DNA of 64,000 bases, from assembly GCA_964446685.1 (NCBI GenBank), contig CAYUPO010000001.1, forward strand, positions 104,502-168,501, in the 5' to 3' direction. Positions within the stretch are counted from its first letter, which is position 1. The number at the start of each line of letters is the position of its first letter. Origin of the DNA: an uncultured Gammaproteobacteria bacterium (GTDB taxonomy: Bacteria > Patescibacteriota > Microgenomatia > Daviesbacterales > UBA10151). A program made the position numbers and the translations under genes. This document shows positions 1 to 64,000 of this stretch, piece by piece. The notes under the pieces are model-generated. The model worked only from the letters and a program-made list of their open reading frames with translations. It was not told the origin of the DNA and searched no databases.

Positions 1-159
1 TATCATATTTTCCCTGTCATTCTGATCCGCCAGCTGGCGGAGAAGAATCTCTGAACCGATTCGGCCTGAGGGCTCACGGTCTCGAAGACTTGTTTCAGAT
101 CTTAGACCTCGCATTCGCGAGAGATCCTTCACTTCGTTCAGGATAACATGCTCCAGCCC
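1..159. repeat. cluster of palindromic elements downstream of purE (GTCATTCTG..., CCGCCAGCTGGCGG, and CTGAACCGATTCGG...CTTGTTTCAG copy at 51-98)
   Basis: 51-98 is nearly identical (2 indels) to 27965-28011 inside rarA. Confidence 0.6.
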
Positions 160-675
160 TTATTTGTTTAAATATTTTTTATATCCTGCTTTTTCTAACT
201 TGGCATTTTTTTCTAAAACCATTTTCTCCAAATCTTTCATGTAATTATTTAACATGCTAGTTAGTTTTTCATCACTAGCAGCTAATATTTTTACTGCCAA
301 AAGTCCGGCATTTTTTGCTCCATTGATAGCAACAGTTGCAACTGGAATCCCAGGAGGCATCTGAACTATCGAATAAAGTGAATCTACTCCACTCAGTGTT
401 TTTGTCTGAACCGGTACTCCGATGACTGGTAAAGTTGTCAGTGATGCAACCATTCCTGGTAAATGAGCTGAGCCACCAGCTCCAGCGATAATTACTTTCA
501 ACCCTCTCTCCTGAGCTGATTGAGCATAGTCATACATCAGCTTAGGAGTCCGATGAGCTGAAACAATTTTTATCTCATATTCAACCCCAAACTCTTCCAG
601 CATTTCGGATGCCTCTTTCATAATCGGCAGATCAGAATCAGATCCCATGATGATACTTATAATAGGTTTATGCAT
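160..675 (-). CDS. purE: N5-carboxyaminoimidazole ribonucleotide mutase (PurE)
   Basis: 171 aa; [18 protein letters not shown] motif typical of class I PurE; adjacent to purK. Confidence 0.9.
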
Positions 676-767
676 AATTTTTTTTGTATTTTCTCACTTC
701 GTTCGAAAAATATTTTAATGCGGAGCAGCAAGCTCTGCTTATTGTTCGAGAGAATTCGAGAACTTTC

Positions 768-1895
768 CTAAATGCTAATGTATTTCCTCGCTGCTCTGGC
801 TTTTTTCCAGGCGTCGTTAATACTTTTTCCAACGGCATTGATATGACCCATTTTTCTTTCTATTTTAGTTTCGGCTTTTCCATACAGATGAATAAATACC
901 CCAGGAATTGCCAGAGCCCTTTCCATCCCTTTAACTTCAGATGCACCTGACCTGGTTCCTAAAATATTGACCATCACCACTGATGGATATATTAACTCAG
1001 TTTTGCCCAAAGGCATACCGGTAATTGCCCGGATGTGTTGTTGGAATTGATTGGTGAGCGAAGCGTCCATCGTGTAGTGCCCACTGTTATGAACCCGGGG
1101 AGCTATTTCATTAACTATCACTTTTCCCTGCTTGGTAACAAACATTTCAATTCCAAAAATCCCTGCGCCTTTTAATACTTTCATAACTTCGGCTGCTGTT
1201 TCCTCAGATTTTTTTATAATATTTTTGGATACTCTGGCCGGAACAAAAACAGTATGACAGATATTATTTTTATGAACTGTTTCAACAACCGGATGAGTTT
1301 TTATTTCACCTTTGGTATTTCTGGCCACCATTACTGCAACTTCTTTGCTAAATGGAATCCAACCTTCAACATACAACGATTTACCATGAAGTTTTTTTAA
1401 AGCATAATCGATTTGAGTTTTGTTTTTGATTACCACATTTCCTTTTCCATCATAGCCCCCTACTCTGGCTTTTAAAACTAATGGATATCCCAGTTCTTCG
1501 GCTGCTTTTTCAATATCATCTTTGGTTTCAATCGCCATAAATGGAGCCACCGGAATTTTGTATTTCGTTAAAAATTGTTTTTGGATTAACTTATCTTTGA
1601 TTATTTCCAAAGTTTTAGCAGATGGGTTGACACTAATTCCTGATTTAGCCAGTTCATCCAGTAATACTGAATTAGCCAGTTCCCACTCGATGGTTAAAAA
1701 ATCAGATCTCTCAGCTAATGTTTTCATTGCTTTTGGATCATCCAGACTGGCCAGAATCTGTTTGTCTGCTACCTGACCGGCAGGAGAATTTGGCGTAGGA
1801 TCCAGCACAGTCACAAAAAAACCCAATTTTTTTGCTTCAAAAATCAACATCCGTGCTAACTGCCCTCCCCCAACTATTCCAATTCTATTTTTCAT
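768..1895 (-). CDS. purK: N5-carboxyaminoimidazole ribonucleotide synthase (PurK, ATP-grasp)
   Basis: 375 aa; IGIVGGGQLARM N-terminus, ATP-grasp core, overlaps purE operon partner. Confidence 0.9.
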   Translation of the reverse strand: MKNRIGIVGGGQLARMLIFEAKKLGFFVTVLDPTPNSPAGQVADKQILASLDDPKAMKTLAERSDFLTIEWELANSVLLDELAKSGISVNPSAKTLEIIKDKLIQKQFLTKYKIPVAPFMAIETKDDIEKAAEELGYPLVLKARVGGYDGKGNVVIKNKTQIDYALKKLHGKSLYVEGWIPFSKEVAVMVARNTKGEIKTHPVVETVHKNNICHTVFVPARVSKNIIKKSEETAAEVMKVLKGAGIFGIEMFVTKQGKVIVNEIAPRVHNSGHYTMDASLTNQFQQHIRAITGMPLGKTELIYPSVVMVNILGTRSGASEVKGMERALAIPGVFIHLYGKAETKIERKMGHINAVGKSINDAWKKARAARKYISI

Positions 1896-2541
1896 TGTTA
1901 ATTGATTGTATTATATCTGGAATTTCTCTTAAATCCTCAATAACATAGTCTGCCAAAGAGAAGTCGATTGTTTGATTATGAGTGCCTTTACGAGCTATAA
2001 GAATCATATTTGCAGACTTTGCTGCATTAAACCCATGAACTGAATCTTCAATTACTACTGATTCAATTGGACTGACATTTAATAAGTATGCCGCTTTTAA
2101 GAAAATTTCGGGATCTGGCTTTGACTTTTTTACCATAGTACCAAACATTTTTGCGTTAAAAAAATCTAATAAATTATTCCGGCTTAATACCGCTTCAGCA
2201 TATTTTTCTTCTGTTGATGTAGCTAATGCTTGTTTATACATTTTTGACAGTACATCCATTACTTCATATGCAAAAGAAATGGTACCTACTTTATTTACAA
2301 AATCTTCTTCTATTAGCTGATTGCGTGCATCCATTAATAAATCCAGATTAATCTTTTTTCCACTTTTTTTAATTACATCATTAAATTCTTCCTCAATCTT
2401 GGTACCCGAATATCTTTTTGTAATTTCTTCTGGAGTAATATTAATACCTGATGATTTCAGGGCTTGTGATTCAATCTGGGCATGAATATGTTCAGAATCT
2501 ATTAACACTCCATCCATATCCCAAATTATTGCTTTTATCAT
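1885..2541 (-). CDS. HAD-superfamily hydrolase (beta-phosphoglucomutase-like subfamily IA)
   Basis: 218 aa; IIWDMDGVLIDSE motif I; C-terminal GDxxxD-like motif. Confidence 0.6.
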   Translation of the reverse strand: MIKAIIWDMDGVLIDSEHIHAQIESQALKSSGINITPEEITKRYSGTKIEEEFNDVIKKSGKKINLDLLMDARNQLIEEDFVNKVGTISFAYEVMDVLSKMYKQALATSTEEKYAEAVLSRNNLLDFFNAKMFGTMVKKSKPDPEIFLKAAYLLNVSPIESVVIEDSVHGFNAAKSANMILIARKGTHNQTIDFSLADYVIEDLREIPDIIQSINNEK

Positions 2542-2584
2542 AATTAAATTTTCTGTCGTAATAACAATCTAACAATTCAACAAT

Positions 2585-3988
2585 CTAAACAATTATTTTT
2601 CTTATTTTATTTACCAGTTTTTTTGCTCTTTGTGGTGCAGTTCCGAGATGGTTTGTGATCTGTAAACATTCGTTGATCTCGGGTGAAGAAAGGAACTGTT
2701 TAATGTATTTATCCTGAGTAATATTTTCTGCAAGTTCGTTTTTTTCTCCGTTTTGAATTTTATCCCATGAAGCTATGGCATAATCTCTGATCAGATGATG
2801 CATTTTTTGCCTGTCAGCGCCTTTTTTAACTGCTTTTAAAATAACTTCTTCAGTGGCAGTAAATGATGCAAATTTTTCTAAATTGTTTTTTACCTGAGTT
2901 GTATTGACGGTAAAATCTTTAGCAATTTTTTGTGATGAAGAAAGGATTTCATCAACGGCTAAAAACATTTCCGGCATATATGATCTTTTATTGGCTGAAT
3001 CATCTATTGTCCGCTCCAAAAGTGATAAAGCTGCATTGTCCCAGGCGTTTCTTTCAAGGGAAACAACTAATCTGGCCAAGGAACAAATTTGTTCTGACTT
3101 GATCGGATTTTTCTTAAAAGGCATCGCGGATGACCCAACCTGATTTTTGCCAAAAGGTTCAACCCATTCGCCAAAGCCTGCTGACTGGAGGACTCTAACA
3201 TCAAAAGCAAATTTATGCAGTGATTGAGCGATTGATGAAAGCAGTTGGGCAACTAAAGTATCAAATTTACGGGGAGATGTCTGACCGGCAATTAAAACCG
3301 GTTCTACTCCAAGATTTGTCATAATTTGTTTTTCAAAATCGGCTGATTCCTTTTCCCCAATTAACTTACTGTAACTAGCGGCTGTTCCAACAGCCCCTTT
3401 TAATCCTTTGGCTCTAAACTGTTTTTTGACAAATTCCAGATGCTCCAAGTCCAGCAATAAATCCTGAGCATACATCGCCAGACGATAACCAATAGTTGTT
3501 GGTTCAGCTGCCTGAAGATGGGTATAGGCTAAAGTTGGAGTTGTCAGATACTGATCGATTTTATCGGCAAAAATATTTAATAGCTCTTTTAGGCTTTTTT
3601 CAGTAATACTAAGCGCTTCCTGAACTCTAAGTGAATCAGTATTATCTACAATATCCATACTGGTTGCGCCAAGATGGATTTTACCTCCCCCTACTACTGC
3701 TTTCTCTGCAAATTCTCTGATTCCTGCGACAAGGTCATGGTGTGTTTCTTTTTCAATTTCAGAAATCCGATTTATATCAATGTTATTTTGATTCTTTTTA
3801 AGATCAGCGAGTTCTTTCTTTGAAACCAAACCAAATTTGGCCTGAGCAGTTGCTATTTCCACCCAGATTTTTCTCCATAACTGATATTTTCTTTCTTCTG
3901 AAAATATTTGTCTCATTGCTGCGCAGCCGTATCGCCAGGAGAAGGGGGATTGAAATGTAGAGTAATCAGTTTTCATTATTAACGACAT
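2585..3988 (-). CDS. purB: adenylosuccinate lyase (PurB)
   Basis: 467 aa; fumarate-lyase family signature GSSAMPFKKNP; overall PurB-like. Confidence 0.9.
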   Translation of the reverse strand: MSLIMKTDYSTFQSPFSWRYGCAAMRQIFSEERKYQLWRKIWVEIATAQAKFGLVSKKELADLKKNQNNIDINRISEIEKETHHDLVAGIREFAEKAVVGGGKIHLGATSMDIVDNTDSLRVQEALSITEKSLKELLNIFADKIDQYLTTPTLAYTHLQAAEPTTIGYRLAMYAQDLLLDLEHLEFVKKQFRAKGLKGAVGTAASYSKLIGEKESADFEKQIMTNLGVEPVLIAGQTSPRKFDTLVAQLLSSIAQSLHKFAFDVRVLQSAGFGEWVEPFGKNQVGSSAMPFKKNPIKSEQICSLARLVVSLERNAWDNAALSLLERTIDDSANKRSYMPEMFLAVDEILSSSQKIAKDFTVNTTQVKNNLEKFASFTATEEVILKAVKKGADRQKMHHLIRDYAIASWDKIQNGEKNELAENITQDKYIKQFLSSPEINECLQITNHLGTAPQRAKKLVNKIRKIIV

Positions 3989-4028
3989 TGCGAGAATGAG
4001 TCTTCGAATGACGAAGCAATCTCACAAC
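3985..4028. repeat. palindromic-element family member (CATTGCGAG...GACGAAGCAAT)
   Basis: shares the CATTGCGAG / CTCGCAATG core with 4154-4167. Confidence 0.4.
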
Positions 4029-4097
4029 ATTAAGTCAACCAAGTAACAAAGTTAATTCTTAGAAACAGATTGCCGCGCGTTAATTCTTAGTAATTTC

Positions 4098-4167
4098 GCT
4101 CGCCACGATCAGTTTCATGATTGTGGCTCGCCACGATCAGTTTCATGATTGTGGCTCGCAATGACGG
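4098..4167. repeat. 28-bp tandem direct repeat x2.5 (GCTCGCCACGATCAGTTTCATGATTGTG)
   Basis: two perfect units 4098-4125 and 4126-4153, then a partial third. Confidence 0.8.
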
Positions 4168-4171
4168 TTTC

Positions 4172-5278
4172 CTAACTCAGTATTAACTCAAGTTTATTTT
4201 GACCCACTGCCAGCTTGATTTCTTTTGCTACTCTTCTACCAACTGTAATCGGCTCACCGTATAAATATCCGGCATATGGGGTAGCTGAAATTCCCGGACT
4301 TCCCGGCATTCGGGGTGAAACATCAAAGACGACTATTTCTTTTTTTGGTGGACCAGGTAATATCATCGCCTGTAACCCAAATGGACCAATCACCCCTGGA
4401 TCTACATGTTTGGCTGCAGCGGCAACAAATCTTTCACCCATGGCAAATATATCTCCCAGTAAAGATTCTAAAACAGTGACTGCTATATGACCGGCTTCTT
4501 CGTATTTGACAGAAATACTTTGAATAACTTTTTCAATATCTACTCCAGGAATTTTGCTGAATCCTTCCAAATTAGTTTGTCTTCTGGTATCAGTGCCTGA
4601 GAGTTCAAGACGTTTAGTAATTGGAGAATAAAAATAATTAAAATTAACCTGTACCCCAACCAGAAACTCTTCAATCACTACTTTTTTAAGTTGCTCCTCT
4701 GTAAAATCTCCTCTTTCAAGTCTTAGTTCAACTTCTGACTGAAATTCTTTATAAGATGAGACAGTGAAAAAAGATCTTTCAAACCCTCTTTCCTGTTCCA
4801 GTACTTTGACCAGACATAATCTATCTATTTTTTTAGGATCGGTAAATTGTTTAGGGTAGCGAATTTTAGCTGCATCCAGTAAGTCATATTGATTTGGTTT
4901 GACTCCCCGTTCTTCAGTTTTGAGTAAAAATTTATTTCCAAACATCGGAACTTTAAACTTCTTTTCAATCGATGGATAGTCATTGAGATAGACCTCAAAT
5001 GATCTGTTGGGAACAAAGATGACATTTTTTTCTAACAGTTTTTTTTGAATATCAGGATTTAAAATATCTTTAAATTTTTCCAGTTCTAAAACCTCATCTA
5101 CACAACCTAATTCACCATTAGTTTTATAATGTTTACTGTAGACATCACCTCGGCCTTTTTGAGTAATAACCAGTGTTTTAAATCCTTCATCTTTGGCCCC
5201 TCTGGCAACATCTAAGGCAGAATGAGAACCAATAGAAGCAACTGTGATGTTTTGGCTGGTGTAAGATTTAAGATTCAT
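4172..5278 (-). CDS. purP: 5-formaminoimidazole-4-carboxamide ribonucleotide synthetase, archaeal-type (PurP), paralog 1
   Basis: 368 aa; N-terminal IGSHSALDV..GAKDEGF motif and ATP-grasp body match archaeal PurP. Confidence 0.7.
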   Translation of the reverse strand: MNLKSYTSQNITVASIGSHSALDVARGAKDEGFKTLVITQKGRGDVYSKHYKTNGELGCVDEVLELEKFKDILNPDIQKKLLEKNVIFVPNRSFEVYLNDYPSIEKKFKVPMFGNKFLLKTEERGVKPNQYDLLDAAKIRYPKQFTDPKKIDRLCLVKVLEQERGFERSFFTVSSYKEFQSEVELRLERGDFTEEQLKKVVIEEFLVGVQVNFNYFYSPITKRLELSGTDTRRQTNLEGFSKIPGVDIEKVIQSISVKYEEAGHIAVTVLESLLGDIFAMGERFVAAAAKHVDPGVIGPFGLQAMILPGPPKKEIVVFDVSPRMPGSPGISATPYAGYLYGEPITVGRRVAKEIKLAVGQNKLELILS

Positions 5279-5291
5279 GATTTACTAATTA

Positions 5292-5615
5292 TCAACTGCC
5301 CCCTACATCTGTCATTCTGGCTTGTCCAGAATCAAACAAAGTAGTATACAAATCGACCATTTCTGGATTCAAACTTTCTATCATTTTAAGTTTATTATCC
5401 CTATTCATATTTTTTATTTGTTTTTCCCGGATAATTCCTTCTATCTGTCCTTCAACAACTTCATAGTACAAAAGCTTATGCAAATGATACTTCCTAGTAA
5501 ATCCATCTACCAATTCTTCTTTATGCTCAGTAACTCTTTTTATTAAGTCACTTGTGACACCTGTATACAATGTAGGTCTATTATTACCCATAATGTAAAC
5601 ATACATCTGTTTCAT
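5292..5615 (-). CDS. GIY-YIG nuclease family protein (COG2827/YhbQ-like URI domain)
   Basis: 107 aa; YVYIMGNNRPTLYTGVTSDLIKRVTEH = GIY-YIG core; bracketed by inverted repeats 5311-5333 / 5624-5690. Confidence 0.7.
   Translation of the reverse strand: MKQMYVYIMGNNRPTLYTGVTSDLIKRVTEHKEELVDGFTRKYHLHKLLYYEVVEGQIEGIIREKQIKNMNRDNKLKMIESLNPEMVDLYTTLFDSGQARMTDVGGS
5311..5333. repeat. left inverted repeat flanking GIY-YIG gene 1 (GTCATTCTGGCTTGTCCAGAATC)
   Basis: reverse-complement halves found at 5624-5635 and 5680-5690. Confidence 0.65.
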
Positions 5616-5623
5616 CTTGTTTA

Positions 5624-5690
5624 GATTCTGGACAGATATTTTTAAGGCTAAGTTAATTCCAATCTAAACAATTAAGGTAGCCAGAATGAC
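5624..5690. repeat. right inverted repeat flanking GIY-YIG gene 1 (GATTCTGGACAG ... GCCAGAATGAC)
   Basis: RC of the left-repeat halves, split by a ~44-bp spacer. Confidence 0.6.
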
Positions 5691-5696
5691 AAATGG

Positions 5697-6725
5697 TTAA
5701 TTTAATATAAGTTCAAGTTTTTTCTGTTCGATAGCCCTCTTGATCTCTCTGGCTATTCTTCTTCCGGTACTCATTGGTTCATCATAATTTAAATCAGAAT
5801 AAGAGCTGCCATTGGTAAACAAATTAGTTCCGGCGACTATCCGGCAGGAAATTTCCATCGCCACAAATTTTTGATCTGGTGTTATAACAGTTTCCAAGCA
5901 AAATGGACCAAACAAGCCTTTTTTATCGATTAATTCTTTTGATGAACGAATAACTGACTCTCCCATAGCATAAGCTTCAGGTAAAAGGGATTCTCTTAGT
6001 ACTAGTGGACTATTGCCTACAACAACATAGCTTGGATCAATGTCTAATCCTTCCTGTCCGTGAAGCGGGATTCTGCCTAATCCATCAACATTGGTTTCAT
6101 ATCGTCTGTCCATCGACATTATTTCTATTTCTCCTGTCAGTGGAGAATGGAAGTAATGAATATAAAGTGTTACACCAATTACATATTCCTGAATAATAAA
6201 TTCATCAGTTTTGAGACTTTTTATTTTTTTAAGGAAATCTTCTTTATCACGAGCATAAAAATAACCTTTTCCTCCAGCTGCACCATATGTTTTTACAATT
6301 ACCGGATAGGTCACATCATCTAAATCATCAAATTGTTTTGGCATTGGTATTCTGGCATGAAGCAACCACTCCCTTTGCATTCCTCTATCCCCTTCCCAGT
6401 CCAGGACAGCTTTATTACCAAAATAAGGAATAGACAATTTTTTGTTGTTTTCAGTACCAAGATAAGCCACAAATGAACCATGAGGAACTAAAATGATATT
6501 TTGTTTAAGAAGCTGCTTTTCAACTTTTTTAAACTGACTAAAATGAGGAACAGTTAAAATAGTATCGATAAATTTAAACCGCTTGTAGAAAGACTCCCTT
6601 TCATGGGTCGTAACAATCAGTGTTTTAAAACCTTCTTGTTTAGCTCCATGCAGAATCTGAAGAGAAGAATGCGAACCCAAAGTTGCAATAGTGTAATCAC
6701 TAAATTTCATTGTATTGTGAAACAA
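5697..6725 (-). CDS. purP: archaeal-type FAICAR synthetase (PurP), paralog 2
   Basis: 342 aa; TLGSHSSLQILHGAKQEGF motif; ~40% identical to paralog 1 by eye, so an old duplication. Confidence 0.7.
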   Translation of the reverse strand: MFHNTMKFSDYTIATLGSHSSLQILHGAKQEGFKTLIVTTHERESFYKRFKFIDTILTVPHFSQFKKVEKQLLKQNIILVPHGSFVAYLGTENNKKLSIPYFGNKAVLDWEGDRGMQREWLLHARIPMPKQFDDLDDVTYPVIVKTYGAAGGKGYFYARDKEDFLKKIKSLKTDEFIIQEYVIGVTLYIHYFHSPLTGEIEIMSMDRRYETNVDGLGRIPLHGQEGLDIDPSYVVVGNSPLVLRESLLPEAYAMGESVIRSSKELIDKKGLFGPFCLETVITPDQKFVAMEISCRIVAGTNLFTNGSSYSDLNYDEPMSTGRRIAREIKRAIEQKKLELILN

Positions 6726-6845
6726 ATTGAAAAGATCAAAGAATTATAGATAACACCTCGAATAGTTTCAAGAGACTTTTCAATATATTGTATAGCTTAT
6801 AAAGTCCGATTTGTCCAGATGATATATTGATGCAACAACAATTCA

Positions 6846-7409
6846 TTGGTAAACTCAGCTCTAACAATGACTGAATTACCTGAAAGAAGAACAATCTATA
6901 TTGGTGAAAGAGCCGTAGATACAGCTTTAATCATAGAAGCTTCAGATTCGTTACTCGATTGCAATTTACAGGTAGTAGATGCCTTGCAACAAAATTTATC
7001 AATTATTAATCCTGGACTTGATACCAGACCTGAAAGTTTTGCTGTTCGACAAGCCTTAGATAAAATATCTCTCGGTGAAAAATTACGCAAGCGTTGGAAA
7101 AAAGATGAAGTTGCCTTAGTAAGACTGCTGGTAGAGTCCGGAATACATACTCATCCTGCTAAAATTTGGGATAAAATTCTGCATATCTTTCCTTATGCCA
7201 GAGAACTTCCGAGAAAGGACGATGCAGAAAATTTTCTTAATTCAAGAAAGGCAAGTATTCAAGTTATTCAATCACCAGCTATGAAATACCGATTAGGAAG
7301 TCTGAAAACTGCCGGCTTTACTATGGTTCAAAATACGATTTTGCGAGGCGCAATGCAAACCCAAACTTACATGTTACCAACTCATCCCGGAAGATTTAGT
7401 CCCAACTAA
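6846..7409 (+). CDS. hypothetical protein
   Basis: 187 aa ORF, no recognisable motif. Confidence 0.4.
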   Translation: MVNSALTMTELPERRTIYIGERAVDTALIIEASDSLLDCNLQVVDALQQNLSIINPGLDTRPESFAVRQALDKISLGEKLRKRWKKDEVALVRLLVESGIHTHPAKIWDKILHIFPYARELPRKDDAENFLNSRKASIQVIQSPAMKYRLGSLKTAGFTMVQNTILRGAMQTQTYMLPTHPGRFSPN

Positions 7410-7424
7410 TTAATAGCTACAGTT

Positions 7425-8996
7425 TTATTCCCATTCCATAGTTGCGGGAGGCTTTGTTGTTATATCATAAACTACTCTATTAACTTCTGTTACTTCGGTT
7501 ACTATTCTGTTTGAAATTTTCATTAATAATTCAAATGGTAAATTAGCTACATCTGCACTCATGGCATCTTTAGCATCCAGAGCTCTTAAGGCAATTGTTT
7601 CTCCATAAACTCTTTGATCACCTCTGACACCGGTTGTTTTGATGTTTGTAAAAATAGCAAAAGCCTGCCAGAGTTTGTCCTGCAATTTGGCTTTTAAAAT
7701 CTCTTCCTGGACTATAAAATCCGCTTGCCTTAAAATCTCTAAATTATAGTCAGTGACAGCTCCAATGATTCTAACTGCAAGGCCTGGACCTGGGAATGGC
7801 TGTCTTTTAACCACTGAATCCGGCATTCCCAGCAATTTACCAACCTGTCTGACTTGATCTTTATAAAAAAGCCGCAAAGGCTCAATTAGGGCCAGTTTCA
7901 TGACTTCTGGTAGCCCACCAACATTGTGATGGGACTTTATATTCTGAGAATGTTTGGTTCCCTGACTTTCTATCACATCTGGATAAATTGTGCCCTGGAC
8001 TAGAAATGTGGCACCAATCTTTTTGGCTTCTCTGTCAAAGATATCTATGAATGTTTTACCAATAATTTTTCTTTTGGTTTCCGGATCAACTACTCCTTTT
8101 AAGGCAGATAGAAATTCTTTTTTGGCATTAATGATCTGCACTTTCATGTGATAATGGTCTTTAAAAACTTTTTTCAAAACATCAGTTTCTCCTTTTCGCA
8201 TTAGTCCTGAATCAATATAAAAAGAAGTAAGCTTGGTTCCGATTGCCCGATGAACTAAGAGAGCAGCAACTGATGAATCGACTCCGCCGGATAAAGCGCA
8301 GATCGCTTTTTCATTACCAACCGACTCTTTAATATCTTCAATCATTTCAGCTACATATTTTTTATTTAAGGGAGATAACTCTGGTTTTAAACCACAGATT
8401 TTTAGAAAGTTGGATAAAATTGTTTCACCAAATTGGGTATGCACTAACTCTGGATGAAACTGAATACCAAAAAGTTTTCTTTTTTCATCTGACATAGCAG
8501 CCACAGGAATAGTTTTGGTAGTGGCATTTGTGACAAATCCTTTTGGTGGTTTCATTACTGAATCTCCATGCGACATCCAGACATTAAATTCCTCAGATGT
8601 TCCTTCAAATAAAGAATTTGCTTTTGATACCTTTCCTACATTTGATACCTTTAAATTAGCTGGCCCATACTCCCGTATTTTCCCTGGTTTTACATCTCCT
8701 TTTAAAAGGTGTGCCATCAGTTGCTGCCCATAACAAATCCCTAAAATTGGAATACCTAATTTAAATACCTCTTCAGAAATAGTTGGACTATCTTTTTCAT
8801 AAACAGAAGACGGCCCTCCTGAAAAAATAATCCCCATAACGTCATTCCCGCGACCTGTACTGAGCGAAGTCGAAGTAAAGCGGGAATCTAAATCAATATT
8901 CTCTGGCAAAATAATTTTTGTCTTCACCCCAAATTCATTTATTCTCCGGGAAATCAGATGTGTTGATTGTGAACCAAAATCGATAATTATTATCAT
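7425..8996 (-). CDS. guaA: GMP synthase, glutamine-hydrolysing (GuaA), carrying a 48-bp in-frame palindromic-element insertion
   Basis: 523 aa; GATase CYGQQ, FHPE, PP-loop SGGVDSSV; extra DSRFTSTSLSTGRGND encoded by repeat at 8841-8888. Confidence 0.9.
   Translation of the reverse strand: MIIIIDFGSQSTHLISRRINEFGVKTKIILPENIDLDSRFTSTSLSTGRGNDVMGIIFSGGPSSVYEKDSPTISEEVFKLGIPILGICYGQQLMAHLLKGDVKPGKIREYGPANLKVSNVGKVSKANSLFEGTSEEFNVWMSHGDSVMKPPKGFVTNATTKTIPVAAMSDEKRKLFGIQFHPELVHTQFGETILSNFLKICGLKPELSPLNKKYVAEMIEDIKESVGNEKAICALSGGVDSSVAALLVHRAIGTKLTSFYIDSGLMRKGETDVLKKVFKDHYHMKVQIINAKKEFLSALKGVVDPETKRKIIGKTFIDIFDREAKKIGATFLVQGTIYPDVIESQGTKHSQNIKSHHNVGGLPEVMKLALIEPLRLFYKDQVRQVGKLLGMPDSVVKRQPFPGPGLAVRIIGAVTDYNLEILRQADFIVQEEILKAKLQDKLWQAFAIFTNIKTTGVRGDQRVYGETIALRALDAKDAMSADVANLPFELLMKISNRIVTEVTEVNRVVYDITTKPPATMEWE
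8841..8888. mobile_element. 48-bp palindromic element inserted in-frame in guaA
   Basis: GTCATTCCCGCG...CTGAGCGAAGTCGAAG...GCGGGAATC; exactly 16 codons. Confidence 0.7.
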
Positions 8997-9523
8997 AAAT
9001 TATTTAAAATAAACTCCATTCTTTTTTCCGATTTCATAACAGGTACCCTGACAACCGTGTGACCATATTTTATATATGTTTCCTCTAATAAGCTATCTAT
9101 CTCTTTTGCTTCTTCTGCAGTCTCTGTTCTGGAATAATCTTTTGAGTATTGCAATAAATCAAAGATAAATACTTTTTTATATTTACTTAGTTTGGCAATT
9201 TCAGATAACTCATACTCATCTGTTATCCCACATTTTTTCAAATACGCAATGGAATCATGCATCCCCCTATCAAAAAAAATCATTTCATTCTTAGACAAAG
9301 ACTTTTCAAGTTGAATTTTTAAATTTACCTGAGCTTTTTGGAATTCAATTTCATTTTCTCTAATCTGTTCCAGAGTTCTACCTTTTTTCAACTCTTGATC
9401 AATTAGTTTTCTAGCAACCTCTTCAGTAATTTTAAACCCTTTTTTGCTTAATAATTTAAGCACTGTGGTTTTGCCTGATGATGGAGGACCTGTTATCACA
9501 TACCAATTATTCTGACTATTCAT
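8993..9523 (-). CDS. P-loop NTPase / predicted small kinase (AAA_28-like)
   Basis: 176 aa; Walker A GPPSSGKTT. Confidence 0.5.
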   Translation of the reverse strand: MNSQNNWYVITGPPSSGKTTVLKLLSKKGFKITEEVARKLIDQELKKGRTLEQIRENEIEFQKAQVNLKIQLEKSLSKNEMIFFDRGMHDSIAYLKKCGITDEYELSEIAKLSKYKKVFIFDLLQYSKDYSRTETAEEAKEIDSLLEETYIKYGHTVVRVPVMKSEKRMEFILNNL

Positions 9524-10468
9524 TTATGTGGTGTAAACACTTTTCCTGCCTACTTTCTGTCTTAATATTTGTCCTAAAACATGCCAGTTGCTAAAACTAA
9601 ATGAATTGACTCCTTTTGGAGGAGTTGCAACTTCTTGGTAATTTCCAAATAGTACATTCCCAGCAACAGCCATCTGACCATCTTTTACAGGGTCATCTCC
9701 AAAGTATATTACTTTATCAGCATGTTCATGAATTAAAGAAAGATCTAAGTCATCATGTGGGAAACCGGGTAAATCAAGCCATCTCCTTACTGCTAGTGCT
9801 AAAGAGAAGGGTGATGGCTTAACTATATTCTTACCATCAAGTGAAGAGACACCTCTAATGTCATCTTCTGACACAATAATATCTGGTTGAGACAATCCAT
9901 GTTTTTTAAATGTTTCTTCAATAAATAATTCATGACCTGAGGAAATATTTGCCGTTGTAATCGGGACACCTTCTTTTTTTAGATCATCGACAGTTTTCCA
10001 AAAATCAACAAATCCTCTACAAGGGCGTGGCCAAATATCTTTTTCAGATAATTTCATACCTATTTGGGGCATCATACTTCTTTGCTTTTGTCTAACAAAT
10101 ATTTCAGTCAATGCTTCCGTAGTTAATGGTTTTGTTAAATCCAATTCATACCCTTTTCCAACTGGCACATAACCATCTAGTAGCTCTAAGTTCTGGTGAG
10201 CGAATTCACCTGCTAAATTAACCAATTTAGCATTATTTCTTGCTGAAGAACCAGTAACAAGTGCTTTAACCACTTCGCTTGGGGCTCGGTTACGTAATCC
10301 ACCTTGAGCTAAATAAAGATTTAATCCCATTTTGCCAAACATCCTCTCAACAGTTTGTTCATAAGCTACTGGCACACTGGCAATCCCCGGCGCCATCTCG
10401 CTAGTCCTAAACTGGGTATTATCAAAATCAAACGCCAGTAATAATCCTTCAGGGGAATGGCGTTTCAT
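9524..10468 (-). CDS. HAD-like hydrolase (putative phosphatase)
   Basis: 314 aa; motif I FDFDNT, motif IV FGDDPVKD. Confidence 0.45.
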   Translation of the reverse strand: MKRHSPEGLLLAFDFDNTQFRTSEMAPGIASVPVAYEQTVERMFGKMGLNLYLAQGGLRNRAPSEVVKALVTGSSARNNAKLVNLAGEFAHQNLELLDGYVPVGKGYELDLTKPLTTEALTEIFVRQKQRSMMPQIGMKLSEKDIWPRPCRGFVDFWKTVDDLKKEGVPITTANISSGHELFIEETFKKHGLSQPDIIVSEDDIRGVSSLDGKNIVKPSPFSLALAVRRWLDLPGFPHDDLDLSLIHEHADKVIYFGDDPVKDGQMAVAGNVLFGNYQEVATPPKGVNSFSFSNWHVLGQILRQKVGRKSVYTT

Positions 10469-13400
10469 TTATTTAAAGTAGTTTACTCCGTTCCTGAATA
10501 TTTGTAAGCCAGGACCTTCAACTGGTAAATCTTTTCCATCTCTTTTGAGTTGTTCTTTGATAAGTGGCCAATTTGGTAATTGAGTGAAAAACATTGCTCT
10601 TTCAGGATGTGGCATCAGGCCAATGATCCTGCCTGTTTCATCTGTGATCGCAGCAATATCTTCAACTGCCCCATTTGGATTAGCTGGTAAATTTAGATAA
10701 TTACACATTTCACCTTTAAAATATCTGAGTGCCACCAATCCTTTCTGATTTATCATTTCTAAAGTTTCGTCCTCAGCATAAAATTTACCTTCGCCATGGG
10801 CGATCGGACAGGAAAAAGTATCTACATCTTTGACCCAGGGACTGTTTCCTTCAGCTTTCAGGTCCACCCATCTGTCGGTATAGGTAGCATTATCATTGTG
10901 CAAAATAGCAACCTGCTTTTGACCATATTTTTTATCAACCGCCGGAAAAAGTCCCAGATTTGCTAGGACCTGACAACCATTGCAGATACCGATAACAAGC
11001 CTATCCAGACTGATAAACCGCTCTAAATCTTCCCATAAATTGTTTTTTAATTTATTGGCAAAACCATTTCCGGAACCGGTATCATCACCAAAAGAAAACC
11101 CGCCTGGAATTGCTAAAATCTGATAATTTTTCAATAATTTTTTATTAGCTATCAGATCATTAATATGCAGGATATCAGCTTTTCCTCCAACTTTTTCAAA
11201 AGCTGTTTTAGTTTCCATCTCACAGTTGATTCCGTAGCCTGTCAGAACAGCAGCTTTTGGTGTAATTGCTGAACTTTGATGAGCAAAAGTTGATTTGTAC
11301 GATGAATACATCTGATCCAATGGAAGATCAACTATCTCTTCACTTGCAACTCCTTTGATTTTAACTTTCTTGTTTTGGGTAACAGATCCTAGAAAGCTGA
11401 TAGGGAGATCTTTAAATAAAGACTCAAACTGCGGTTTATTTTTTGGATCAATACTGACTAATATTCGGCCAGCTGATTCAGAAAATAAAAGAGTCTGATT
11501 ATTGCCTGTAATATTTTCCAAAGAAATATCAATTCCCAGTTGTCCGGCGAGGGCCATTTTTGATAGAGCAATTATTAATCCGCCACGGGTAACACTGACA
11601 CTGCTGGCTAATAAATTATTTTTAATTGACTGATGTAATACCTGATAAAGTTTTTTGTTTCGGTCAATATCCACATCAGGCAATGAATTGCCGGGTGCAA
11701 ATTCATTATTTTTTTCTGAAAGATATTGATAGTACTCCGAGCCACCTAAGATATCTTTTGTTTCACCCAACAGGTATATCAGATCACCTGGTATTTTAGC
11801 GTCCATTGAGACCACTTTTGTGACATCTTCGATAACCGAAATGGAAGATATTACAAGGGTTGGAGGGACTGAGATTTTGACAGCATTACCTGATTCGTCA
11901 AATCCTTTGAAATCATTAAACATGCTGTCTTTTCCGGATATAAACGGCGCGCCATATCCAACTGCCGCATCATAACAACCTTTAGCAGCCAGTTTTAATT
12001 GTCCGAGTCTTTCTTCTTCAAAGGATGAACACCAGCAGAAATTATCCAGCAAAGCAATTTTATCCGGATCTGCACCAACAGAAACTAAGTTTCTGACAGC
12101 TGTATCTACTGAAATAAGCGCCATTTGGTAGGGATCTATCTCGGAATAACCTGGGAAAAGTGCCTGAGAAACAGCAGCCCCTTTTAATGAATCAGGCAGC
12201 GGCTTGATAACTGATGTTTCTCCATTTACTCTCCCTCTCCCCTGGAGGGGTTTCAGTACTGTCATGGATTGGACCTCATGGTCATACTGAGTGGAAATAA
12301 ATTCAAAACTAGTGATATTAAGTCTTTTAACCAGATCAACTGTAACCTCGTTATAATCACTGACATCAGGAATAACCGGATTTTTAAAATCCGGCTTAAT
12401 CCATTTTGAAGTTAACTGTCTTTCAGGCAGGCCATCATGCAAAAATTCAAGATTAATATCCAAAATCTTTTTTGAATCCAGAAAAACTTCACATTTTCCG
12501 GAATCTGTAAATTCCCCGATTGCAGTGGCTTCAACTCCTCTTTGTTCAAGAAGCAATTTAAGCTGCTGCCATTTATCCTGCGGAACTGCCAATGTCATTC
12601 TTTCCTGTGATTCAGAGATCCAGATCTGCCATGGATCAAGCCCGGGATATTTTAGAGGCACTTTTTCTAAATCAACTCGACAGCCGCCGGATTCTTTTGC
12701 CATCTCAGCTACTGAACAAGATAAACCACCGGCGCCATTGTCAGTAATACTGTGATATAGCTCCTGAAATACGGCTTCTTTACTCAAGGCATCTGAAAAC
12801 TTTTTTTGAGTGATCGGATCCCCAATCTGAACAGCCGTTGAAGGAGAACCACTATCTAAAGCTTCCGAAGAAAAAGTAGCTCCATGTATCCCGTCAAGTC
12901 CGACTCTGCCCCCTAACATGACAACCAGATCTCCGGGTCTGGCTTTTTTCTGAAACGATTTTTTGCCATTTATCTCTCGTTGAATCAACCCTAAAGTCCC
13001 GACAAAAACTAATGGTTTTCCTTTGTATCTGTCATCAAAATAAATAAATCCCTGAGTAGTCGGTATTCCAGATTGGTTTCCTCCTGAATTAACACCGGCG
13101 ATCACCCCATCCATAATTCTTTTGGGAGATAACATCGCCTGGGTCAGCCCGCTATCTTTAAACAAAGGTTTATGATCATCCGGATCAGCGAAACAAAAAC
13201 CATAAGTATTCAAAATTGGCCTTGCTCCCATGCCAAAACCAAGTGCATCTCTGTTTACTCCGACAATTCCTGTAATTGCACCACCAAATGGATCAAGCGC
13301 TGATGGGGTGTTATGAGTTTCGACTTTGTGAGTTATCAGATACTGATCATCAAAGGCAATAGCACCTGAGTTGTCTGTAAAAACTGAAACACAAAAGTCA

Positions 13401-14239
13401 TTATCACCTTTTTGTTTGCGGATTTTCTCAGTGGCTTTTTTAATAAATGTTTTATACAAACCCTCTGGTACATCATCATCCATTGGGGACGCAAAGATTG
13501 TATGTTTACAGTGTTCCGACCAGGTCTGAGCTAAAGATTCTAATTCAATATCTGTTGGATTTCTTTTTAATTTTTTGAAATATTTCTGAATAGTTTTCAT
13601 ATAAAGCAGATCAAGTGCCAAAGGGCCCCGTCTGGTACCATCCTGGTTGGCAATTCCTTCTTTGCCGATTTTGGTTAATTCTGCATCGGAAACATTTAAA
13701 TCAACTTCACTGACCTGAGCTTTTGTTGTTAAAGTTACTTTTGGCACAATCAAATCCATTCCCTGATCTTTTTTATATTGCTGACTATCTTTTAAATGAA
13801 CTCTCTGAATAATTGGATTAATCAAACTTTCAGCCAACTGCTTAATTTCTCCATTTCCTCCATTTGTTCTGAAAAAAATTAATTGAGAAGTATAGACATT
13901 TTCGCCCTCAATAAACTTTATTTTTAATAAGTCTTCAATTATTTCTTTGGTGGTATGGGCAACATTATCTGTTACTCCCGGAAGAAAACCAATTTCAACC
14001 GCATAATCTGCTCCGTTCATTTCTGAGTTATTTAAAGAAATTTTTTGAGTTAAAGGATTTGTTAGGGCTGATGTTATTTTGAGTATTTGTGAAGAATTAA
14101 ATTCTTTATCAATCGTATATACATCAATAACCTGAGCATCTGAAACTAAAAGCCCTGGAAAAACTGCTTGAATTTTTTGGACAAAATGTGATGCTCTTGA
14201 ATCTGGTACTTTCGAGGAAACCTCTAGACGTCGCGCCAT
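10469..14239 (-). CDS. purL: phosphoribosylformylglycinamidine synthase, large single-chain form (PurL with fused glutaminase domain)
   Basis: 1256 aa; FGAM synthetase AIR-synthase-like repeats plus C-terminal class-I GATase (GICNGCQ, HGEG, MPHPER). Confidence 0.9.
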   Translation of the reverse strand: MARRLEVSSKVPDSRASHFVQKIQAVFPGLLVSDAQVIDVYTIDKEFNSSQILKITSALTNPLTQKISLNNSEMNGADYAVEIGFLPGVTDNVAHTTKEIIEDLLKIKFIEGENVYTSQLIFFRTNGGNGEIKQLAESLINPIIQRVHLKDSQQYKKDQGMDLIVPKVTLTTKAQVSEVDLNVSDAELTKIGKEGIANQDGTRRGPLALDLLYMKTIQKYFKKLKRNPTDIELESLAQTWSEHCKHTIFASPMDDDVPEGLYKTFIKKATEKIRKQKGDNDFCVSVFTDNSGAIAFDDQYLITHKVETHNTPSALDPFGGAITGIVGVNRDALGFGMGARPILNTYGFCFADPDDHKPLFKDSGLTQAMLSPKRIMDGVIAGVNSGGNQSGIPTTQGFIYFDDRYKGKPLVFVGTLGLIQREINGKKSFQKKARPGDLVVMLGGRVGLDGIHGATFSSEALDSGSPSTAVQIGDPITQKKFSDALSKEAVFQELYHSITDNGAGGLSCSVAEMAKESGGCRVDLEKVPLKYPGLDPWQIWISESQERMTLAVPQDKWQQLKLLLEQRGVEATAIGEFTDSGKCEVFLDSKKILDINLEFLHDGLPERQLTSKWIKPDFKNPVIPDVSDYNEVTVDLVKRLNITSFEFISTQYDHEVQSMTVLKPLQGRGRVNGETSVIKPLPDSLKGAAVSQALFPGYSEIDPYQMALISVDTAVRNLVSVGADPDKIALLDNFCWCSSFEEERLGQLKLAAKGCYDAAVGYGAPFISGKDSMFNDFKGFDESGNAVKISVPPTLVISSISVIEDVTKVVSMDAKIPGDLIYLLGETKDILGGSEYYQYLSEKNNEFAPGNSLPDVDIDRNKKLYQVLHQSIKNNLLASSVSVTRGGLIIALSKMALAGQLGIDISLENITGNNQTLLFSESAGRILVSIDPKNKPQFESLFKDLPISFLGSVTQNKKVKIKGVASEEIVDLPLDQMYSSYKSTFAHQSSAITPKAAVLTGYGINCEMETKTAFEKVGGKADILHINDLIANKKLLKNYQILAIPGGFSFGDDTGSGNGFANKLKNNLWEDLERFISLDRLVIGICNGCQVLANLGLFPAVDKKYGQKQVAILHNDNATYTDRWVDLKAEGNSPWVKDVDTFSCPIAHGEGKFYAEDETLEMINQKGLVALRYFKGEMCNYLNLPANPNGAVEDIAAITDETGRIIGLMPHPERAMFFTQLPNWPLIKEQLKRDGKDLPVEGPGLQIFRNGVNYFK

Positions 14240-14292
14240 GAAGATATACCTATTCTACAGATTGCTGTAACTAAGTCAAGGGCAACAAGTGG

Positions 14293-14340
14293 ATTAATTT
14301 GAAATTTGAAATTAGAAATTAGAAATTAGAAATTTAAATT
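14293..14340. repeat. AT-rich tandem heptamers (GAAATTA/TTTCTAA x5) just downstream of the pgi stop
   Basis: read directly. Confidence 0.6.
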
Positions 14341-14344
14341 GTAC

Positions 14345-15970
14345 TTATGCTTGATTTAAATATTTTTTTATCAGAGTTGTAGTAGAGCTATCATGAGATC
14401 CCTCTGCAACTGTCCGACTCTTTAATTCGGTTAGTACTTTTGATGCTAATACTTTGCCTAGTTCTACTCCAAATTGATCAAATGAATTTATTCCCCAGAT
14501 CACTCCTTCAACAAATATTTTATGTTCATAAAGAGCAATAAGCTCGCCAAAACTACGCGGAGTTAATTTTGGTAACAATAAACTATTTGATGGCCGATTA
14601 CCGGTAAAAGTCCGATGTGGAATTAGTTCTTCTGCTACTCCTTCCGCTTTTAACTGTGCTGCTGTTTTGCCAAAAGCTAAAGCTTCTGTTTGGGCAAAAA
14701 AATTGGCCATTAATTTATCATGATGATCACCCACTGGATTTAGTGACTGTTGAAAACCTATAAAATCACAGGGTATCAGTTTGGTTCCTTGATGAATTAA
14801 CTGGTAAAAAGCATGCTGCCCATTGGTACCTGATTCACCCCAAATAATTTGACCAGTCTGATAGTCTACCCATTCGCCTTTTTTGGTAACAGATTTACCA
14901 TTTGATTCCATTTCAGCCTGCTGCAAATAGGCCGGTAATCGGTGAAGATACTGATCATAAGGCAAAATTGCCTGAGTTTGGCAGCCATAAAAATTGTTAT
15001 ACCAGACTTCAATCAGAGCCAAAATAACCGGCATATTTTTATCAAAAGGGGCCGTTCTAAAATGCTGATCCATTTCATGGAATCCATCCAGCATCAAGTT
15101 AAAATTATCCGGACCGATAGCGATCATTAATGACAATCCAATCGCACTGCAAAGTGAATATCTCCCGCCGACAAAATCCCAAAAAGGAAAAACACTGCTG
15201 GCATGAATCCCAAATTTCGTAACTTCATTTAAATTAGTAGATAAAGCAACAAAATGCCTGTTAATAGCACTATTATTTTTTAGTGAATTTAATAACCATT
15301 CTTTGGCAGTCTGAGCATTAGTCATGGTCTCCTGAGTAGTAAAAGTTTTTGAAGCAATAATAAAGAGTGTTTCTGCAGGATCAATACCTCTTAAAGTCTC
15401 AGCTAAATGGGTACCATCAATATTTGAAACAAAGCTAACTGTAATTTTTCTATCTGAATATGCCTTGAGTGCTTCATAGGCCATCATTGGTCCCAGATCC
15501 GACCCCCCAATTCCAATATTAATAATGTTTTTGATTGGTTTTCCTGTAAAACCTGTCCATTCGCCGTTACGGATTTTAAAAGCAAACTCCCTCATCTGGC
15601 CCAAAACTTGAGCGATTTCTGCCATCACATTGATATCATCCACCCGCAAATCTTTGGAATATCTGTCGCGAAGTGCACTGTGTAAAACAGCTCTGTTTTC
15701 AGTGGTATTTATTTTTTTACCGGAAAACATCTCATCGATCTGTTTTCTCAGGTCAATCTCTTTAAAAAGCTCACCAAATATCTGAAAAACTTCATCATCA
15801 ATTCTATTTTTAGAATAATCAAGATAAATTGATCCGGCCTGTAATGAATAAACCTTTCCCCTGAGAGGATTTTGGACAAAAAATTCTTTGATCTGTTTAT
15901 TTTTTGTCTGCTGATAGTGAGTAAGAAGTTTTTGATAAGAAGGTAATGTAGAAAATTTAGTCATGATCAA
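14345..15970 (-). CDS. pgi: glucose-6-phosphate isomerase (Pgi)
   Basis: 541 aa; PGI family signatures. Confidence 0.9.
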
Positions 15971-16020
15971 AAAGTAGCACTTTCACCTCAATCTATCAAG
16001 CTTTCTTTTTGGTAATCCAT

Positions 16021-16049
16021 TTACAAAGAGCTGGTAACCAACTAGAATC
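16021..16049 (+). promoter_or_regulatory. candidate sigma70-type promoter TTTACA-17-TAGAAT, 6 bp upstream of the zwf ATG; no SD, so possibly a leaderless transcript
   Basis: hexamers and 17-bp spacing read directly from the sequence; no Shine-Dalgarno before ATG at 16055. Confidence 0.3.
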
Positions 16050-16054
16050 TATCC

Positions 16055-17518
16055 ATGGAATCTTTGCAGCTGATTATCTTTGGAATTACAGGTAACTTAG
16101 TTCAAAAATATATTCTCCAGGCTCTTTATGACATGGCTGAGAAAGGTTTACTTCCGGAAAATCTTTCAATTATTGGCAATGCCAGAAAGCCAAAATCCAC
16201 AGAAGAATTCCAAGAATACTTATCTGAAGTGCTTCATGCAGATAATGTTCACCACCAGCATCCGATCAAACCGGAAATATTTAATGATCTGGTCAATAAA
16301 ATAACTTATATTGATGGCAATTTAGATGATCCTGATTTTTATGTCAGACTCAAAAAATACCTTGATCAGCTAAATCCATCCCATACTGGTAAAACCAACC
16401 GGATTTTTTATCTGGCAACTTATCCTGAGCTTTACCAGCATGTCTTTGAAAACCTTAAAAAACAGTCTCTCAATGAACAGACAGATGGCTGGGTCAGGCT
16501 GATGGTGGAAAAACCTTTTGGACATGATCTGACAAGCGCTCAACATCTCAATAAGCAACTTTTACAATATTTTACTGAAGACCAAATCTACCGGATGGAT
16601 CACTATCTGGGCAAAGAAACCTTGCAGAATATTCTGACATTCAGGTTTGGAAATGGTATTTTTGAACCATTAATGAACAGTGAATATGTTGATCATATTC
16701 AGATTACTGCTTCTGAGGATTTTGGGATTGGTAAAAGAGGCGGATATTATGACACTGTTGGTGCTTTGAAAGATGTTGGCCAGAACCATCAGTTGCAAAT
16801 GCTGGCTTTTGCCACAATGGATGCTCCTGAAGAATTTACCAATCAGGCGGTAACTTCAAAAAGAGCTAAAATTTTACAAAATCTGGTTTCAGACCCTGAG
16901 CATCTGGTATTTGGTCAATACGAAGGATATAAAGAAGAAGAAAATGTAAACCCAGAGTCAGAGACTGAGTCATTTTATGCATTTAAAACTGAGATTAAAA
17001 CAGACAGATGGCAGGGAGTACCAATTTATGTCCGAGCCGGAAAGAAACTCAAACAGACTGCCACAGAAATTGCTGTTGTCTTTAAAATACCGGAAAACCG
17101 GCTTTTTAAATCTCATGAAGCTGGAATGATCCCAAATGTACTTTTTTTCCGGATCCAACCAAACGAAGGAATTGTTATGCGAATTCTCTCAAAAAAACCG
17201 GGTGCAGGTGTCACTCTGGAACCAACTTACATGCAGTTTTGTTATAAACAAGATTCAGAGTTTCACACTCTGCCTGATCCATATGAAAGGCTGATCTCAG
17301 ATGCTATCCGAGGTGATCAGACATTTTTTAATGCAGCAGATGAAGTGGAAGCACAATGGGCGTTTATTGATCCATTAACAGATGCTAAAGTCAAAGCCCA
17401 TCCATACAAACCAGGCAGCTGGGGACCGGAAGCAGCAGATGAGCTAATCAAAAAAGACGGCCGAGAATGGCTAGAACCATCCGAAGAGTTCTGCGCCATC
17501 CCACCCTATAATCCCTGA
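16055..17518 (+). CDS. zwf: glucose-6-phosphate 1-dehydrogenase (Zwf)
   Basis: 487 aa; N-terminal Rossmann FGITGNL, DHYLGKE motif. Confidence 0.9.
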   Translation: MESLQLIIFGITGNLVQKYILQALYDMAEKGLLPENLSIIGNARKPKSTEEFQEYLSEVLHADNVHHQHPIKPEIFNDLVNKITYIDGNLDDPDFYVRLKKYLDQLNPSHTGKTNRIFYLATYPELYQHVFENLKKQSLNEQTDGWVRLMVEKPFGHDLTSAQHLNKQLLQYFTEDQIYRMDHYLGKETLQNILTFRFGNGIFEPLMNSEYVDHIQITASEDFGIGKRGGYYDTVGALKDVGQNHQLQMLAFATMDAPEEFTNQAVTSKRAKILQNLVSDPEHLVFGQYEGYKEEENVNPESETESFYAFKTEIKTDRWQGVPIYVRAGKKLKQTATEIAVVFKIPENRLFKSHEAGMIPNVLFFRIQPNEGIVMRILSKKPGAGVTLEPTYMQFCYKQDSEFHTLPDPYERLISDAIRGDQTFFNAADEVEAQWAFIDPLTDAKVKAHPYKPGSWGPEAADELIKKDGREWLEPSEEFCAIPPYNP

Positions 17519-17580
17519 CATTTACTCTACATTGCTATCTGTTCAATTAGTATTTCCAAGTTTATAATCTGAAAATAAGA

Positions 17581-18033
17581 ATGCCTAAAGAAAAACATAT
17601 TATAAAAGATCCAAGATTTGATGATCAAGCGACAGAAGCTTTTACTAGAGCTGAAAGAACTAGGGATCATTTTGGTCACGATCTGATAATTCCTGAGACT
17701 CTGGTTATGGCTATTATTATAGATCCATCAACCCATCCATTTATAAATCCACAGATCCCTAATCAGTCTTTGTTGGAAAGATATATTAAAGATATCCCTG
17801 CTTCACGCCACACACCGAAAGATTCAGAATATGATATTTGGGATCAATATGTTGAGTGGGCTATTAATCAATCAGTAATTAAACGCAAACAGGTTCGAAT
17901 ACCAGATCTTTTTGATTATCTTTATTTAACAGATCCAATGATGGATTTCAGATTTGCACTTACAAATGCTACTCCTGTGAATGTGACAGTAGTAAATTCC
18001 CCTAAGTCAAATCGTAGAAGATATTTATCTTAA
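17581..18033 (+). CDS. hypothetical protein
   Basis: 150 aa ORF. Confidence 0.35.
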   Translation: MPKEKHIIKDPRFDDQATEAFTRAERTRDHFGHDLIIPETLVMAIIIDPSTHPFINPQIPNQSLLERYIKDIPASRHTPKDSEYDIWDQYVEWAINQSVIKRKQVRIPDLFDYLYLTDPMMDFRFALTNATPVNVTVVNSPKSNRRRYLS

Positions 18034-18034
18034 A

Positions 18035-18361
18035 TTAATAAACAGATAAAGCTAAAACTATCCTGCTGCCCCCGAAAATTTCTACCAAATGGGATATTCT
18101 ATCAGGATTTTTTCTTGAAGGTAATTGATCTGGTATTTCTGAAAAAACGTTGGGTTTTTCTTTACATCTAAGGAGGGGTGCTTGATAATCCCTTAAATAA
18201 TTTCTAACCACGTTAAGTTCAACTTCTCCTAAACTCCCAACTATCTGGCCTCTTTGTTCTGGCGTGAGTCTATTTTCGTAATCGGCTGCTTTTGGCATAA
18301 ATTTAATCTGACAGGAACCTGACATTTGTCTGATTTTTCTCTGTCTGTGGTAAATGTACAT
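18035..18361 (-). CDS. hypothetical protein
   Basis: 108 aa ORF. Confidence 0.3.
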   Translation of the reverse strand: MYIYHRQRKIRQMSGSCQIKFMPKAADYENRLTPEQRGQIVGSLGEVELNVVRNYLRDYQAPLLRCKEKPNVFSEIPDQLPSRKNPDRISHLVEIFGGSRIVLALSVY

Positions 18362-18419
18362 CTCTGTGTTATGCCTGTCAATAGGCTATGGGGTGAGATT
18401 TGTGCGTAGAATGTATGAA

Positions 18420-19367
18420 TTATGTAAGTTTTCTACCGGTTGAACTAACTGGGGTGTTTTTACTGACTTCATGCTGGCCAAATTTACCTCTCATAGCTGA
18501 TGTCAGTTTATTGCGATAGCCGTTTGGAGATGATTCTTCAATATTTTCGGATTCAACCCTGATATCAAATGAATCCTTAATCACTCTGGCCTCTACTCCC
18601 AGATCCTCCGCCACTTTAACAGTCCATTCGCCTTCTCCGGTATGTCCGATTTTTGAGGAATAAACTCCCAGTTCAGGATCTTCTTTCAGAGCATCTAGTG
18701 CCCAACCAACTAAACGGGACTCGACCACTGAACGATTGTTGTAAACTCTAAATATCTCAACCATATCCAGATCAAAATCAGATGACTTTAAAATGGCAGC
18801 ACCTTCTGAGATAGCTTCCATCATGCCGTATTCAATACCGTTGTGAACCATTTTGGCAAAATGCCCGGCACCAACAGGACCAAAGTGACCATAGGCATCG
18901 GGGGAGGCAATTTTTTTAGCCAAATCTTTAATTAATTCATAATCTTCTTTTTCGCCACCAATCATCAGACAAGCACCTGTCCGGGATCCGCCTGGTCCTC
19001 CGGAAGTACCGATATCCATAAAATGAACACCGGTTGGTTTAATCTTTTCTGAGCGTCTTAAAGTGTCTTTGTAAAAGGAATTTCCTCCATCAATCAGTAA
19101 ATCTCCTGGTTCAAGGAGAGGGAGAACTTTATCAATAAATTCATCTGTCACTTCCCCTGCAGGAAGCATCAACCAGATAACGCGAGGAGTTTCAAGTTTG
19201 GATACCAAATCGGCAACATCTTGGGCGGGGATTGCACCCGATTGTGTAACTTCTTCAAGAGGTTCTGGGGACCTGTTCCAGGCAACGACTTCCTGGCCTT
19301 GCTCAAGCAAGTGTAAAACCATATTTTTGCCCATCCGGCCTAAACCAACATAACCAAGTTTCATCAC
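18420..19367 (-). CDS. gnd: 6-phosphogluconate dehydrogenase, decarboxylating, short-form (Gnd/YqeC-like)
   Basis: 315 aa; GYVGLGRMGKNM NAD(P) fold; 6PGDH-like body; sits with zwf/pgi. Confidence 0.8.
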   Translation of the reverse strand: MMKLGYVGLGRMGKNMVLHLLEQGQEVVAWNRSPEPLEEVTQSGAIPAQDVADLVSKLETPRVIWLMLPAGEVTDEFIDKVLPLLEPGDLLIDGGNSFYKDTLRRSEKIKPTGVHFMDIGTSGGPGGSRTGACLMIGGEKEDYELIKDLAKKIASPDAYGHFGPVGAGHFAKMVHNGIEYGMMEAISEGAAILKSSDFDLDMVEIFRVYNNRSVVESRLVGWALDALKEDPELGVYSSKIGHTGEGEWTVKVAEDLGVEARVIKDSFDIRVESENIEESSPNGYRNKLTSAMRGKFGQHEVSKNTPVSSTGRKLT

Positions 19368-19397
19368 ATTGAATATACTACCTCAAAAGGAAGATGT

Positions 19398-19637
19398 CTA
19401 GCGTTTTGGAAGATATGAAGGACGATAGTATGAACTAGCAGGAGGAACTTCATGTAATCTGAACCTACTGGTAGGAGGTCTTTGAGTTAATTGTTGAATA
19501 GTATTAACTGTTTCCTGAATCCTAGAATTAGGATCAGCATTAAATTGCCTCCATTGGTCAGCAATTAATTCTGTTTGCACGTAAGGAGTAAGATGGGCAG
19601 CTACTTCCGCCTGAATAATTTCTTTTGAAATGGGCAT
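19398..19637 (-). CDS. hypothetical protein
   Basis: 79 aa ORF. Confidence 0.25.
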   Translation of the reverse strand: MPISKEIIQAEVAAHLTPYVQTELIADQWRQFNADPNSRIQETVNTIQQLTQRPPTSRFRLHEVPPASSYYRPSYLPKR

Positions 19638-19787
19638 AATATATTTATACTTAATTAAATTATATTAATCAAGATATTATTTATGTTAATTTTTGTCTAA
19701 ATTAATGCTAATTATGTTTTTGTGATTAATTGTCTTAATATTGTCCAATTAGTTTTGTTTTGGTTTGGTAATTTGTATACTGAATAT

Positions 19788-20630
19788 ATGTATCTTTCAA
19801 TTGACATCGGTGGGACCCATATCCGGTTTGCCACCTCGGGTGATGGTAAGAAAATTTCTCAGAAAGAAAAGTTCCACACTCCGGCCAAATACGACGATGG
19901 AATTGATCTGATTGAAGAGACCATCGAACGGATGACTAATGGTCATATTCCAAAAAAGATTACTCTTGGGGCTGCCAGCCCAATCAACTATGAAAAAGGG
20001 ACTATTATGAAGCCCCCAGCTCTGCCAAATTGGGCCGGTCACTCAATCCGGAAAGAATTGGAACTTCGTCTCAGAACACATATTATTTTAGAAAATGATG
20101 CCTCTTTAGCCGGACTTGCAGAAGCCCATACCAGTAAAAAGAAACAGTCAGAGGTGGTGGCTTATATTACGCTAAGTACGGGTGTTGGCGGCTCCAGAAT
20201 AGTTAACGGCAAGATTGATTATCATGCCACACCATTTGAACCAGGACACCAAATTCTGGACCCTAAAGGCCGTTTTTGGCCCGGATGCGGACAGAGAGGA
20301 TGCTTTGAATCAATGGCCAGCGGACGGGCGTTTGAGATCACTTATGGAGTCAAACCAGAATTATGTGAAGATTTTAAAATTTGGGAGGAACATGCCCAGG
20401 TAGTCTCACAGGGTCTGGTAAATGTACTCACTTTGTGGTCCCCTGATGTTTTAGTATTGGGCGGCAGTCTGGTCAAAGCTGGAAAGAAATTTATAGATCC
20501 GCTGATGCATTTTACTATTAATAATCTGCAAATTTTTCCCGCTCCAAAAATAGAGATTTCTAAACTGGATGATAATAATGTATTACTCGGTGGATTTATC
20601 TTACAGCAGCAGAAAGATCCTAATCTTTGA
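19788..20630 (+). CDS. ROK-family sugar kinase (putative glucokinase)
   Basis: IDIGGTHIRFA, ENDASLAGLAE, TGVGGS motifs; start moved to internal MYLSIDIGG (19788) because the upstream stretch is an AT-rich spacer. Confidence 0.75.
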   Translation: MYLSIDIGGTHIRFATSGDGKKISQKEKFHTPAKYDDGIDLIEETIERMTNGHIPKKITLGAASPINYEKGTIMKPPALPNWAGHSIRKELELRLRTHIILENDASLAGLAEAHTSKKKQSEVVAYITLSTGVGGSRIVNGKIDYHATPFEPGHQILDPKGRFWPGCGQRGCFESMASGRAFEITYGVKPELCEDFKIWEEHAQVVSQGLVNVLTLWSPDVLVLGGSLVKAGKKFIDPLMHFTINNLQIFPAPKIEISKLDDNNVLLGGFILQQQKDPNL

Positions 20631-20631
20631 T

Positions 20632-21423
20632 TTACCTAACTTCGTAACTTAAAGTAACTGTCATCACAACTTCATTTTCGCCAGGATTAAGCTCAGTCTG
20701 GGCGCTGTCTTGATTGGAGCCGGCTGTCATTGTTTTGTTGTACATCAGAGGACTCTCACCCCGTCCACCTTCCTGGTAATTAATAATTTTGCCTAAATTA
20801 AATCCAGCAGCTTTAGCAGCTGTTTCTGCTTTAGCTTTGGCATCGGCAACTGCTTTGATCCGCGCTTCATTTTCAGCATTTGTTTTATCAACATTATTAA
20901 ACTGAACTCCGCCAATCTGATTGATGCCATTTTTAGTTCCAACATCAATCACTTTTTCCGCCAAATCTATTTTTCCGGCAACTACCACCAAAGTAGTGTT
21001 TGCCCGGTAAGAGACAGCTCTGGAATTGGGATCTTGGACTGCTGGTGGTGTGACTACTTTTTCGGCCGGAAGAGGGCGGTTGTCATAATTTTCATAAACA
21101 TTCAGATTTTCGGTTTTAATATCTTTATCGGCAATTCCTAAAGCTTTTAATTCTGTAGTAACTTTATTAATCACTTCATTCATCTTATTTTTAGCGACAT
21201 CGGCTGTGGCTCCGTCTGCGATCACACCAAGTCTGACAGTGGCTTTATCAGGTGTAATTGAAGCCTTGCCTTCACCTGTTACAGAAAATGCATCACTTTT
21301 TTGAGTTGTGGTACTGGTAACTGAAAAAGGAATCGGTCCAGCCAGTTTGGTATAAACAAACAATGAGAAAAGAATAAAAACAACTGTTAAGGCGATTAGC
21401 CCAAAAGTTCTTAAAAAAGCCAT
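20632..21423 (-). CDS. SIMPL-domain (DUF541) periplasmic protein
   Basis: 263 aa; N-terminal TM anchor; SIMPL-like body. Confidence 0.55.
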   Translation of the reverse strand: MAFLRTFGLIALTVVFILFSLFVYTKLAGPIPFSVTSTTTQKSDAFSVTGEGKASITPDKATVRLGVIADGATADVAKNKMNEVINKVTTELKALGIADKDIKTENLNVYENYDNRPLPAEKVVTPPAVQDPNSRAVSYRANTTLVVVAGKIDLAEKVIDVGTKNGINQIGGVQFNNVDKTNAENEARIKAVADAKAKAETAAKAAGFNLGKIINYQEGGRGESPLMYNKTMTAGSNQDSAQTELNPGENEVVMTVTLSYEVR

Positions 21424-21429
21424 TACTTA

Positions 21430-22110
21430 TTATTCACTTTTTTTCTGAGGAAAGTCAACAAATTTTCTCCGATAGTGAACTACTATTAACAACCATATCA
21501 CACCTATTAAATAAGCCCCGATGGTATCGGAAAACCAGTGAGCCCCTAAATAAATTCTTGATACACCAATTAATATTATTAACAAAAGACACACCATTTG
21601 GATTATTTTTTTAACTACACCTTTAGGTAAATAAAGATGGGATACATATAAAAGATACCCCACAAATCCAATATAAAATAAAACATGTCCGGAGGGGAAA
21701 GAGTCGGCTACTTTAAATGTACCAATCTGATTGATCAGATCCGGATCCGGACGTGGTCGGGCGACAACAGCTTTAAAAAAAATGCTTACAGCAACAGCTC
21801 CTGAAGTAGATATTATTAAAACAAAAGCATCATTTAGTTTGCGTAAATGCAGTAGTCCGAGTACTCCCGCAGCTAAAACTAAACTGCCGGGAACAGTGTT
21901 ACCGGCGAAAGTTAGAAGATTCATAAGTTCTGCAAAAACAGGATTTGAGACCTGTTGAATAGCTAATGTAATATATAAATCCAAAGGAAAAAATGTATAG
22001 GTTTTTACTAAAAAAGCTAATACGCCAAAAGAGATTACGATCAAAACAACCATTGCTTCAAACCAGCGGCTTCTTTTTCTAATCTCAGGTTTTGCAGGAG
22101 TGATATTCAT
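21430..22110 (-). CDS. PAP2-family membrane phosphatase
   Basis: 226 aa; PSGH and SRIYLGAHWFSD motifs. Confidence 0.75.
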   Translation of the reverse strand: MNITPAKPEIRKRSRWFEAMVVLIVISFGVLAFLVKTYTFFPLDLYITLAIQQVSNPVFAELMNLLTFAGNTVPGSLVLAAGVLGLLHLRKLNDAFVLIISTSGAVAVSIFFKAVVARPRPDPDLINQIGTFKVADSFPSGHVLFYIGFVGYLLYVSHLYLPKGVVKKIIQMVCLLLIILIGVSRIYLGAHWFSDTIGAYLIGVIWLLIVVHYRRKFVDFPQKKSE

Positions 22111-22682
22111 TTTAATTTCAGCATTTTAACAGATATGGCATAAAAAGAAAAAAATATCATGTTACATAAAACGGCAAATAAAATCGTAAATCCAAGGGTT
22201 GGCAAAAAAGTAAAGACATCCACAATATCCTGTAACACCCGCCCTGGTTGAGTAAACAGATAAAATGAATGTGTTCGCTCAATTTTTCCCATTGTAACGC
22301 CAAAAGCTATTGCAAAGTTCAGCACTATAGCAGCTGGGATTAATAAAGGATTCTCTCTTTTTCGGAAAACCGGAAATAATTTATTTAGCGGATACATTCC
22401 AAAAAGATAAGAAAAAATACCAAAAGTAAAAAGAAAAATATACTGCAGATATAAAACTATTTGTTCTGCAAAACTGCGGGAGGCAAAAAACTGTTTATTA
22501 AAATGCTGAAGATCGGTTACTAGATAAATGGTATTTGGTAAAAATAAAATCCATAACACCAAAAAAAATAATTTAAGATAAAAGTTTTTAAAATAAACCC
22601 AGAGTAACCCAAAAATCAATCCCAGACAGGCCAGGAAAATATTTAAAGACATCCATTCGAGATTTTGCAAAGCAATGGGCAT
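22107..22682 (-). CDS. integral membrane protein, unknown function
   Basis: 191 aa, multiple hydrophobic segments. Confidence 0.4.
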   Translation of the reverse strand: MPIALQNLEWMSLNIFLACLGLIFGLLWVYFKNFYLKLFFLVLWILFLPNTIYLVTDLQHFNKQFFASRSFAEQIVLYLQYIFLFTFGIFSYLFGMYPLNKLFPVFRKRENPLLIPAAIVLNFAIAFGVTMGKIERTHSFYLFTQPGRVLQDIVDVFTFLPTLGFTILFAVLCNMIFFSFYAISVKMLKLK

Positions 22683-22715
22683 TGAAATTAGTATAACGTA
22701 AAAGGATTGCAGAAA

Positions 22716-24017
22716 TTAACTGTTGATTATTTTTTCAAATTTAGTAGTTGATTTAAAAGGACCGATCAGCTGAAGATTGTATTTTTCTTTTCTAAATAAA
22801 TCTTTTGCAACAGCCATTACATCTTCAACCGTCACAGCATCTATCTGTTTGAGGTATTCATCAAAAGGCATCAGCTCCTGGTCTAAAATAAACTGAACAC
22901 CAAAATGCTCAGCCAGAAAATTTGTAGATTCACTTCTGAGAGCTAGTCTGCCTCTGATCATCTCCTTAGCTTTTTTCATTTCATCCATTGTGACAGGAGT
23001 TTTGGTGGTTGCTTCAAGTTCATCTTTGATGACTTTTAATCCCTCTTCTATTTTTTCCAGTTTTATTCCGGCTGACGCTACAAACATACCGGTATCAATA
23101 TATGACTCATGATCGGCTGATACATGATAAGCCAATCCCCTTCTTTCCCTGACCTGCATAAAAAGTCTGGATGACATTCCTTCACCTAAAATAGTAGCCA
23201 GGATTCTGGCAGCAAAACGACGTGGATCATGTCTGTCATAAGCTTCAACCCCCAACACTAAGTTTGCCTGATCAGTTTTTTTGTAATAGGCATGTACCCG
23301 GGACTTAGTTTGCTCAGTTTTTTTATAAGCCGGGACTTTAAATGAATTTCTTTTTGGTAAATCGGCAAAGTATTTTTCTGCCATTTCATCAATGTTTTTT
23401 GGTAGCTTTCCAGCAAAGACTAAGGCCATATTTTCCGGCGCATAAAGTGAATCAACATATTTTTCAAAATCCGGCTGACTGACTCCCATAATAGTTTTTT
23501 CATCTCCACCGATATCCCAGCCCAAAGGTTGGTCACCAAACTGAAGCTGCTCATACAGATCCCAGATGTATCTGGTTGGATTATCCCTATACATTCTCAA
23601 CTCTTCAATAATAACCCCTTTTTCTCGTTCAATTTCCGATTTATCCAGTAAAGATTCTTTAAGCATCGATGATAGAAGATCGGTTGCCAGTTCAACATGT
23701 TTGGCTGAAGATTTAATCCAGTAGAAAGTCCACTCTTTACTAGTTGCAGCATTGTTAACTGCCCCTATTCCATCGACCAGTGTTGCTATAACTTCAGCAG
23801 TTGGATATTTTTTACTGCCTTTAAAAAACATATGTTCCAAAAAGTGAGAAATACCATTTATTTTACGGGATTCATACCTGGAACCTGCACCAACAGAAAC
23901 TAAAGTAGTCACAGAGTCAACATGAGGCATTGGGATAGTAATCAGAGTCAAACCATTTTTAAGAGTCTTAATGTTGTACATGAAGGCAAGGATAACAAAC
24001 TTTGTATTTTGAATCAA
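22716..24017 (-). CDS. M16-family zinc peptidase (pitrilysin-like)
   Basis: 433 aa; inverted zinc motif HFLEHMFFKGS. Confidence 0.8.
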   Translation of the reverse strand: MIQNTKFVILAFMYNIKTLKNGLTLITIPMPHVDSVTTLVSVGAGSRYESRKINGISHFLEHMFFKGSKKYPTAEVIATLVDGIGAVNNAATSKEWTFYWIKSSAKHVELATDLLSSMLKESLLDKSEIEREKGVIIEELRMYRDNPTRYIWDLYEQLQFGDQPLGWDIGGDEKTIMGVSQPDFEKYVDSLYAPENMALVFAGKLPKNIDEMAEKYFADLPKRNSFKVPAYKKTEQTKSRVHAYYKKTDQANLVLGVEAYDRHDPRRFAARILATILGEGMSSRLFMQVRERRGLAYHVSADHESYIDTGMFVASAGIKLEKIEEGLKVIKDELEATTKTPVTMDEMKKAKEMIRGRLALRSESTNFLAEHFGVQFILDQELMPFDEYLKQIDAVTVEDVMAVAKDLFRKEKYNLQLIGPFKSTTKFEKIINS

Positions 24018-24018
24018 G

Positions 24019-24903
24019 CTAAATTACCAGAACATCCTTTTTATCAGGAATTATATTTGGTCTACCTGGCGGATTTAAAGTGTTTTCAGAAGGTATAAAC
24101 AGCACAAATATTAGATGTCCATTTGGTTGAGCTTGCACATATGATCTAGGTTGTCCAAAGTCATTTGACCCATCTACTCCGTGTGGAACAGCTTTGTTTT
24201 GCTTTTCATCAAAAATAGTCCTGTCTGCCCATACTTTAGGAGCAAATGGAGTCATTTTATTAACGATCGCTTTTAAATCATCATTAGCTATTTCATTTTC
24301 CCCAGCTTTCATCTGTGGGATTATTTTTCCGGATTTATCAACATTAAATTCTACTGATAACAAATCATCAAATCTTTCTCGGTTGGTCTGTATTAGAAAT
24401 TTAATATCAGGATCTGACCCAAGTGGAGAATTTCGATCTAAAATTAATTCATACTGTTTTGCGTTATGCTCAGGTATTTCTCTAATCCGAAACTGCCTAT
24501 TGTTCAAATTATTCGATTTATCTCCAACTAATTCTTTTAAAGCAGGATTATCATCAAGCAATCCAGGAAAATACTCTAAAGTTTTTTTCATACTTAAAAT
24601 AGCATCAGCATACTGCTCATTTTTATTAATTCCCCCGGTAGACTCTGCTGTTCTTGGAACCTCAGTCGGTTTCTTTATTGGTTCAGATTCAACTGATTTA
24701 GTTGTTAAATCAGGGATTGGGGTTGGAGTTGGAATTACAGGAGATTTTTTTATGTCAGGATTATCTTCTGTTAAAAGATACTTGGCAACTCCACCAGCAA
24801 TTATACCTTTAGCGGCAATTTCACCAACCTTTGCTGAAGCTTTTTTAAAAAAATCTCTTTTGCTTAAATGTTTTGATCTTTCTGGAGAAGGCCCATCTGA
24901 CAT
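24019..24903 (-). CDS. hypothetical secreted protein
   Basis: 294 aa; N-terminal hydrophobic segment, Pro/Thr-rich linker. Confidence 0.4.
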   Translation of the reverse strand: MSDGPSPERSKHLSKRDFFKKASAKVGEIAAKGIIAGGVAKYLLTEDNPDIKKSPVIPTPTPIPDLTTKSVESEPIKKPTEVPRTAESTGGINKNEQYADAILSMKKTLEYFPGLLDDNPALKELVGDKSNNLNNRQFRIREIPEHNAKQYELILDRNSPLGSDPDIKFLIQTNRERFDDLLSVEFNVDKSGKIIPQMKAGENEIANDDLKAIVNKMTPFAPKVWADRTIFDEKQNKAVPHGVDGSNDFGQPRSYVQAQPNGHLIFVLFIPSENTLNPPGRPNIIPDKKDVLVI

Positions 24904-24941
24904 ATTTCTAGCATATCATATTGATGTATTAGTTAAAATTT

Positions 24942-25712
24942 TTAAATATAAAAAGACAAAAAGATAAGGGCCAGAATAATTCTGTATACCCCAAAAGCCA
25001 CAAATGTATTTTTTTGGACAAATTTTAGAAACCATTTTATGACCAGTAAGGCTGTAATAAATGAACCAATAAATCCAACTGCAATTAATCCCCATTCACT
25101 ACCTGAAAAAGAAAAATCAGATTTAACTAAATCATAGCCTGTTGCTGCCAGCATTGTTGGAACTGCCAGTAAAAATGAAAACTCGACAGCTACTTCCCTT
25201 TTGGCACCCAGAAACATTCCGCCTAAAATAGTGGCAGCTGATCTCGATACTCCAGGAATAATGGAAACAGACTGAGCTAAACCAATCAAAAATGACTGTT
25301 TAATTGTTAACTTATTAATAGAACTGGTATGACTATCTTTTGCATGATGAATTTTTTCTAGAAAAATCAGTAGGATTCCTCCAATGAGTAAAGATGTAAC
25401 TGTGATTAAAGGGTTTTCCAGCAACACATCTTTGACAATCCGATAAAGCGCGAAACCAATCAGCGCTGTGGGGATAAATGCCACAATGACATTTTTCCAG
25501 ACAGTCATATCCTGAATATATTTTTTAATAAATAAAACAACCACCGCCAATATTGCACCCAGCTGAATATAAATTTCAAAACTTTTGACAAATTCTGTCT
25601 GAGCTATTCCCAGAAGCTGGCTGGTTAAAATCAGATGACCGGTCGAGGAAACAGGTAAAAACTCAGTAATGCCCTCTACAATAGATAAAATTACAGCCTG
25701 GAAAATATTCAT
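24942..25712 (-). CDS. uppP: undecaprenyl-diphosphatase (UppP/BacA)
   Basis: 256 aa; EFLPVSSTGHL motif. Confidence 0.9.
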   Translation of the reverse strand: MNIFQAVILSIVEGITEFLPVSSTGHLILTSQLLGIAQTEFVKSFEIYIQLGAILAVVVLFIKKYIQDMTVWKNVIVAFIPTALIGFALYRIVKDVLLENPLITVTSLLIGGILLIFLEKIHHAKDSHTSSINKLTIKQSFLIGLAQSVSIIPGVSRSAATILGGMFLGAKREVAVEFSFLLAVPTMLAATGYDLVKSDFSFSGSEWGLIAVGFIGSFITALLVIKWFLKFVQKNTFVAFGVYRIILALIFLSFYI

Positions 25713-26380
25713 TTACCGTAAACCTGTTTGAAGTGTGACAACATCTTCTCAACAGATTCTTTACTGGAGGCGGTGGTATTTTCAATAATTACAGCATCTG
25801 GTGCAATCCTTAAAGGTGAGATTTTACGAGTCATATCTTTTTTATCACGGTCAATCATATCCTCCAAGACTTGTTCATACATAATATCCGGATCCTTTTC
25901 CCGAAGCTGAGCCAGTCTTCTGAAAGCCCGGATCTGAATATCAGCTGTCAGATAAAATTTGAGTTTGGCATCAGGAAATATCTCAGTGCCGATATCACGA
26001 CCTGCCATGACAGTATTTTGCTCCAAAGCCACTTTTCTCTGAAGTCTGGTAGAAGCTTCTCTGACTTTTTTATACATGCTGACAATCGGAACTGCTTTGG
26101 TAACTTCTGGATTGTGTAAAATATCTGAGACATCTTCACCATTTAGAAATGTGTGCATTTTATCATTGATATCTTTAAATTCGATCTGAGCTGAGGCAAA
26201 AATTTCTGCAACTTTATCCTCATCATCCAAAGAAATTTTTTGCTTCAAAATAAGCAAGGTTCCGGCGCGAAAAATGGTTCCTGAATCAACATAGTGAAAC
26301 CCGATATTTTTGGAGAAAAGATAACCAACGGAAGATTTTCCGGAAGAAGTAGGACCGTCAATAGGAATTACAATGGACAC
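25709..26380 (-). CDS. cmk: cytidylate kinase
   Basis: 223 aa; IDGPTSSGKSS P-loop, CMP-kinase layout. Confidence 0.85.
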   Translation of the reverse strand: MSIVIPIDGPTSSGKSSVGYLFSKNIGFHYVDSGTIFRAGTLLILKQKISLDDEDKVAEIFASAQIEFKDINDKMHTFLNGEDVSDILHNPEVTKAVPIVSMYKKVREASTRLQRKVALEQNTVMAGRDIGTEIFPDAKLKFYLTADIQIRAFRRLAQLREKDPDIMYEQVLEDMIDRDKKDMTRKISPLRIAPDAVIIENTTASSKESVEKMLSHFKQVYGK

Positions 26381-26504
26381 TAAAAATGAATTATATAGAT
26401 GTAGGCAGATACAAGCAATACTTAGAATTTAAAATTTTCATTTATAAATAATAACTGATTCTAAACAATGTAATGAATGTAAGAAATGTGATATAATTTA
26501 TACT

Positions 26505-27146
26505 ATGAGATCTGATTCAGAGAAACAGCTTGAGAAAGTTACAAGTATGCTCGAAAAACAACGGCGTGAAGCTTTATTGTTGGCCTTTCGAGCAGAAGAA
26601 GCTAGACAATTATTGCTAAATGGAACATTTTCACCTGACAAATTAATAAACGAATTAATAGGTGATCTAAATCATTTTGGTACGGTTGAGCACAGAGGTC
26701 ATGCAGTGGTAGATTTCAAAGAGATAGCTCGCCGTTTGGAGGGATCATCTGTAATAAATACTGAGATTCCGGAAGACAGAATAGTTTCTGCAGGCCCTTA
26801 TAGTTTAAATGCAACTACAAGATTACTCACGATTAGTGGCCCTTATAAAGCCATTAATTTAGGATCAAATCAAGAAATAGTAAAAAAGCTGGATAATATC
26901 CCAACCCGTCTTTTAGAAATACTTATGGTAAATGCTGGAAGAATTGTGCCTTATATAAGTATGGAAGACTGGGGATGGCAAGATGATGGGTTTGATCACA
27001 GATTGCATATATCTCCTTATATGAGCCATATCAGAAATGCAGTTTTGGATTCAAAAAATCCTAAAAATCCTACCAGATTCAGACTGATAAATAATCACAT
27101 CCAGGCTGGTTATTCATTTGATTTTGACAATACTTTAAGAAGATAG
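26505..27146 (+). CDS. hypothetical protein
   Basis: 213 aa ORF. Confidence 0.4.
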   Translation: MRSDSEKQLEKVTSMLEKQRREALLLAFRAEEARQLLLNGTFSPDKLINELIGDLNHFGTVEHRGHAVVDFKEIARRLEGSSVINTEIPEDRIVSAGPYSLNATTRLLTISGPYKAINLGSNQEIVKKLDNIPTRLLEILMVNAGRIVPYISMEDWGWQDDGFDHRLHISPYMSHIRNAVLDSKNPKNPTRFRLINNHIQAGYSFDFDNTLRR

Positions 27147-27171
27147 TTGATCTAAGTGGTATAATATATCT

Positions 27172-27384
27172 ATGAATCTATTGAATTCAGAAAGAAGCTT
27201 TTCAAGAGTTGCACAGTTAAAAAGATTAAATAATTTTAGACCAAAACTCCCATCAACTGTGGATGAAGCAAATCAATTGGTTAATGAGGCTCAAAAGTTA
27301 CATAGACTCGGCGATAAGGCTAAAGGATTTTTGCGTTTTGCTCAACATGCGCAAGCTAATTTAAATAAAGAGTTATCTAAATAA
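27172..27384 (+). CDS. hypothetical small protein
   Basis: 70 aa ORF. Confidence 0.25.
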   Translation: MNLLNSERSFSRVAQLKRLNNFRPKLPSTVDEANQLVNEAQKLHRLGDKAKGFLRFAQHAQANLNKELSK

Positions 27385-27401
27385 TTTCCCCTCGGATCAG
27401 T

Positions 27402-28718
27402 TCAAGTAATTTTATTTTTTAGATATTTTTTATCTTTTAATTTATCAGGCAGTAAACTTTGATCTGTATACATTTCATAGCCTTTGCCGTATCCCACCTC
27501 TTTCATCAGCTTGGTTGGTGCATTTCTTAAGCTCATTGGTATAGGTAAATTGCCGTATTGTTTGACATCGGCCTGAGCTGCTCTGAATGCATCATAGGAT
27601 GTGCGGTCTTTTTTGGCAGATGCCAGATACACCACTCCATGAGCTAAATTAATACCACACTCTGGGTAGCCAATTGTTTCACAGGCTCTGAACACTTCAT
27701 TTGCCACAACCAAAGCTGTGGGTTGCGCCATACCAATATCTTCAGAAGCAAAGATCACCATTCTTCTGGCAATAAATAAAGGATCCTCCCCTGCTTCAAT
27801 CATTCTGGCTAAATAATAAAGAGCAGCATCAGGATTTGATGCCCGCATTGATTTGATAAAAGCTGAAATTGTATTGTAATGCTCTTCCCCGCCTTTGTCA
27901 TAAGCTAAAGCTTTGTGCTGGAGAGCCTCTTCAATAAGTTCTTTGGTGATTCTACCCTTGTCATGCTGAACCGATTCGGTCTGAGCCTCACGGTCGAAGA
28001 CTTGTTTCAGCATCTTCCCCTTGAATAAGTTCTCATTTTGATCAGCTTGAGAATTGGCAGATCCTGAAACAAGTTCAGGATGACAAAAATACGAAGCTAT
28101 TTCCAAAGTGTTCAAAATCATTCTGGCATCTCCGTTTGAATGTTCAATTAAAAATTCCTGAGCATCTTTAGCAATTTTTAGTTTTAAGTTTCCTAATCCT
28201 TTTTCTTTGTCTTTTAAAGCCCGGTTTATTAACTCTGAAATATCTTCCGGTTTTAGAGACTCTAATACAAACACTCTGGAACGGGATAACAACGGGGAAA
28301 TAATCTCAAAGCTGGGATTCTCAGTCGTCGCCCCAATCAGAGTGATTGTGCCATTTTCAACATATGATAAAAATGCATCCTGCTGGGCTTTATTAAAACG
28401 ATGAATTTCATCAATAAAAACAATAGTCTGCTTTTTTGAAAATAAAGTCCTTTGCCCTTTTAACTCTTCAAAGATTTTTTTCAGATCAGCTATTCCGGTA
28501 GTAACCGCTGAAAATTCCATAAAATCTGAATCTGTTTCATTGGCAATAATCCGGGCTAAGGTGGTTTTACCGACTCCCGGAGGACCCCAGAACATCATAG
28601 AAAAAATCCGGTTTTCTTTAATTGCGTTATAAAGCAGTTTACCAGGAGCTAAAATATGCTTTTGACCAACATAATCAGCGAGGGACTGCGGACGCATTCG
28701 GTCAGATAATGGAATCAT
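27402..28718 (-). CDS. rarA: replication-associated recombination protein A (RarA/MgsA AAA+ ATPase), carrying an in-frame palindromic-element insertion
   Basis: 438 aa; Walker [10 protein letters not shown], Walker B FIDEIH; repeat copy at 27965-28011 encodes [15 protein letters not shown]. Confidence 0.85.
27965..28011. mobile_element. palindromic element inserted in-frame in rarA
   Basis: GCTGAACCGATTCGGTCTGAGCCTCACGGTCGAAGACTTGTTTCAGC; paralog of 51-98. Confidence 0.65.
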
Positions 28719-28878
28719 AATGAATATATAGTAGATGGTATATAGTATTTAGAGATTTGTATACTGTAATTTTATCAACCATATCTACCGAGCAATATGA
28801 TAACCGAAAGAAAGACGAAGGTCAATTAAGTAACTCATAAAACACTCTCTAAGCCATAGGATTTGCTGAATTAAATAG

Positions 28879-29994
28879 TTATTGCTTAAATTGTCTTATA
28901 TTGTCAGGTTGATGCTGAGATTTCAGAGTTTCAGCTGCATTTAGATTGTTAAGGTGCTCTCCCATCAGCATAACCAGGTTGGGATCTTGAAATACTCCTG
29001 GCTGATTTGAGAACACCTGCAGATCTTTTTTAGCCTGATCCAACACCCCCCAATCTAATGTTAAATCTTGGGCAGCCTGAGGATGGAATTCATTCATAAA
29101 TCGAAGTGCCATAACAGCAGATAAGGCATTACTACCCAGATGAAACTGTTCAGAGGTGCATGCATCTGACTGATATGTCATCCTAGCTTTTCCAATATTT
29201 GATTCATCTTTGGGGTGGACTGCAATTTTTTTATGGTCTGGTGGATACAACTGACCCTGAGTGGCTTTTTCCAAAAAACTAGCCGCTAAAGCAAATGCTT
29301 GCCCCTGTCTGGATCCCCCATGTCTGAGTGGAACATCATAAACATCGATCTGATCGGCTTTTTCAGGAAAAGCTTCCTTTAAACGTATCGCGAGTGACAT
29401 ACTTTTAAATGTTTCCTCAGAATTAATTTTTGAGGGATCATCAATCCGATTGGTATAAAAAAGCTGACCATTCAACATCTTAAACCAATTTCCAGTATCA
29501 GCATTAAACTGTGGATGTCCAGTCTCTAAACTGCCTGTACTTTGCCGTAAATTGGCTAACATATACGCTTTATAAAGATCCCCTTCATAGTGCTCAGAAT
29601 AAGGTAACACTACGCCTGTAATCGAATACTGATAAAATTCATTGATGGCCGTTTCAGCAACTCTTTCAGAAGTTGTTCGGGGTAGTTTCTGGGGTAATTC
29701 ACCTTGCTGCTGCAGTAGTCTGCCGCTTGTCCCTGCTAATAAACCATTATTTTGAAAGATGGATTTCAAATATAGATCTTTTTCAGCTTGAATAGTTTGT
29801 CCACTGGTATCATTTTCCGGTGATGGTATTTCTATTTGTTCAACTGCCTGATCCATTATCATCATTCTGGCAGTAGAATTTGGATTTGGCAAGAGCATCA
29901 CTCCTGGTAAAAGCGGCGTATCTGTCCGAATTGAAAAAAAAGTGACTTCGCCTTCCCCAAAAGGATAGGCTGAAGCCGTCCGTTCAGCAAACAT
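28879..29994 (-). CDS. hypothetical protein
   Basis: 371 aa ORF, no motif recognised. Confidence 0.4.
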   Translation of the reverse strand: MFAERTASAYPFGEGEVTFFSIRTDTPLLPGVMLLPNPNSTARMMIMDQAVEQIEIPSPENDTSGQTIQAEKDLYLKSIFQNNGLLAGTSGRLLQQQGELPQKLPRTTSERVAETAINEFYQYSITGVVLPYSEHYEGDLYKAYMLANLRQSTGSLETGHPQFNADTGNWFKMLNGQLFYTNRIDDPSKINSEETFKSMSLAIRLKEAFPEKADQIDVYDVPLRHGGSRQGQAFALAASFLEKATQGQLYPPDHKKIAVHPKDESNIGKARMTYQSDACTSEQFHLGSNALSAVMALRFMNEFHPQAAQDLTLDWGVLDQAKKDLQVFSNQPGVFQDPNLVMLMGEHLNNLNAAETLKSQHQPDNIRQFKQ

Positions 29995-30056
29995 AGTATT
30001 TCTTATATTAATGCTAGAAGTAATGGATCAGCTAATCTTGACAGGAAGTGGACAAT

Positions 30057-31439
30057 TTATAGTTTTTTGATTCGGGGACCATCTGCTGTATCTTCAACTT
30101 CATATCCTAAATCTTGAATCTTAAATCTTAAATCATCAGAAGTTTTAAAATCTTTACTCTGCCTTGCTACTTCTCTTTGGTCAGCCAGTATTTGAACCTC
30201 TTCCGGAATTACTAAAGGTTTCCCCAAATATTTTTCTAAGTCCAATCCGAGTATTTTGTCCATTGCTAAAAGATCGTTACTTTTACTAAATGTTGTACCA
30301 TCACTCTTTACCATTTCCCACATTACCGCAACTGCTTGTGGTGTGTTTAAATCGTTGTTAGCACTCTCTAAGAATTTCTGATAAAAATGGCTTGGATCAC
30401 CTTTAGCCTCTTCCCAAGACCTAATCTCAGACCTTAAATTATTCAAAGCAGTTTGAGCGGCTTGCAAAGACTCCCAAGTGAAATTCATCTGATCTCTGTA
30501 GTGAGCTGTTAAAAATAAATATCTCAGAGCCAGCGGATCAAAACCTCTTTCAATAATTTCTTCGATTTTATAAAAATTACCTTTTGACTTGGACATCTTT
30601 TCGCCATCAATCATCATATGTTCATGGTGGACCCAGTATTTGGTAAATTGTTTGCCGGTTGCAGCTTCAGATTGAGCAATCTCATTGGTGTGATGAACAG
30701 CGATGTGATCGACACCTCCGGTGTGAATATCGATAGTTTCGCCCAGATACTCCATACTCATCGCTGAACATTCAATATGCCATCCGGGAAATCCTTCACC
30801 CCAGGGGGATGACCAATGCATGGCATGATTTTCAAAATGGCCGACGGTAAAAAACCACAAAGCAAAATCAGCCGGATGTTTTTTGAGAGGATCAACTTTA
30901 ACTTCATCCCTGGAACCAATTTCTTTATCCTCCAATTTTTGCCCGGATAGTTTTGTGTAATCAGGAAATTTGGTAACATCAAAATAAATTGCCTGCGGAG
31001 TCTGATAAGTAAAACCTTTTTCTTCCAGCTGCTGAATTAAATTTATTTGCTGGGGAATATGTTCTGTAGCTCGGCAAATAATATCCGGAGTTTCAAAATT
31101 AATTTTAGCTAAAGATTCCCAGGAATAATTTTCAAAAAACTTAGCTACTTCCCAAACTGTCTTTCCGGCTTTCTTAGCACCTTTTTCCATCTTATCTCCG
31201 CCTTCATCAGCATCAGATTCCAAGTGCCCAACATCTGTTACATTCATCACATGTTTAACCTGATAACCGTTGGCCCGCAGCACTCTTTTTAAAACATCAT
31301 CTCCCACATATTTATACAGGTGTCCGATATGGGTATAGTCATAGACTGTCACGCCGCAGGTATAAAGACCAACCTGGTTGTCCTTAAGTGGAATAAAATC
31401 TTCTATTTTGCGGGATAAAGTGTTGTAGAGTTTTAACAT
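30057..31439 (-). CDS. cysS: cysteine--tRNA ligase
   Basis: 460 aa; HIGH (HIGH at YTHIGH) and KMSKS motifs. Confidence 0.9.
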
Positions 31440-31500
31440 TGAGGTAAGTATATGAGAATAGGCTTGAAAATTCCAGAGTAATTAATTACACTCCTCAAAT

Positions 31501-31758
31501 ATGGATGATAAAAATGCAAATAAAATTTTTACACACCTTTTTCAGATGGAAGACCGTCTGAATAATAAGTTAGAGTCTTACCACAATGAAATTACTGAGT
31601 TTAAAGATGGGGTTCATACCAGAATAGATGAAGTTATGGGAGAGTTAATTAGAATACGTGAGGAGCAATCTTTTTCAGGACATAGAATTTCTAATCTTGA
31701 AGAGCGGGTCGAAACCATTGAAAAAGTTCCGGTCATTGCTCATACAATTAAAAAATGA
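31501..31758 (+). CDS. hypothetical coiled-coil protein
   Basis: 85 aa. Confidence 0.3.
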   Translation: MDDKNANKIFTHLFQMEDRLNNKLESYHNEITEFKDGVHTRIDEVMGELIRIREEQSFSGHRISNLEERVETIEKVPVIAHTIKK

Positions 31759-31782
31759 GCAAAGCTCTTGCTTCGCAATAAT

Positions 31783-32202
31783 TTAACCTCCGACACCGTT
31801 TCTTTGTTCTTTTGATCTTTCGGCATTATAGACAGCCACATTCATCTGTTCTTCTTTTTTACTGTCTTCAAATTTTTCTACCTGCTCTTTTTGTTTATCC
31901 TGCTGCTCAGATGCAGCTCTTTGCTGATCTCTGATCTGTGTTGCCTCTCGGGCTTTTTGCTCTTCTTCAGTTAGTTTGTTAAAAAAATCTCTGTAGTAAG
32001 CAGCCTTTTTAGCGTCAGTTTGCTTTTTTTGCATCTCCTCCTGTTGCTTTTTGGCCTGAGCTTGGGGATCATCTGAAGCAGTTATTGATTGAGCCCCTAC
32101 TTCAATCATCTTCCCCATCTCTTCCCCAACAGGTTTCACAATTGCATCAGAGACTACTCCCAACATCTCTGAAATATTTCCACCTGAATCACCATCTGCC
32201 AT
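31783..32202 (-). CDS. hypothetical low-complexity (Q/E/K-rich) protein
   Basis: 139 aa. Confidence 0.3.
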   Translation of the reverse strand: MADGDSGGNISEMLGVVSDAIVKPVGEEMGKMIEVGAQSITASDDPQAQAKKQQEEMQKKQTDAKKAAYYRDFFNKLTEEEQKAREATQIRDQQRAASEQQDKQKEQVEKFEDSKKEEQMNVAVYNAERSKEQRNGVGG

Positions 32203-32305
32203 CCCTTAATACTAATAACCAAATGTCAAAGATACAAGTAATCCAAAGGTCTGCATAAATTGTAATTTATTTGTTACTTGGTTTTTGTATCTTGGATAAC
32301 TTGCT

Positions 32306-32911
32306 TTAATATTCTTTCCTCCCCTCAAAAGATCTGGTCAGGGTTGATTCATCAGCATATTCAAGGTCGCCTCCAACTGGCAATCCTCTGGCAATTCGGG
32401 TGACTTTAATTCCAAGAGGTCTGATCAGACGATCAATATACATGGCGGTTGCCTCCCCTTCCATTGTGGGGTTGGTAGCCAGAATGACCTCTGTGACTGA
32501 TCCATCTTTCAACCTGGGCAATAACTCTCTGACATGAAGTTCATCCGGTCCAATGTTTTGCAAAGGTGAAATAGCTCCATGTAAGACATGATACAGCCCT
32601 TTGAAATTTGTCCGGTCAATTGCCAATACATCTAAAGGATCTTCCACCACACAAATAATACTTTTATCACGAGTCGGATCACTATCAATTTCACAGGGAT
32701 CTTTTTCTGAGATATTAAAACAAACAGAACAAAGCACCGTACTTTCTTTGAGAGCGAGAGCCGACTTTGCCAGCATCTCAGCTTCTTCTTTTGGTGCATG
32801 AAGTAAATAATAAGTCAGCCGCTGAGCCGACTTTGGTCCAATACCAGGCAGTCTTTCAAACGCTTCAATTAATTCTCTAACAACTTTGGGAATTGTAGCC
32901 ATGGCAAACAC
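32306..32911 (-). CDS. recR: recombination protein RecR
   Basis: 201 aa; HhH LPGIGPKSAQR, C4 zinc finger, Toprim. Confidence 0.9.
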   Translation of the reverse strand: MFAMATIPKVVRELIEAFERLPGIGPKSAQRLTYYLLHAPKEEAEMLAKSALALKESTVLCSVCFNISEKDPCEIDSDPTRDKSIICVVEDPLDVLAIDRTNFKGLYHVLHGAISPLQNIGPDELHVRELLPRLKDGSVTEVILATNPTMEGEATAMYIDRLIRPLGIKVTRIARGLPVGGDLEYADESTLTRSFEGRKEY

Positions 32912-32990
32912 TATATCAGAAATAAGCCCAAATGTGTTATTAAATAAGCTTATAGTTGTATTTATGTGGTTTTTTTTATATCATTAGTCA

Positions 32991-33446
32991 ATGGAATTTA
33001 TTCATGCCTCAGAACAAGACAACTTAATGATCGCTGCAGAGGTCTTTAGCAAGACTAAAAAAGTTATCAATTTACCAGATCAAGGATATGTAGATTTTAT
33101 TTTGAATTCAGCAGATATTATTGATCAGATGCGAAAGCATACAAACTGGAGAGAGGCTTTGATTGAAATTGAAGGAATACCAGAAGAAGAGCTTTATGGA
33201 ATGGGTTTAATATCCAGTCTAAAAAATTGGGTTGATTCTAGTTACCCTGATATAGACGGTTATACTAATGGATTTAAACAAACTTTTAGAAGTGCCTTCC
33301 GTATGCTTGGAGCAAAAAAAGTTTATAGACCAGATTTATATACCCATCGCCAAATTTTGGCAACTAAACAAGGTCGAGCATATACCCAAGAAAAAGTAGC
33401 TGGCCATCGACACAATTTGTCTGCAGGATTTAAAATTGTAGTTTGA
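32991..33446 (+). CDS. hypothetical protein
   Basis: 151 aa. Confidence 0.35.
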   Translation: MEFIHASEQDNLMIAAEVFSKTKKVINLPDQGYVDFILNSADIIDQMRKHTNWREALIEIEGIPEEELYGMGLISSLKNWVDSSYPDIDGYTNGFKQTFRSAFRMLGAKKVYRPDLYTHRQILATKQGRAYTQEKVAGHRHNLSAGFKIVV

Positions 33447-33455
33447 GAAAGAATA

Positions 33456-33734
33456 TTACATTCCAGGGAGACCCATGCCACCCATTAGGGATTTCATTTC
33501 TTCAGCGGCTACTTTTTGGGATTGTTTTAGTGCTTCATTGACTGCATCAGCTACTTTAGCATGATCATTGTCGCCTTCAATTGAGATAACTTTTTGATCA
33601 CCAGTCATTGCAACAGTCACTCCTTTGTGCTCAACAGTGATTTTAATTTGGGCTAATTTTTTCTGCACTTCCATCGCCTGGTCACGCATTTTTTTCATAT
33701 CACCCAGCTGTTTTAAATTGTCCATTAGTCCCAT
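33456..33734 (-). CDS. ybaB: YbaB/EbfC nucleoid-associated protein
   Basis: 92 aa; classic recR-ybaB pairing. Confidence 0.8.
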   Translation of the reverse strand: MGLMDNLKQLGDMKKMRDQAMEVQKKLAQIKITVEHKGVTVAMTGDQKVISIEGDNDHAKVADAVNEALKQSQKVAAEEMKSLMGGMGLPGM

Positions 33735-33781
33735 ATGGATGAAATTATAAGGGAAGAGATCTGAATACGCAAGGGTAAAAT

Positions 33782-34513
33782 TTAGCCTTTCGGATACTGG
33801 GCGATGGCTAGACGTTTAGCTTCAGCGAGATGATATTCTTCTCCGGGAAGAATTAATCTTTGTGTCCGATATATCGGATTTATTTCTCCGGTTTTTTCAA
33901 CATGATCCCAAAACGCTTTATTTTGCTGTCTTTCCACTTCTTTAACTCGTTGCTGCAATGATTCTGGGGTGTCATTTGGTTCAATCTTAACCAGTGAGGC
34001 TGCGACTACCATTCCTTTATCATATTCTTCAGTTACCTGATGCAAACAGACTTCAGTATAGTCAAAAGGTCGGTTAATCCGCTTTTTAAAAATCAGGACA
34101 GCTGCATGCACTGCCAATCCATGCATTCCCACTCCACCAAAATCTTCATACCCTGGATCAAGGGGGGCTGGATGAGAGTTAATGATTTTTCCATTAAACT
34201 GTTTTATCACATTAATAGGAGTCATGACCGACCAGCCATTTTGAGAAATATAATTGATATCATAAATCCTAAAAGTTGCTAGAAGTGATTGACCATATTT
34301 AAGCCTGGTTGCTTCCTGATCGATTTCACCATTCTCTTTATAGACCAGGTAATCCCTTTTTGGCAGCACAATACAATCTAATTTATGCTCTGAAGCACGC
34401 TCTTTGACCGGTGCTTTTTCATTGTTGGTGATCAACAAATCAGCCTTGTCAAATAACGGCTCACCTGTTGAACCTGATCCTGAAGCTAAGATGGCTAAAT
34501 GAAAATTACTCAT
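33782..34513 (-). CDS. purN: PurN-like formyltransferase (phosphoribosylglycinamide formyltransferase family)
   Basis: 243 aa; LAILASGSGS N-terminus, INSHPAPL (catalytic Asn/His), downstream Asp; C-terminal extension. Confidence 0.55.
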   Translation of the reverse strand: MSNFHLAILASGSGSTGEPLFDKADLLITNNEKAPVKERASEHKLDCIVLPKRDYLVYKENGEIDQEATRLKYGQSLLATFRIYDINYISQNGWSVMTPINVIKQFNGKIINSHPAPLDPGYEDFGGVGMHGLAVHAAVLIFKKRINRPFDYTEVCLHQVTEEYDKGMVVAASLVKIEPNDTPESLQQRVKEVERQQNKAFWDHVEKTGEINPIYRTQRLILPGEEYHLAEAKRLAIAQYPKG

Positions 34514-34552
34514 ACTCTATTTATTGATAAAAAGATTTTTTTAAATCCCGAA

Positions 34553-35371
34553 TTAAGAATTCTTGGCAGATTGAACAACGTTTCTTAGTAAACAGGCGAT
34601 TGTCAGAGGGCCAATGCCTCCAATTGTCGGACAAAATAGCTTGGCTTTTTCCGCAATTGCTTCCTCATCTAAGTCACCGACTGTTTTACTATTCTCATCT
34701 TTACTGACACCAACACCAATTATATAAGCCCCTTTTTTAATATTCTGGGCATTAATAATATGCTTTTTGCCGGTAGCAGAGATAATAACATCTGAGGACT
34801 GGATAATACCATCTGGGTTTTGGGTTTGGGAATGGATCAAGTTTGAGGGGAATCTTTTTGTTAAAAGCATTTCCCTGATCGGTCCACCCGCAGTCTTCCC
34901 TCTGCCTAAAACTGTTATATTTTTTCCTTTAAGGAAATTTTCAGCTTTATCAAATCCTTCAATTCGGGCAAACTCAGTTAGCATCTCCCAAACGGCGGCG
35001 GCTGTAGCAGGCATAAATGGAGCATCAAATTTAAAACCATCAACATCTTTTTTTGAATTAACTGCTTTGGATAACTCTTTAAAATCCCAGCTTACAAAAA
35101 TTGGAAACTGAATAATAATCCCGCTGACTGTTTTATTTAATTTAAGAATCAATGGCAGAACCTGATCTTTCTGATCTTCACTAAATTGATGCAAAGTGGC
35201 AGCAATTCCAATTTCTCCGGCTCTGGCTAGTTTATTTTCGACATAGAGACGGGATGCAGAATTGTTGTTTGCTAAAATGATAGCTAACTTTGCCTGAAGC
35301 TGGTCTTCCGCTATTTCAAGTTTCAGTGCATTTAAAATTGAATCAGCTAGTGGTTTTCCGGATACTTTCAT
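34553..35371 (-). CDS. folD: bifunctional methylenetetrahydrofolate dehydrogenase/cyclohydrolase
   Basis: 272 aa; VLGRGKTAGGP and GGIGPLT motifs. Confidence 0.85.
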   Translation of the reverse strand: MKVSGKPLADSILNALKLEIAEDQLQAKLAIILANNNSASRLYVENKLARAGEIGIAATLHQFSEDQKDQVLPLILKLNKTVSGIIIQFPIFVSWDFKELSKAVNSKKDVDGFKFDAPFMPATAAAVWEMLTEFARIEGFDKAENFLKGKNITVLGRGKTAGGPIREMLLTKRFPSNLIHSQTQNPDGIIQSSDVIISATGKKHIINAQNIKKGAYIIGVGVSKDENSKTVGDLDEEAIAEKAKLFCPTIGGIGPLTIACLLRNVVQSAKNS

Positions 35372-35393
35372 GTGTTATTTATACTACCTCAAA

Positions 35394-35692
35394 CGTCATT
35401 CCAGCGAAAGTCATCGATTCTGAGGTCTAACGCCTCCACCTCCAGACTCGAAGAGCAGGCATCTGTAATAACAGGTTAGCAATTCATTAAATTTTCACCT
35501 AGTTATCAGAGAACAGATTCCCCTTTACAGGGGAATGACGTTTACTAGTTAATTATTAACTGACTTCCGGCCACAGCGGTAGTGGTTTCCGTCATTCCTG
35601 CGAAAGCAGGAATCTGTTATAACTGGAACTAACTAGGAAACTATTGAAACCCTGTATGAAAACAGCAGATTCCCCTTTTCAGGGGAATGACG
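35394..35692. repeat. array of at least four GTCATTCC-type palindromic elements in the folD-yjjX spacer
   Basis: 35516-35540, 35590-35616, 35666-35692 are clear hairpins (ATTCCCCT/AGGGGAAT, ATTCCTGC/GCAGGAAT); 35394-35430 is degenerate. Confidence 0.75.
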
Positions 35693-35697
35693 AATTT

Positions 35698-36243
35698 TTA
35701 ATTATAAAGTTCCGGGTTAATGAATCTGACTAGTGCTGATAGAACTCCAGATCTGTAAGCATCAGTTCTGGTAATCAGATTTTTTGTTAATAAACCAAAC
35801 TGTCCTTCCGCCTGCTTGGTATTTTTTCTTTTATATAAAATATCGCAGGCATCACCCAGTTCAAGTCCCTTTTCTAAAACCATTTCCATCATCTTATGCG
35901 GAGTATGCATTCTGATACTGGATCCAATACCCATTTTGCCACTTTTTTCAAAAACTATCACCCAGCCTGAATCAACATATTCTGAACCAATTTTTTGAAT
36001 TCCGCCTTCAATCCCTACTCCAAAATCAGCTTTTAGCTCTTTCAAAGCTCTTTTAGCCCGATTGATAGCCCCTTTAACTGATTCTTTATCCGACATTGGT
36101 TGATCGGAAACCCCGGAAGCTACATCAGACCCATTAACAACCCATTCTATCTCAGGCCAAACATCACTAAAAGCCAACCTAACAGCTTCCACTTTGACCG
36201 GATTTTTTGAACCAACAGCAACCGTTTTTCTTGGTTTATTCAT
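35698..36243 (-). CDS. yjjX: non-canonical purine NTP phosphatase (YjjX-like ITPase/XTPase)
   Basis: 181 aa; N-terminal VAVGSKNPVK, FGVGIEGG motif. Confidence 0.65.
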   Translation of the reverse strand: MNKPRKTVAVGSKNPVKVEAVRLAFSDVWPEIEWVVNGSDVASGVSDQPMSDKESVKGAINRAKRALKELKADFGVGIEGGIQKIGSEYVDSGWVIVFEKSGKMGIGSSIRMHTPHKMMEMVLEKGLELGDACDILYKRKNTKQAEGQFGLLTKNLITRTDAYRSGVLSALVRFINPELYN

Positions 36244-36415
36244 AGTTAAATTTCTAAGTACTAATTTCTAATTACTAAATAATGTCTAATGAATAAATTC
36301 TTGCTTCGCAATGAATAAATTCTTGCTTCGCAATGAATAAATGTCTAAAGAGTTTAGTCATTAGTATTTGGGATTTGTTTAGGAATTAGAAATTAGAGTA
36401 ATTAGAAATTTTTCT
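36244..36415. repeat. AT-rich spacer with inverted TTTCTAATT / AATTAGAAA heptamer arms plus a 23-bp direct repeat (AATGAATAAATTCTTGCTTCGCA x2)
   Basis: read directly. Confidence 0.6.
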
Positions 36416-36892
36416 TTAGTCTTCCCGTACATTCACCAATCCGCCCAGATACTTTGCCCAATAGATCTCTTCTTCCGAATGACTGATTTTTTCTTCGCCG
36501 CTAAACTGACTGATCTCACCTTCCCATTTATTTTTATATTCAAAACTTTCCTGCTTAAATTCTTCAGGTCCTCTGAATGGATAATCTTCCGGCGCATTTA
36601 GTAATGCCTGCTGGAGAACTTCATAAATTTTAGTAAAGTTAGTTATATCTTTGGCCACACTACCGTAATAAACCATCATCCAGACCGGTTTCCCTTTATA
36701 AAAAACGACTGTTCTTCCGGAAAAAGGTTCACCACCAAAGTAATTATCATGACTTTTCCAGTCATCTTTTTCATATAAAAATGTTTTTGATCCATCTGCT
36801 TCTATTTTTTTACGCGTTTCTCCCGCAGCTGCATAGCCGTGTTTGGTGGATTCAAGAATAAACTGGCGGAGGTCGCTTAAATTGAGTGGCAT
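36416..36892 (-). CDS. hypothetical protein
   Basis: 158 aa. Confidence 0.4.
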   Translation of the reverse strand: MPLNLSDLRQFILESTKHGYAAAGETRKKIEADGSKTFLYEKDDWKSHDNYFGGEPFSGRTVVFYKGKPVWMMVYYGSVAKDITNFTKIYEVLQQALLNAPEDYPFRGPEEFKQESFEYKNKWEGEISQFSGEEKISHSEEEIYWAKYLGGLVNVRED

Positions 36893-36908
36893 ATTATAAT
36901 AGTATTTA

Positions 36909-37187
36909 TTAAAAAGCTTCTTGTCGTCTTAATCTCGGAATTGTTTCTCTCATGATCCATCCATTGGTGGTGTCTCTTGATTCTTGCATTTTACTTTTGA
37001 AATTAGCATTCTGATTAAATTTGAGACTTTGTTCTATTGCCCGATCCAATCTGATCATAGATCTTATGAAATCAGCAGGAGAACTTGAGGTAACAACTTG
37101 ATGCATCCTAATTCCAACTTGAAGGCCAAATTCTCTAACAAATTTATCCGTAACTTCTGGAGCTAATAAAGTTTCTGGAGAAATCAT
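36909..37187 (-). CDS. hypothetical protein (start trimmed to internal Met to avoid an 86-bp overlap with glyA)
   Basis: ORF 36909-37274; internal ATG at 37187 abuts the glyA stop. Confidence 0.25.
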   Translation of the reverse strand: MISPETLLAPEVTDKFVREFGLQVGIRMHQVVTSSSPADFIRSMIRLDRAIEQSLKFNQNANFKSKMQESRDTTNGWIMRETIPRLRRQEAF

Positions 37188-37188
37188 A

Positions 37189-38556
37189 TCAGATATCAAT
37201 TCCTGGGACGGGGAATTTTTTAGCAAAGGAGGTGATCTCTTTTTGAAGCTTGAGTAAGTTTTTGTTTTTAACAATCTCTGCCCGGAATTTTCTCAGTAAT
37301 TCTAAGCGTCCTTCTTTATCAGCTGGCAGAATATATCCTTCAACTTCTTTGATCACCTGGGCAATCCAATTGCCTACCTTCACCATATCTTTTTCTTTCA
37401 TTCCCCGGGTAGTCAAAGCTGGTGTTCCAATCCGGATGCCTGAGGTATAAAAAGGAGGCATTGGATCATATGGAACAAGTGAGAAATTCAGAACGATTCC
37501 GGCAACTTCCAAAGCCTCGGCAGCTAATTTGCCCGACACCTGCTGTCGCTGCAGATCAACTAATATCAGATGATTATCTGTGCCTCCGGAAACCAGATCC
37601 AGACCGTTTTTGGTCAGAGTTTCAGCCAATTTTTGGGCATTTTTAACAATTTGAGCAGCATATTTTTTAAACGAGGCTTTTGAAGCTTCTTCCAGCGCTA
37701 CGGCAATGGCGGCTGTCTGATTGTCATGCGGACCTCCCTGAAGGCCCGGGAAGACTGCAGCATCGATTTTTTTACCCATTTCCGGATCTTTCTTTAACCC
37801 TCTCTCAGTTACCATAATCATCGCCCCTCTTGGACCCCGCAAGGTCTTGTGGGTAGTGGTCATCATCACATCAACATATGGTGCCGGTGAAGGATGCGCT
37901 CCTCCCACTATCAGCCCGGCAATATGTGAAACATCAGCCATCAAAAGTGCACCAACTTTATCAGCAATCTTGCGGAATTTGGCGAAATCGATAGTTCGGG
38001 GGTAAGCCGTAAAGCCGCAAATGATTAAATCAGGTTTTTCATTTAAAACAGCCTCCTCTACTTCTTTATAATCTAACTGACCGGTTTTTTGGGAAACTTT
38101 GTAATGAGCGGTTTTGAAAAACCTCCCGGAAAAACCAATCTCCAGACCATGAGTGATATGTCCACCCTGATCCAGAGCCAGTCCCATCATTTTCTGGCCG
38201 TTTTTCAAAATTCCCATAAAAATAGCGGCATTAGCCGGGGATCCTGAATAAGGCTGAACATTGACATGAGGCACCCCAAACAGTTTTTTAGCTAAATCCT
38301 GGGCATAGATTTCAACTGTATCAACCACTGCATTGCCCTGATAGTAACGTCTTTTTGGATAGCCTTCTGAGTATTTATTGGTAAAAACAGAGCCCAGTGT
38401 TTCAATAACTGCTGAGGAAGTATAGTTTTCTGAAGCAATCATCTCCAGCACCTCTTTTTGGCGCTTTTCTTCCTGTTTAATAGCGTTATAAATTTTAGGT
38501 GATTGTTTCTTTAAGGCCTTCATCTTCGATGGAAATACAATAACCCGAAGTCCCAT
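37189..38556 (-). CDS. glyA: serine hydroxymethyltransferase
   Basis: 455 aa; PLP-lysine region TTTHKTLRGPRG. Confidence 0.9.
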   Translation of the reverse strand: MGLRVIVFPSKMKALKKQSPKIYNAIKQEEKRQKEVLEMIASENYTSSAVIETLGSVFTNKYSEGYPKRRYYQGNAVVDTVEIYAQDLAKKLFGVPHVNVQPYSGSPANAAIFMGILKNGQKMMGLALDQGGHITHGLEIGFSGRFFKTAHYKVSQKTGQLDYKEVEEAVLNEKPDLIICGFTAYPRTIDFAKFRKIADKVGALLMADVSHIAGLIVGGAHPSPAPYVDVMMTTTHKTLRGPRGAMIMVTERGLKKDPEMGKKIDAAVFPGLQGGPHDNQTAAIAVALEEASKASFKKYAAQIVKNAQKLAETLTKNGLDLVSGGTDNHLILVDLQRQQVSGKLAAEALEVAGIVLNFSLVPYDPMPPFYTSGIRIGTPALTTRGMKEKDMVKVGNWIAQVIKEVEGYILPADKEGRLELLRKFRAEIVKNKNLLKLQKEITSFAKKFPVPGIDI

Positions 38557-38667
38557 AAAAAAACAAGTGGATCAATTTGGATCAAAATAATTTAGGATTG
38601 AAAGTTTAAATTTTATATTTAGAACTGAAGTAAATTAAACTATTTTACTAATTAACTAATTCACTAA

Positions 38668-40248
38668 TTAACTATTAAATATTTCGGCGGCGATTCTGAT
38701 GACTTCATCATCCTGAGCTAGTTCGACATTGGCTAGCTCTTCGACTCTGACCGGTCTCTGGCTTAAAGTGGTGGTTACCCGGGCTGGTTTTCCTAAAACA
38801 TCAGTTAAAACTGATTCAAGCAAATTTCGGGAACGGGGAGTTTCCAATATCCTCTGATGGAAAGCATAAGGCACCTCCAAAATCACTATCCCATTATCAC
38901 AGCCCATCAGATTCGCCTGTTTAAGCAGCGCTTCCAGGGAAAAATTGTCAGGTCTGATGGTTTCTAAAATATAATCCCATTTTTCCCGCAATACGATGAT
39001 TTCATGGGAGGGAGCAATCTCCACCTGCTCTTTGAGCATCTGATGGGGCGGGATCTTATCATCTTTCCCTGTATTTACAGGCTGTGAGGGAGAGGATATT
39101 TCACCAATTGTCTGAACCATAGTCATCTGAGGCGCAATCATGTTTGGAGAAATGACCGGAGCCTGAATTCCCAGACAGCTTTCAACTACGGCAACTTCAA
39201 GTGGAAGTGTTGGAATTGAGGTGTATTTTAACTGTTCTAAACTATCTTGAATTAGCTGAATGGAATGCACTAGCTCTCTTTTATTAAATGCAGTAGCCAA
39301 AGTCGTTAATTCTTCATAAATCTCACTACCAAACTGTTGTTTAACACTGATACCTGCCTGAGACTGAATTAGCATCAGCGAGCGCAACACCTCCAGTAAT
39401 TGGGTTGTTCCCTCTTTGACATTTGCCCCTTTTTCCGACAGCTGATAAATAACTGCCAATGCATTGGCGGAATCTTTGCGGGAGATAGCTCCTGCCAGAT
39501 TTAAAATATCTTTAAAACTGGTTGATTTAAGACCTTCTTCGACAGACTGAAGCGTGATTTTTCCTCCGGAGGAAGCGATCTGATCCAGCAGCTTCAAACC
39601 GTCTCTAAAACTCCCGTCCGCTTTACGGGCCAGCAACTTTAAAGCGGCTTCTTCAGCTTCTATTTTTTCTTCTTTGACTACCCGGGATAAAGCTTTAAGC
39701 AGATCTTCTGTGGAAGCAGTCTGAAAATCCAGACGTTGCACCCTGGACAAAATAGTTTGTGGCAGCTTATGCACTTCAGTGGTCGCCAAAATAAAAGCAA
39801 CATGAGAAGGAGGCTCTTCCAGAGTTTTTAGCAAAGCATTAAATGCTTCTGTAGTCAGCATATGAACTTCATCAATAATATAAACTTTTTTCTTAGCCTG
39901 GGTCGGAGCTAGTTTTATCCGCTCCTTCAGATCCCGGATATCATCAATTCCCCTGTTTGAGGCTGCATCAATCTCCATTAAATCCAAATTGGATCCATCA
40001 GTGATAGACAGACACATATTACATTTATTGCAAGGAACTGTTTCCATCTCAGTTCCTTTAACTTCACAGTTGATCATTTTAGCCACTATCCTGGCAGTTG
40101 AAGTTTTACCAGTGCCCCTGGGGCCGCAAAAGAGATAAGCATGGGACAGTTTTTCTGCCTGGTGAGCTTTGAACAGGGTTAATTTGATCTGATCCTGACC
40201 AATAAGTTCTGAAAGTGTTTGTGGACGATACTTGCGATAGAAAACCAT
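38668..40248 (-). CDS. dnaX: DNA polymerase III subunit gamma/tau
   Basis: 526 aa; GPRGTGKTS, zinc module CNKCNMC, SRC/sensor motifs. Confidence 0.9.
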   Translation of the reverse strand: MVFYRKYRPQTLSELIGQDQIKLTLFKAHQAEKLSHAYLFCGPRGTGKTSTARIVAKMINCEVKGTEMETVPCNKCNMCLSITDGSNLDLMEIDAASNRGIDDIRDLKERIKLAPTQAKKKVYIIDEVHMLTTEAFNALLKTLEEPPSHVAFILATTEVHKLPQTILSRVQRLDFQTASTEDLLKALSRVVKEEKIEAEEAALKLLARKADGSFRDGLKLLDQIASSGGKITLQSVEEGLKSTSFKDILNLAGAISRKDSANALAVIYQLSEKGANVKEGTTQLLEVLRSLMLIQSQAGISVKQQFGSEIYEELTTLATAFNKRELVHSIQLIQDSLEQLKYTSIPTLPLEVAVVESCLGIQAPVISPNMIAPQMTMVQTIGEISSPSQPVNTGKDDKIPPHQMLKEQVEIAPSHEIIVLREKWDYILETIRPDNFSLEALLKQANLMGCDNGIVILEVPYAFHQRILETPRSRNLLESVLTDVLGKPARVTTTLSQRPVRVEELANVELAQDDEVIRIAAEIFNS

Positions 40249-40445
40249 ATGAGGATTCTTAGATTACCATAGTTCCACAGTAAAGGGTCAAGATAGAAGA
40301 ATAACTATGGAACAGATAGAAAGAGGTAAGTCCTGAGGAAATTTCTAATTTCTAATTACTAATTGACCTAAATAAATTCCAGTTTCTAAGAAGCTAAACT
40401 ACTTAAACATTATTTAGAAATTAGGTTAATTAGAAATTAGAAATT
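40249..40445. repeat. AT-rich spacer with inverted TTTCTAATTTCTAATTACTAATT / TTAGAAATTAGG..TTAGAAATTAGAAATT arms (dnaX-ybeY)
   Basis: read directly. Confidence 0.6.
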
Positions 40446-40859
40446 TTAATGTTGGTGTATTCCCAGGAGGTGGCTGGTGCCGTGTTCGACTAGCATTCGG
40501 ATCTCTTCTTCAACAGCAACTCCCTCAGCAACAGCATCTTTTTTGGCTTCCGGATAGGAAATGACAATATCACCCAGTCTGGTGATTTTATCCGGTGAGG
40601 GCACAAAACCCATTTTGCTAAGATGCATCACACCATTTTTTTGAGGTTGTTCATAGGGAAAAGAAAGAATATTTGTGGTGCTATCAATACCCCTATAAGT
40701 TTTGTTAATCTCGTGCATCTGATTGTCACCGACAATCGTAATACCTATTTCAATATTTCCATGGATCTGATGCCTTTTTAAGACCTCCATAGCAGCTGAC
40801 TGGACAGCGAATTTGTTAATTTCAAATTTTGTATCAGAATTGACAATAATATTAACCAT
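40446..40859 (-). CDS. ybeY: rRNA maturation endoribonuclease YbeY
   Basis: 137 aa; HGTSHLLGIHQH metal-binding H-box. Confidence 0.75.
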   Translation of the reverse strand: MVNIIVNSDTKFEINKFAVQSAAMEVLKRHQIHGNIEIGITIVGDNQMHEINKTYRGIDSTTNILSFPYEQPQKNGVMHLSKMGFVPSPDKITRLGDIVISYPEAKKDAVAEGVAVEEEIRMLVEHGTSHLLGIHQH

Positions 40860-40863
40860 AAAA

Positions 40864-41301
40864 TTAGGCTGTTAGCCTTTGCCTGACCAACGCACTGACC
40901 CGACTTCCTTCAGCTCCCTGGCCAGCTTTGGCCATTACAGCAGGAATTATTTTGCCCATATCAGCCATGGAAGTGGCACCTAGTTCATTTATAACTTCAT
41001 CAACTAAGGATTGCAACTGGTCATCTGTCAGCTGAGTTGGTAAATAATTTTCCAGGATTTTAGCTTCTGCTTCTTCTTTCTGTGCCTGTTCTTCCCGGTC
41101 CCCTTTTCTAAAAGCTTCAGCTGCTTCCCGGCGCTTTTTTAGCTCTTTTTGCACAACGGAAACTATTGCCTGGTCATTTAGCTCACTACCTGCGACTTCG
41201 GCATATTTTATTTCAGACAAAAGCATCCGCAGAGTTGATACTGCAGTTTCGTCCCGAGCTAACATGGCTGTTTTTAAATCCTGACGTAATTTGTCATTCA
41301 T
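40864..41301 (-). CDS. GatB/YqeY-domain protein
   Basis: 145 aa; YqeY-like N-terminus. Confidence 0.7.
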   Translation of the reverse strand: MNDKLRQDLKTAMLARDETAVSTLRMLLSEIKYAEVAGSELNDQAIVSVVQKELKKRREAAEAFRKGDREEQAQKEEAEAKILENYLPTQLTDDQLQSLVDEVINELGATSMADMGKIIPAVMAKAGQGAEGSRVSALVRQRLTA

Positions 41302-41425
41302 AGTTAAAATTTCTAATCACTAATTGCACTAATTCCTAAATAAATCCAAAATCAGAATGTCTAAAAATTAGGATTTAGAAATTTAGTATTGTTTAGTAAT
41401 TAGAAATTAGTACTTAGACATTGCT
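41302..41425. repeat. AT-rich spacer with inverted TTTCTAAT / ATTAGAAA arms (yqeY-rpsU)
   Basis: read directly. Confidence 0.55.
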
Positions 41426-41629
41426 TTAGCTGGCATCAGCTAAACGTTGTGCTCTTCTGATTTTGCGTCGTCTTTCAGCTAACTGTTCTTTTCTTTTTTC
41501 AGAATTTTTTTTGTGAAACATCAGATCACGATATTCCTGAACCACTTTTTCCGCAATAGATTTTTTCTGAAATTTACGGATAACTGAATCAGTACTATCA
41601 TTTCCTGAAGCTTTAATAATAATTGGCAT
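41426..41629 (-). CDS. rpsU: 30S ribosomal protein S21
   Basis: S21-like RKFQKK..RRRKIRRAQR; start placed at MPIIIK because the ORF-track N-terminal extension (41630-41734) is made of AT-rich inverted repeats. Confidence 0.6.
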   Translation of the reverse strand: MPIIIKASGNDSTDSVIRKFQKKSIAEKVVQEYRDLMFHKKNSEKRKEQLAERRRKIRRAQRLADAS

Positions 41630-41866
41630 AAACTGGGTTAGTAGATCGTTTTTTGTATATCGTGTATCGTTAATCGTATATCGGAAAACAGATTCCTGCT
41701 TTTTCCGATAAACCATACACGATTTACGATTCACTATTACGATTTACTAATAAAAACACCTCCTTTGGTAATTCTAACACGATTATCGCATTAGTTTGAT
41801 CTATTTTACCACAAAAAACCTAATTTGGGGAAACAAAAGCAAAGTCACCGTTTAGACAAATACTTG

Positions 41867-41882
41867 CTGAGCGAAGTCGAAG
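41867..41882. repeat. left IR of GIY-YIG gene 2 (CTGAGCGAAGTCGAAG)
   Basis: perfect RC at 42222-42237; the same 16-mer lies inside the guaA insert. Confidence 0.8.
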
Positions 41883-41928
41883 CATTTCAATATTGCTTTT
41901 TAAATAACTGATCATTATTATCCAGATC

Positions 41929-42198
41929 ATGAGTAGCTGGAAATGGTTTGTGTATATTTTAGAATGTCAGGATGGAAGTTATTACACTGGATTAAGTTAT
42001 AGATATGATCAGCGATATGAACAGCATTTATCTGGATTGGGAGGTAAATACACAGCTAACCATGGAGTTAAAAAATTAGTATATGTTGAGGAATATGATA
42101 ACTTCGAGGAAGCTAAGTTAAGAGAAAACCAGATCCATGGATGGACAAGAAAAAAGAAAGAAAACCTAATAATAGGCAAATGGACAAAATGGCAATAG
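41929..42198 (+). CDS. GIY-YIG nuclease family protein (COG2827/YhbQ-like), second copy
   Basis: 89 aa; WFVYILECQDGSYYTGLS...QH core; bracketed by perfect 16-bp inverted repeat CTGAGCGAAGTCGAAG (41867-41882 / 42222-42237). Confidence 0.7.
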   Translation: MSSWKWFVYILECQDGSYYTGLSYRYDQRYEQHLSGLGGKYTANHGVKKLVYVEEYDNFEEAKLRENQIHGWTRKKKENLIIGKWTKWQ

Positions 42199-42221
42199 GG
42201 TTTTAGCCCAGTAATGAATTC

Positions 42222-42237
42222 CTTCGACTTCGCTCAG
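42222..42237. repeat. right IR of GIY-YIG gene 2 (CTTCGACTTCGCTCAG)
   Basis: perfect RC of 41867-41882. Confidence 0.8.
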
Positions 42238-42258
42238 GAAATATTAAATAAAATTGAA

Positions 42259-43257
42259 TTATTTAACGATAGTTTTGAGAAGATTGAGGGTTTTTGTTTG
42301 TCTTAAGGCGTGTCTTAAATGCATTCTTGGTTCCTGTGACTGGAATTGGGATTTGACTCTGGCGTCCTGGATCTTGTCTATTTCTGCCTGGAGCTCTTCA
42401 TCAGTAATATTTACATTTTCCATTCGAGCGATTTCGGAGAGACCAAGCTCCATTCGAACATTTCTTTCCGCCTGTGGACGCCATTCTGTTTTGATTTGTT
42501 CAGCAGTTTTATTTTGAGTTTTTAAGTATTCTTCAAGCAACATCCCTCTGTCAGAAACATTTCTTTGCAGAGAAAGCATCATTCTGTTTAATTCGTCCTG
42601 AATTAACACTTCTGGGATATCAACATTGGTGACTTTTTCAACTTCCTGCAGAATTGATTCTTCATAATCCAGTTCATTGTTGTATTTAGATTCACTTTCT
42701 AAATCAGTTTTAATTTTAGTTTTAAGATCAGCCAGACTTTCTGCTCCAACACCTTTGGCAAACACATCATCCATAGTTGCCTGAGCATTTTCGGCGTTGC
42801 GGGATTTCCAGCGGTTAAATAAATCATCGATTACTTTTTGAACTTCTTCATCAGTCACCTGTTTAGCAAGTGGTCTTTTAGCGTTTAAAATTTTGTAGTT
42901 ACCTATTTTAACTGTTGGTCTTTCAGTTACCTTAGCGGTAAATACTAACTGAGATCCTTTAGTAAATGAAATAACATTGTATTGTGGATAATCAATTGGT
43001 ACTACATTTGATCCCTGTAACGCTTCGATCAGAGCCTGAGGCATCACTATTTTGAAAACTTCCTGCTGCAGAGAGTTAGCAATTCTTGGCTCAACCATAT
43101 TAGCTGGAGCCTGACCTTTGCGGAAACCGGCAACCTCAACTTCTGAAGCTAACTTGTTATACATATCGTTCCAACGAGCCTCAATATCTGCCCATGGCAC
43201 GGTAATTGTCACTTCGACCTGGGCTTTTGGTAATTTGTTGATTGTTTTAGTCACCAT
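42259..43257 (-). CDS. tig: trigger factor, short form (ribosome-binding and C-terminal arm domains; no recognisable PPIase domain)
   Basis: 332 aa; N-terminal GFRKGQAP ribosome-binding signature. Confidence 0.7.
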   Translation of the reverse strand: MVTKTINKLPKAQVEVTITVPWADIEARWNDMYNKLASEVEVAGFRKGQAPANMVEPRIANSLQQEVFKIVMPQALIEALQGSNVVPIDYPQYNVISFTKGSQLVFTAKVTERPTVKIGNYKILNAKRPLAKQVTDEEVQKVIDDLFNRWKSRNAENAQATMDDVFAKGVGAESLADLKTKIKTDLESESKYNNELDYEESILQEVEKVTNVDIPEVLIQDELNRMMLSLQRNVSDRGMLLEEYLKTQNKTAEQIKTEWRPQAERNVRMELGLSEIARMENVNITDEELQAEIDKIQDARVKSQFQSQEPRMHLRHALRQTKTLNLLKTIVK

Positions 43258-43298
43258 AACTTCGTAAGTTTAGCAGAGCTTGAAGCTAAAATCAACGT

Positions 43299-43634
43299 TC
43301 AGCTATTAAATCTCTCAGCTTGTAAATCGATAATATCTTCAATAGCTCTTTCCCTCAGTTCGCCATCCTTATGAGCTCCACGAAATAAACCCTGATCTCT
43401 TTTAATCTCATCAGATGTTTGGGTTGCAAAATGATATGTTAAGGGCGCATCGAAACCAAGTGAAGGCAAACGCATTATTTTGCTTACTGCCGGTGGATGA
43501 TATTCAGGCGGATTCAGTTCTAATAGATCAAGTAATTTGATGGAATTTTTGTAACCAAAGGCCCAGACAGCTACTCTGATCAGTTTTGAAGGGGCTTCAA
43601 TATGATTAGAGGTGGTTTCTTTGCGTTGAGACAT
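43299..43634 (-). CDS. hypothetical protein
   Basis: 111 aa; weak, unconvincing resemblance to S10/NusE fold. Confidence 0.3.
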   Translation of the reverse strand: MSQRKETTSNHIEAPSKLIRVAVWAFGYKNSIKLLDLLELNPPEYHPPAVSKIMRLPSLGFDAPLTYHFATQTSDEIKRDQGLFRGAHKDGELRERAIEDIIDLQAERFNS

Positions 43635-43664
43635 GCGGCTTATAGTAGCAACTTAGGGAGATTT

Positions 43665-44915
43665 TTACAAGCTTAGGTTACTCATAACTTCATTAAGCGG
43701 CATAATAATAAAATCTTTATCGCCTCTTTTTTTAAACTCAATCTTGTCCCCTGTTTTTCTGGAGATAACCAGCCTGTAAGGAATGCCAATGAGATCATAA
43801 TCAGCAAATTTAGCACCGGCTGTGATATCTTCTCGGTCATCATAAATTACTTCCACTCCTTTATCTAATAATGTCTGATAGGTCTCTTCTGCTTGTTTTT
43901 TGACTTCTGTGTCATTTAAATCCAGTCCAATAAGATGCACTTGAAAAGGAGCTACTGCTTCGGGCCAGATAATTCCTCTGTCATCATGAAAAACCTCAAC
44001 TAAAGTACCCATCACTCTGGTTGGACCAATACCGTATGATGCAAACCAGATTGGTTTGTTTTCACCGTTTTCATCTTTAAAGAACACTTTCATTTTTTCG
44101 GAATATCGGGTGCCTAAAGGGAAAATATTACCCACTTCAGTCGCTTTCATCTCCTCGATATCTCCTTTTCCGCACTGACATTTATCTCCAGTCTGACCTT
44201 CAAAGACCTCTTTATTCTGGGCAAAATCACATTCTTTGCAGAAATAAATAATATCCTCTCCGGCTGGGTTTTCAACCTGAAATTCATGGGTGTGCTTATC
44301 GGTAAAGACTCCCCCGCTGGCTTCAGCTACCATCACTTTAAAGCCAATTCTTTCAAATATTCTGACATAAGCCTGCTTCACTTTTTCATAATACTCAAGC
44401 ATGTTTTCTTCCGAAACATGGGCACTATAGAGATCTTTCATTAAAAATTCCCGGCCCCGCATAATGCCGGATTTTGCCCGTAGCTCGTTTCGGAATTTGG
44501 TTGAGAACTGATAAACTTTAACCGGCAGATCTTTGTATGACTCGATCGTTTTTCCCAGCAGATTCATGACGATTTCTTCATGAGTAAATGACAGACAAAA
44601 CTCGCGGTCATGAATATCTTTAAACTGATACATGATCTCTTTGACATCCGGATCTGACCATCTGCCTGTCTGATCCCAGATTTCCCGAGGATGAAGTAAT
44701 GGCATCGCCATCTCCGCTGCATCAGTTTTATTGAGCTCTTCCCGGATAATGTTATTAATTTTAGTTACTACTCTTAGTCCAAGCGGCAGAAGCGTCCAGG
44801 AACCTGCCATTAACTGGTCCATAAAGCCTCCCCTGACCAGAAGCTGATGATTTACAGCCGTGGCATCAGCTGGTGGTACTTTAAGTGTTTTTGGGAAATG
44901 TTTACTAAACCTCAT
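43665..44915 (-). CDS. proS: proline--tRNA ligase, bacterial-type without INS editing domain
   Basis: 416 aa; class II motifs, N-terminus MRFSKHFPKTLK like bacterial ProS. Confidence 0.85.
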   Translation of the reverse strand: MRFSKHFPKTLKVPPADATAVNHQLLVRGGFMDQLMAGSWTLLPLGLRVVTKINNIIREELNKTDAAEMAMPLLHPREIWDQTGRWSDPDVKEIMYQFKDIHDREFCLSFTHEEIVMNLLGKTIESYKDLPVKVYQFSTKFRNELRAKSGIMRGREFLMKDLYSAHVSEENMLEYYEKVKQAYVRIFERIGFKVMVAEASGGVFTDKHTHEFQVENPAGEDIIYFCKECDFAQNKEVFEGQTGDKCQCGKGDIEEMKATEVGNIFPLGTRYSEKMKVFFKDENGENKPIWFASYGIGPTRVMGTLVEVFHDDRGIIWPEAVAPFQVHLIGLDLNDTEVKKQAEETYQTLLDKGVEVIYDDREDITAGAKFADYDLIGIPYRLVISRKTGDKIEFKKRGDKDFIIMPLNEVMSNLSL

Positions 44916-44971
44916 AAGTGGGAATATTGTACCTATCTGATCTGTTTAACTCAAGTGATAATAAAGATTGA

Positions 44972-45595
44972 TTATTTTTGAATTAAATTGGCTAATTCAT
45001 CAGCGGTGTTTTCCAGTACTGTAATATTTGTAATAATCAGACTATCCGGAACCGGATCTTTTTCATTTATTCCTTTGGTAGTTATTACCTGACGTTTTGA
45101 TACCAACCTGCCCTGTTCACCCTGAAAAGAGTCAATTGTAAATGTTTTCATTGAAGACGCGCGGTCTATCCCCAATAAATCCTTTTGAGTGTCAGACTTA
45201 TATATAAAACTTTGCCTGGCATTAGCCAAAAACGTCTGGTAGTTTGAAAAGTAACTAACTCTGGTATCAACATCAGGAATTGACTGGATATCAAACAGAG
45301 TTTTTTTGGTTAGTGCTAAAAAAATAGCCGCTGTCTCTGTAGCATCTTTATCACTATCAATAAGTCCTAGTACTTCCTGGTATCTGCGCTGAGACAAAAG
45401 AAAGGAAAAATAAGCATGTGTTGCAGGGGTAATCCCAGATAACTTTTCAATAATCAATTCAGTTTTTTGTTTAACCGGGTAGTTCCATTGTCCGGGTACC
45501 AAACCCACTGTTGCAGCATACAGACCAAATAAAGGAAGTAATAAAACAGCTAATACTATTACTAAAATGCCACTGATTTTGAGGATTTTTTTCAT
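44972..45595 (-). CDS. hypothetical membrane-anchored protein
   Basis: 207 aa; N-terminal TM. Confidence 0.4.
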   Translation of the reverse strand: MKKILKISGILVIVLAVLLLPLFGLYAATVGLVPGQWNYPVKQKTELIIEKLSGITPATHAYFSFLLSQRRYQEVLGLIDSDKDATETAAIFLALTKKTLFDIQSIPDVDTRVSYFSNYQTFLANARQSFIYKSDTQKDLLGIDRASSMKTFTIDSFQGEQGRLVSKRQVITTKGINEKDPVPDSLIITNITVLENTADELANLIQK

Positions 45596-45641
45596 ATACT
45601 CAGTATGAAGATTATGTAAGGGATTGGCAAGATTAGTTAAA

Positions 45642-46745
45642 TTAGAAAAATTTACTGATATCAGAAAAAGTTATTAAAAGCAGCAGTCCGAGCAAACAAA
45701 CCATACCAACAGCATGAATCACTCTTTCAATCTCAGCGTTAGCCTTGCGTCCAGTAAGCGCTTCCCACAAAAGAAAGAACAGCCTGCCCCCATCGAGCGC
45801 CGGAATTGGCAGTACATTGAAAAATGCCAGAGATAAAGAAATATTAGCCACAAACCAGATGTAAAACAGGAAAGCATCTTTGCCCTGATCAACTATACTT
45901 TTAGTGATTGAAACCAAACCAACAGGCCCGGCAACGCTTTTGGAAGCTTGGGAAACATTTCCCTGAGATAAATCACCAAAAACCCGGCCCAACCCCATGA
46001 TATTCACTCTGGTAACATCCCAAGAATAAGTGATTCCTGAAAAGATTCTTTCAGTGGGAGTCTTATATTCTTTAAAAGGGATCGGATTAAATACTACCCC
46101 AATTCTAAAAACACCATCTTCTGATTTTTTAGCTATCATTGTCAGGTTTCGGGTATTTTTGCCTTCCATATCTCCGACAACTAAACCTAATTCTGCATTT
46201 TCTCCTCTGGATTTGATCTCATTAATAACATCATCCGTTGTCTGGACTTGTTTGCCGTCAATAGATAATATTCGGTCACCAGCTTTTACTCCTGCAGCAG
46301 CGGCCGGAAAATCAGGCTCGACTTCTGCCACCATTGCTACGGGCTCTAAAACCGGATAAATTACTTTCCATCCCTGAGCAATAATCACTGCGTAAAACAA
46401 AATCCAGGCTAACACCAGATTCATGGCGACACCTGCAACAACAACTAAAATCCGTTTCCAGACATTTTGGGAAGCAAAAGATCTTTTGTCATCCAATACT
46501 TTTTTATCCACTTCATCTTCACCCAACAGTCTGACAAATCCGCCAAAAGGCAGCCAGTTGACTGACCAGATGGTCTCTCCAATTTTTTTACCCCAAGCCC
46601 GGGGTGGAATCCCAAAACCAAATTCCAGCACTTTTATACCAAACTTTTTGGCAGCAAAAAAATGTCCAAATTCGTGAATAACAACTAAAGTGATGATAGT
46701 AACAAGAAAGATTAGGATCGTAGGTATCAATTCAAGTAATGCCAT
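45642..46745 (-). CDS. rseP: RIP zinc metalloprotease RseP (site-2 protease)
   Basis: 367 aa; HEFGHF zinc motif, PDZ, LDGG motif. Confidence 0.85.
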   Translation of the reverse strand: MALLELIPTILIFLVTIITLVVIHEFGHFFAAKKFGIKVLEFGFGIPPRAWGKKIGETIWSVNWLPFGGFVRLLGEDEVDKKVLDDKRSFASQNVWKRILVVVAGVAMNLVLAWILFYAVIIAQGWKVIYPVLEPVAMVAEVEPDFPAAAAGVKAGDRILSIDGKQVQTTDDVINEIKSRGENAELGLVVGDMEGKNTRNLTMIAKKSEDGVFRIGVVFNPIPFKEYKTPTERIFSGITYSWDVTRVNIMGLGRVFGDLSQGNVSQASKSVAGPVGLVSITKSIVDQGKDAFLFYIWFVANISLSLAFFNVLPIPALDGGRLFFLLWEALTGRKANAEIERVIHAVGMVCLLGLLLLITFSDISKFF

Positions 46746-46889
46746 TTTGAAGCTTAAGAATAATGCAATTGAACCGAAGAATCAATAGAAGGTATCAGAT
46801 TAGAATATCAAATATCCAATGCCAAATATCAAATATCCAAACTTAGTATTGGTATTTATTTGATATTGGATATTAGATATTGGATATTT
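46746..46889. repeat. AT-rich spacer with inverted CAAATATCAAATATCCAA / TTGGATATTAGATATTGG arms (rseP-frr)
   Basis: read directly. Confidence 0.6.
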
Positions 46890-47444
46890 CTAAATCTCTC
46901 TCAAATCAGCCTGTTTATCTTTGACCATTCCATCAACTACTGCGTTGGCTTTGTCTACCTGTTCCTGAAGCACTTTTTCTCGGCGGAAAAGTTCGTCTTC
47001 ACCGATTGCTCCGGATTCTTTTTGTTTGAGCCAATCCTCTTTTTGTTCCTGTCTGGCCTGGCGGATTGATACTTTGGTCTCTTCCCCTTTGGTTTGGGCA
47101 TATTTGACGAATTCTTCCCTTCTTTCAGCAGTTAAAGGGGGGATTGGCAGTCTGATGAGTGTTCCATCAACAGCCGGATTTAAGCCCAGTTTTGACTCAG
47201 TAATAGCTTTTTCAACATTTCTGACAACTGTTGCATCCCAGAGCTGAACAGTAAGCAGTGAAGGCTGGGGAGCCATTATTGTTCCCATCTCCATCAGTTT
47301 CATTTTACTGCCATAAGCTTCTACCATCAGCTCTTCAATAATTGCCGGATTAGCTCTGCCGGCACGGATGGCTGCCAGTTCATGTTTAAGGTGATCAAGT
47401 GAATTTTGGATTTTTTGATTTACTTCTGATAAAAAAGGATCCAT
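46890..47444 (-). CDS. frr: ribosome recycling factor
   Basis: RRF family; start moved to MDPFLSE because the upstream part of the ORF is the palindromic element at 47453-47479. Confidence 0.85.
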   Translation of the reverse strand: MDPFLSEVNQKIQNSLDHLKHELAAIRAGRANPAIIEELMVEAYGSKMKLMEMGTIMAPQPSLLTVQLWDATVVRNVEKAITESKLGLNPAVDGTLIRLPIPPLTAERREEFVKYAQTKGEETKVSIRQARQEQKEDWLKQKESGAIGEDELFRREKVLQEQVDKANAVVDGMVKDKQADLREI

Positions 47445-47452
47445 GTTGTTTA

Positions 47453-47479
47453 CAGATTCCTGCTTTCGCAGGAATGACG
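47453..47479. repeat. palindromic element CAGATTCCTGCTTTCGCAGGAATGACG between tsf and frr
   Basis: same hairpin type as 35590-35616 and 51427-51450. Confidence 0.7.
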
Positions 47480-47495
47480 ATTGCAAAGGTTCAAA

Positions 47496-47951
47496 TTATG
47501 AGCCTAAGGCAATTCTTGAGAAAGATTTTACCTGGATATTTTCGCCTAATTTAGCGATGGTTGTTTTGATTAAGGTTTCAATTGTCAGACTGGTATCTTT
47601 AATATATTCCTGATCCATCAGCTCTGCTGGATCTGCAGGATTCATTGATGCAATTTGGAGAGCTAAATCATGAGCTAAAGCTTTGAATTCTTCAGTTTTG
47701 GCTACGAAATCAGTTTCACATTTTAACTGAACCAAAACGCCGATTTTACCGTTGTGGGAATAAGCTTCAACAATTCCGGCACCTGTTTCTCTATCAGATT
47801 TGCCACCAGCTTTGTCTAAACCTTTTTTATGGAGAACTTTTTTGGCTTCTTCGAGATTGCCTTTAGTTTCTTCCAGAGCAGTACGGCAGTCAGCAATTCC
47901 TGCACCTGTTTCTTCTCTGAGTTGTTTAATTAGAGTTATATCAATAGCCAT
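47496..47951 (-). CDS. tsf: elongation factor Ts, minimal form
   Basis: 151 aa; UBA-like N-terminus and CETDFVA core. Confidence 0.8.
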   Translation of the reverse strand: MAIDITLIKQLREETGAGIADCRTALEETKGNLEEAKKVLHKKGLDKAGGKSDRETGAGIVEAYSHNGKIGVLVQLKCETDFVAKTEEFKALAHDLALQIASMNPADPAELMDQEYIKDTSLTIETLIKTTIAKLGENIQVKSFSRIALGS

Positions 47952-47956
47952 TGGAC

Positions 47957-48805
47957 TTATTTTACTTTACTGGATGATTCTGTGACAACTTCTTTTTCAA
48001 CCATCTCTTCTAAAGCAGCGGCTTCTTCAGCTACGGATTCAGAGATCTCATTTTCAGCTATGTCTTTAGATTCTTTTGGTTCTTCGGTCACTTTTTTCTC
48101 GCCTGTTTTGATACCACTTTCTTTTTTACCTTCAATGTAAGCATTAATGACTGTTTCACAGATCAGTTTAATCGACTTAATACCGTCATCGTTTGCCGGA
48201 ATCGGATAATCAAAAGTCATTGGATCAGCATTGGTATCTGAGATACCTAATACTTTAACACCAGTTTCTCCGGCTTCTTTAACAGCTATTTTGTCAGATA
48301 CTCCATCAACTACAAAAATTGCGTCAGGCAGCTTGGTCATATCAGCTACTCCACCTAATTCATAATCAAATTTATTAACTTTGCGAGCCATAAACAGCTG
48401 TTCTCTTTTGGTGTATTGAGTCAGTTGGTTTTTTTGCTGTCTTTCTTTGAGGTCAAGCAGTTTTTTGATATTTTTGCGGATTTCTTCGAAGTTAGTAAAA
48501 AGACCTTTAACCCATTTCTGAACCAGGTAATAAGTATCAGCTTCTTTAGCCAGATCCCGGATCAGCTCCTGAGCCTGTTTTTTAGTTCCTATCAAAAGCA
48601 TGATTTTGCCATCTTTTCCGAGCTGATAAGCTTTTTCTGTAGCTTCTTTGAGTAGTTCTTCAGTTTTGGCTAAATCAACTATCTGAACGCCATCACGAGC
48701 GCCGTAAACATATCTTTTCATTCGAGGATTGCCACGAGAAACTTTGTGCCCAAAATGAGCGCCTGCTTCAAGTAAATCCTGCATTGATGGTACTTTTGTT
48801 TTCAT
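47957..48805 (-). CDS. rpsB: 30S ribosomal protein S2 with acidic C-terminal tail
   Basis: 282 aa; LLEAGAHFGH signature. Confidence 0.9.
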   Translation of the reverse strand: MKTKVPSMQDLLEAGAHFGHKVSRGNPRMKRYVYGARDGVQIVDLAKTEELLKEATEKAYQLGKDGKIMLLIGTKKQAQELIRDLAKEADTYYLVQKWVKGLFTNFEEIRKNIKKLLDLKERQQKNQLTQYTKREQLFMARKVNKFDYELGGVADMTKLPDAIFVVDGVSDKIAVKEAGETGVKVLGISDTNADPMTFDYPIPANDDGIKSIKLICETVINAYIEGKKESGIKTGEKKVTEEPKESKDIAENEISESVAEEAAALEEMVEKEVVTESSSKVK

Positions 48806-48935
48806 CTCTTTTAACTCACACGGAAAAATCTAACACGTTTCCTGTAACTTCTCTAGTAGCGGAATAGTTAGGAAACATATCTACTAGATGTGTGATAAAA
48901 AGGATTGTAAAAGATATAGGCTCAAAAGTCAACGG

Positions 48936-49190
48936 TTAATTAGCTTTGCGGCGATAATTAGTAGTCGGATTATTAATTGGTCTCTGTCTGGCCATTCCCC
49001 GAAGACCTCTTCCTGTAAAAAGGTCATCTTTCATGCGTCTAGGGTTGAAAACAACTTGAGCTTTACTTCGAGGAACATTCTCACCATTTGTTACAAAATA
49101 GGCTATAACAGACATCATTGCTTCAATTGCTTGTCCATTGCCAAGTCCCAGACCATCAAGGGCAACAAATTCAGGAGCTTTTTTACTCAT
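48936..49190 (-). CDS. hypothetical small protein
   Basis: 84 aa; between rpsB and folA. Confidence 0.3.
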   Translation of the reverse strand: MSKKAPEFVALDGLGLGNGQAIEAMMSVIAYFVTNGENVPRSKAQVVFNPRRMKDDLFTGRGLRGMARQRPINNPTTNYRRKAN

Positions 49191-49235
49191 GCGAATATTT
49201 ATATAACTCTAAAAAAGATTTGTCAATTGCTGAGC

Positions 49236-49775
49236 TTACTCAAGAATTTGGGTTTTGTAGTGTATTCCCTGTTCTTCAAAACTTTTTTCTTCTATTATTT
49301 TTTCAAATGCTGAATAATCCGGAAAATAGGTATCGCCTGAATATTCTCCTTCCACTATAGTCAGATACAGCCTGTCTGCTAAAGGTAGTGCCTGCTCATA
49401 AATCTGGCCTCCACCAATTATAAAGATCTCATTTGAATAAGTATCTTTTTTTGAGGTATCAAACGTATCAGATGTTGCGTTGGCTTTTGGTACTTTTGAT
49501 ACTTCTGATGCTTTTTCTGCCTCCTCTATCGCTTTATCTAATGAATTTACGACTATTGCTCCATCAACTTTATAATCTGGATCTCGGGTGATAATAATAT
49601 TGATTCTGTTTGGCAATACGCGGCCAATTGATTCATGTGTTTTTCTGCCCATGATAATCGGATGGCCAGATGTAATTTCTTTAAATCTTTTCAGTTCACC
49701 TGGGATATTCCAGAGAAGCTTATTTTGACCGCCAATCAGACGGTTTTTATCCATTGCTACAATTAGGGAAATCAT
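49236..49775 (-). CDS. folA: dihydrofolate reductase
   Basis: 179 aa; ISLIVAMDKNRLIG..LPW-like N-terminus. Confidence 0.8.
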   Translation of the reverse strand: MISLIVAMDKNRLIGGQNKLLWNIPGELKRFKEITSGHPIIMGRKTHESIGRVLPNRINIIITRDPDYKVDGAIVVNSLDKAIEEAEKASEVSKVPKANATSDTFDTSKKDTYSNEIFIIGGGQIYEQALPLADRLYLTIVEGEYSGDTYFPDYSAFEKIIEEKSFEEQGIHYKTQILE

Positions 49776-49776
49776 A

Positions 49777-50424
49777 TTAGGTCCTTTTGAGACTAGCTAA
49801 TCCTGGGCACAAGTCAGTTATTATCATTCTAGCTTGATTTAAGCATGGATTAACTCTTAATTTCATATTCAAAGGTACCAGTCTAATACCTGTAACTGCA
49901 AGAACAAGATTTAATTTAACAGTCAGTTTATCTAAAAATGCCGGGTCATTAAACTGGCAGTAACCCATTCTCTCCGACATTAATTCCAGATCATTAATTG
50001 CCCGGTAACTTTCCTCAAAAAAAGTACGCTCATCTGAAGGTAGTCCAGCCAACTCAGAATCAAATTTCTGGTTCCCATTTTGAACCTGATCAAATCTTGG
50101 ACCCGCAATAAAAGCAGATCGTGCTATAGGTATACCCTCATGGTCTAATGTCCGCTCTAAAATGGGATTGACTTCAAATGCACAGGGAAGTGTTCTATTT
50201 CCTATATTTAATACACTGGATACAGGAATCAATTTTAAATTTTCAGCTGCAGTATTGGTTACTTCTTGGTACAAAGCCACTTGTGACGGATCTGACTGCC
50301 ATGTTGGGTAATGCTTTAAAATCTCACCTGTGGAGGTCAGAAAAACATCAGAATCGGCACCATGGGCAATTTTTTTCAAAGAGGTTAGCTTTGCCATTTT
50401 TGGCAGTTCAGGATTAAAATTCAT
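49777..50424 (-). CDS. hypothetical protein
   Basis: 215 aa; immediately upstream of folA in the same operon; no firm family. Confidence 0.35.
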   Translation of the reverse strand: MNFNPELPKMAKLTSLKKIAHGADSDVFLTSTGEILKHYPTWQSDPSQVALYQEVTNTAAENLKLIPVSSVLNIGNRTLPCAFEVNPILERTLDHEGIPIARSAFIAGPRFDQVQNGNQKFDSELAGLPSDERTFFEESYRAINDLELMSERMGYCQFNDPAFLDKLTVKLNLVLAVTGIRLVPLNMKLRVNPCLNQARMIITDLCPGLASLKRT

Positions 50425-50518
50425 ATCTTATAGTATACATAACATTTTAAAGTAACTCAATTCCGAATATACAACATATTGTTATATTGAAAAAAAGTTA
50501 TCCATTTACTAGTATGGT

Positions 50519-51361
50519 TTGATCATGACTTCATTTGATCTTCAATACCAAAAACTTCTTAAAGAGATAATGACCAATGGCATTGAGGAGATCAATGAAC
50601 GAACTAAGCACGGTGTCAAAGCACTCCCTGGTAAATCAATTGAACTAGAAGCTGGCGAAGGTTTTCCGCTTCTTACTTTGCGTAAAATCCCAATTCGGAT
50701 CTTTGTCGCTGAGCAGGTCTGGTTTTTGACTGGATCAAGGCGACCATCAGAATTTCTGAATAAATTCACCAAGATCTGGGATGATTTCACCAATGTTGAC
50801 GGCGTAGTTTCAACTGCTTATGGCTATAGATGGCGACATCATTTTGGCAGAGACCAAATTGCTTTATTGATTAATCTGCTAGAAAAAGAACCCTCTTCCA
50901 GGCATGGCGTGGTGATGATGTGGGATGCTGCAAGTGATGGTCTCTCCCCGACTTTCAAAAAAGCTAATATCCCCTGTCCCTACTCTTTTACCGTCAATAT
51001 TATTGGCGGAATGCTGCACATGCATCTGATTGTGAGATCAAATGATGTCATTTTAGGTCTACCACATGATGCAGCTGGTTTTGGTTTGCTGCAACGAATT
51101 CTGGCTGCCAGACTTGGTGTCAAAGTCGGCAAGTACACTCACACTATCTCCAATGCGCATGTTTATGATATACATTATGACGCAGCGCAGGAGATGATTA
51201 AGCGAAAAAATAAGCATCAGCCTGTGGAAATCAGCGCTTCAAAAAATTGGTTTAGCAGGGCAGAAAAAGGAGATGAAAAGTTGGTAGCAGAAATAGTTGA
51301 TGCACTGAGTAGTCAGTACCAGCCAGGAGAAGCGTTAAAGGGATTGAAAATAGTTCTTTAA
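50519..51361 (+). CDS. thymidylate-synthase-family (ThyA/dCMP-hydroxymethylase superfamily) pyrimidine C5-modifying enzyme; Asn-to-Asp at the base-specificity position
   Basis: 280 aa; FPLLT.K, RWR, SRH, catalytic Cys in IPCPYS (PCP not PCH), RSNDVILGLPHD aligns to E. coli RSCDVFLGLPFN with N177 replaced by D. Confidence 0.7.
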   Translation: MIMTSFDLQYQKLLKEIMTNGIEEINERTKHGVKALPGKSIELEAGEGFPLLTLRKIPIRIFVAEQVWFLTGSRRPSEFLNKFTKIWDDFTNVDGVVSTAYGYRWRHHFGRDQIALLINLLEKEPSSRHGVVMMWDAASDGLSPTFKKANIPCPYSFTVNIIGGMLHMHLIVRSNDVILGLPHDAAGFGLLQRILAARLGVKVGKYTHTISNAHVYDIHYDAAQEMIKRKNKHQPVEISASKNWFSRAEKGDEKLVAEIVDALSSQYQPGEALKGLKIVL

Positions 51362-51373
51362 CCCGTTTTAATC

Positions 51374-51450
51374 CGTCATTCCCCTGAAAAGGGGAATCTG
51401 TAAATACCTAAGAGTAGGCACCGCATATTCCTGCTTTCGCAGGAATGACG
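51374..51450. repeat. two palindromic elements between the thyA-family gene and dcd-like gene
   Basis: CGTCATTCCCCTGAAAAGGGGAATCTG and ATTCCTGCTTTCGCAGGAATGACG. Confidence 0.75.
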
Positions 51451-51452
51451 TT

Positions 51453-52127
51453 TTGACAAAAGAAAAACTTATGACACAAGGAATATTAACCAAACAACAA
51501 ATATTAGAATTGATTGAGTCAGAACAGCTCAAATTTTCCCCAGCAATTGATTCATTTCAGGTCCAATCACATTCCATCGATCTGCGACTCGGGTATTCAT
51601 TCATGATCCCTAAACTATGGTCTTTGACTGAGAAAGGACGCGAAGCCTTTTTGATTGATTATCTGGATGAAACTGAAAGATTTGAACTGGTTGAGCTGGA
51701 GCACAAACAATTTTTTGACCTTTTACCAAAAGAATCGGTTGTCGCTTCAACTCTTGAAGAAGTCTCCTTACCAGCTAATTTAATGGCTGTCCTCTACCCA
51801 CGTTCTTCTATTAATCGACGCGGCCTGTCTGTTGATCTTTCTGGTATTGTTGATGCCGGATATGAAGGAAGGTTGTTGATACCTATTACCAATAACACGC
51901 CACATGTAATCAGAATTTACCCAGGTGAAAGGTTTTGCCAGTTAGTATTTTATCCACTGTCTGAAGATATTAAGGTAGAACAAAGCAGATGGCATAAAAA
52001 GGATATTATTATAGGTAGACTCCCTGAAAAGAAAAAAGCTGAGGAAAAATATATTGTCTCTGGCGATATAAAAGGATTAAAACAAAAGTTTGCTCTGACT
52101 GCTCCTAAAACCAATGATTCAAAGTAA
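51453..52127 (+). CDS. dCTP deaminase / dUTPase-superfamily protein (Dcd-like)
   Basis: 224 aa; SIDLRLG, LYPRSS, GIVDAGYEGRL motifs; the position aligning to the Dcd catalytic Glu appears to be non-acidic. Confidence 0.6.
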   Translation: MTKEKLMTQGILTKQQILELIESEQLKFSPAIDSFQVQSHSIDLRLGYSFMIPKLWSLTEKGREAFLIDYLDETERFELVELEHKQFFDLLPKESVVASTLEEVSLPANLMAVLYPRSSINRRGLSVDLSGIVDAGYEGRLLIPITNNTPHVIRIYPGERFCQLVFYPLSEDIKVEQSRWHKKDIIIGRLPEKKKAEEKYIVSGDIKGLKQKFALTAPKTNDSK

Positions 52128-53157
52128 ATCTGGCTTCATATTTGAAGGAAAAACTCCCACTGATGTCTTAAAAGATGTCCAGGAAGCTATTCAAACTCAT
52201 GGCTCCTCTATTCAAACCCAAAGAGGAATTGCTAAATCGATTCGTGGCGCAACTTTTATCATTAATGACATCTCAAATGAAAAGAAAAATTATCCTTACT
52301 GGGACAAACAGTCAGATGACTGGTATCAGGATAACTTTGTCAGAAAAGAAACAACATTAGCTCCGGAAATAATCAAACCTGGACAGGATATTTATCCTTA
52401 TAAATATGCCTGGAGATCAAGATATTATGACAGTGGAACTGGTTATATTGTGGCGGTTATAACTGTCTTAAAAAAACTCAAAATTAAAAAGCTACAGATT
52501 AAAAATGAATCTCAACTGATTGATTTACTCAAACAAAGTTATCTGTTGATTCATCCAGAAATCGTTTTGGCTGTCTTGTCCTGGAAAGGTTTAAAACTAA
52601 TCAACTTTTATTTGGAAAATCCAAAAATCTTAGAGTTAGAGCTGCAAACTCAAAGACGAGATACTCTGGAATCAGTTATTGAAGAAGTTAAACAATCTCC
52701 CGCGACCAGACGCGCCATCATGCCATCATTTACTTATGAACATATTGACCATTCAGGAGCTGCAGGTGGAGTACCTGTCTACCAAAATTATCAGCTCTAT
52801 GTAAATTTTGACAAAAAAGGTAATCCTGCAAGTATTACTTCATATCATCTACATAGGGCGATTGATGCTTTTGGCGGGGCTCAGCTGGATATCAATCATG
52901 ATAAAGAATGGGGACTATATGCATCGAAAAAACTAAATTTACCTTTGGAAAAAATAGTTATTTATGTCAATGACGTCTGGGCTAGCTTTGATAAAGATAT
53001 GCAACACCTTTCAAATAAAACCGATATTCGCTCTTGGTTATTTTCTGTGACAGACGCCTATGATCCAAAACTGGAAGATATAGATAAAAGACTGAGTTCC
53101 CCTCTGTATAAAAAGAAAATTAGTTACACTTTGTTTCAAATTACCAGCTATGGATAA
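52114..53157 (+). CDS. ThyA-fold paralog with no cysteine (predicted non-catalytic or non-canonical thymidylate-synthase-like protein)
   Basis: 347 aa; RRAIMPSF..VPVYQNYQLYV..HRAIDAFGG..VNDVW parallels ThyA core motifs; zero Cys residues; 14-bp overlap with the upstream dcd-like gene. Confidence 0.5.
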   Translation: MIQSKSGFIFEGKTPTDVLKDVQEAIQTHGSSIQTQRGIAKSIRGATFIINDISNEKKNYPYWDKQSDDWYQDNFVRKETTLAPEIIKPGQDIYPYKYAWRSRYYDSGTGYIVAVITVLKKLKIKKLQIKNESQLIDLLKQSYLLIHPEIVLAVLSWKGLKLINFYLENPKILELELQTQRRDTLESVIEEVKQSPATRRAIMPSFTYEHIDHSGAAGGVPVYQNYQLYVNFDKKGNPASITSYHLHRAIDAFGGAQLDINHDKEWGLYASKKLNLPLEKIVIYVNDVWASFDKDMQHLSNKTDIRSWLFSVTDAYDPKLEDIDKRLSSPLYKKKISYTLFQITSYG

Positions 53158-53170
53158 TTTAATAATTGTA

Positions 53171-54325
53171 TTACCTTTTTCCAATAACAAATTCCGTCCC
53201 TGTAATTCTCGAAATAATTGCCCTTAAAAAAGTCAGTGAACACGACTTAATGAAACTATCAATGATCCATGATTCTTTTTTTGTTAATAGTTCTTCTAAA
53301 TATGCAGGGTTGTATCTTACAAGATTAGATAAATAGAACATTATTAAATATATTGCAATTGTTTCATTCATTGGAATCTGTTTATTAATTTTATAAGGTA
53401 ATGAAGTTACAAACTCTAAACCATCATCAAAATAATTCACTTGAGCTATAGAACCAAGTGATTCTAGAACTAAATTCCTACATTTTTTTTCTGGGATTAT
53501 ATCTGGATTATCCCAAGGGATTGTTTGTCTACTTTGAAAAAAAGTAAAAGCTAATATAATATCTCTGCTAACCTGGAAATATTCTCTTGCATATTTTTCT
53601 GGAACCTCGACTAGTTCAAATTTATCAAAAAAAATATTTAAAGACTTTTTATATTTTTTAAATTCATTAAAATTGGGAATACCAACTAAAGGCCATGCTG
53701 TCTTATTACTATGGTCAACTAAATTTACATAGTAACAGCTTTCAACTTTTCTTCTTCCATATCCAGCTATTAATGATTGATAAGAAATATCCGTACAATA
53801 ACTTAGTAGCTGTTCGACACTTAGAGACTGTTTTTTAATTGGAGATTCACAAAACATTTCATAAAATCTTTCAAAGACTCCATTATCTTTTATAATTTTA
53901 ATTGTTTGTTTTTTTATTTTTGTAAAATCTTTCGGAAGACAACTTGCACCATGGCTTATTCTTTTACCTCCAATCTCGGGATTCTTTTGAATGATTAATG
54001 CCTTTGCTAAATTCAAAAAACAGTAGTAATAAAGTAATGCTGCAGATCTAGGATGAAGCTGCTTTGCAGCATGATAATAATTTTTTGCCTGTCTAATATA
54101 GCCCTGAAAATGCTTGTAAGTGGTTTTTATTTTTCTTCTTGCAACACCTTGCTCGAGTAAATGTTTAATTCCAACTGATTCGATTTCGGAATAATATTCT
54201 ATTAATATCCATAGTTCATCATCTATTTGCCCATCCGTTTTCAAACCTTGCAAATTTCTAGTACTTAATGGTTGTCTAATCCATCCCGAAGCTGCTCTAA
54301 AAGTTCCTGTAGGAATTTCACTCAT
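53171..54325 (-). CDS. hypothetical protein
   Basis: 384 aa; AT-rich codon usage; no family recognised. Confidence 0.4.
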   Translation of the reverse strand: MSEIPTGTFRAASGWIRQPLSTRNLQGLKTDGQIDDELWILIEYYSEIESVGIKHLLEQGVARRKIKTTYKHFQGYIRQAKNYYHAAKQLHPRSAALLYYYCFLNLAKALIIQKNPEIGGKRISHGASCLPKDFTKIKKQTIKIIKDNGVFERFYEMFCESPIKKQSLSVEQLLSYCTDISYQSLIAGYGRRKVESCYYVNLVDHSNKTAWPLVGIPNFNEFKKYKKSLNIFFDKFELVEVPEKYAREYFQVSRDIILAFTFFQSRQTIPWDNPDIIPEKKCRNLVLESLGSIAQVNYFDDGLEFVTSLPYKINKQIPMNETIAIYLIMFYLSNLVRYNPAYLEELLTKKESWIIDSFIKSCSLTFLRAIISRITGTEFVIGKR

Positions 54326-54947
54326 TTATAAGTAATCCAGTTATTTCTTTAAATAAATCTTCTTTGCTTTGCATACCATCTATTACTTTGACTGTATCAG
54401 GATGAGCTGAAGCAAATGTCAGATAACCTTGTCTTAATTTTTCTAAAAATTGGACGCCCTGCATCTCATAAATCAGATCCTGACCTTTTCTATCAGCATT
54501 TGCTCCTCTTTTGATACTTTCTTCAGTCGGTATATCGATAATGATAAATAAATCCGGATAAGCACCTGAATTTTTAACACAGTATTCTGATAAGGTATCA
54601 AGTAGACTGAGATCAACCCCCTGAACTATCCCCTGGTAAACATAGGTTGAGGATTCAAACCGATCTGTAATCACCATTTTCCCGGCATCAAGATTTGGTT
54701 TAACAACTTGATCCATAAACTCGGTTCTAGCGGCGTAAAAAAGGAGAGTTTGGGTAACTGGATTGGCCATTTGGTCACGAGGTTTTAAAACGACTTCTCT
54801 AATCTCTTCGCCCATTTGGGTCCCCCCAGGTTCGCGAGCTAAGACGACATCAGTACCAAGATCTAGGAAATATTTTTCAAGCATTTTGGCCTGGGTAGAT
54901 TTACCACAGTTGTCGATGCCTTCTAGTACTATGAATTTACCTTTCAT
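54318..54947 (-). CDS. tmk: thymidylate (dTMP) kinase
   Basis: 209 aa; LEGIDNCGKST P-loop, DRF/LID features. Confidence 0.85.
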   Translation of the reverse strand: MKGKFIVLEGIDNCGKSTQAKMLEKYFLDLGTDVVLAREPGGTQMGEEIREVVLKPRDQMANPVTQTLLFYAARTEFMDQVVKPNLDAGKMVITDRFESSTYVYQGIVQGVDLSLLDTLSEYCVKNSGAYPDLFIIIDIPTEESIKRGANADRKGQDLIYEMQGVQFLEKLRQGYLTFASAHPDTVKVIDGMQSKEDLFKEITGLLINE

Positions 54948-55053
54948 AACAATTAAATATCCAAAGTCAAATGTCTAATGCCAAATGTAGAATGTCAAAT
55001 TTCCAATGATGTATTGGACATTTGTCATTTGACATTGGTAGTATTTGACATTT
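54948..55053. repeat. AT-rich spacer with inverted CAAATGTC.. / GACATTTG.. heptamer arms (tmk-mazG)
   Basis: read directly. Confidence 0.6.
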
Positions 55054-55398
55054 TTATCTCTTATCCCCGCTTCCTCCTAGTTTGCCTCTTTCCATTCGCG
55101 AATAAAGTTTTTTGATATTTTTCTCAGCTACTTCTTCCAGATTAACATCCAGCTCTGAAGCAATTTGAGTCAGATACCACAAGACATCTCCTAGTTCTAA
55201 TGTCAGCATCTCTTTATCTTCCTGCGTGATCTCCCCTTTTTTATCACGAAAAATTTTTTTAATTTTTTCGGATATCTCTCCTGCTTCACCGGATAATCCC
55301 AGCACAGGGTAAATTATCGGATGACCAATTGGCGGATATCCAGCAGTTTTACGAGAGTCTTTTTGATAGTTTCTGAAACTATAATTGGTTTTCTTCAT
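55054..55398 (-). CDS. MazG-like all-alpha nucleoside triphosphate pyrophosphohydrolase
   Basis: 114 aa; LGLSGEAGE..ELGDVLWYL metal-binding motifs. Confidence 0.65.
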   Translation of the reverse strand: MKKTNYSFRNYQKDSRKTAGYPPIGHPIIYPVLGLSGEAGEISEKIKKIFRDKKGEITQEDKEMLTLELGDVLWYLTQIASELDVNLEEVAEKNIKKLYSRMERGKLGGSGDKR

Positions 55399-55403
55399 TT
55401 TTT

Positions 55404-55479
55404 GTCATCCCGAACTCGTTTCGGGATCTACCCTTTTGTATAACCTCGGCAGATGCTGAAACAAGTTCAGCATGACAAG
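55404..55479. repeat. two palindromic elements between mazG-like gene and pyrG (GTCATCCCGAACTCGTTTCGGGATC; GATGCTGAAACAAGTTCAGCATGAC)
   Basis: second one shares CTGAAACAAG with the 51-98 / 27965-28011 variant. Confidence 0.65.
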
Positions 55480-55484
55480 GTATA

Positions 55485-57098
55485 TTATGTTAACTTAACT
55501 TTAGATGCAGCTTCTAGAAAACCCAGAAACATTGGATGAGGAGCCAATGGGCGGGATTTGAGCTCTGGATGAAACTGTGAACCGGCCATAAATGGGTGAT
55601 CCGCAATCTCCATGATTTCGACTAATTTTCCATCAGGAGAAGTTCCGACAATATTTAGGCCTTTTTTCTCAAATTCTTCCCGATATTTGTTGTTCACTTC
55701 ATAACGGTGACGGTGTCTTTCGGATACTTTGGCTTTTCCATAAAGTTTTCTCATTAGTGATCCGGCTTTGAGGTCACATTCCCAGGCACCCAGTCTCATA
55801 CTGGCTCCATAATCTTTGGCTAAGACCTTTTTCTCCTGATCTGACATGATATGGATGACCGGAGCTTTGGTAGCAGGATCTATCTCGGTTGAGTTGGCAT
55901 CTTTGTATCCAAGCACATTGCGGGCAAATTCAATCGCCATCATTTGCATGCCATAACACAAACCAAGATAAGGAATTTTGTTTTCCCGGCAATATTTAGC
56001 TGCAGCTACTTTGCCTTCGGTATCTCTGCCGCCAAAGCCGCCTGGCACAATAATTCCCTGATAGTTATCAAGTAGTTCAGGTTTTTCTAAAACTTTTCCT
56101 GAATCGACCCAGTGAATATCGGGTTTTAATCCAAACTGATAGGCTGCATGTTTGCAGGCTTCAATAACCGAAATATATGAATCAGTCAGGACTCCGGCGC
56201 CACTGGTAAAATATTTGCCGACGATCGCAATTTTTACCGGAGTTTTAGCGCTGTGGGCTTTTTTAACAAATTCACTCCATTCTTTTAAATCAGTCTCTTT
56301 TCTTTCCAGTTCAAGTTTTTTCAGTATTCGATCGGTCAGGTTTTGTTTTTCATAATCTAAAGGCACATCATAAATACTTTCCACATCAGGGGCTGCAATA
56401 ATATCTTCCTCTTCTATTCCTGTATTCAAAGATAATCGTTTGCGACGGGGGGCATCTATTGCTACTTCAGCTCTGGCTAAAATAATATCGGGTTGGATCC
56501 CGACAGAATTTAAATCCCTGACAGACATCTGAACCGGTTTACTTTTCATTTCACCTAGTGTGGAAGGAATTGGCAGATAACTGATATGGACATGGATCAC
56601 ATCGTTATGTTTTTTTAGTTTCATCAGACGGTTGGCTTCCAAAAATAGCATATTTTGGTATTCCCCGGCGGTACCACCTATTTCAACCAAGACAATATCA
56701 GCATTTTTATTTCTACCGGCATCCTGAATTCTTTTTAATATTTCCTGAGTGACGTTGTGAATATCTACATAGTCGCCGTCGTATTCCAGATTGCGTTCTT
56801 TTTGGATAACAGATAAATAAATACTACCCTGAGTATTAATACTGGAAGATGTTAGATTTTCGTTGAGGTATCTTTCATAGTGTCCAAGATCCTGATCAGT
56901 CTCTCTACCATCATCCAGGACAAATGTTTCACCATGAGCGAGTGGATTCATAGTTCCGGCATCAACATTTAGATAAGGATCCATTTTGACTGGTACGACT
57001 TTAAATCCAGCAGCTTTGAGGAGGAGGCCAATCGAGGCAGTTGCAATGCCTTTTCCAATACCCGATATTACGCCACCTGATACAAAAATGTATTTCAT
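55485..57098 (-). CDS. pyrG: CTP synthase
   Basis: 537 aa; VSGGVISGIGKG N-terminus, GATase GLCYGMQ. Confidence 0.9.
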   Translation of the reverse strand: MKYIFVSGGVISGIGKGIATASIGLLLKAAGFKVVPVKMDPYLNVDAGTMNPLAHGETFVLDDGRETDQDLGHYERYLNENLTSSSINTQGSIYLSVIQKERNLEYDGDYVDIHNVTQEILKRIQDAGRNKNADIVLVEIGGTAGEYQNMLFLEANRLMKLKKHNDVIHVHISYLPIPSTLGEMKSKPVQMSVRDLNSVGIQPDIILARAEVAIDAPRRKRLSLNTGIEEEDIIAAPDVESIYDVPLDYEKQNLTDRILKKLELERKETDLKEWSEFVKKAHSAKTPVKIAIVGKYFTSGAGVLTDSYISVIEACKHAAYQFGLKPDIHWVDSGKVLEKPELLDNYQGIIVPGGFGGRDTEGKVAAAKYCRENKIPYLGLCYGMQMMAIEFARNVLGYKDANSTEIDPATKAPVIHIMSDQEKKVLAKDYGASMRLGAWECDLKAGSLMRKLYGKAKVSERHRHRYEVNNKYREEFEKKGLNIVGTSPDGKLVEIMEIADHPFMAGSQFHPELKSRPLAPHPMFLGFLEAASKVKLT

Positions 57099-57190
57099 AA
57101 TAATTACAAATATCTAATATCTAATAAAAATCAAAATACAATCGTTCCAATTTAGCATTGGATATTTGATATTTGATATTTGATATTTTT
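57099..57190. repeat. AT-rich spacer with AAATATCTAATATCTAAT and TTGGATATTTGATATTTGATATTTGATATTT arms upstream of pyrG
   Basis: read directly. Confidence 0.6.
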
Positions 57191-57421
57191 CTAGCTTGGG
57201 TTTCCTGCTCTTTACAGAAAAACTTAAGGGGATCCTTTGACTATTCTCAGGATAAATTTATGCTTTCAGATTTTTCAAAATCTTGAGCCCTCATTAAAGT
57301 ACCAAGAGAATGTTCTGTTGTCAACTAAGGAAAAACGCCATATTTGCTTGATTTCAAACTCTGTAACCCCAACCATACTACCCTCATAATGGAAGGTAGT
57401 ATGTTACTCATCTGCTATCAA

Positions 57422-57703
57422 TTATAAAGTCCTTCTTAACTCTGCTGGACCAGTTGCTAGAAACTGCTTTGGAATTCCATTAATCCCTCTTTTTAAAAAT
57501 GATGCTTTAGCAACATCTGGTGCACTAGTCACTGCATCTATTGATGCAACCAAATTTCCTGATGAAGGACCTTCCACTTGATGCTCCAACCTGCCGTGCT
57601 CAGCCAGCCATCTTAAGAAACGCAGCCTTGACATATCGACTGGTCTCGGTGTCTGTACAAACATTTGTAATGCACTATCATAATTGCCCATTCTTTCACT
57701 CAT
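57422..57703 (-). CDS. hypothetical small protein with a strong RBS
   Basis: 93 aa; AGGAGGT 7 nt upstream of ATG (57711-57717). Confidence 0.5.
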   Translation of the reverse strand: MSERMGNYDSALQMFVQTPRPVDMSRLRFLRWLAEHGRLEHQVEGPSSGNLVASIDAVTSAPDVAKASFLKRGINGIPKQFLATGPAELRRTL

Positions 57704-57740
57704 TTGTTTTACCTCCTTTCTTTATTTTTATACTCAAAAA
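57704..57740 (-). promoter_or_regulatory. Shine-Dalgarno (AGGAGGT) plus TATAAA-like -10 for the 57422-57703 gene
   Basis: minus-strand read: cgtttttgagTATAAAaataaagaaAGGAGGTaaaacaaATG. Confidence 0.4.
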
Positions 57741-57747
57741 CGAAAAA

Positions 57748-57784
57748 GCCGCCCATTTGGTGAGGCGGCGGTTTGATTTTTTTT
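57748..57784. terminator. bidirectional intrinsic terminator (GCCGCC-loop-GGCGGC stem with U-tracts on both strands); serves topA on the minus strand
   Basis: aaagccgcccatttggtgaggcggcggtttgattttttttt read directly. Confidence 0.55.
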
Positions 57785-57912
57785 ACTCTTTTTTGAGTAC
57801 ATCAACCACCAGCACCAGTGAGGTGAAGGGGGGTGATCATAATGATACTCACGAAATAATTCATACTGTATAGGGGCTTACTCCTGTAGGAAGAACAAGT
57901 CAATCAGACAGT

Positions 57913-60036
57913 TTAGGATTGTGTGGGTGACGGTGTTTCAGTTGAGGCTTTTTCATCTTTTGGTTTGGTCCATGAGGCGAAAGTGCAGTTTGGCCAATTT
58001 TTGCAGCCATAAAAAGTTTTGCCTTTTTTAGTTTTTCTGACCATGATATCTCCCCCATCCTGCGGGCATTTGGCGTCAATTTGTTCAACTATTGGTTCGG
58101 TATGTTTACAGTCAGGAAAGCCGGAACAGGCAAGGAATTTACCAAATTTACCGGTTCTGACCAGTAGATCTTTTCCACACTCAGGACATTGTTTATCAAC
58201 TTTTTCTACCTCAAGTGCTACTCTGTCGGCAGTACCTCCAATCACTTCAACTTTTTTCTCAAAAGGTCGGAAAAAATCAGCAATCGTCTGTTTCCACTGT
58301 CTTTCACCACGGGAAACCTCATCCAGTCTGTCCTCCATCTGAGCGGTAAATTCATAATCAAAAACCTCAGCAAAATGTTTCATCAAAAAATCATTTACTG
58401 CCATACCTAGCGGGGTAGATTTGAATTTCCGTTCTTCCCGTTCAACATAAAACCGGTCCTGAATGGTCGAAATAATTGGAGCATAAGTAGAAGGACGGCC
58501 AATGCCCAGCTCTTCCAGTCTTTTCACCAAAGAAGCTTCGGTAAACCGGGGCGGTGGCTGAGTAAAATGTTGAGCAGGAGTAACTTTTTTCTCATCAAGT
58601 GGCTCATCCTGATTTAATTCAGGGAGAACCTGTTTTTTATCTTCACTTTTTTCTTCAGCTGAGGGTTGTTCAGCTTCTTCTTCAACAAACTGTTTGACAC
58701 CGTAAAGCTTTAACCAGCCGTCAAATTTTAAAATTGTTCCGGTAGTTCGGAGCAAATAGCTTTCAGTCGTCTGTCGTCTGTCATCTGTCGTCTGATCTAT
58801 GCTTTTTGCTGATGACTGATCGCTGATGGCTGATGGCTTGGCTGTTACATCAACAGTTGTCTGGTCTAGTACCGCATCAGCCATTTGAGAAGCCAAAGTT
58901 CTTTTCCAGATCAAGTCATACAGCTTTTTGTGATCCCGGGTAAACTGGTCGATGTTTAATTTTTCTCCCGGAAGTGCCATATTTGTCGGTCTGATCGCTT
59001 CATGAGCTTCCTGGGCATTTTTGGATTTAGCTTTGTAAATCCGTTTCATAGCTGGGACATAAGCTGCACCATAGGTTGAGCCAATATATTCTCTGGCTGA
59101 TTCGACTGCTTCTGAAGAAAGATTGACTGAATCGGTTCTCATGTAGGTGATCATTCCCTGTTCATACAGATTTTGGGCTAACATCATGGCTTTTTTAGCA
59201 CTCATACCCAGTTTATTGCCTGCTGCCTGCTGAAGCGTTGAAGTGGTAAAAGGAGCTGAAGGATATCGTTTGACCTCTTTTTTATTTACTTTCGTGACTA
59301 AATATGAAGCCACTTCCAGATCTTTTACTATGGCTTCAGCTTCCTCTGTATTTTTTATTTCAACTTTTTTACCATCTTTTTCAACCAATTCAATCCGAAA
59401 TTCCTGGCCACTTTTTTTTGCCACTACGACTTCAATACTCCAGTATTCAACTGGCTTAAAAGCATCAATTTCCCGGTCTCTTTCGACGATTAGTCTAAGG
59501 GCGACTGACTGAACCCGGCCGGCAGATAACCCTCTTTTAACTTTTTTCCAAAGTAGAGGAGACAATTTATATCCTACTAAACGGTCTAATACTCGTCTGG
59601 CCTGTTGAGCATCAACTAGCTTGGTGTCCAGATCTCTGGGGTGTAAAAAAGCATCTTTAATAGCACTTTCAGTGATCTCATGAAAAACCACCCGTTTGAT
59701 ATCATGAACCATCGCTTTTTCACCTTTTTTAGGTTTGATATCCTCAATAATAGACCTGATATGCCAGGCAATTGCTTCACCTTCACGGTCAGGATCGGAG
59801 GCCAGCCAGATATTTTTAGCTCCTTCAGCGATCTTTTTCAGTTCATTTACTTTTTTCTTTTTATCACGGGGAATTATGTATTTAGGATCAAAATTACCAG
59901 CTGTATCTACCCCCATCTCGGACTTTGGCAGGTCACGGATATGTCCCATGGAGGCTTCAATCCGGTAATCTTTGCCCAAAAAACGGGCTAAGGTACGGGC
60001 TTTGGTAGGTGACTCAACAATTACTAAGTTATTCAT
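57913..60036 (-). CDS. topA: DNA topoisomerase I
   Basis: 707 aa; Toprim N-terminus, C-terminal C4 zinc ribbons; internal low-complexity insert. Confidence 0.9.
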   Translation of the reverse strand: MNNLVIVESPTKARTLARFLGKDYRIEASMGHIRDLPKSEMGVDTAGNFDPKYIIPRDKKKKVNELKKIAEGAKNIWLASDPDREGEAIAWHIRSIIEDIKPKKGEKAMVHDIKRVVFHEITESAIKDAFLHPRDLDTKLVDAQQARRVLDRLVGYKLSPLLWKKVKRGLSAGRVQSVALRLIVERDREIDAFKPVEYWSIEVVVAKKSGQEFRIELVEKDGKKVEIKNTEEAEAIVKDLEVASYLVTKVNKKEVKRYPSAPFTTSTLQQAAGNKLGMSAKKAMMLAQNLYEQGMITYMRTDSVNLSSEAVESAREYIGSTYGAAYVPAMKRIYKAKSKNAQEAHEAIRPTNMALPGEKLNIDQFTRDHKKLYDLIWKRTLASQMADAVLDQTTVDVTAKPSAISDQSSAKSIDQTTDDRRQTTESYLLRTTGTILKFDGWLKLYGVKQFVEEEAEQPSAEEKSEDKKQVLPELNQDEPLDEKKVTPAQHFTQPPPRFTEASLVKRLEELGIGRPSTYAPIISTIQDRFYVEREERKFKSTPLGMAVNDFLMKHFAEVFDYEFTAQMEDRLDEVSRGERQWKQTIADFFRPFEKKVEVIGGTADRVALEVEKVDKQCPECGKDLLVRTGKFGKFLACSGFPDCKHTEPIVEQIDAKCPQDGGDIMVRKTKKGKTFYGCKNWPNCTFASWTKPKDEKASTETPSPTQS

Positions 60037-60141
60037 AAGTTAGGTATTTAGTATATGGGGTATTTAAAAGAAAGAAAACTATCAAAAGACAAATTCTTTC
60101 AGAAATACTTCGCAGAGGAATTGTACACGGCGTGTCAATAT

Positions 60142-60420
60142 TTAAATGCTGACGAGTTTTTGAATACCAGCAATTGGTGCTTTAAGATTTAATCTCTCAG
60201 AATTTACTATCACATTGTTAGCATGATAGGCGTATTTAAAGAGTGAACCAATAGACAGTAAAGCTGGCACCAGACTGACATCTCCCCGATGTTCCGGTAA
60301 TATAAACGCATTTAAAGCTACTATAAAAGAAGCTGCTAATGCAGCAATAAGTGGATATCTGGCCTTTTCACTTTGCCTGTTTACTTCATTGATTATCCGA
60401 CGATAGTTTTCATTAGACAT
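60142..60420 (-). CDS. hypothetical small membrane protein
   Basis: 92 aa. Confidence 0.3.
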   Translation of the reverse strand: MSNENYRRIINEVNRQSEKARYPLIAALAASFIVALNAFILPEHRGDVSLVPALLSIGSLFKYAYHANNVIVNSERLNLKAPIAGIQKLVSI

Positions 60421-60433
60421 AATTAGAATAAAG

Positions 60434-60865
60434 CTATGGACAATTAATAACTAAATTTTGGCGGGCAACTTCTGTTGATTTTTCCTGACCCTGGGGAGTT
60501 TGATATCCTCGGATTAAAAATTCATGTCCATTTTGAATATCTACTCTACCTGTACCAGTTCTGTATAAACCCCGCGGCTCTCGGGTCATTAGAGAATGGT
60601 AACCTATTTTTTCATTTCCTCCCGCGACAATTCCTTCCTGCCCGGTAGTAGTGTTTAAAACTCCGATCGCTAAAGCCATTTCCGGATCACCTCCTGAAAA
60701 AGAAATATTCATTGCAATCGGCTGTCCTGGTTCTTTTGGACATTCGAAATCAGCTTCTAAGCTGGGCTGGAAGGATAATAGTCTTCCGCTCAAAGCCAAG
60801 ATAGATAATGATCTACCAGAATTTCGGCGAATTTTGTCAAACTCTTTTTTTAGTACTTCTAACAT
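60434..60865 (-). CDS. hypothetical protein
   Basis: 143 aa. Confidence 0.35.
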   Translation of the reverse strand: MLEVLKKEFDKIRRNSGRSLSILALSGRLLSFQPSLEADFECPKEPGQPIAMNISFSGGDPEMALAIGVLNTTTGQEGIVAGGNEKIGYHSLMTREPRGLYRTGTGRVDIQNGHEFLIRGYQTPQGQEKSTEVARQNLVINCP

Positions 60866-60906
60866 TATAATTATATTATAAGTCTAAATTGTAAGAATTC
60901 CAAGCA

Positions 60907-63456
60907 TCAATATTGTTTAAATATTTCGCTTGTAAGTGTGAAAGTTGATCCTTTTTGTAGTTTATCTTCCAACATCATTTTTGAAAGGTTGGATTCGATT
61001 TTGTCCTGAATTAAACGGCGCAGGGGTCTGGCTCCTAAAATAGGATCAAAACCCTGTCTGGCAAGCTCAGCAATCAGCTCTTTATCAAAATTAACCACAT
61101 ACCCCTGCTCCAGTAATTTTTGCTTTAATGCTTTTAATTTAATCTGAACGATCTCCTCCAGATCAAACTGTGACAGCGGCTTAAAAATAACCACTGAATC
61201 AAACCGGTTCACCAACTCCGGCTTCATCACTTTCAGCAACTCATCTCTGACTTCACTATTTATCTGCTCTAAACTTTTATTTGCTTTCAGACCATCTACT
61301 ATTAATAATGACCCCACGTTGGAAGTGGCAATAATAATCGTGTTAGTAAAATCAACTGTTTTGCCATCTCCTCCGGTCAGTCTCCCATCTTCCAGTATTT
61401 GCAGAAAAAGTGTCAGAATTTGCGGACTGGCTTTTTCAAATTCATCAAGCAATATCAGGCAATAAGGCTTATTTTTGATCGCTTCAGTCAGTTCACCAGG
61501 ATTTTCTGAAGTACCAAGCAACCGACTGGCTGATTCGCTTGACTGATACTCTGACATATCAAAACGGACAAAATAACTAGAGCTTGATTTGTCAACGTTG
61601 TTGCCAAAATAGACCTCTGACAAAGTTTTGGCAAGCTCAGTTTTACCAACTCCGGTGGGACCAACAAATAAAAATGAACCAATCGGACGGCTCTCTTCCC
61701 GTAAAGCTGTGGCTGCCCGCCGGAGTGTGTCTGCAACAGCTGTCACAGCCTGAACCTGATCGATCATCCGCTGATGAATAGCGTCCTCCAAATGGAGTAG
61801 GTTTTGCTTTTGATTTTGATCAAGCTCAAGCAAAGGCATATTTATCTGACGGGATAAAACAGTTTTAACCGTATCGGAAGAAATAACTTTGGCAGTAGTC
61901 TGAGTTTTACATTCATTATAAAGATACAAAGCTGAATCAGGCAGTTTTCTTTCATGAATATACTGTTTAGCTTTTTTGGCGATATAGTCCAAAGCCGGAA
62001 AAGTGGTTGTTATCCCCTGTGTCATCAAGGTTTCAATCGAACGGATTTTTAAGATACTAAGTGTTTCTTCAACAGTAGCTTCAGGTACTTCTACTTTATG
62101 AAAAAGCCTGGCTAAACTGCCCTCTTTTTCCAAAATCCGGGCGTAATTTCCCGGTTCAGTTGAAGCAATAAATTGAAAAGTATTTGATTCAAGATACGGA
62201 GTTAACAGAGAATAAATATTATAACTTTTGGATGCGTCCCCGATTCCTAATTCATGTATTTCATCAATAAAGACGATTACATCACCGCTTTGCTGTACCT
62301 CTTCAAAAGCTGCTTTTATTTTTTTAGCCATATCACCCTCTGAATTAACATTTGATAACAGTTTACTGGGCTCAAGTTTAACCAGCCTCCTGGTGGCCAA
62401 TACAGCTGGCGCATCGCCTGAAATAATCATTTTTGCCAGATACTGAACTAAGGTTGATTTTCCAACTCCAGGCTCACCCACCAGTAAAGCATTGCGATCT
62501 GTATCCTGGGATAAAATAGCTGTAACTTGGCTGACCACCTCTTCCCTGCCAAAAAAATCTTCAAAATACTGATACGAAGCCTGCAGTGTCAGATCGGTTG
62601 ATATAGCATCTAGTGCTGGTGTCGGAGCACCCAACCAGCCTCTGTTAGTTCCTTTGAGATGCCGGGTATGGAAATCCTCATCCCAGATATAGGATTTGCG
62701 CCACATCTGGTCTGTCTGTTCAATAAAAGTTTGCGCTCTTAAAAAGTCATCAATGGTTATCTGATTTTTAACAAGTTCAGGCTGAACTTCGGGAATAGTT
62801 TTTAAAAAGGCGATGAAAAAATCACTGACGCTAATGTGCCGTGCAGCTCTTTTTTTAGCCAGCATGAACGCTTCTTCGGCTAATTTAGACTGGTCAAAAG
62901 AAAGTGACTGAGGAATCTTCCATTCTTCAAGTTCCAATACTTTTAGTAGTTTTTTAATCTGACTTTTTTGCAATAAGATCTCCAGTTTGACCTCTTTTTG
63001 TTTAACTCTGGTAGCTTTCCAGATCTCTTTAGCGGATGTTATCTGCCAGGTTTTTTTAATGGGATGATAGATCAGATGATGAATAAAAAGAGCCAGTCCA
63101 AATATATTTCCAGCGAGTACCGGCAGATACAGCCACTCCTTAAAAGGAAGCAGATTGAGAAAATACATTAAAAGTGCCGGGGGAAGAATAATCCAGACAA
63201 TGGACAAAACAAATACAGAGACTGATGCGACCAGCATCGTGACAACTCCGCTTAATATTCTGACCAATCGGAAAATAAAACTGAGAATTCGCCCGACAAA
63301 AGAGGAGTCATGAAACAAAGGCACAAACATCAACCGCCACATCAGACCTACAGCCATATCTTCTTCTATTAAAAAAAGCAGATTTCGCCAGATTCGGATC
63401 AGTGTCTGGATGCCATCGATATACCAAAACCGGATCAAATGTAGGGGCAGCAACAT
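60907..63456 (-). CDS. Clp/Hsp100-family AAA+ ATPase with two nucleotide-binding domains and an N-terminal multi-pass membrane domain
   Basis: 849 aa; GEPGVGKS and GPTGVGKTE Walker A sites; first ~150 aa hydrophobic. Confidence 0.8.
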   Translation of the reverse strand: MLLPLHLIRFWYIDGIQTLIRIWRNLLFLIEEDMAVGLMWRLMFVPLFHDSSFVGRILSFIFRLVRILSGVVTMLVASVSVFVLSIVWIILPPALLMYFLNLLPFKEWLYLPVLAGNIFGLALFIHHLIYHPIKKTWQITSAKEIWKATRVKQKEVKLEILLQKSQIKKLLKVLELEEWKIPQSLSFDQSKLAEEAFMLAKKRAARHISVSDFFIAFLKTIPEVQPELVKNQITIDDFLRAQTFIEQTDQMWRKSYIWDEDFHTRHLKGTNRGWLGAPTPALDAISTDLTLQASYQYFEDFFGREEVVSQVTAILSQDTDRNALLVGEPGVGKSTLVQYLAKMIISGDAPAVLATRRLVKLEPSKLLSNVNSEGDMAKKIKAAFEEVQQSGDVIVFIDEIHELGIGDASKSYNIYSLLTPYLESNTFQFIASTEPGNYARILEKEGSLARLFHKVEVPEATVEETLSILKIRSIETLMTQGITTTFPALDYIAKKAKQYIHERKLPDSALYLYNECKTQTTAKVISSDTVKTVLSRQINMPLLELDQNQKQNLLHLEDAIHQRMIDQVQAVTAVADTLRRAATALREESRPIGSFLFVGPTGVGKTELAKTLSEVYFGNNVDKSSSSYFVRFDMSEYQSSESASRLLGTSENPGELTEAIKNKPYCLILLDEFEKASPQILTLFLQILEDGRLTGGDGKTVDFTNTIIIATSNVGSLLIVDGLKANKSLEQINSEVRDELLKVMKPELVNRFDSVVIFKPLSQFDLEEIVQIKLKALKQKLLEQGYVVNFDKELIAELARQGFDPILGARPLRRLIQDKIESNLSKMMLEDKLQKGSTFTLTSEIFKQY

Positions 63457-63489
63457 ATTATATAGTGTAGCAGGAAAAGAGGGTGGGAG

Positions 63490-63530
63490 TTAATTAGTTA
63501 ATTAGTTAATTAGTTAATTAGTTAATTAGT
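63490..63530. repeat. tandem octamer TTAATTAG x5 upstream of the Clp ATPase gene
   Basis: read directly. Confidence 0.8.
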
Positions 63531-63624
63531 GAACAGGTTATAAGCCAAGCATCTGTGCTAAAACTTTTTTGGTTGATTTAACTTTTAATCTGATTAACTA
63601 TTCTCTAGTTAACTGATTAACTCG

Positions 63625-64000
63625 CTAAAACACCCTAACAACATTGCCTAAGGCATCCAGCTCTACAAAATGCTTGGCCCGGCCTTCAACAAAAGCGGCA
63701 CATTGATTTTCCGGAAGACTATCACTGGAAATTCGGGGATTGTGGACTATATCGACTACCCAGTCTGGCAGCAAGTCATTGGTCAGACAGGGACCTGTTG
63801 TAAAATCTATTCCTAAATCTTTCTTTTGCAGATAAACTTTTTTTGCCTGATCAACTGCATTGTCAGCTTCTATATCAACGCCAACTTTGTAGCCGTTTTT
63901 AAGTTTTCTTTCAAAAGGATTATGATTGTTTCCAAATACTGTAACCAGTGAAACGACCACAATGACTGAAAGAACTAAGAAAAATAATTTATCCTGTCTT
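63625..64000 (-). CDS. hypothetical protein, 5' end runs off the window
   Basis: the frame stays open upstream of the GTG at 63960 through a hydrophobic signal/TM-like segment to the window edge. Confidence 0.35.
   Translation of the reverse strand, partial: RQDKLFFLVLSVIVVVSLVTVFGNNHNPFERKLKNGYKVGVDIEADNAVDQAKKVYLQKKDLGIDFTTGPCLTNDLLPDWVVDIVHNPRISSDSLPENQCAAFVEGRAKHFVELDALGNVVRVF

Follow-up and report, generated by a model that had tools for sequence, protein, structure and literature searches.

A small gene between rpsU and the trigger factor gene (tig) encodes a GIY-YIG protein of 89 amino acids and is bracketed by two inverted copies of a short, tagged hairpin. The region is probably a cassette of a nuclease and its cognate hairpins of the Ssn/NTS kind, with a different hairpin class, a different GIY-YIG subfamily and a function that is predicted. 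Evidence comes from the anatomy of the hairpin, the covariation of its stem, its enrichment near homologous genes, its co-variation with the nuclease and a presence/absence polymorphism of the whole unit. The window denotes the entire 64-kb stretch of DNA that was analysed.

Anatomy of the locus

The gene occupies a chromosomal intergenic spacer between rpsU and tig (Table 1). Its host is a Candidatus Daviesbacteria genome. According to the first-pass annotation, the open reading frame is bracketed by a 16-mer, CTGAGCGAAGTCGAAG, and its exact reverse complement; both copies were confirmed, and the 16-mer was absent from 100 dinucleotide-preserving shuffles searched with two mismatches tolerated. 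A third copy had been placed in the loop of a palindromic element in guaA; it is indeed present there, at 8860-8875 instead of 8861-8876. The flanking copies are parts of a longer inverted repeat with arms of 37 nt that are 84% complementary. The left hairpin element, which agrees with the family in consensus and covariation, stops 44 nt short of the ATG; the right element is inverted, has an identical core and begins 21 nt past the stop codon. As the compensatory change between the two stems (G-C versus C-G) shows, each arm is a separate hairpin. A scan of positions 41700-42300 found promoters not in excess, no terminator and no terminator-like T-tract, and a tRNA scan of the window found no tRNAs.

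Table 1. Positions of the genes, repeats and hairpin elements within the window.
Feature	Position	Strand	Remarks
107-aa GIY-YIG gene	5292-5615	-	Candidate classical Ssn type
TGTCATTCTGG hairpin	5311-5332	+	Brackets the 107-aa gene, tag outward
TGTCATTCTGG hairpin	5625-5690	-	Brackets the 107-aa gene, tag outward; 49-nt loop
CGTC-tagged hairpin in guaA	8840-8889		Stem ATTCCCGC 8844-8851 / GCGGGAAT 8880-8887; 28-nt loop holding the 16-mer, in frame
Solo GA-core hairpin in guaA	8858-8877	+	Stem TACT/AGTA; exact 16-mer core; 5' tag GACCTG
Third exact copy of CTGAGCGAAGTCGAAG	8860-8875	+	Inside guaA
MgsA/RarA-like AAA+ gene	27402-28718	-	
GTCAT-tagged hairpin	27959-28016		Inside the MgsA/RarA-like gene
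Variant solo GA-core hairpin	27979-28001	+	Stem GTCT/AGAC; apex CTCACG
Fourth, variant copy of the 16-mer	27981-27999		CTGAGC-CTCACG-GTCGAAG
rpsU	41426-41734	-	Neighbour of the 89-aa GIY-YIG gene
Block with hairpin, gene, hairpin and some flank	41815-42257 (approximate)	.	Absent from relatives' tig-rpsU spacer
Left arm of full inverted repeat	41859-41895		
Left hairpin element	41860-41884	+ (gene strand)	Tag ATACT 41860-41864; stem TGCT 41865-41868 / AGCA 41881-41884; core GAGC-GAA-GTCGA
Left copy of CTGAGCGAAGTCGAAG	41867-41882	+	Exact match
89-aa GIY-YIG nuclease gene	41929-42198	+	Single domain, UPF0213/YhbQ-like; Pfam PF01541, PDB 1zg2
Right arm of full inverted repeat	42209-42245		
Right hairpin element, inverted	42220-42244	-	Tag ATATT 42244-42240; stem TCCT 42239-42236 / AGGA 42223-42220
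Right copy, reverse complement of CTGAGCGAAGTCGAAG	42222-42237	-	Exact match
Trigger factor gene (tig)	42259-43257	-	Neighbour of the 89-aa GIY-YIG gene

The 89-aa protein

The protein (<150 aa) consists of one GIY-YIG domain covering nearly its full length, and residues 5-79 match the Pfam GIY-YIG family PF01541 with an E-value of 1.2e-15 and 58 bits (cut-off 22.6). The sole PDB matches at E up to 1 were the two UPF0213 structures 1zg2 (BH0048; E 5.5e-15, about 42% identity over 78 residues) and 1ywl (E 2.3e-9). The comparison with YhbQ-type and homing-type enzymes suggested in the first-pass annotation thus came out in favour of a YhbQ/UPF0213-like protein that does not resemble homing endonucleases. 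Residues Y9, Y19, R29, H33, E66 and K77 are unchanged across 27 homolog sequences. One search returned 66 homologs, and the conservation of the catalytic residues extends over 561 relatives located in species genomes. The protein is apparently a catalytically intact single-domain GIY-YIG nuclease, its activity being predicted from sequence. Searches of NCBIfam, PADLOC and PHROGs with both GIY-YIG proteins of the window gave no match, so that membership in a described defence system or family of phage proteins is unsupported.

Identity amounts to 29% with the other GIY-YIG protein of the window and to 34% with a GFTSKY...NPKWRDL-type protein in L207. Homologs of the gene lie in differing genomic contexts; the neighbourhood proS...rpsU-yqeY-ybeY-dnaX is also found in a 64%-identical Microgenomates relative (L006).

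Recurrence of the hairpin around homologous genes

The hairpin motif was present at all four of the independent homolog loci inspected first, and a conserved hairpin flanks relatives of the 89-aa gene in most of 85 loci, ten of which lack the stringent form of the element. Densities were determined for 80 homolog loci from species genomes, mostly Patescibacteria, with near defined as within 300 nt of the gene. A loose motif reached 5.9-6.5 copies per kb near the gene versus 0.34 per kb elsewhere. With a strict motif, the count was 85 within this distance (1.26 per kb) and 17 beyond it (0.029 per kb), a difference in density of about 44-fold, while a single first-order Markov randomisation per locus yielded two copies; the dispersed copy number in Patescibacteria is therefore low. 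Viral loci served as a negative control: none of 37, whose relatives are at most 51% identical, had the motif beside the gene; viral contigs carry distant relatives only. The first-pass annotation had judged a chance association of nuclease and repeat unlikely, and its recurrence around homologous genes establishes that the association is not due to chance. The annotation had also named two outcomes that would speak against its proposal, a 16-mer that is a frequent genomic word with no relation to the GIY-YIG genes and an ORF kept at this locus by distant relatives lacking the repeats; neither was observed.

The motif flanks the gene on both sides in 50 of 74 loci. The innermost upstream copy lies on the + strand in 46 loci and on the - strand in 13, the innermost downstream copy on the - strand in 54 and on the + strand in 12, so that the usual layout is hairpin(+)-gene-hairpin(-) with the tags pointing outward. 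The downstream hairpin often begins 2-3 nt past the stop codon. In about 33 loci 4-24 nt separate the end of the upstream hairpin from the ATG, and the hairpin's 3' half (GTCGAAGGG / GTCGAGAAG) could have a second role as ribosome-binding site. Gene-less inverted doublets were found in L037 (654-713) and L084 (7305-7364).

Structure and covariation of the hairpin

The element, termed here GA-core hairpin, is composed of an unpaired 5' tag (consensus TTATT), a covarying stem of 4 bp after which pairing ends exactly, a fixed GAGC...GTCGA core with tandem G.A/A.G mismatches and one G-C pair, and a variable apex of 2-3 free nucleotides or an extra stem-loop. Because the core is asymmetric, the G.A pairs form on one strand only. 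The four copies in the window have four distinct perfect stems, and long-form hairpins have differing perfect inner stems. In an alignment whose selection pattern in part imposes the Y-R pair, 94.8% of cells pair versus 70% in shuffles, and double changes are found in 139 cells versus 48. None of 500 shuffles equalled the observed value for pairing or double changes, and the signal collapsed when the partners were slid. Short-form hairpins fold weakly (-1.8 kcal/mol, z about 0) under standard DNA parameters, which leave out the stabilisation by tandem G.A pairs, and no better than shuffles; the structural case therefore rests on covariation and not on energy. Rfam searches, run at the gathering score on the entire window and with an E-value limit of 1 on ten related loci, returned only tRNAs and a spurious miRNA match falling on a palindrome; the GA-core hairpin is not a described RNA family.

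Residue 73 of the nuclease and the stem type

Nearly all loci have a single stem type, T-A in 30 and C-G in 42; three are mixed. The type follows residue 73 of the nuclease (CCT/AGG with Thr, TTC/GAA with Ser or Asn) in 67 of 70 loci: 29 of 31 proteins with Thr73 are accompanied by a T-A stem and 38 of 39 with Ser/Asn73 by a C-G stem. Among all alignment columns residue 73 is the best predictor of the stem (0.97), followed by G71 and S17; the 89-aa protein has S17, G71 and T73, the residues accompanying CCT/AGG-type stems. Mean protein identity is only slightly higher within a stem type (0.64) than between types (0.60), and a neighbour-joining tree, noisy for proteins of about 89 aa, implies 8-10 switches of stem type. 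Two genomes each contain two paralogs of opposite stem type that obey the residue-73 rule (L011/L067 and L042/L086). As residue 73 tracks the stem type, the co-variation points to direct recognition of the hairpin by the nuclease.

Solo copies, nesting and the second GIY-YIG gene

Two solo GA-core hairpins are found inside coding genes of the window. The guaA copy sits in the loop of a CGTC-tagged hairpin, and GuaA has a 10-residue insertion at the nested hairpin relative to PDB 7sbc. The variant copy, the fourth in the window and missed by the first-pass annotation, occupies the loop of the GTCAT-tagged hairpin in the MgsA/RarA-like gene. In total the window contains 11 hairpins of CGTC type, two of which host GA-core hairpins in their loops. 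The earlier description of the 16-mer as a motif of the dispersed CGTC palindromes has to be corrected accordingly: it belongs to a separate, self-folding hairpin family that is found twice inside an enlarged CGTC-hairpin loop. The accompanying statement that two GIY-YIG genes are each framed by inverted repeats holds. The protein of the 107-aa gene is 48% identical to the L207 protein mentioned above, and the two GIY-YIG genes apparently fall into separate subfamilies, and each is paired with a hairpin class of its own. Short elements occupy the apex of longer ones in L028 and L065 as well, and 27 elements in total are enclosed by outer stems of 7-11 bp.

The exact 16-mer is also common, in dispersed form, in unrelated GC-rich metagenome contigs, where the 5' tags are different and only two of 110 assessable core copies are close to a gene of the 89-aa protein's subfamily. 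Because these dispersed copies are mostly distant from such genes, the GA-core is not exclusive to nucleases of the 89-aa type. Since the 16-mer is common elsewhere and the 5' tag of the guaA copy differs, the identity of this copy to the flanking ones reflects a widely conserved core and not recent copying. A partial match of the right arm's outer flank at 56727-56755 is ordinary sequence without the core and was treated as chance.

Presence and absence at the tig-rpsU spacer

As a check, the first-pass annotation had proposed looking for the unit in the same spacer of related strains; in L091/L092, with a trigger factor 91% identical, it is missing. The absent block comprises about 0.42-0.45 kb (415-445 nt), with junctions ambiguous to about 30 nt. 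A pattern search found no hairpin at the empty site. A candidate relic hairpin at L091 (14/22 matches in one alignment, which was no better than its alternative) was not significant and was discarded. The outgroups L094/L095 carry another gene at this site, and loss of the cassette from L091/L092 is therefore possible.

Paralogs within one genome share 68-86% nucleotide identity, one copy (L081) is truncated, and near-identical cassette copies were found in none of the genomes sampled. No target-site duplication or direct repeat was evident at the junctions, given their ambiguity of about 30 nt. Recent transposition was rejected, the paralogs within one genome being too diverged. Since close relatives gained or lost the cassette as a whole, it apparently is, or once was, a selfish element in the manner of a REP-flanked RAYT gene.

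Comparison with known systems

Small GIY-YIG nucleases paired with flanking hairpin repeats have already been published as the Ssn family (Chenal 2025, PMC11893778). These are single-domain GIY-YIG proteins of <150 aa whose genes are flanked by inverted hairpin repeats of 20-50 nt; they are assigned by CDD cd10448 (GIY-YIG_unchar_3) or by a blastp E-value below 1e-10 to SsnA of Neisseria meningitidis, and their 5' and 3' gene flanks carry the SRM motif HGTCWY N0-2 YYVSBRH N0-5 WNVSBRG N0-2 RNCYNB (PMC11893778). Biochemically, SsnA cuts only single-stranded DNA, beside the NTS hairpin, and site-specific cleavage of this kind, with dsDNA and RNA left uncut, is among the criteria of the family (PMC11893778). 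The SRM pattern matched three times in the window, never near the 89-aa gene, and not once within 300 nt of 80 homologous genes. Our system shares with Ssn/NTS the small single-domain GIY-YIG protein, the inverted flanking hairpins with an oriented unpaired 5' tag, the further dispersed hairpin copies and the existence of nuclease-hairpin pairs with their own specificities. It differs in the tag (TTATT-like instead of CGTC) and in the stem (4 bp with the fixed GAGC/GTCGA core and tandem G.A instead of 7-9 Watson-Crick pairs). Further differences are the nearest solved structure, UPF0213 BH0048, the 29% identity to the SRM-flanked gene of the window, and the few dispersed copies in Patescibacteria; moreover, cleavage is known for SsnA and predicted here. 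The cassette thus appears to be a variant of the Ssn nuclease/hairpin-repeat systems and not a new kind of element.

The CGTC-tagged REPs (dRS3, RPE-4/6) are short tagged palindromes, often head-to-head dimers and occasionally located in replication or repair genes, with which the 2013 study associated no enzyme (Di Nocera et al. 2013, PMC3733652). The hairpin of the 16-mer differs from them in belonging to another sequence class. REPtrons, inherited mostly vertically and of low activity, contain an HUH Y1 transposase of the IS200/IS605 family (RAYT) with a known single-strand mechanism. They share with our cassette an enzyme gene bracketed by inverted hairpins, gene-less inverted doublets elsewhere and this mostly vertical inheritance with little activity, but in our case the enzyme is of the GIY-YIG type, for which no strand-transfer chemistry is known. 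The UPF0213 proteins (E. coli YhbQ; B. halodurans BH0048, PDB 1zg2; E. faecalis EF2693, PDB 1ywl) have the same single-domain format of about 90-100 aa, and we know of no cognate repeat or hairpin reported for any of them, nor did the literature searched contain one. GIY-YIG homing endonucleases of the I-TevI type bear long extensions for DNA binding and cleave intron-less alleles in double-stranded form; the catalytic domain and the presence/absence between strains are common to both, but the 89-aa protein is a bare catalytic domain outside an intron or intein. In literature searches on the repeat sequence, on YhbQ/UPF0213 and on GIY-YIG proteins with REPs or hairpins, only the Ssn and CGTC-REP papers were relevant.

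Interpretation

For a nuclease/cognate-hairpin cassette, the recognition site of the 89-aa protein would be a strand-specific DNA hairpin with a TTATT-like tag; two such hairpins, inverted and with tags outward, bracket the gene, and the genome has solo, doublet and nested copies elsewhere. Because of the analogy to SsnA, we regard it as most likely that the protein binds to the hairpin in its folded form while the DNA is single-stranded, during replication, repair or transformation, and then nicks beside it. Binding, single-strand specificity, cleavage position and any mobilisation are inferred.

An explanation that overlaps with this one, and differs solely in assigning mobilisation as the primary function, is an autonomous mobile cassette, the GIY-YIG counterpart of a REP-flanked RAYT gene. 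The nuclease would copy or move the hairpins and the cassette, preferably into the apex of other hairpins and also within essential genes. The inverted terminal hairpins with outward tags, the presence or absence at one and the same site in close relatives, the empty site being clean, the several diverged copies per genome (one truncated, L081), the gene-less doublets and the nesting (L028, L065, both solo copies of the window and the 27 enclosed elements) agree with such an element. Nevertheless we consider it rather doubtful, as near-identical copies are absent from the sampled genomes, no target-site duplication is evident, the copy number in Patescibacteria is low (0.029 per kb away from the gene), loss from L091/L092 could explain the polymorphism, and to our knowledge no GIY-YIG enzyme catalyses strand transfer. 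In its favour, CGTC-type REPs have no known transposase (PMC3733652), and the Ssn authors themselves raise the nuclease as mobiliser of the repeats (PMC11893778). It is also conceivable, if somewhat improbable, that the gene has a domesticated host function as in Neisseria, where SsnA and NTS set the precedent: the enzyme would cut incoming or exposed single-stranded DNA at hairpins and tune transformation and recombination, the flanking hairpins being a means of self-regulation or a relic. The shared neighbourhood in L006 suggests long residence, the catalytic residues are conserved over 561 relatives, and the upstream hairpin before the ATG in about 33 loci could double as ribosome-binding site; yet the dispersed sites are so few per small genome that a genome-wide role seems weak, and the gene is dispensable between close strains.

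The GIY-YIG domain, the presence/absence polymorphism and the repeated flanks, which could supply short homology, would suit a homing-type endonuclease that spreads by cutting hairpin-bearing or empty sites and is copied in by repair. This is very unlikely for a protein of 89 aa that is all catalytic domain and lacks a DNA-binding extension, with UPF0213 structures but no homing enzymes among the PDB matches at E up to 1 and without a PHROG match, encoded outside any intron or intein; furthermore, the empty sites have no hairpin as target and the homologs lie in differing contexts. Hairpins close to start and stop codons could affect expression, but an inverted repeat that is fortuitous or purely regulatory (terminator or operator) and unrelated to the nuclease activity is extremely improbable: the expected number of chance occurrences is zero, a terminator-like T-tract is absent, promoters are not in excess, no Rfam family matches, the same hairpins stand as solo copies within coding genes, and the hairpin co-varies with a protein residue.

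Taking the locus as a nuclease/cognate-hairpin cassette, its meaning lies in the comparison with the site-specific single-stranded DNA nucleases, which were first described in 2025 and to which one hairpin class, the CGTC-tagged NTS/SRM, has been tied (PMC11893778). Together with its relatives, the locus suggests a second pairing of nuclease and hairpin, with another hairpin architecture and another protein branch, that is widespread in Patescibacteria, whose small genomes allow every site to be counted. The rule linking residue 73 (Thr versus Ser/Asn) to the stem is concrete and testable and could widen the toolbox of programmable single-strand cutters. The pairing is also relevant to how tagged REP-like hairpins without a transposase are spread, and to the role of the UPF0213/YhbQ proteins. 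One can speculate, with due reserve, that UPF0213/YhbQ-like GIY-YIG proteins beyond cd10448 are hairpin-specific single-stranded DNA nucleases that co-evolve with tagged hairpins and act as the long-sought agents seeding them at the tips of further hairpins, in essential genes such as guaA and mgsA too, where the reading frame is kept. If so, the YhbQ family would gain a function, the orphan REP-like repeats of many phyla would gain an enzyme, and residue 73 would be a specificity determinant for the engineering of single-strand DNA cutters.

Organisation of the cassette

The first-pass annotation had described a perfect 16-bp inverted repeat around the 89-aa GIY-YIG ORF, and both exact copies were located as described. 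It had also placed a copy within a palindrome inserted in guaA; the exact 16-mer does lie in this hairpin loop, at a position one base lower than the one annotated. The arms of the repeat extend over 37 nt each, and the ORF between them has rpsU on one side and the trigger-factor gene (tig) on the other. Hairpins with a GAGC...GTCGA core (GA-core hairpins) occur four times in the window with stems that are all perfect and all different (TGCT/AGCA, TCCT/AGGA, TACT/AGTA, GTCT/AGAC), so that mismatches between arms are compensatory within each arm. The gaps between hairpins and gene (44 nt upstream, 21 nt downstream) are slightly above those usual in the family and follow the same plan.

Other repeats in the window include heptamers resembling (A)ATTAGAA/TTAGAAAT, which form AT-rich runs in either orientation in many intergenic spacers, among them those flanking ybeY-yqeY, which adjoin the cassette region.

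Positions of GIY-YIG genes, hairpins and other repeats in the window
Feature	Position	Strand	Remark
16-mer CTGAGCGAAGTCGAAG, left copy	41867-41882	+	exact match
16-mer, right copy	42222-42237		exact reverse complement of CTGAGCGAAGTCGAAG
16-mer, third exact copy	8860-8875		inside guaA
Inverted-repeat arms	41859-41895, 42209-42245		complementarity 84%
GIY-YIG ORF, 89 aa	41929-42198	+	between arms; Pfam GIY-YIG, E 1.2e-15
tig-rpsU spacer	41735-42258		variable site
First GIY-YIG gene, 107 aa	5292-5615	-	29% identical to second GIY-YIG protein
Hairpins TGTCATTCTGG...CCAGAATC at first gene	5311-5332, 5625-5690		inverted, tags outward
guaA	7425-8996	-	reading frame intact
Composite hairpin in guaA	8840-8889		in glutaminase domain
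MgsA/RarA-like AAA+ ORF	27402-28718	-	
Two head-to-head GTCAT hairpins	27955-28090		in frame in MgsA/RarA-like ORF
CGTC-type hairpin with second solo GA-core copy	27959-28016		copy in its enlarged loop; MgsA/RarA-like gene
CGTC-tagged hairpin clusters	35513-35696, 47452-47482, 51370-51453, 55399-55478, 28056-28086		three copies inside 180 nt in the first; head-to-head pairs in the third and fourth
Heptamer runs	14291-14339, 36241-36396, 40339-40450, 41304-41422		
Perfect 28-bp tandem duplication, GCTCGCCACGATCAGTTTCATGATTGTG x2	4098-4153		just downstream of purP-like gene 4172-5278
Octamer tandem repeat (AGTTAATT)n	63488-63535		related inverted stretch at 38638-38679

Anatomy of the GA-core hairpin

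A search for homologs of the 89-aa protein gave 66 matches, whose flanks were read for a shared motif; CTGAGC-(variable)-GTCGAAG or its reverse complement was present on both sides of the gene in each of the first four independent loci. A scan with one genome per species yielded 561 relatives, and the best 80 of 561 loci were kept for motif counts. They belong mostly to Patescibacteria, and also to Omnitrophota, WOR-3 and MAGs labelled Gammaproteobacteria. In these 80 loci the loose motif reached 5.9-6.5 per kb within 300 nt of the gene compared with 0.34 per kb farther off, the latter value being close to the chance density of about 0.25 per kb by our own rough estimate. The strict motif was found in 85 copies (1.26 per kb) within 300 nt and in 17 copies (0.029 per kb) beyond, and one first-order Markov randomisation of each locus gave 2 copies. 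In 50 of the 74 loci having enough flank, the loose motif was present on both sides of the gene. The association of nuclease gene and repeat, earlier judged unlikely to be due to chance, is thus borne out by recurrence of the motif around homologous genes.

Listing of the copies and profiling of their flanks revealed an element with an unpaired tag at its 5′ end (-8 to -4, consensus TTATT), a 4-bp stem of three free nucleotides and one Y-R pair, and the invariant core. The apex is either short (2-3 nt, mostly TT or GAA) or long (10-32 nt), in the latter case usually forming a perfect stem-loop of its own bracketed by GA...GA. The G.A and A.G of the core are able to form a tandem mismatch beside a G-C pair, whereas the complementary strand would give C.T/T.C; the GA-core structure is therefore strand-specific. 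In 93 distinct short elements, selected by a pattern which itself imposes Y and R at one pair, the four stem pairs and the core G-C were paired in 94.8% of cells compared with 70% after shuffling, and double-sided changes numbered 139 compared with 48, neither value being matched by any of 500 shuffles. This stem covariation collapses when partners slide by one to three columns, and complementarity is 90-97% at the four stem positions and at chance level (30-41%) directly outside. Nearest-neighbour folding was weak for the short form (-1.8 kcal/mol, z about 0) and gave z = -3 for one long form. No Rfam family matched the GA-core hairpin. Some database gene calls of the family (P0013, P0044) start within the upstream hairpin, resulting in spurious N-terminal peptides such as MLRQAQ (translated CTTCGACAAGCTCAG).

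When only elements with a perfect 3-bp outer stem were counted, the innermost upstream element shared the strand of the gene in 46 loci and lay opposite to it in 13, and the innermost downstream element was inverted in 54 and non-inverted in 12. The most frequent layout (34 loci) combines a gene-strand element upstream with an inverted one downstream. Spacing is tight: the upstream element stops 4-24 nt short of the ATG in about 33 loci, and the downstream element begins 2-3 nt past the stop codon in about 20. Inverted doublets without a gene occur elsewhere in the same tags-outward geometry, e.g. at 654-713 and 7305-7364 of two relatives' loci (L037 and L084). In another locus (L081, 4980-5153) the gene is truncated at 57 aa and its flanking hairpins are retained; with a paralog (L078) 18 kb off on the same contig, it is probably a decaying copy.

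Co-variation of stem type and residue 73

Two main stem types were distinguished: the pair beside the core is T-A in one (CCT...AGG) and C-G in the other (TTC...GAA). Stem type is uniform per locus, 30 loci having T-A stems only, 42 C-G stems only and 3 both. Of 31 T-A loci, 29 have Thr at residue 73 of the protein, and of 39 C-G loci, 38 have Ser or Asn there; this residue predicts stem type with an accuracy of 0.97, the best of all protein columns, followed by G71 (0.90) and S17 (0.87). Mean protein identity within a stem type (0.64) is barely above that between types (0.60), and on a neighbour-joining tree residue 73 and stem type switch together about 8-10 times. Two genomes carry paralogs of opposite stem type, DATIIS01 (L011 with T73, L067 with S73) and CAYOCD01 (L042 with T73, L086 with S73); since all of these obey the rule, a simple lineage or base-composition effect is excluded. 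The hairpins of the window cassette are of T-A type, and the protein encoded between them carries S17, G71 and T73. In this fold, residues 17 and 71-74 would adjoin the catalytic Tyr and follow the catalytic Glu helix. This co-variation, for which loci were counted with kinship ignored, is the strongest evidence that the protein may read its flanking hairpins.

Presence and absence of the cassette

Presence/absence polymorphism is seen among close relatives. The cassette with both arms intact is kept in five loci with trigger factors at least 96% identical (L001-L005). In two loci at 91% identity (L091, L092), rpsU follows 171 nt after tig, and neither GIY-YIG gene nor hairpin element was found in this spacer. 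The proposed check for absence of the repeat-ORF-repeat block at this site thus showed it missing as a unit of about 415-445 nt, roughly window 41815-42257; at these junctions, ambiguous to about 30 nt, no target-site duplication was seen. A third locus (L093), with an identical trigger factor, carries an unrelated 95-aa ORF after tig, and two more distant ones (L094, L095; 75-77% identical) have a Clp_N-domain gene there. Empty in two loci and occupied by other genes in three, the spacer is a variable site, whether by gain or by loss. In a Microgenomates locus (L006, GIY-YIG protein 64% identical) the gene has the same neighbourhood, with its own orientation reversed. Where one genome holds paralogs, similarity (68-86% nucleotide identity) is confined to the gene with its hairpins, and no sign of recent transposition was seen.

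Relation to CGTC-tagged hairpins and Ssn nucleases

The window also contains 11 hairpins of the form (C/T)GTCAT(T/C)C with a stem of 7-8 bp and a loop of 4-5 nt, followed by ATCT. Di Nocera et al. 2013 described them as CGTC-tagged REPs and found no dedicated transposase (PMC3733652); in Chenal et al. 2025 they figure as NTS/SRM hairpins (PMC11893778). As the latter paper shows, ssDNA is cut next to such hairpins by Ssn (CDD cd10448), small GIY-YIG proteins of a single domain, whose genes these hairpins typically flank. Three stem variants were seen in the window (CCCCTG, CCTGCG, CC(T/C)GAAC).

Hairpins of this class bracket the first GIY-YIG gene, the upstream one having a loop of 49 nt rather than 5 nt, and 5292-5690 resembles an Ssn/NTS cassette of the classical type, here in a Daviesbacteria genome. 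The earlier proposal that both GIY-YIG genes are framed by motifs of the dispersed palindromes therefore holds for the first gene; around the second, the 16-mer represents a separate hairpin family. The published SRM pattern matched only three copies in the window, none near the 89-aa gene, and had no match within 300 nt of the 80 homologous genes. In its flanking hairpins, compared by published description and SRM pattern, the family departs from Ssn.

Against solved structures (E up to 1), the 89-aa protein matched only two, both UPF0213: BH0048 (1zg2; E 5.5e-15, about 42% identity over 78 residues) and EF2693 (1ywl). The product of 5292-5615 matched BH0048 with E 0.03 only; a GFTSKY...NPKWRDL-type protein on a metagenome contig (L207) is 48% identical to it and 34% to the 89-aa protein. 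Catalytic residues of the 89-aa family are invariant. NCBIfam, PADLOC and PHROG searches gave no matches, and the motif was absent beside the gene in viral relatives (identity up to 51%).

Distribution and nesting of the 16-mer

Searching metagenomes for exact copies gave at least 137 occurrences in at least 120 stretches. Among the matches listed, the stem was perfect in 105 of 137 occurrences compared with about 6% expected by chance (our estimate: the 16-mer leaves two pairs free, hence 1 in 16), which identifies these copies as real hairpins. A gene of the 89-aa subfamily was present within 400 nt of only 2 of 110 assessable copies among the matches listed, so the suggested exact-match search showed the core not to be exclusive to this nuclease. 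The contigs listed are mostly GC-rich (median 56% G+C), and in four of them small GIY-YIG genes, of one subfamily or the other, adjoin an element (L122, L128, L164, L207). The 5′ tags in this set are AGCCTG-like (39), GTCA-containing (14; e.g. CGTCA-TCCT-GAGCGAAGTCGA-AGGA-TC, an NTS-type tag) or other (47). The GA-core hairpin is thus a widespread scaffold used with various tags, of which the Patescibacteria set represents one class, TTATT-tagged and linked with the UPF0213-like nuclease. That the guaA copy (tag GACCTG) is identical to those flanking the gene is accordingly explained by a constrained core, not by recent copying. One 447-kb metagenome contig (L105, 4270-4366) carries four exact 16-mer hairpins in tandem at 27-nt spacing, and a hybrid in a further locus (L052, 8350-8390; AGTCATTC-TGAGCGAGCGAAGCGAGTCGAAG-GATCT) bridges both classes, with a GTCAT tag and ATCT tail on a GA core.

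Both solo GA-core copies in the window lie inside enlarged CGTC-type loops within coding genes. The guaA copy lies in a 28-nt loop closed by the stem ATTCCCGC/GCGGGAAT, and GuaA has a 10-residue insertion relative to GMP synthase (PDB 7sbc) exactly at this composite hairpin. In the MgsA/RarA-like ORF, Pfam AAA_assoc_2 was matched in two stretches at the hairpins; their location recalls reports that REPs lying inside genes favour those of replication and repair. Over all loci, 27 of about 330 elements lie inside a 7-11 bp outer stem, compared with about 4 in our rough chance expectation. Such a second, variable outer stem, with the tag in its 5′ internal loop, was seen at L108, L128, L145, L154, L158, L163, L211, L020, L084 and others. 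Outer stems suggest a larger element of two levels or, alternatively, insertion into palindromes already present. Short elements also lie within the apex of longer ones (L028, L065). Nesting of all these kinds fits insertion at hairpin tips as a possible origin.

Interpretation

The cassette is best read as a nuclease/cognate-hairpin unit of the Ssn/NTS kind whose hairpins form a new class and whose enzyme is UPF0213-like. Its anatomy, the covarying stems, the motif enrichment beside the gene, the link with residue 73 and the presence/absence polymorphism are seen directly in the sequences. A classical homing endonuclease is unlikely, given that the comparison proposed earlier between YhbQ-type and homing-type enzymes led only to UPF0213 structures, that PHROG gave no match and that the empty L091/L092 site has no hairpin. 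An origin by chance, or a purely regulatory repeat, is likewise unlikely, as the 16-mer, allowing up to two mismatches, had no match in 100 dinucleotide-preserving shuffles, and a scan of 41700-42300 gave neither an excess of promoters nor a terminator. Within a nuclease/hairpin unit, the 89-aa protein would, by analogy with SsnA, bind the folded single-strand hairpin and nick near its tag. The main outcome may be that hairpins and cassette are mobilised, as in RAYT/REP systems, or that single-stranded DNA (e.g. transforming DNA) is controlled, as by SsnA.

The principle was published in 2025, and nuclease/hairpin pairing is therefore not categorically new. New relative to the literature searched are the GA-core hairpin class with its TTATT tag, the UPF0213-like branch as its partner, the prevalence of this pairing in Patescibacteria, the rule by which residue 73 predicts stem type, and the nesting of GA-core elements within CGTC hairpins of essential genes.

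Follow-up and report, generated by a model that had tools for sequence, protein, structure and literature searches.

A housekeeping thymidylate locus of a CPR bacterium with enzymes predicted to make thymidylate via 5-methyl-dCMP

Introduction

The Xanthomonas phage Xp12 encodes a 5-methyl-dCMP module consisting of a thymidylate synthase (TS) homologue that is a dCMP methylase, a 5mC deaminase of the dCMP deaminase family, and DHFR. The Xp12 TS homologue, and five of seven metagenomic TS homologues predicted from the N177 position to make 5mdCMP, produced 5-methyl-dC, the deaminases encoded in cis (the MetaGPA "mSCD" phage modules) were 5mC-selective, and a 5mC to T route was proposed (bioRxiv 10.1101/2024.12.05.627091). 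Methylation of dCMP before deamination has so far been described only for phages with 5-methylcytosine DNA. In the canonical bacterial ThyA/DHFR/SHMT cycle, which is accompanied by Dcd or a dCMP deaminase, deamination comes first. Phage T4 uses dCMP hydroxymethylase (gp42), whose product needs no DHFR, with the dCTPase gp56 and the dNMP kinase gp1. Other TS-superfamily enzymes acting on cytosine nucleotides are MilA, a Cys-dependent CMP C5 hydroxymethylase, and the flavin-dependent 5-hydroxy-dCMP synthase (PDB 9iqc); the 5-hydroxy-dCMP synthases are reported to keep Cys146 (PMC13326640). Positions 177 and 147 are the best discriminators of cytosine-modifying TS homologues (PMC8670742), residue 143 tracks methyl versus hydroxymethyl products, and D169N marks the hydroxylases (PMC13326640).

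We analyzed a 64,000-nucleotide stretch (the window) of contig CAYUPO010000001.1 (assembly GCA_964446685.1) from a Daviesbacteria-like bacterium of the ultra-small CPR group. A preliminary description made from the sequence alone had reported a pyrimidine deoxynucleotide island in one operon-like block, with an Asn to Asp change in a ThyA homologue, a Dcd-like protein lacking the catalytic Glu, a second Cys-less ThyA-fold protein and two unknown genes, and had likened it to phage base-hypermodification modules and the Asn to Asp change to that in T4 dCMP hydroxymethylase.

Results

Gene content of the locus

The gene content and order were as described previously, and the observations made from the sequence were confirmed (Table 1). 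The 384-aa gene, however, was not unknown but YaaC-like. The block comprised three transcription units on alternating strands rather than one operon-like unit.

Table 1. Features of the thymidylate locus and linked folate genes, with positions in the window. Roles are predicted from sequence and gene context.
Feature	Position	Strand	Profile or sequence match	Predicted role and remarks
FolD-like	34553-35371	-	tblastn match to FolD of related locus L001	Methylene-THF dehydrogenase/cyclohydrolase; folate-cycle partner
SHMT (glyA)	37189-38556	-	tblastn, 46% identity to SHMT of the L001 operon	Regenerates methylene-THF; 12 kb away here
folA (DHFR)	49236-49775	-	PF00186, 179 bits	Recycles DHF produced by reductive methylation; divergent from ThyA(D)
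215-aa gene	49777-50424	-	No Pfam or NCBIfam hit	Lineage-specific insert
ThyA(D)	50525-51361	+	PF00303, 175.5 bits	dCMP C5-methyltransferase (5-methyl-dCMP synthase); ORF opens at TTG 50519, homologues start at the ATG at 50525
Dcd(P)	51471-52127	+	PF22769, 113 bits; TIGR02274, 109.8 bits	dCTP (possibly also dUTP) diphosphatase supplying dCMP; ORF opens at TTG 51453, likely start is the ATG at 51471
TS-fold2	52114-53157	+	PF00303, 18.9 bits (below cut-off)	5-methyl-dCMP to dTMP deaminase of this lineage (inference); overlaps the Dcd(P) stop by 14 nt
YaaC-like (384 aa)	53171-54325	-	PF14175, 115 bits	Lineage-specific insert; AT-rich (GC 0.29)
tmk	54318-54947	-	TIGR00041, 152.9 bits (cut-off 83)	dTMP kinase, dTMP to dTDP
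MazG/YpjD-like	55054-55398	-	PF03819, 44.8 bits	Small NTP pyrophosphohydrolase; facultative accessory, possibly clearing dCTP or 5-methyl-dCTP
pyrG	55485-57098	-	TIGR00337, 664.5 bits	CTP synthase; supplies cytosine nucleotides upstream

Active-site residues of the ThyA homologue and the Dcd-like protein

HMMER alignments to solved thymidylate synthases and a MAFFT alignment with E. coli ThyA placed RSNDVILGLPHD on RSCDVFLGLPFN, so that Asn177 is Asp and His147 of the PCH motif is Pro in the ThyA homologue, here called ThyA(D). Cys146, Glu58, Arg21/126/166, Asp169, His207, Tyr209 and the C-terminal tail were kept, including all phosphate and ribose ligands, while L143N, W83F, C168N and Q165V were also substituted. 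N177D and H147P were found in 94 of 94 related loci and in 120 of 120 database homologues, and L143N and W83F were likewise invariant in both sets. The Xp12 enzyme shared N177D, H147P, L143N, W83F, a hydrophobic residue at 165 and the motif AYGYRWRxHFGRDQ, and was 34-36% identical to ThyA(D). The best phage hits were Xp12-like phages, at 36-39% identity compared with 29% to E. coli ThyA. When compared using an approximate T4 sequence, the T4 hydroxymethylase shared Asp at the N177 position and Asn at position 168, but had L143D and H147T, no TS-like C-terminal tail and only about 20% identity. ThyA(D) scored above the TIGR03284 thymidylate synthase cut-off (127 versus 108) but failed the stricter NCBIfam ThyA equivalog cut-offs (149 versus 327). 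All sources annotate it as thymidylate synthase, and the CPR literature treats it as such.

In the Dcd-like protein, here called Dcd(P), the catalytic Glu (E. coli E138, the ITLELSN motif in M. tuberculosis) aligned with Pro (LLIPITN). The Glu to Pro change occurred in 75 of 77 loci and 118 of 120 homologues. The changes in ThyA(D) and Dcd(P) are thus family traits and not chance. W131 was replaced by Tyr, and the motif VDAGYEGRLLIP, with its Asp/Tyr, resembled dUTPase motif 3.

The Cys-less TS-fold protein

Residue mapping of the second protein, TS-fold2, with hhalign matched R199/R200 to R126/R127, V222 to C146, R248 to R166, D251 to D169 and D259 to N177. Y223, H245, H247, D259, H262 and D263 were conserved family-wide, over sequences only 24-40% identical, and the position of Cys146 was held by Pro, Val or Ala. 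The nearest structural neighbor was a flavin-dependent dCMP hydroxylase, but no sequence similarity to MilA or the 5-hydroxy-dCMP synthase was detectable by phmmer. TS-fold2 was not found in viral contigs.

Conservation of the module in related loci

The locus lies between rseP-frr-tsf-rpsB and topA, and both this synteny and the module itself were conserved across CPR genomes. Dcd(P) was adjacent to ThyA(D) in 80 loci (median gap 95 bp). DHFR was found in 55 related loci, often immediately downstream of ThyA(D), tmk in 49 at a median of about 1 kb from ThyA(D), and SHMT in 44. The L001 operon has the order ThyA-DHFR-Dcd-Tmk-SHMT-FolD. The 215-aa gene occurred only in the closest relative and the YaaC-like gene in none, and pyrG kept its position only in the Daviesbacteria relative (L004/L017), making it context rather than a conserved member. 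The MazG-like gene, whose best solved relative is B. subtilis YpjD, directly follows Dcd(P) in loci L006, L007 and L010, and a "nucleotide pyrophosphohydrolase" is annotated next to the TS homologue in some Xp12-like phages. In Xp12 itself the order is TS-deaminase-DHFR.

A deaminase-type gene was present in 44 of 45 well-flanked loci, of which 36 had a CDA-type deaminase, 7 had TS-fold2 and 1 had an amidohydrolase. Over all loci, the CDA type was found in 71 and TS-fold2 in 13, and never both. The HxE...CxxC motif was intact in 68 of 73 CDA-type ORFs. The three deaminase types sit in equivalent positions in loci L015, L016 and L014. The CPR CDA-type deaminases gave no phmmer match to the Xp12 deaminase. 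No CDA motif occurred in the 64-kb window, although a CDA gene could lie elsewhere in the genome. The loci with TS-fold2 fall in three adjacent groups, nearly one contiguous block, of the ThyA(D) tree, and the exclusivity may therefore reflect only one to three events.

Discussion

The interpretation given in the preliminary description was only partly supported. ThyA(D) is very probably a cytosine-nucleotide C5-modifying enzyme, and the gene logic does parallel a phage module. However, the best analogue is the Xp12-type methylase, deaminase and DHFR module rather than T4 dCMP hydroxymethylase or a hypermodification cluster, because position 143 is Asn as in Xp12 and not Asp/Glu as in hydroxymethylases, the C-terminal tail is kept, and DHFR and SHMT are linked. 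The logic of dCTPase, TS homologue and kinase is shared with T4, but no glucosyltransferase or other hypermodification genes are present here. The locus is also not an island, and the two genes taken as unknowns are unrelated inserts that are not conserved with the module. It differs from the Xp12 module in its place at a conserved housekeeping locus of cellular genomes and in carrying Tmk, SHMT, FolD and a Glu-less Dcd. With the canonical cycle it shares the TS fold, the folate partners, an end product handled by Tmk and a housekeeping role.

The explanation we consider somewhat more likely than not is that this locus runs thymidylate synthesis in the order dCTP, dCMP, 5-methyl-dCMP, dTMP, dTDP. 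In this view, Dcd(P) cannot deaminate and instead hydrolyzes dCTP (perhaps also dUTP) to the monophosphate, and ThyA(D) uses methylene-THF to methylate dCMP reductively, giving 5-methyl-dCMP and DHF. A deaminase would then convert 5-methyl-dCMP to dTMP. In most CPR lineages this would be the CDA-type zinc deaminase encoded beside ThyA(D), while in this lineage that gene is absent from the locus and TS-fold2 sits in its place. TS-fold2 keeps the TS phosphate-binding arginines and an Asp at the base-specificity position, and has gained a conserved His/His/His/Asp cluster where TS contacts C4 of the pyrimidine, the clustering being inferred from alignment to TS positions 163, 165, 177, 180 and 181. 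We therefore propose that it is a new kind of 5-methyl-dCMP deaminase, which is the weakest step. Whereas the residue changes, their conservation and the gene context were observed directly and the folate recycling by DHFR, SHMT and FolD is established chemistry, the activities of Dcd(P), ThyA(D) and TS-fold2 are inferences, every substrate assignment resting on residue signatures and gene context. Asn at position 143 is polar, so that hydroxymethylation is not formally excluded, and the one characterized phage deaminase of this kind (mSCD-B5) acts on the triphosphate, not the monophosphate (bioRxiv 10.1101/2024.12.05.627091).

An ordinary thymidylate pathway, in which ThyA(D) remains specific for dUMP, Dcd(P) is a dUTPase or dCTPase, and the linked deaminase (CDA type or TS-fold2) makes dUMP from dCMP, appears unlikely. 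The general catalytic residues, the C-terminal tail, the TIGR03284 score and the annotations would fit it, and a dCMP deaminase next to ThyA, DHFR, SHMT and Tmk is also what the classical Gram-positive route looks like, so that only the ThyA residues argue for methylation first. Nevertheless, Asn177 to Asp is the experimentally established switch to dCMP (Liu & Santi 1992 and Hardy & Nalivaika 1992, as cited in PMC8670742 and bioRxiv 10.1101/2024.12.05.627091), the whole signature (177, 147, 143, 83, 165) matches the Xp12 methylase and is invariant over the 94 loci, and ThyA(D) fails the stricter NCBIfam ThyA equivalog cut-offs. It is similarly doubtful, but possible, that the pathway is correct while TS-fold2 is a regulatory or heterodimerizing pseudo-enzyme of ThyA(D), or performs other chemistry on a cytosine nucleotide, with the deaminase encoded elsewhere. 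TS enzymes are obligate dimers with shared active sites, catalytically dead paralogues are common, the TS-fold2 loci form essentially one block of the tree, and the hydroxylase neighbor shows that the fold supports other chemistries. The strong conservation of polar residues lining the nucleotide pocket argues for catalysis, however, and TS-fold2 takes the same operon slot as the CDA-type and amidohydrolase-type deaminases, with no CDA motif in the window.

Least likely, though not excluded, is the reading of the preliminary description, that the module depletes dCTP and feeds 5-methyl-dCMP (or 5-hm-dCMP) into DNA, so that genomic cytosine is partly or wholly replaced as in Xp12 or T4 and deamination provides dT as a side branch. 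The gene logic is that of Xp12, Dcd(P) and the MazG-like enzyme are two candidate dCTP pyrophosphatases, and the action of the characterized Xp12-type deaminase on 5mdCTP implies a 5mdCTP pool. On the other hand, the kinase is a canonical dTMP kinase and not a T4-gp1-like dNMP kinase, TS-fold2 keeps a monophosphate-type binding site, and literature searches found no report of bulk 5mC in CPR genomes. The locus is also housekeeping and ThyA(D) is the only TS-family gene seen in any of the loci, so that, unless a thyX or an Asn177 thyA lies elsewhere in the genome, it must at least supply dTMP. The most economical purpose of this conserved housekeeping locus of CPR bacteria is dTMP synthesis by a non-canonical order of steps, with one step in this lineage apparently performed by a previously undescribed Cys-less TS-fold protein.

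Gene content and setting of the locus

ORF listing and profile searches of the window gave the gene order shown in the table below. HMMER alignments to solved thymidylate synthases and a MAFFT alignment with E. coli ThyA confirmed that, in the ThyA homologue (ThyA(D)), Asn177 is replaced by Asp and His147 by Pro, and alignment to solved dCTP deaminases placed Pro where the catalytic Glu belongs in the Dcd-like protein (Dcd(P)). The observations of the preliminary description therefore held, with one correction: the genes form three transcription units on alternating strands and not one operon-like block. Its interpretation was supported only in part, since a cytosine-modifying role for the ThyA homologue fits the data, while a genomic island and a T4-like modification cluster do not.

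Coordinates of the features in the window and in related loci (L numbers designate related loci from genome and metagenome scans)
Locus	Feature	Coordinates	Strand	Evidence or remark
Window	gap between rpsB and folA	48806-49235		about 430 bp without convincing genes
Window	folA	49236-49775	-	PF00186, 179 bits
Window	215-aa ORF	49777-50424	-	no Pfam or NCBIfam match; co-directional with folA
Window	ThyA homologue, ThyA(D)	50519/50525-51361	+	PF00303, 175.5 bits
Window	Dcd/Dut-fold protein, Dcd(P)	51453/51471-52127	+	PF22769, 113 bits
Window	second TS-like protein, TS-fold2	52114-53157	+	PF00303, 18.9 bits (cut-off 24.3)
Window	384-aa gene, YaaC-like	53171-54325	-	PF14175, 115 bits; GC about 0.29
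Window	tmk	54318-54947	-	TIGR00041, 152.9 bits
Window	small MazG	55054-55398	-	PF03819, 44.8 bits
Window	pyrG	55485-57098	-	TIGR00337, 664.5 bits
Window	gap between pyrG and topA	57099-57912		about 810 bp without convincing genes
L008 (closest relative)	ThyA(D) match	8001-8833		two overlapping tblastn pieces, 8001-8267 and 8261-8833
L010	CDA-type deaminase	7500-8156	-	beside ThyA(D)
L011	CDA-type deaminase	7462-7968	-	beside ThyA(D)
L014	amidohydrolase fusion, 590 aa	9352-11121	+	PF01979, 152 bits; PF05014
L015	CDA-type deaminase	9341-9781	-	beside ThyA(D)
L016 (GCA_021323855.1, JAJPKE010000015.1)	full module	8001-12444		ThyA(D)-DHFR-TS-fold2-Dcd(P)-Tmk

The locus is not an island. The same neighbourhood recurs in other CPR genomes, with rseP-frr-tsf-rpsB on one side and topA on the other, and this conserved flanking synteny, together with conservation of the module itself, led us to reject a genomic island or a horizontally acquired block. 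In one 485-kb contig (L001, CAZOVJ010000001.1) the genes form a tight co-directional operon in the order TS-fold2 – ThyA – DHFR – Dcd – Tmk – SHMT – FolD – rpsB – tsf – frr, whereas in the window SHMT and FolD lie 12-15 kb away. Other long contigs that carry the module are the 755-kb Ga0209062_1000017 (L041) and the 220-kb MFDF01000008.1 (L004). Homologues carry the CPR labels Daviesbacteria, Shapirobacteria, Colwellbacteria, Parcubacteria, Saccharibacteria and ‘Patescibacteria group’, and MAGs with the first five of these labels carry the module. In L016 the full module occurs on a contig of 59% GC whose neighbouring genes (TetR, F420H2 quinone reductase-like, enoyl-CoA hydratase and a TIR-domain protein) do not look CPR-like, which suggests that the module is spreading beyond CPR. 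The splitting of the ThyA(D) match in L008 indicates a frameshift, which could be an assembly error or a pseudogene.

The 215-aa and YaaC-like genes were rejected as pathway members because they are absent from nearly all related loci. The former is shared only with L008 (79% identity). The latter, which is wedged between TS-fold2 and tmk, is in none of the related loci and is the only compositionally odd gene of the block (GC of about 0.38 for the window); it looks like a recent insertion of unknown function. Both are lineage-specific insertions. A role in anti-phage defence received no support, as PADLOC gave no hit for the YaaC-like, 215-aa, TS-fold2, Dcd(P) or MazG proteins. No ThyX, CDA, thymidine-kinase or RNR motif was found within the 64-kb window, which is the only part of this genome covered by the search, and no Rfam family or tRNA was found anywhere in it.

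The ThyA homologue

A total of 94 non-redundant loci were collected from genome and metagenome scans, each with at most 10 kb of flanking sequence. The substitutions N177D, H147P, L143N and W83F were found in 94/94 loci and C168N in 92/94, with Val or Ile at position 165. Cys146, Glu58, Arg21/126/166, Ser167, Asp169 (94/94), His207, Tyr209 and a hydrophobic C-terminal residue are all kept, with C146, R21, R126 and R166 invariant. Positions 177 and 147 are the two best discriminators of cytosine-modifying TS homologues (PMC8670742). A bulky hydrophobic residue at position 143 goes with methyl products and Asp/Glu with hydroxymethyl products, while D169N marks the flavin-dependent 5-hydroxylases (PMC13326640). 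TS homologues predicted from Asp177 to methylate dCMP, including that of phage Xp12, were shown to make 5-methyl-dC (bioRxiv 10.1101/2024.12.05.627091).

A tblastn search of phage genomes put Xp12-like phages at the top, at 36-39% identity, as compared to 29% for E. coli ThyA. The Xp12 enzyme shares N177D, H147P, L143N, W83F, a hydrophobic residue at position 165, and motifs such as AYGYRWRxHFGRDQ and KN(V/I)PCP. T4 dCMP hydroxymethylase differs at positions 143 (Asp) and 147 (Thr) and lacks the C-terminal tail, in a comparison that used a T4 sequence not taken from a database record. A few IMG/VR contigs classified as viral (L098-L101) encode ThyA(D)-like proteins at 44-52% identity to the window protein, closer than Xp12, and could be CPR phages or misclassified CPR fragments.

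Based on these residues we assign ThyA(D) to the Xp12-type dCMP methyltransferase branch of the thymidylate synthase family. Unlike a canonical thymidylate synthase (EC 2.1.1.45), it lacks Asn177 and His147 of the dUMP pocket, and it passes the TIGR03284 cut-off (127 against 108) but fails that of NF002497 (149 against 327). That it makes 5-methyl-dCMP and DHF from dCMP and methylene-THF is inferred with only indirect support, namely the tight linkage to DHFR and SHMT, which fits a reductive, DHF-producing reaction, and the retained hydrophobic C-terminus. A T4-like hydroxymethylase or hypermodification cluster was rejected because position 143 is Asn and not Asp/Glu, the full-length tail and the DHFR/SHMT linkage are kept, and no transferase genes are present. 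Asn143 is nevertheless polar, and a hydroxymethyl product is unlikely but not excluded.

The Dcd-like protein

Dcd(P) belongs to the dCTP deaminase family by profile, exceeding the TIGR02274 equivalog cut-off (109.8 bits against 92.8), but the essential catalytic Glu (E. coli E138) is Pro in the window protein, in 75/77 loci and in 118/120 database homologues. It carries the motif-3 Asp and deoxyribose-stacking Tyr (xDxxYxG) of trimeric dUTPase/dCTPase-type diphosphatases, in a dUTPase-like (I/V)DxGYxG motif that reads VDAGYEG in the window protein; Asp was found in 76/77 loci and Tyr, in place of Trp131, in 76/77. The gene is almost always directly next to ThyA(D), with a median gap of 95 bp. 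A Dcd that cannot deaminate, next to an enzyme that needs dCMP, is most simply a dCTP (and possibly dUTP) diphosphatase, although hydrolysis to the monophosphate and PPi is an inference from the lost deaminase residue and from the need for dCMP.

The deaminase slot and the second TS-fold protein

Scanning of the loci revealed a third recurrent partner, usually a PF00383 (CDA-type) deaminase beside or divergent from ThyA(D), with the HxE…CxxC motif intact in 68 of 73 CDA-type ORFs. Among the 45 loci with at least 2.5 kb on both sides, 36 have the CDA-type gene, seven have TS-fold2, one has an amidohydrolase-family protein (L014) and one has none. Over all 94 loci, CDA occurs in 71, TS-fold2 in 13, and both together in none. 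We do not treat this exclusivity as strong statistics, since the ThyA(D) tree puts the TS-fold2 loci in three adjacent groups, nearly one contiguous block, and it may reflect only one to three events. The three alternatives sit at equivalent positions: ThyA-DHFR-CDA-Dcd in L015, ThyA-DHFR-TS-fold2-Dcd-Tmk in L016, and ThyA-DHFR-amidohydrolase-Dcd-Tmk in L014. Phage Xp12 has the order TS-deaminase-DHFR.

The CPR CDA-type deaminases (e.g. those of L010, L011 and L015) share an unusual N-terminal YPYLPxGRxIxYVP motif and an extra CxxC pair before the H(A/S/G)E…CxPC zinc motif. A phmmer comparison found no similarity between them and the Xp12 deaminase, and they may be a distinct 5-methyl-dCMP-specific clade. 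The L014 protein is a fusion of an amidohydrolase with a nucleoside 2-deoxyribosyltransferase-like domain, and its position in the deaminase slot makes it a third candidate non-orthologous deaminase. Separate ORFs of about 150 aa matching this protein, presumably its PF05014-like part, occur in four other loci (L020, L085, L094 and L096).

A search of the PDB with the single TS-fold2 sequence returned nothing, and a profile gave only marginal TS hits, so that structure comparison was needed to place the protein in the TS superfamily; its AF2 model has pLDDT 88.9. Profile alignment maps R199/R200 to R126/R127, R248 to R166, D251 to D169 and D259 to N177. The nucleophile Cys146 is Val here and Pro/Val/Ala across the family. 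Homologues down to 24% identity conserve Y223 (position 147), H245, H247 (position 165), D259, H262 and D263. The family is small, with 45 representatives among 1.84 billion clustered proteins, and none was found in IMG/VR viral contigs. The protein has no Pfam hit other than the weak PF00303 match, and no H/CxE...CxxC zinc motif occurs anywhere in the window. TS-fold2 may work like a deaminase, but it is not a member of the CDA family.

Proposed pathway and alternatives

The proposed route is dCTP →(Dcd(P))→ dCMP →(ThyA(D), CH2-THF)→ 5-methyl-dCMP + DHF →(TS-fold2)→ dTMP + NH3 →(Tmk)→ dTDP, in which DHFR, SHMT and FolD would close the folate cycle and MazG would be an optional nucleotide-pool cleaner. 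Residue states, folds, gene linkage and their conservation were established by the analysis, while every substrate and product in this scheme is inferred, without biochemical data for any CPR member. We infer that TS-fold2 binds a cytosine 5'-monophosphate and has replaced covalent catalysis by a His/Asp (possibly metal) site at C4, the clustering of the conserved residues being deduced from alignment and not from model coordinates. That would make it a 5-methyl-dCMP deaminase that displaced the CDA-type enzyme in this lineage.

Three other readings were considered: ThyA(D) could be a classical dUMP-specific thymidylate synthase despite Asp177, the pathway could be right with TS-fold2 a non-catalytic or otherwise-acting paralogue, or genomic C could be replaced at the pool level by 5mC or 5hmC, which was the idea of the preliminary description. 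In the furthest form of the last reading, these bacteria would not merely route dTMP synthesis through 5-methyl-dCMP but would also incorporate 5-methyl-dCTP, so that much or all of their genomic cytosine would be 5-methylcytosine installed before replication, as in phage Xp12, with the Glu-less Dcd and MazG acting as dCTP-exclusion enzymes. These would be the first cellular organisms with a pool-level base substitution. This is not excluded, but we consider it very unlikely.

The chemistry has a precedent in 5mC phages. Deamination of 5-methyl-dC nucleotides to thymidine nucleotides has been proposed for Xp12 and the MetaGPA contigs, and for mSCD-B5 it was shown at the triphosphate level (bioRxiv 10.1101/2024.12.05.627091). 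Literature searches for a cellular dCMP-methylase route, or for any comment on the residues of CPR ThyA, found nothing, and the CPR literature treats these genes as ordinary thyA. What differs from the phage systems is the cellular, housekeeping, phylum-wide setting, the systematic Glu-less Dcd partner and the TS-fold candidate deaminase, the last of which would be a new enzyme type if confirmed.

If the proposed pathway is correct, it would be a second, cellular solution to an essential step that textbooks describe as universal (ThyA or ThyX acting on dUMP), and two routinely assigned annotations in these genomes, ‘thymidylate synthase’ and ‘dCTP deaminase’, would be functionally wrong. The Cys-less TS-fold protein would be a new deaminase type built on a methyltransferase scaffold, at a time when 5mC-selective deaminases are sought for methylome sequencing (bioRxiv 10.1101/2024.12.05.627091). 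These cells would hold a 5-methyl-dCMP pool, with consequences for DNA modification, mutation pressure and phage-host conflict.

Follow-up and report, generated by a model that had tools for sequence, protein, structure and literature searches.

A thymidylate-synthesis operon in the 64-kb window (the whole stretch of DNA analysed here) encodes a cysteine-free protein that appears to be a diverged thymidylate synthase (TS) paralogue, with the nucleoside-monophosphate pocket kept and the Cys nucleophile lost. In related loci the gene for this TS-fold protein occupies the same slots as a zinc dCMP deaminase, and the two genes never occur together. From this genomic displacement we predict that the TS-fold protein is a cysteine-independent dCMP or 5-methyl-dCMP deaminase that displaced the zinc enzyme, a reading to which we give an even chance of being right. 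Its enzymatic activity, substrate, catalytic residues and place in the order of steps are what we infer; the fold, the residue mapping, the conservation and purifying selection, the module membership, and the exclusivity and shared slots with the deaminase are shown by the analysis. The features discussed are listed in Table 1.

Table 1. Features of the thymidylate module in the window, with coordinates, strand and basis of assignment
Feature	Coordinates	Strand	Basis or remark
Serine hydroxymethyltransferase (SHMT)	37189..38556	-	HMM label; ∼12 kb away here, in-module in many related loci
Dihydrofolate reductase (DHFR), constant module member	49236..49775	-	Pfam DHFR_1 7e-53; in nearly every related locus
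ThyA-like enzyme	50519..51361	+	Pfam 1.5e-51; alignment to PDB ThyA
ThyA-like catalytic Cys153	50975-50977	+	Alignment to PDB ThyA
ThyA-like Asp184 at the Asn177 position	51068-51070	+	Alignment to PDB ThyA
Dcd-like protein (dCTP deaminase/dUTPase fold), no catalytic Glu	51453..52127	+	Pfam DCD E 1.6e-32
Dcd-like Pro144 at the catalytic Glu position	51882-51884	+	PDB dCTP deaminase TLE-L aligned to LIP-I
Overlap of Dcd-like ORF end with TS-fold ORF start	52114..52127	+	14 nt, sequence read
TS-fold protein, subject of this analysis	52114..53157	+	347 aa, 0 Cys
Helical insertion, ∼70–80 residues (about 104–182), with invariant His147-Pro148	52423..52659	+	Model secondary structure, motif spacing relative to ThyA, invariant columns
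Arg199-Arg200, equivalents of phosphate-binding Arg126/Arg127 of ThyA	52708..52713	+	Profile alignment and hhalign
Val222 (codon GTC) at catalytic Cys146 of E. coli ThyA	52777..52779	+	HMM and hhalign alignments
His247-Arg248-Ala-Ile-Asp251, equivalent to Gln165-Arg166-Ser167-x-Asp169 of ThyA	52852..52866	+	hhalign; invariant in the window's clade
Asp259 (codon GAT) at Asn177 of E. coli ThyA (base-specificity residue)	52888..52890	+	hhalign
Thymidylate kinase (Tmk), frequent module member	54318..54947	-	Pfam 3.6e-40

The reading frame and the missing cysteine

As the first-pass annotation had described, the reading frame is intact and free of cysteine codons, and its first 14 nt are shared with the end of the Dcd-like ORF, stop codon included. 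This overlap likely couples translation of the two genes; in orthologous loci the gap between them ranges from −23 to +6 nt (seven loci) or is 72 or 111 nt (two loci). A complete lack of cysteine is not statistically unusual in the window. Cysteine makes up 0.58% of residues in its long ORFs, so that the probability of finding none in 347 aa is ∼0.13, and 15 of 51 long ORFs have none.

The informative feature is instead that no member of the family has Cys at the site of the nucleophile. We compared a close set of 32 homologues (50–93% identity) and a distant set of 30 relatives. The Cys146 position holds Val in all 32 of the former and Pro, Val, Ala or Ser, never Cys, in the latter, which bears out and extends the earlier observation that the canonical nucleophile is missing. 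That annotation had also raised the possibility that a frameshift or sequencing error conceals a Cys-containing motif. The ORF is intact, stop codons abound in its other frames, the Val222 codon lies two changes from a Cys codon, and Val is found in all 32 close homologues; such an artefact is excluded.

Relationship to the thymidylate synthase fold

The relationship of the TS-fold protein to TS is real and, at the sequence level, weak. The Pfam Thymidylat_synt model matches with an E-value of 9e-4 and 18.9 bits, short of its cutoff of 24.3, and the protein falls far under the cutoff of all NCBIfam TS models. As a single query it retrieved no match in a PDB sequence search; a family profile reached a best E-value of 0.0014 against the PDB. 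Comparison of the TS-fold family with the neighbouring ThyA-like family by hhalign gave a probability of 91.9% (E 7e-7) with broader alignments and was not significant with narrow ones. Fold prediction returned the TS alpha/beta fold, with its central sheet present in the model, and not an unrelated family, the outcome that the first-pass annotation had named as fatal to its assignment.

Three of the four motif parallels drawn in that annotation recur in the profile alignments: RRAIMPSF pairs with SRRxIxSAW, PVYQNYQLYV with PCHxxxQFYV (placing Val222 on the Cys), and HRAIDAFGG..D with QRSxDxxLG..N. The proposed parallel between NDVW and GDxHxY also aligns, but W289 and S291 vary in the window's clade, where the equivalents of the deoxyribose-binding His and Tyr are not conserved, a point against the deaminase reading. 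The C-terminal spacings R248–D259 (11) and D259–D287 (28) equal those of E. coli ThyA. The supposed N-terminal extension proved to lie elsewhere: residue ∼17 onward aligns to position 10 of the TS model, and the extra length relative to ThyA is the internal helical insertion between the Y96/R101 motif and D183. The N-terminal half does not align by sequence over the folate-binding site, which in ThyA comprises Glu58, Trp80, Trp83 and the C-terminus. Folate use has probably been lost.

Neighbouring genes

Linkage to Dcd-like and ThyA-family genes, as first annotated, holds, but these neighbours are not an ordinary ThyA and Dcd. The ThyA-like enzyme keeps its Cys and has Asp, Pro and His in place of Asn177, His147 and Arg127, respectively. 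Among ThyA-type ORFs of the metagenome loci, 77 of the 78 that could be read have Asp at the Asn177 position; the single Asn belongs to a second, canonical ThyA copy. Likewise, among the best 120 homologues of the ThyA-like protein, a P-x-D motif is found in 110/110 readable sequences (the other 10 were unread). The Dcd-like protein carries Pro for the catalytic Glu in all module-linked orthologues (60 by regex and six further by eye). Because of this substitution, the module appears to have no deaminating activity outside the slot filled by either the zinc deaminase or the TS-fold protein.

The ThyA-like, DHFR, Dcd-like and TS-fold genes occur together in every adequately long locus with a group-1 family member, and this association persists through varied gene orders, down to 27–33% identity and across a GC range of 39% to 67%. 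At least 414 metagenomic loci encode the Asn177→Asp ThyA-like enzyme together with the Dcd-like protein that lacks the Glu. Full-text literature searches found no description of the TS-fold family or of this pair in cells. The TS-fold family itself is a small one, with 45 clusters in a set of 1.84 billion representatives. An anti-phage defence system was considered and rejected, as PADLOC gave no match for the five genes tested. A phage origin was also rejected; no relatives of the family were found in viral contigs, and the neighbours include rpsB, tsf, frr, topA and pyrG.

Mutual exclusion with the zinc dCMP deaminase

A census of 83 distinct ThyA-like genes (modules), drawn from 97 loci no longer than about 20 kb, part of them chosen through the TS-fold protein itself, revealed two alternative gene contents. 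The zinc dCMP deaminase was detected with a profile built from a recurrent ORF cluster whose PF00383 identity was checked with Pfam. Fifty-nine modules encode this deaminase, 17 encode the TS-fold protein, none encodes both, and the seven with neither are all on short contigs (Fisher p = 1.7e-12 for exclusivity, uncorrected for phylogeny). At E ≤ 0.1 the deaminase profile found nothing in any TS-fold locus, the whole window included; since the loci examined reach about 20 kb, a zinc deaminase could lie elsewhere in these genomes. The TS-fold protein is not itself a member of the zinc deaminase family: it has no Pfam match to PF00383, no cysteine, and the fold of TS.

The two genes also fill the same positions. 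Both versions occur in the order ThyA-DHFR-[X]-Dcd, where X is the deaminase or the TS-fold gene, in the order ThyA-(DHFR)-Dcd-[X], and in a divergent slot upstream of ThyA. A rough neighbour-joining tree places the TS-fold modules in approximately five groups interleaved with deaminase modules, and the ThyA-like enzyme of locus L012 is closer to that of a deaminase-type module (72.8%) than to the nearest other TS-fold-type module (64.9%). The switch between the two genes thus does not appear to trace to a single clade. ThyA-like enzymes from the two kinds of module differ only at positions outside the aligned active-site motifs. Taken together, the exclusivity, the shared slots and the Asp at the Asn177 position point to a C4-deaminating enzyme rather than to C5 chemistry with an alternative nucleophile. 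The first-pass annotation had offered a partner protein, a nucleotide-binding protein or an enzyme with another nucleophile; these options were reasonable, but they missed the exclusivity with the deaminase, the slots and the Asp context.

Pocket conservation and competing explanations

Pocket residues were mapped through the hhalign alignment to the ThyA-like family, and the equivalents of Arg21 and Glu58, in the N-terminal half, were assigned by motif resemblance only. Relative to ThyA, the protein retains R199/R200, R248, D251 and G255, all invariant in the 32 close homologues. Of the four-arginine site (Arg21, Arg126′, Arg127′ and Arg166), R199, R200 and R248 are thus placed by alignment and R37, at Arg21, by resemblance. 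At the Asn177 position, all 32 close homologues and 28 of the 30 distant relatives have Asp, and the remaining two have Glu; in TS homologues N177D is a determinant of dCMP (cytosine-type) specificity (PMC13326640). Tyr223, which adjoins the site where the Cys used to be, hardly varies. Purifying selection on the gene is strong (dN/dS = 0.074), and the residue pattern looks like that of a ligand pocket still in use rather than one in decay. A metal site formed by His245-x-His247, His262 and Asp263 was considered as a candidate and is not claimed here.

This conservation bears most directly on the chief rival to the deaminase, a non-catalytic TS paralogue (pseudoenzyme) that binds a cytosine nucleotide and regulates or scaffolds thymidylate enzymes such as the coupled Dcd-like protein. 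Loss of the nucleophile across the whole family favours such a protein, as does a gene that usually adjoins, and often overlaps, the Dcd-like gene. Between the same genome pairs the TS-fold protein is 27% identical and the ThyA-like enzyme ∼64%; such fast evolution, common in accessory or regulatory proteins, again favours the pseudoenzyme and counts against a deaminase. A second subgroup (P0041, P0043, P0053 and others) poses a similar difficulty. Its genes neighbour those for ThyX, SHMT and a canonical Dcd that has the Glu, a context in which a deaminase is not obviously needed; it has lost the Arg-Arg pair that is invariant in the window's clade, a sign of pocket decay, and nonetheless persists. 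In the window's clade, however, the polar pocket is invariant and selection is strong despite the lost Cys, a poor fit to a non-catalytic partner. Moreover, exclusion of a dCMP deaminase and occupation of exactly its slots are not what one would expect of a regulator, and zinc-deaminase modules with the same ThyA-like and Dcd-like proteins do without it. We regard the pseudoenzyme as unlikely, though still a live rival.

TS functions only as a dimer, each active site being completed by Arg126′/Arg127′ of the partner subunit. The TS-fold protein could accordingly be the inactive half of a heterodimer, giving Arg199-Arg200 to the active site of the ThyA-like enzyme, whose own pair is Arg-His or Arg-Gln. 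The retained central sheet and the RR pair in the window's clade are consistent with such an arrangement. We nevertheless consider it quite improbable, given that RH/RQ ThyA-like enzymes also occur in about 59 modules without a TS-fold gene, that both proteins have RQ at locus L012, that no ThyA-like partner lies near the ThyX-linked genes, and that the exclusivity with the deaminase is left unexplained. Slightly less probable again is a C5 or other pyrimidine enzyme that relies on another nucleophile or cofactor, for which Tyr223 and a flavin of the kind used by 5-hydroxy-dCMP synthases are candidates: the near-invariance of Tyr223 and, in one subgroup, translational coupling of the TS-fold gene to SHMT speak for it, but 5-hydroxy-dCMP synthases keep Cys146 (PMC13326640), no modification or glycosylation genes lie near the TS-fold gene, the context is housekeeping thymidylate synthesis, and the deaminase replacement again goes unexplained.

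A predicted route to dTMP

We know of no deaminase with a TS fold. As a deaminase, the TS-fold protein would supply the deaminating step of the thymidylate module in place of the zinc-dependent enzyme, and it may have originated from a duplicated TS whose product pocket was kept. The overall route would run dCTP → dCMP → 5-methyl-dCMP → dTMP. The Glu-less Dcd-like protein would hydrolyse dCTP to dCMP, and the Asn177→Asp ThyA-like enzyme would then methylate dCMP to 5-methyl-dCMP, releasing dihydrofolate for recycling by DHFR and SHMT. Hydrolytic deamination of 5-methyl-dCMP by the TS-fold protein would yield dTMP for phosphorylation by Tmk. Alternatively, the TS-fold protein may act before the ThyA-like enzyme, turning dCMP into dUMP. 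We propose that Asp259 binds the cytosine ring and protonates N3/N4, while water activated by pocket residues attacks C4; His247 (at the Gln165 position) and Tyr223 (at the His147 position) are candidates for this activation.

A precedent comes from phages: their TS homologues carrying Asp in place of Asn177 make 5-methyl-dCMP, and the genes for these homologues adjoin those for PF00383 deaminases selective for 5-methyl-dC nucleotides, yielding dT nucleotides (bioRxiv 10.1101/2024.12.05.627091). The complete scheme, in which thymidylate arises without a dUMP intermediate through the Glu-less Dcd, the N177D ThyA and a cysteine-free, probably zinc-free deaminase, is more tentative than the deaminase assignment itself; we think it possible and lean towards doubt.

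Comparison with known systems

The TS-fold protein resembles ThyA (EC 2.1.1.45, PF00303) in having equivalents of Arg126/127/166, Asp169 and Gly173 at the same positions and spacing, and in clustering with DHFR, SHMT and Tmk. It differs in its residues at Cys146 (Val, Pro, Ala or Ser) and Asn177 (Asp), in its ∼70-aa internal helical insertion, in scoring below the Pfam gathering threshold, and in that its operon already encodes a genuine ThyA-like enzyme with the Cys. The Asp at the Asn177 position is shared with T4 dCMP hydroxymethylase, the CMP hydroxymethylase MilA, a phage 5-hydroxy-dCMP synthase (PDB 9iqc) and Xp12-type phage dCMP methylases. These cytosine-specific homologues conserve Cys146 (PMC13326640) and perform C5 chemistry, whereas the TS-fold family never has this Cys and, unlike the phage enzymes, was not found in viral contigs. 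The zinc dCMP deaminase shares the module position of the TS-fold protein, but its fold is unrelated and its HAE/CxxC zinc motif has no counterpart there. Finally, the phage deaminase mSCD-B5 needs triphosphates, whereas the TS-fold protein keeps a monophosphate-type Arg cluster.

Implications

The TS fold has long been studied as a Cys-dependent C5 transferase. The TS-fold protein of many uncultivated bacteria probably represents a novel type of deaminase for cytosine nucleotides, as predicted from its gene context. If so, the fold would also support hydrolytic C4 deamination, the protein would be the first deaminase built on it, and it would have replaced the zinc dCMP deaminase without being homologous to it. 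To our knowledge, a cytosine-nucleotide route to dTMP has been proposed so far only for phages with 5-methylcytosine DNA. The at least 414 metagenomic loci would then reflect a widespread route in cellular organisms that reaches dTMP by way of cytosine nucleotides, and this would be the first parallel in cells to the phage thymidine route via 5-methyl-dC nucleotides. Methylation sequencing is one area with a practical interest in deaminases selective for 5-methyl-dC nucleotides. At present all three proteins carry the plain annotation 'thymidylate synthase' or 'dCTP deaminase'; if the prediction is right, the thymidylate step is consequently likely to be wrong in metabolic reconstructions of these reduced genomes.

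A cysteine-free family with a thymidylate synthase fold

The window belongs to a cellular genome and is low in GC (∼38%); rpsB, tsf, frr, pyrG and topA surround the TS-fold locus. Close homologues are found in Candidate Phyla Radiation genomes assembled from metagenomes and named Daviesbacteria and Woesebacteria. The 14-bp overlap reported by the first-pass annotation was reproduced, as the TS-fold ORF starts 14 nt before the Dcd-like ORF ends, with an ATG, and so was its cysteine-free product (0 Cys in 347 aa). Taken alone, the absence of Cys is unremarkable because this genome is Cys-poor: at a Cys frequency of 0.58%, the probability of finding none in 347 aa is ∼0.13, and 15 of the 51 long ORFs in the window are Cys-free. 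The YaaC-like gene downstream sits in the window's lowest-GC part (GC 0.32 over 52–54 kb), and phmmer did not detect its product in the orthologous metagenome loci L001–L012.

Features of the window and of two compared metagenome loci
Feature	Coordinates	Strand	Remarks
Elongation factor Ts gene	47496-47951	-	151 aa only; equal length in L001 and L003
ORF between folA and ThyA-like gene	49777-50424	-	215 aa; shared with closest locus L004 only; no Pfam or NCBIfam match
ThyA-like enzyme	50519-51361	+	Cys retained (C153); Asp at Asn177 position, codon 51068-51070
Dcd-like protein	51453-52127	+	Aligns with solved dCTP deaminases; Pro144 at 51882-51884
TS-fold gene	52114-53157	+	ORF intact; 347 aa
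YaaC-like protein	53171-54325	-	Inserted between TS-fold gene and tmk; Pfam PF14175, E 6e-33
MazG-type nucleotide pyrophosphohydrolase	55054-55398	-	Small; between tmk and pyrG
ThyA-like gene of L004 (closest relative)	8301-9142	+	In two ORFs; frameshift or assembly error
Thymidylate kinase/canonical dUTPase fusion of L036	13975-15207	+	410 aa; in deaminase-type module

Sequence support for a TS fold in the product is weak. The Pfam Thymidylat_synt model matches at E 9e-4, under its gathering score, NCBIfam TS models score far under their cutoffs, and a PDB search with the single sequence gave no match. A family profile found S. aureus ThyA in the PDB (E 0.0014, covering the SRR...PC motif region), and profile-profile alignment of the broad TS-fold family (A2) against the ThyA-like neighbours (A3) gave a probability of 91.9% (E 7e-7). 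Structure prediction, which the first-pass annotation had proposed as a check on the fold, agrees: Foldseek searches of the PDB and viral models were concordant with a TS fold. One BFVD match, A0A8S5MQL3, is a 408-aa phage protein named for a CMP/dCMP deaminase domain, suggesting that a TS-deaminase fusion exists in phage.

The family has 39 clusters at 51–93% identity; 1.84 billion representatives, searched exhaustively with a profile, yielded only 45 matches, 29 of them at E ≤ 1e-30. Its members are named only ‘thymidylate synthase’ or ‘hypothetical protein’ in databases, and a full-text literature search found no description of the family or its module in cells. The TS-fold protein evolves more rapidly than the ThyA-like one beside it; dN/dS, measured against the L004 orthologue (91% identical), is 0.074, and the gene is, on this measure, functional. 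All mapped pocket residues are invariant in the close set. Distant members (25–40% identity) carry Pro, Val, Ala or Ser at the Cys position, never Cys, and near-invariant D259, Y223, Q224, Q227, H245, H262 and D263; judging from these alignments, nucleophile loss is ancestral to the whole family. A second, divergent subgroup (P0041, P0043, P0044, P0051, P0053 and P0056) has lost the Arg-Arg pair. Its gene overlaps the start of SHMT, to which it is translationally coupled; ThyX and a canonical Glu-containing Dcd adjoin it in L015 and L098/L099, and DHFR in L100/L101. This subgroup may have another role, or none.

Residues were mapped onto ThyA from the A2/A3 alignment, with E. coli numbering taken partly from PMC13326640. 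R199/R200 correspond to Arg126/Arg127, V222 to Cys146, Y223 to His147, H247 to Gln165, R248 to Arg166, D251 to Asp169, G255 to Gly173, D259 to Asn177, and D287/W289/S291 to Asp205/His207/Tyr209. The R248–D259 and D259–D287 spacings are 11 and 28, as in ThyA. The Gln165 and His147 positions face the C4 substituent. Both residues of ThyA lie at most 6 Å from the pyrimidine C5 (PMC13326640). The extra length of the TS-fold protein, earlier described as an N-terminal extension, is instead a helical insertion of ∼70 residues between Y96/R101 and D183.

Operon neighbours

The ThyA-like enzyme has 1960 relatives among proteins and at least 414 metagenome loci. Every orthologue examined carries Asp in place of Asn177, Pro in place of His147, and His or Gln in place of Arg127. 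Since Asp at the Asn177 position is an established determinant of dCMP over dUMP (PMC13326640), the enzyme is expected to prefer dCMP by this published rule. This expectation notwithstanding, it accompanies DHFR, SHMT and Tmk as a housekeeping TS would.

The Dcd-like protein scores above the NCBIfam dCTP-deaminase cutoff and has a conserved C-terminal extension of ∼45 aa. Catalysis by dCTP deaminase depends on the Glu of the conserved T-L-E-L motif (E138 in E. coli). All module-linked copies have Pro in its place, which rules out deamination by the known mechanism. Bifunctional Dcd-Dut enzymes and T4 gp56 offer an analogy, on which the Dcd-like protein would probably act as a dCTP diphosphatase and not as a deaminase.

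Probable displacement of a zinc deaminase

Every locus of sufficient length that holds a group-1 member of the TS-fold family also has the ThyA-like, DHFR and Dcd-like genes alongside it, the ThyX/SHMT-linked subgroup being the exception. This co-occurrence spans several gene orders, in Microgenomates (L001–L011), a Parcubacteria locus (L012, 33% identical), L013, and GC-rich non-CPR-like contigs (L014, GC 67%; L017, GC 60%). Tmk and SHMT are frequent further members.

A metagenome search with the ThyA-like alignment yielded 414 relatives, and the best 80 loci were carried forward. In these best 80, ThyA-like is almost always accompanied by Dcd-like, and the TS-fold gene is present in a minority only. 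Clustering of unlabelled neighbour ORFs identified the commonest extra gene, a 150–177-aa protein (55 ORFs in 54 loci) whose Pfam match is PF00383 (zinc cytidine/deoxycytidylate deaminases). When identical sequences were collapsed, 83 distinct modules remained: 59 with the zinc deaminase only, 17 with the TS-fold protein only, none with both, and seven, all on short contigs, with neither. This mutual exclusion (Fisher p 1.7e-12, uncorrected for phylogeny) holds within the loci searched; no zinc deaminase match was found in the TS-fold loci or the 64-kb window even at E ≤ 0.1. The two genes share three slots: the DHFR/Dcd-like gap, after Dcd-like, and divergently upstream of ThyA-like. TS-fold modules fall into ∼5 groups of a rough neighbour-joining tree, with deaminase modules interleaved, and the ThyA-like protein of L012 is nearer to a deaminase-type module than to any other TS-fold-type module. 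Exclusivity, common slots and an interleaved tree together are what non-orthologous gene displacement classically produces.

A non-catalytic nucleotide-binding partner, which we consider unlikely, would leave this displacement unexplained. It is improbable that the protein is a heterodimer partner giving arginines to the ThyA-like enzyme, a role at odds with its absence from 59 modules. C5 chemistry with an alternative nucleophile or cofactor has no context in its support and is very improbable.

A putative deaminase in the module

We propose, with middling confidence, that the TS-fold protein is the putative deaminase of the module, acting on 5-methyl-dCMP or dCMP. Such a role fits its monophosphate-type Arg cluster, its cytosine-type Asp, its lack of means for C6 attack, and polar H247 and Y223 at the Gln165 and His147 positions. 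Read most economically, the module has three needs to fill. The Dcd-like protein would perform the triphosphate-to-monophosphate step; ThyA-like, DHFR and SHMT would provide C5 methylation and dihydrofolate recycling; and the zinc deaminase, or the TS-fold protein in its stead, would carry out cytosine-to-uracil-type deamination.

There is precedent in phage metagenomes, where PF00383 deaminases co-localise with TS homologues having Asp at N177; five of seven such homologues make 5-methyl-dCMP, one linked deaminase is selective for 5-methyl-dC nucleotides, and the authors conclude that these pairs produce dT nucleotides from 5-methyl-dC nucleotides (bioRxiv 10.1101/2024.12.05.627091). Where phage contigs have predicted modified cytosine, TS/deaminase pairs are also accompanied by PRA-PH, a pyrophosphohydrolase domain related to the MazG type (bioRxiv 10.1101/2024.12.05.627091). 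The cellular modules contain the same TS/deaminase pair, together with DHFR, SHMT, Tmk and a Dcd homologue that lacks the Glu. A duplicated TS already binding its product 5-methyl-dCMP is a plausible evolutionary starting point for the deaminase. The TS-fold protein is a TS-superfamily member with a predicted new function. If both were confirmed, the deaminase activity would be a new enzyme class for the TS fold, and the 5-methyl-dCMP route a new way for cells to make dTMP.
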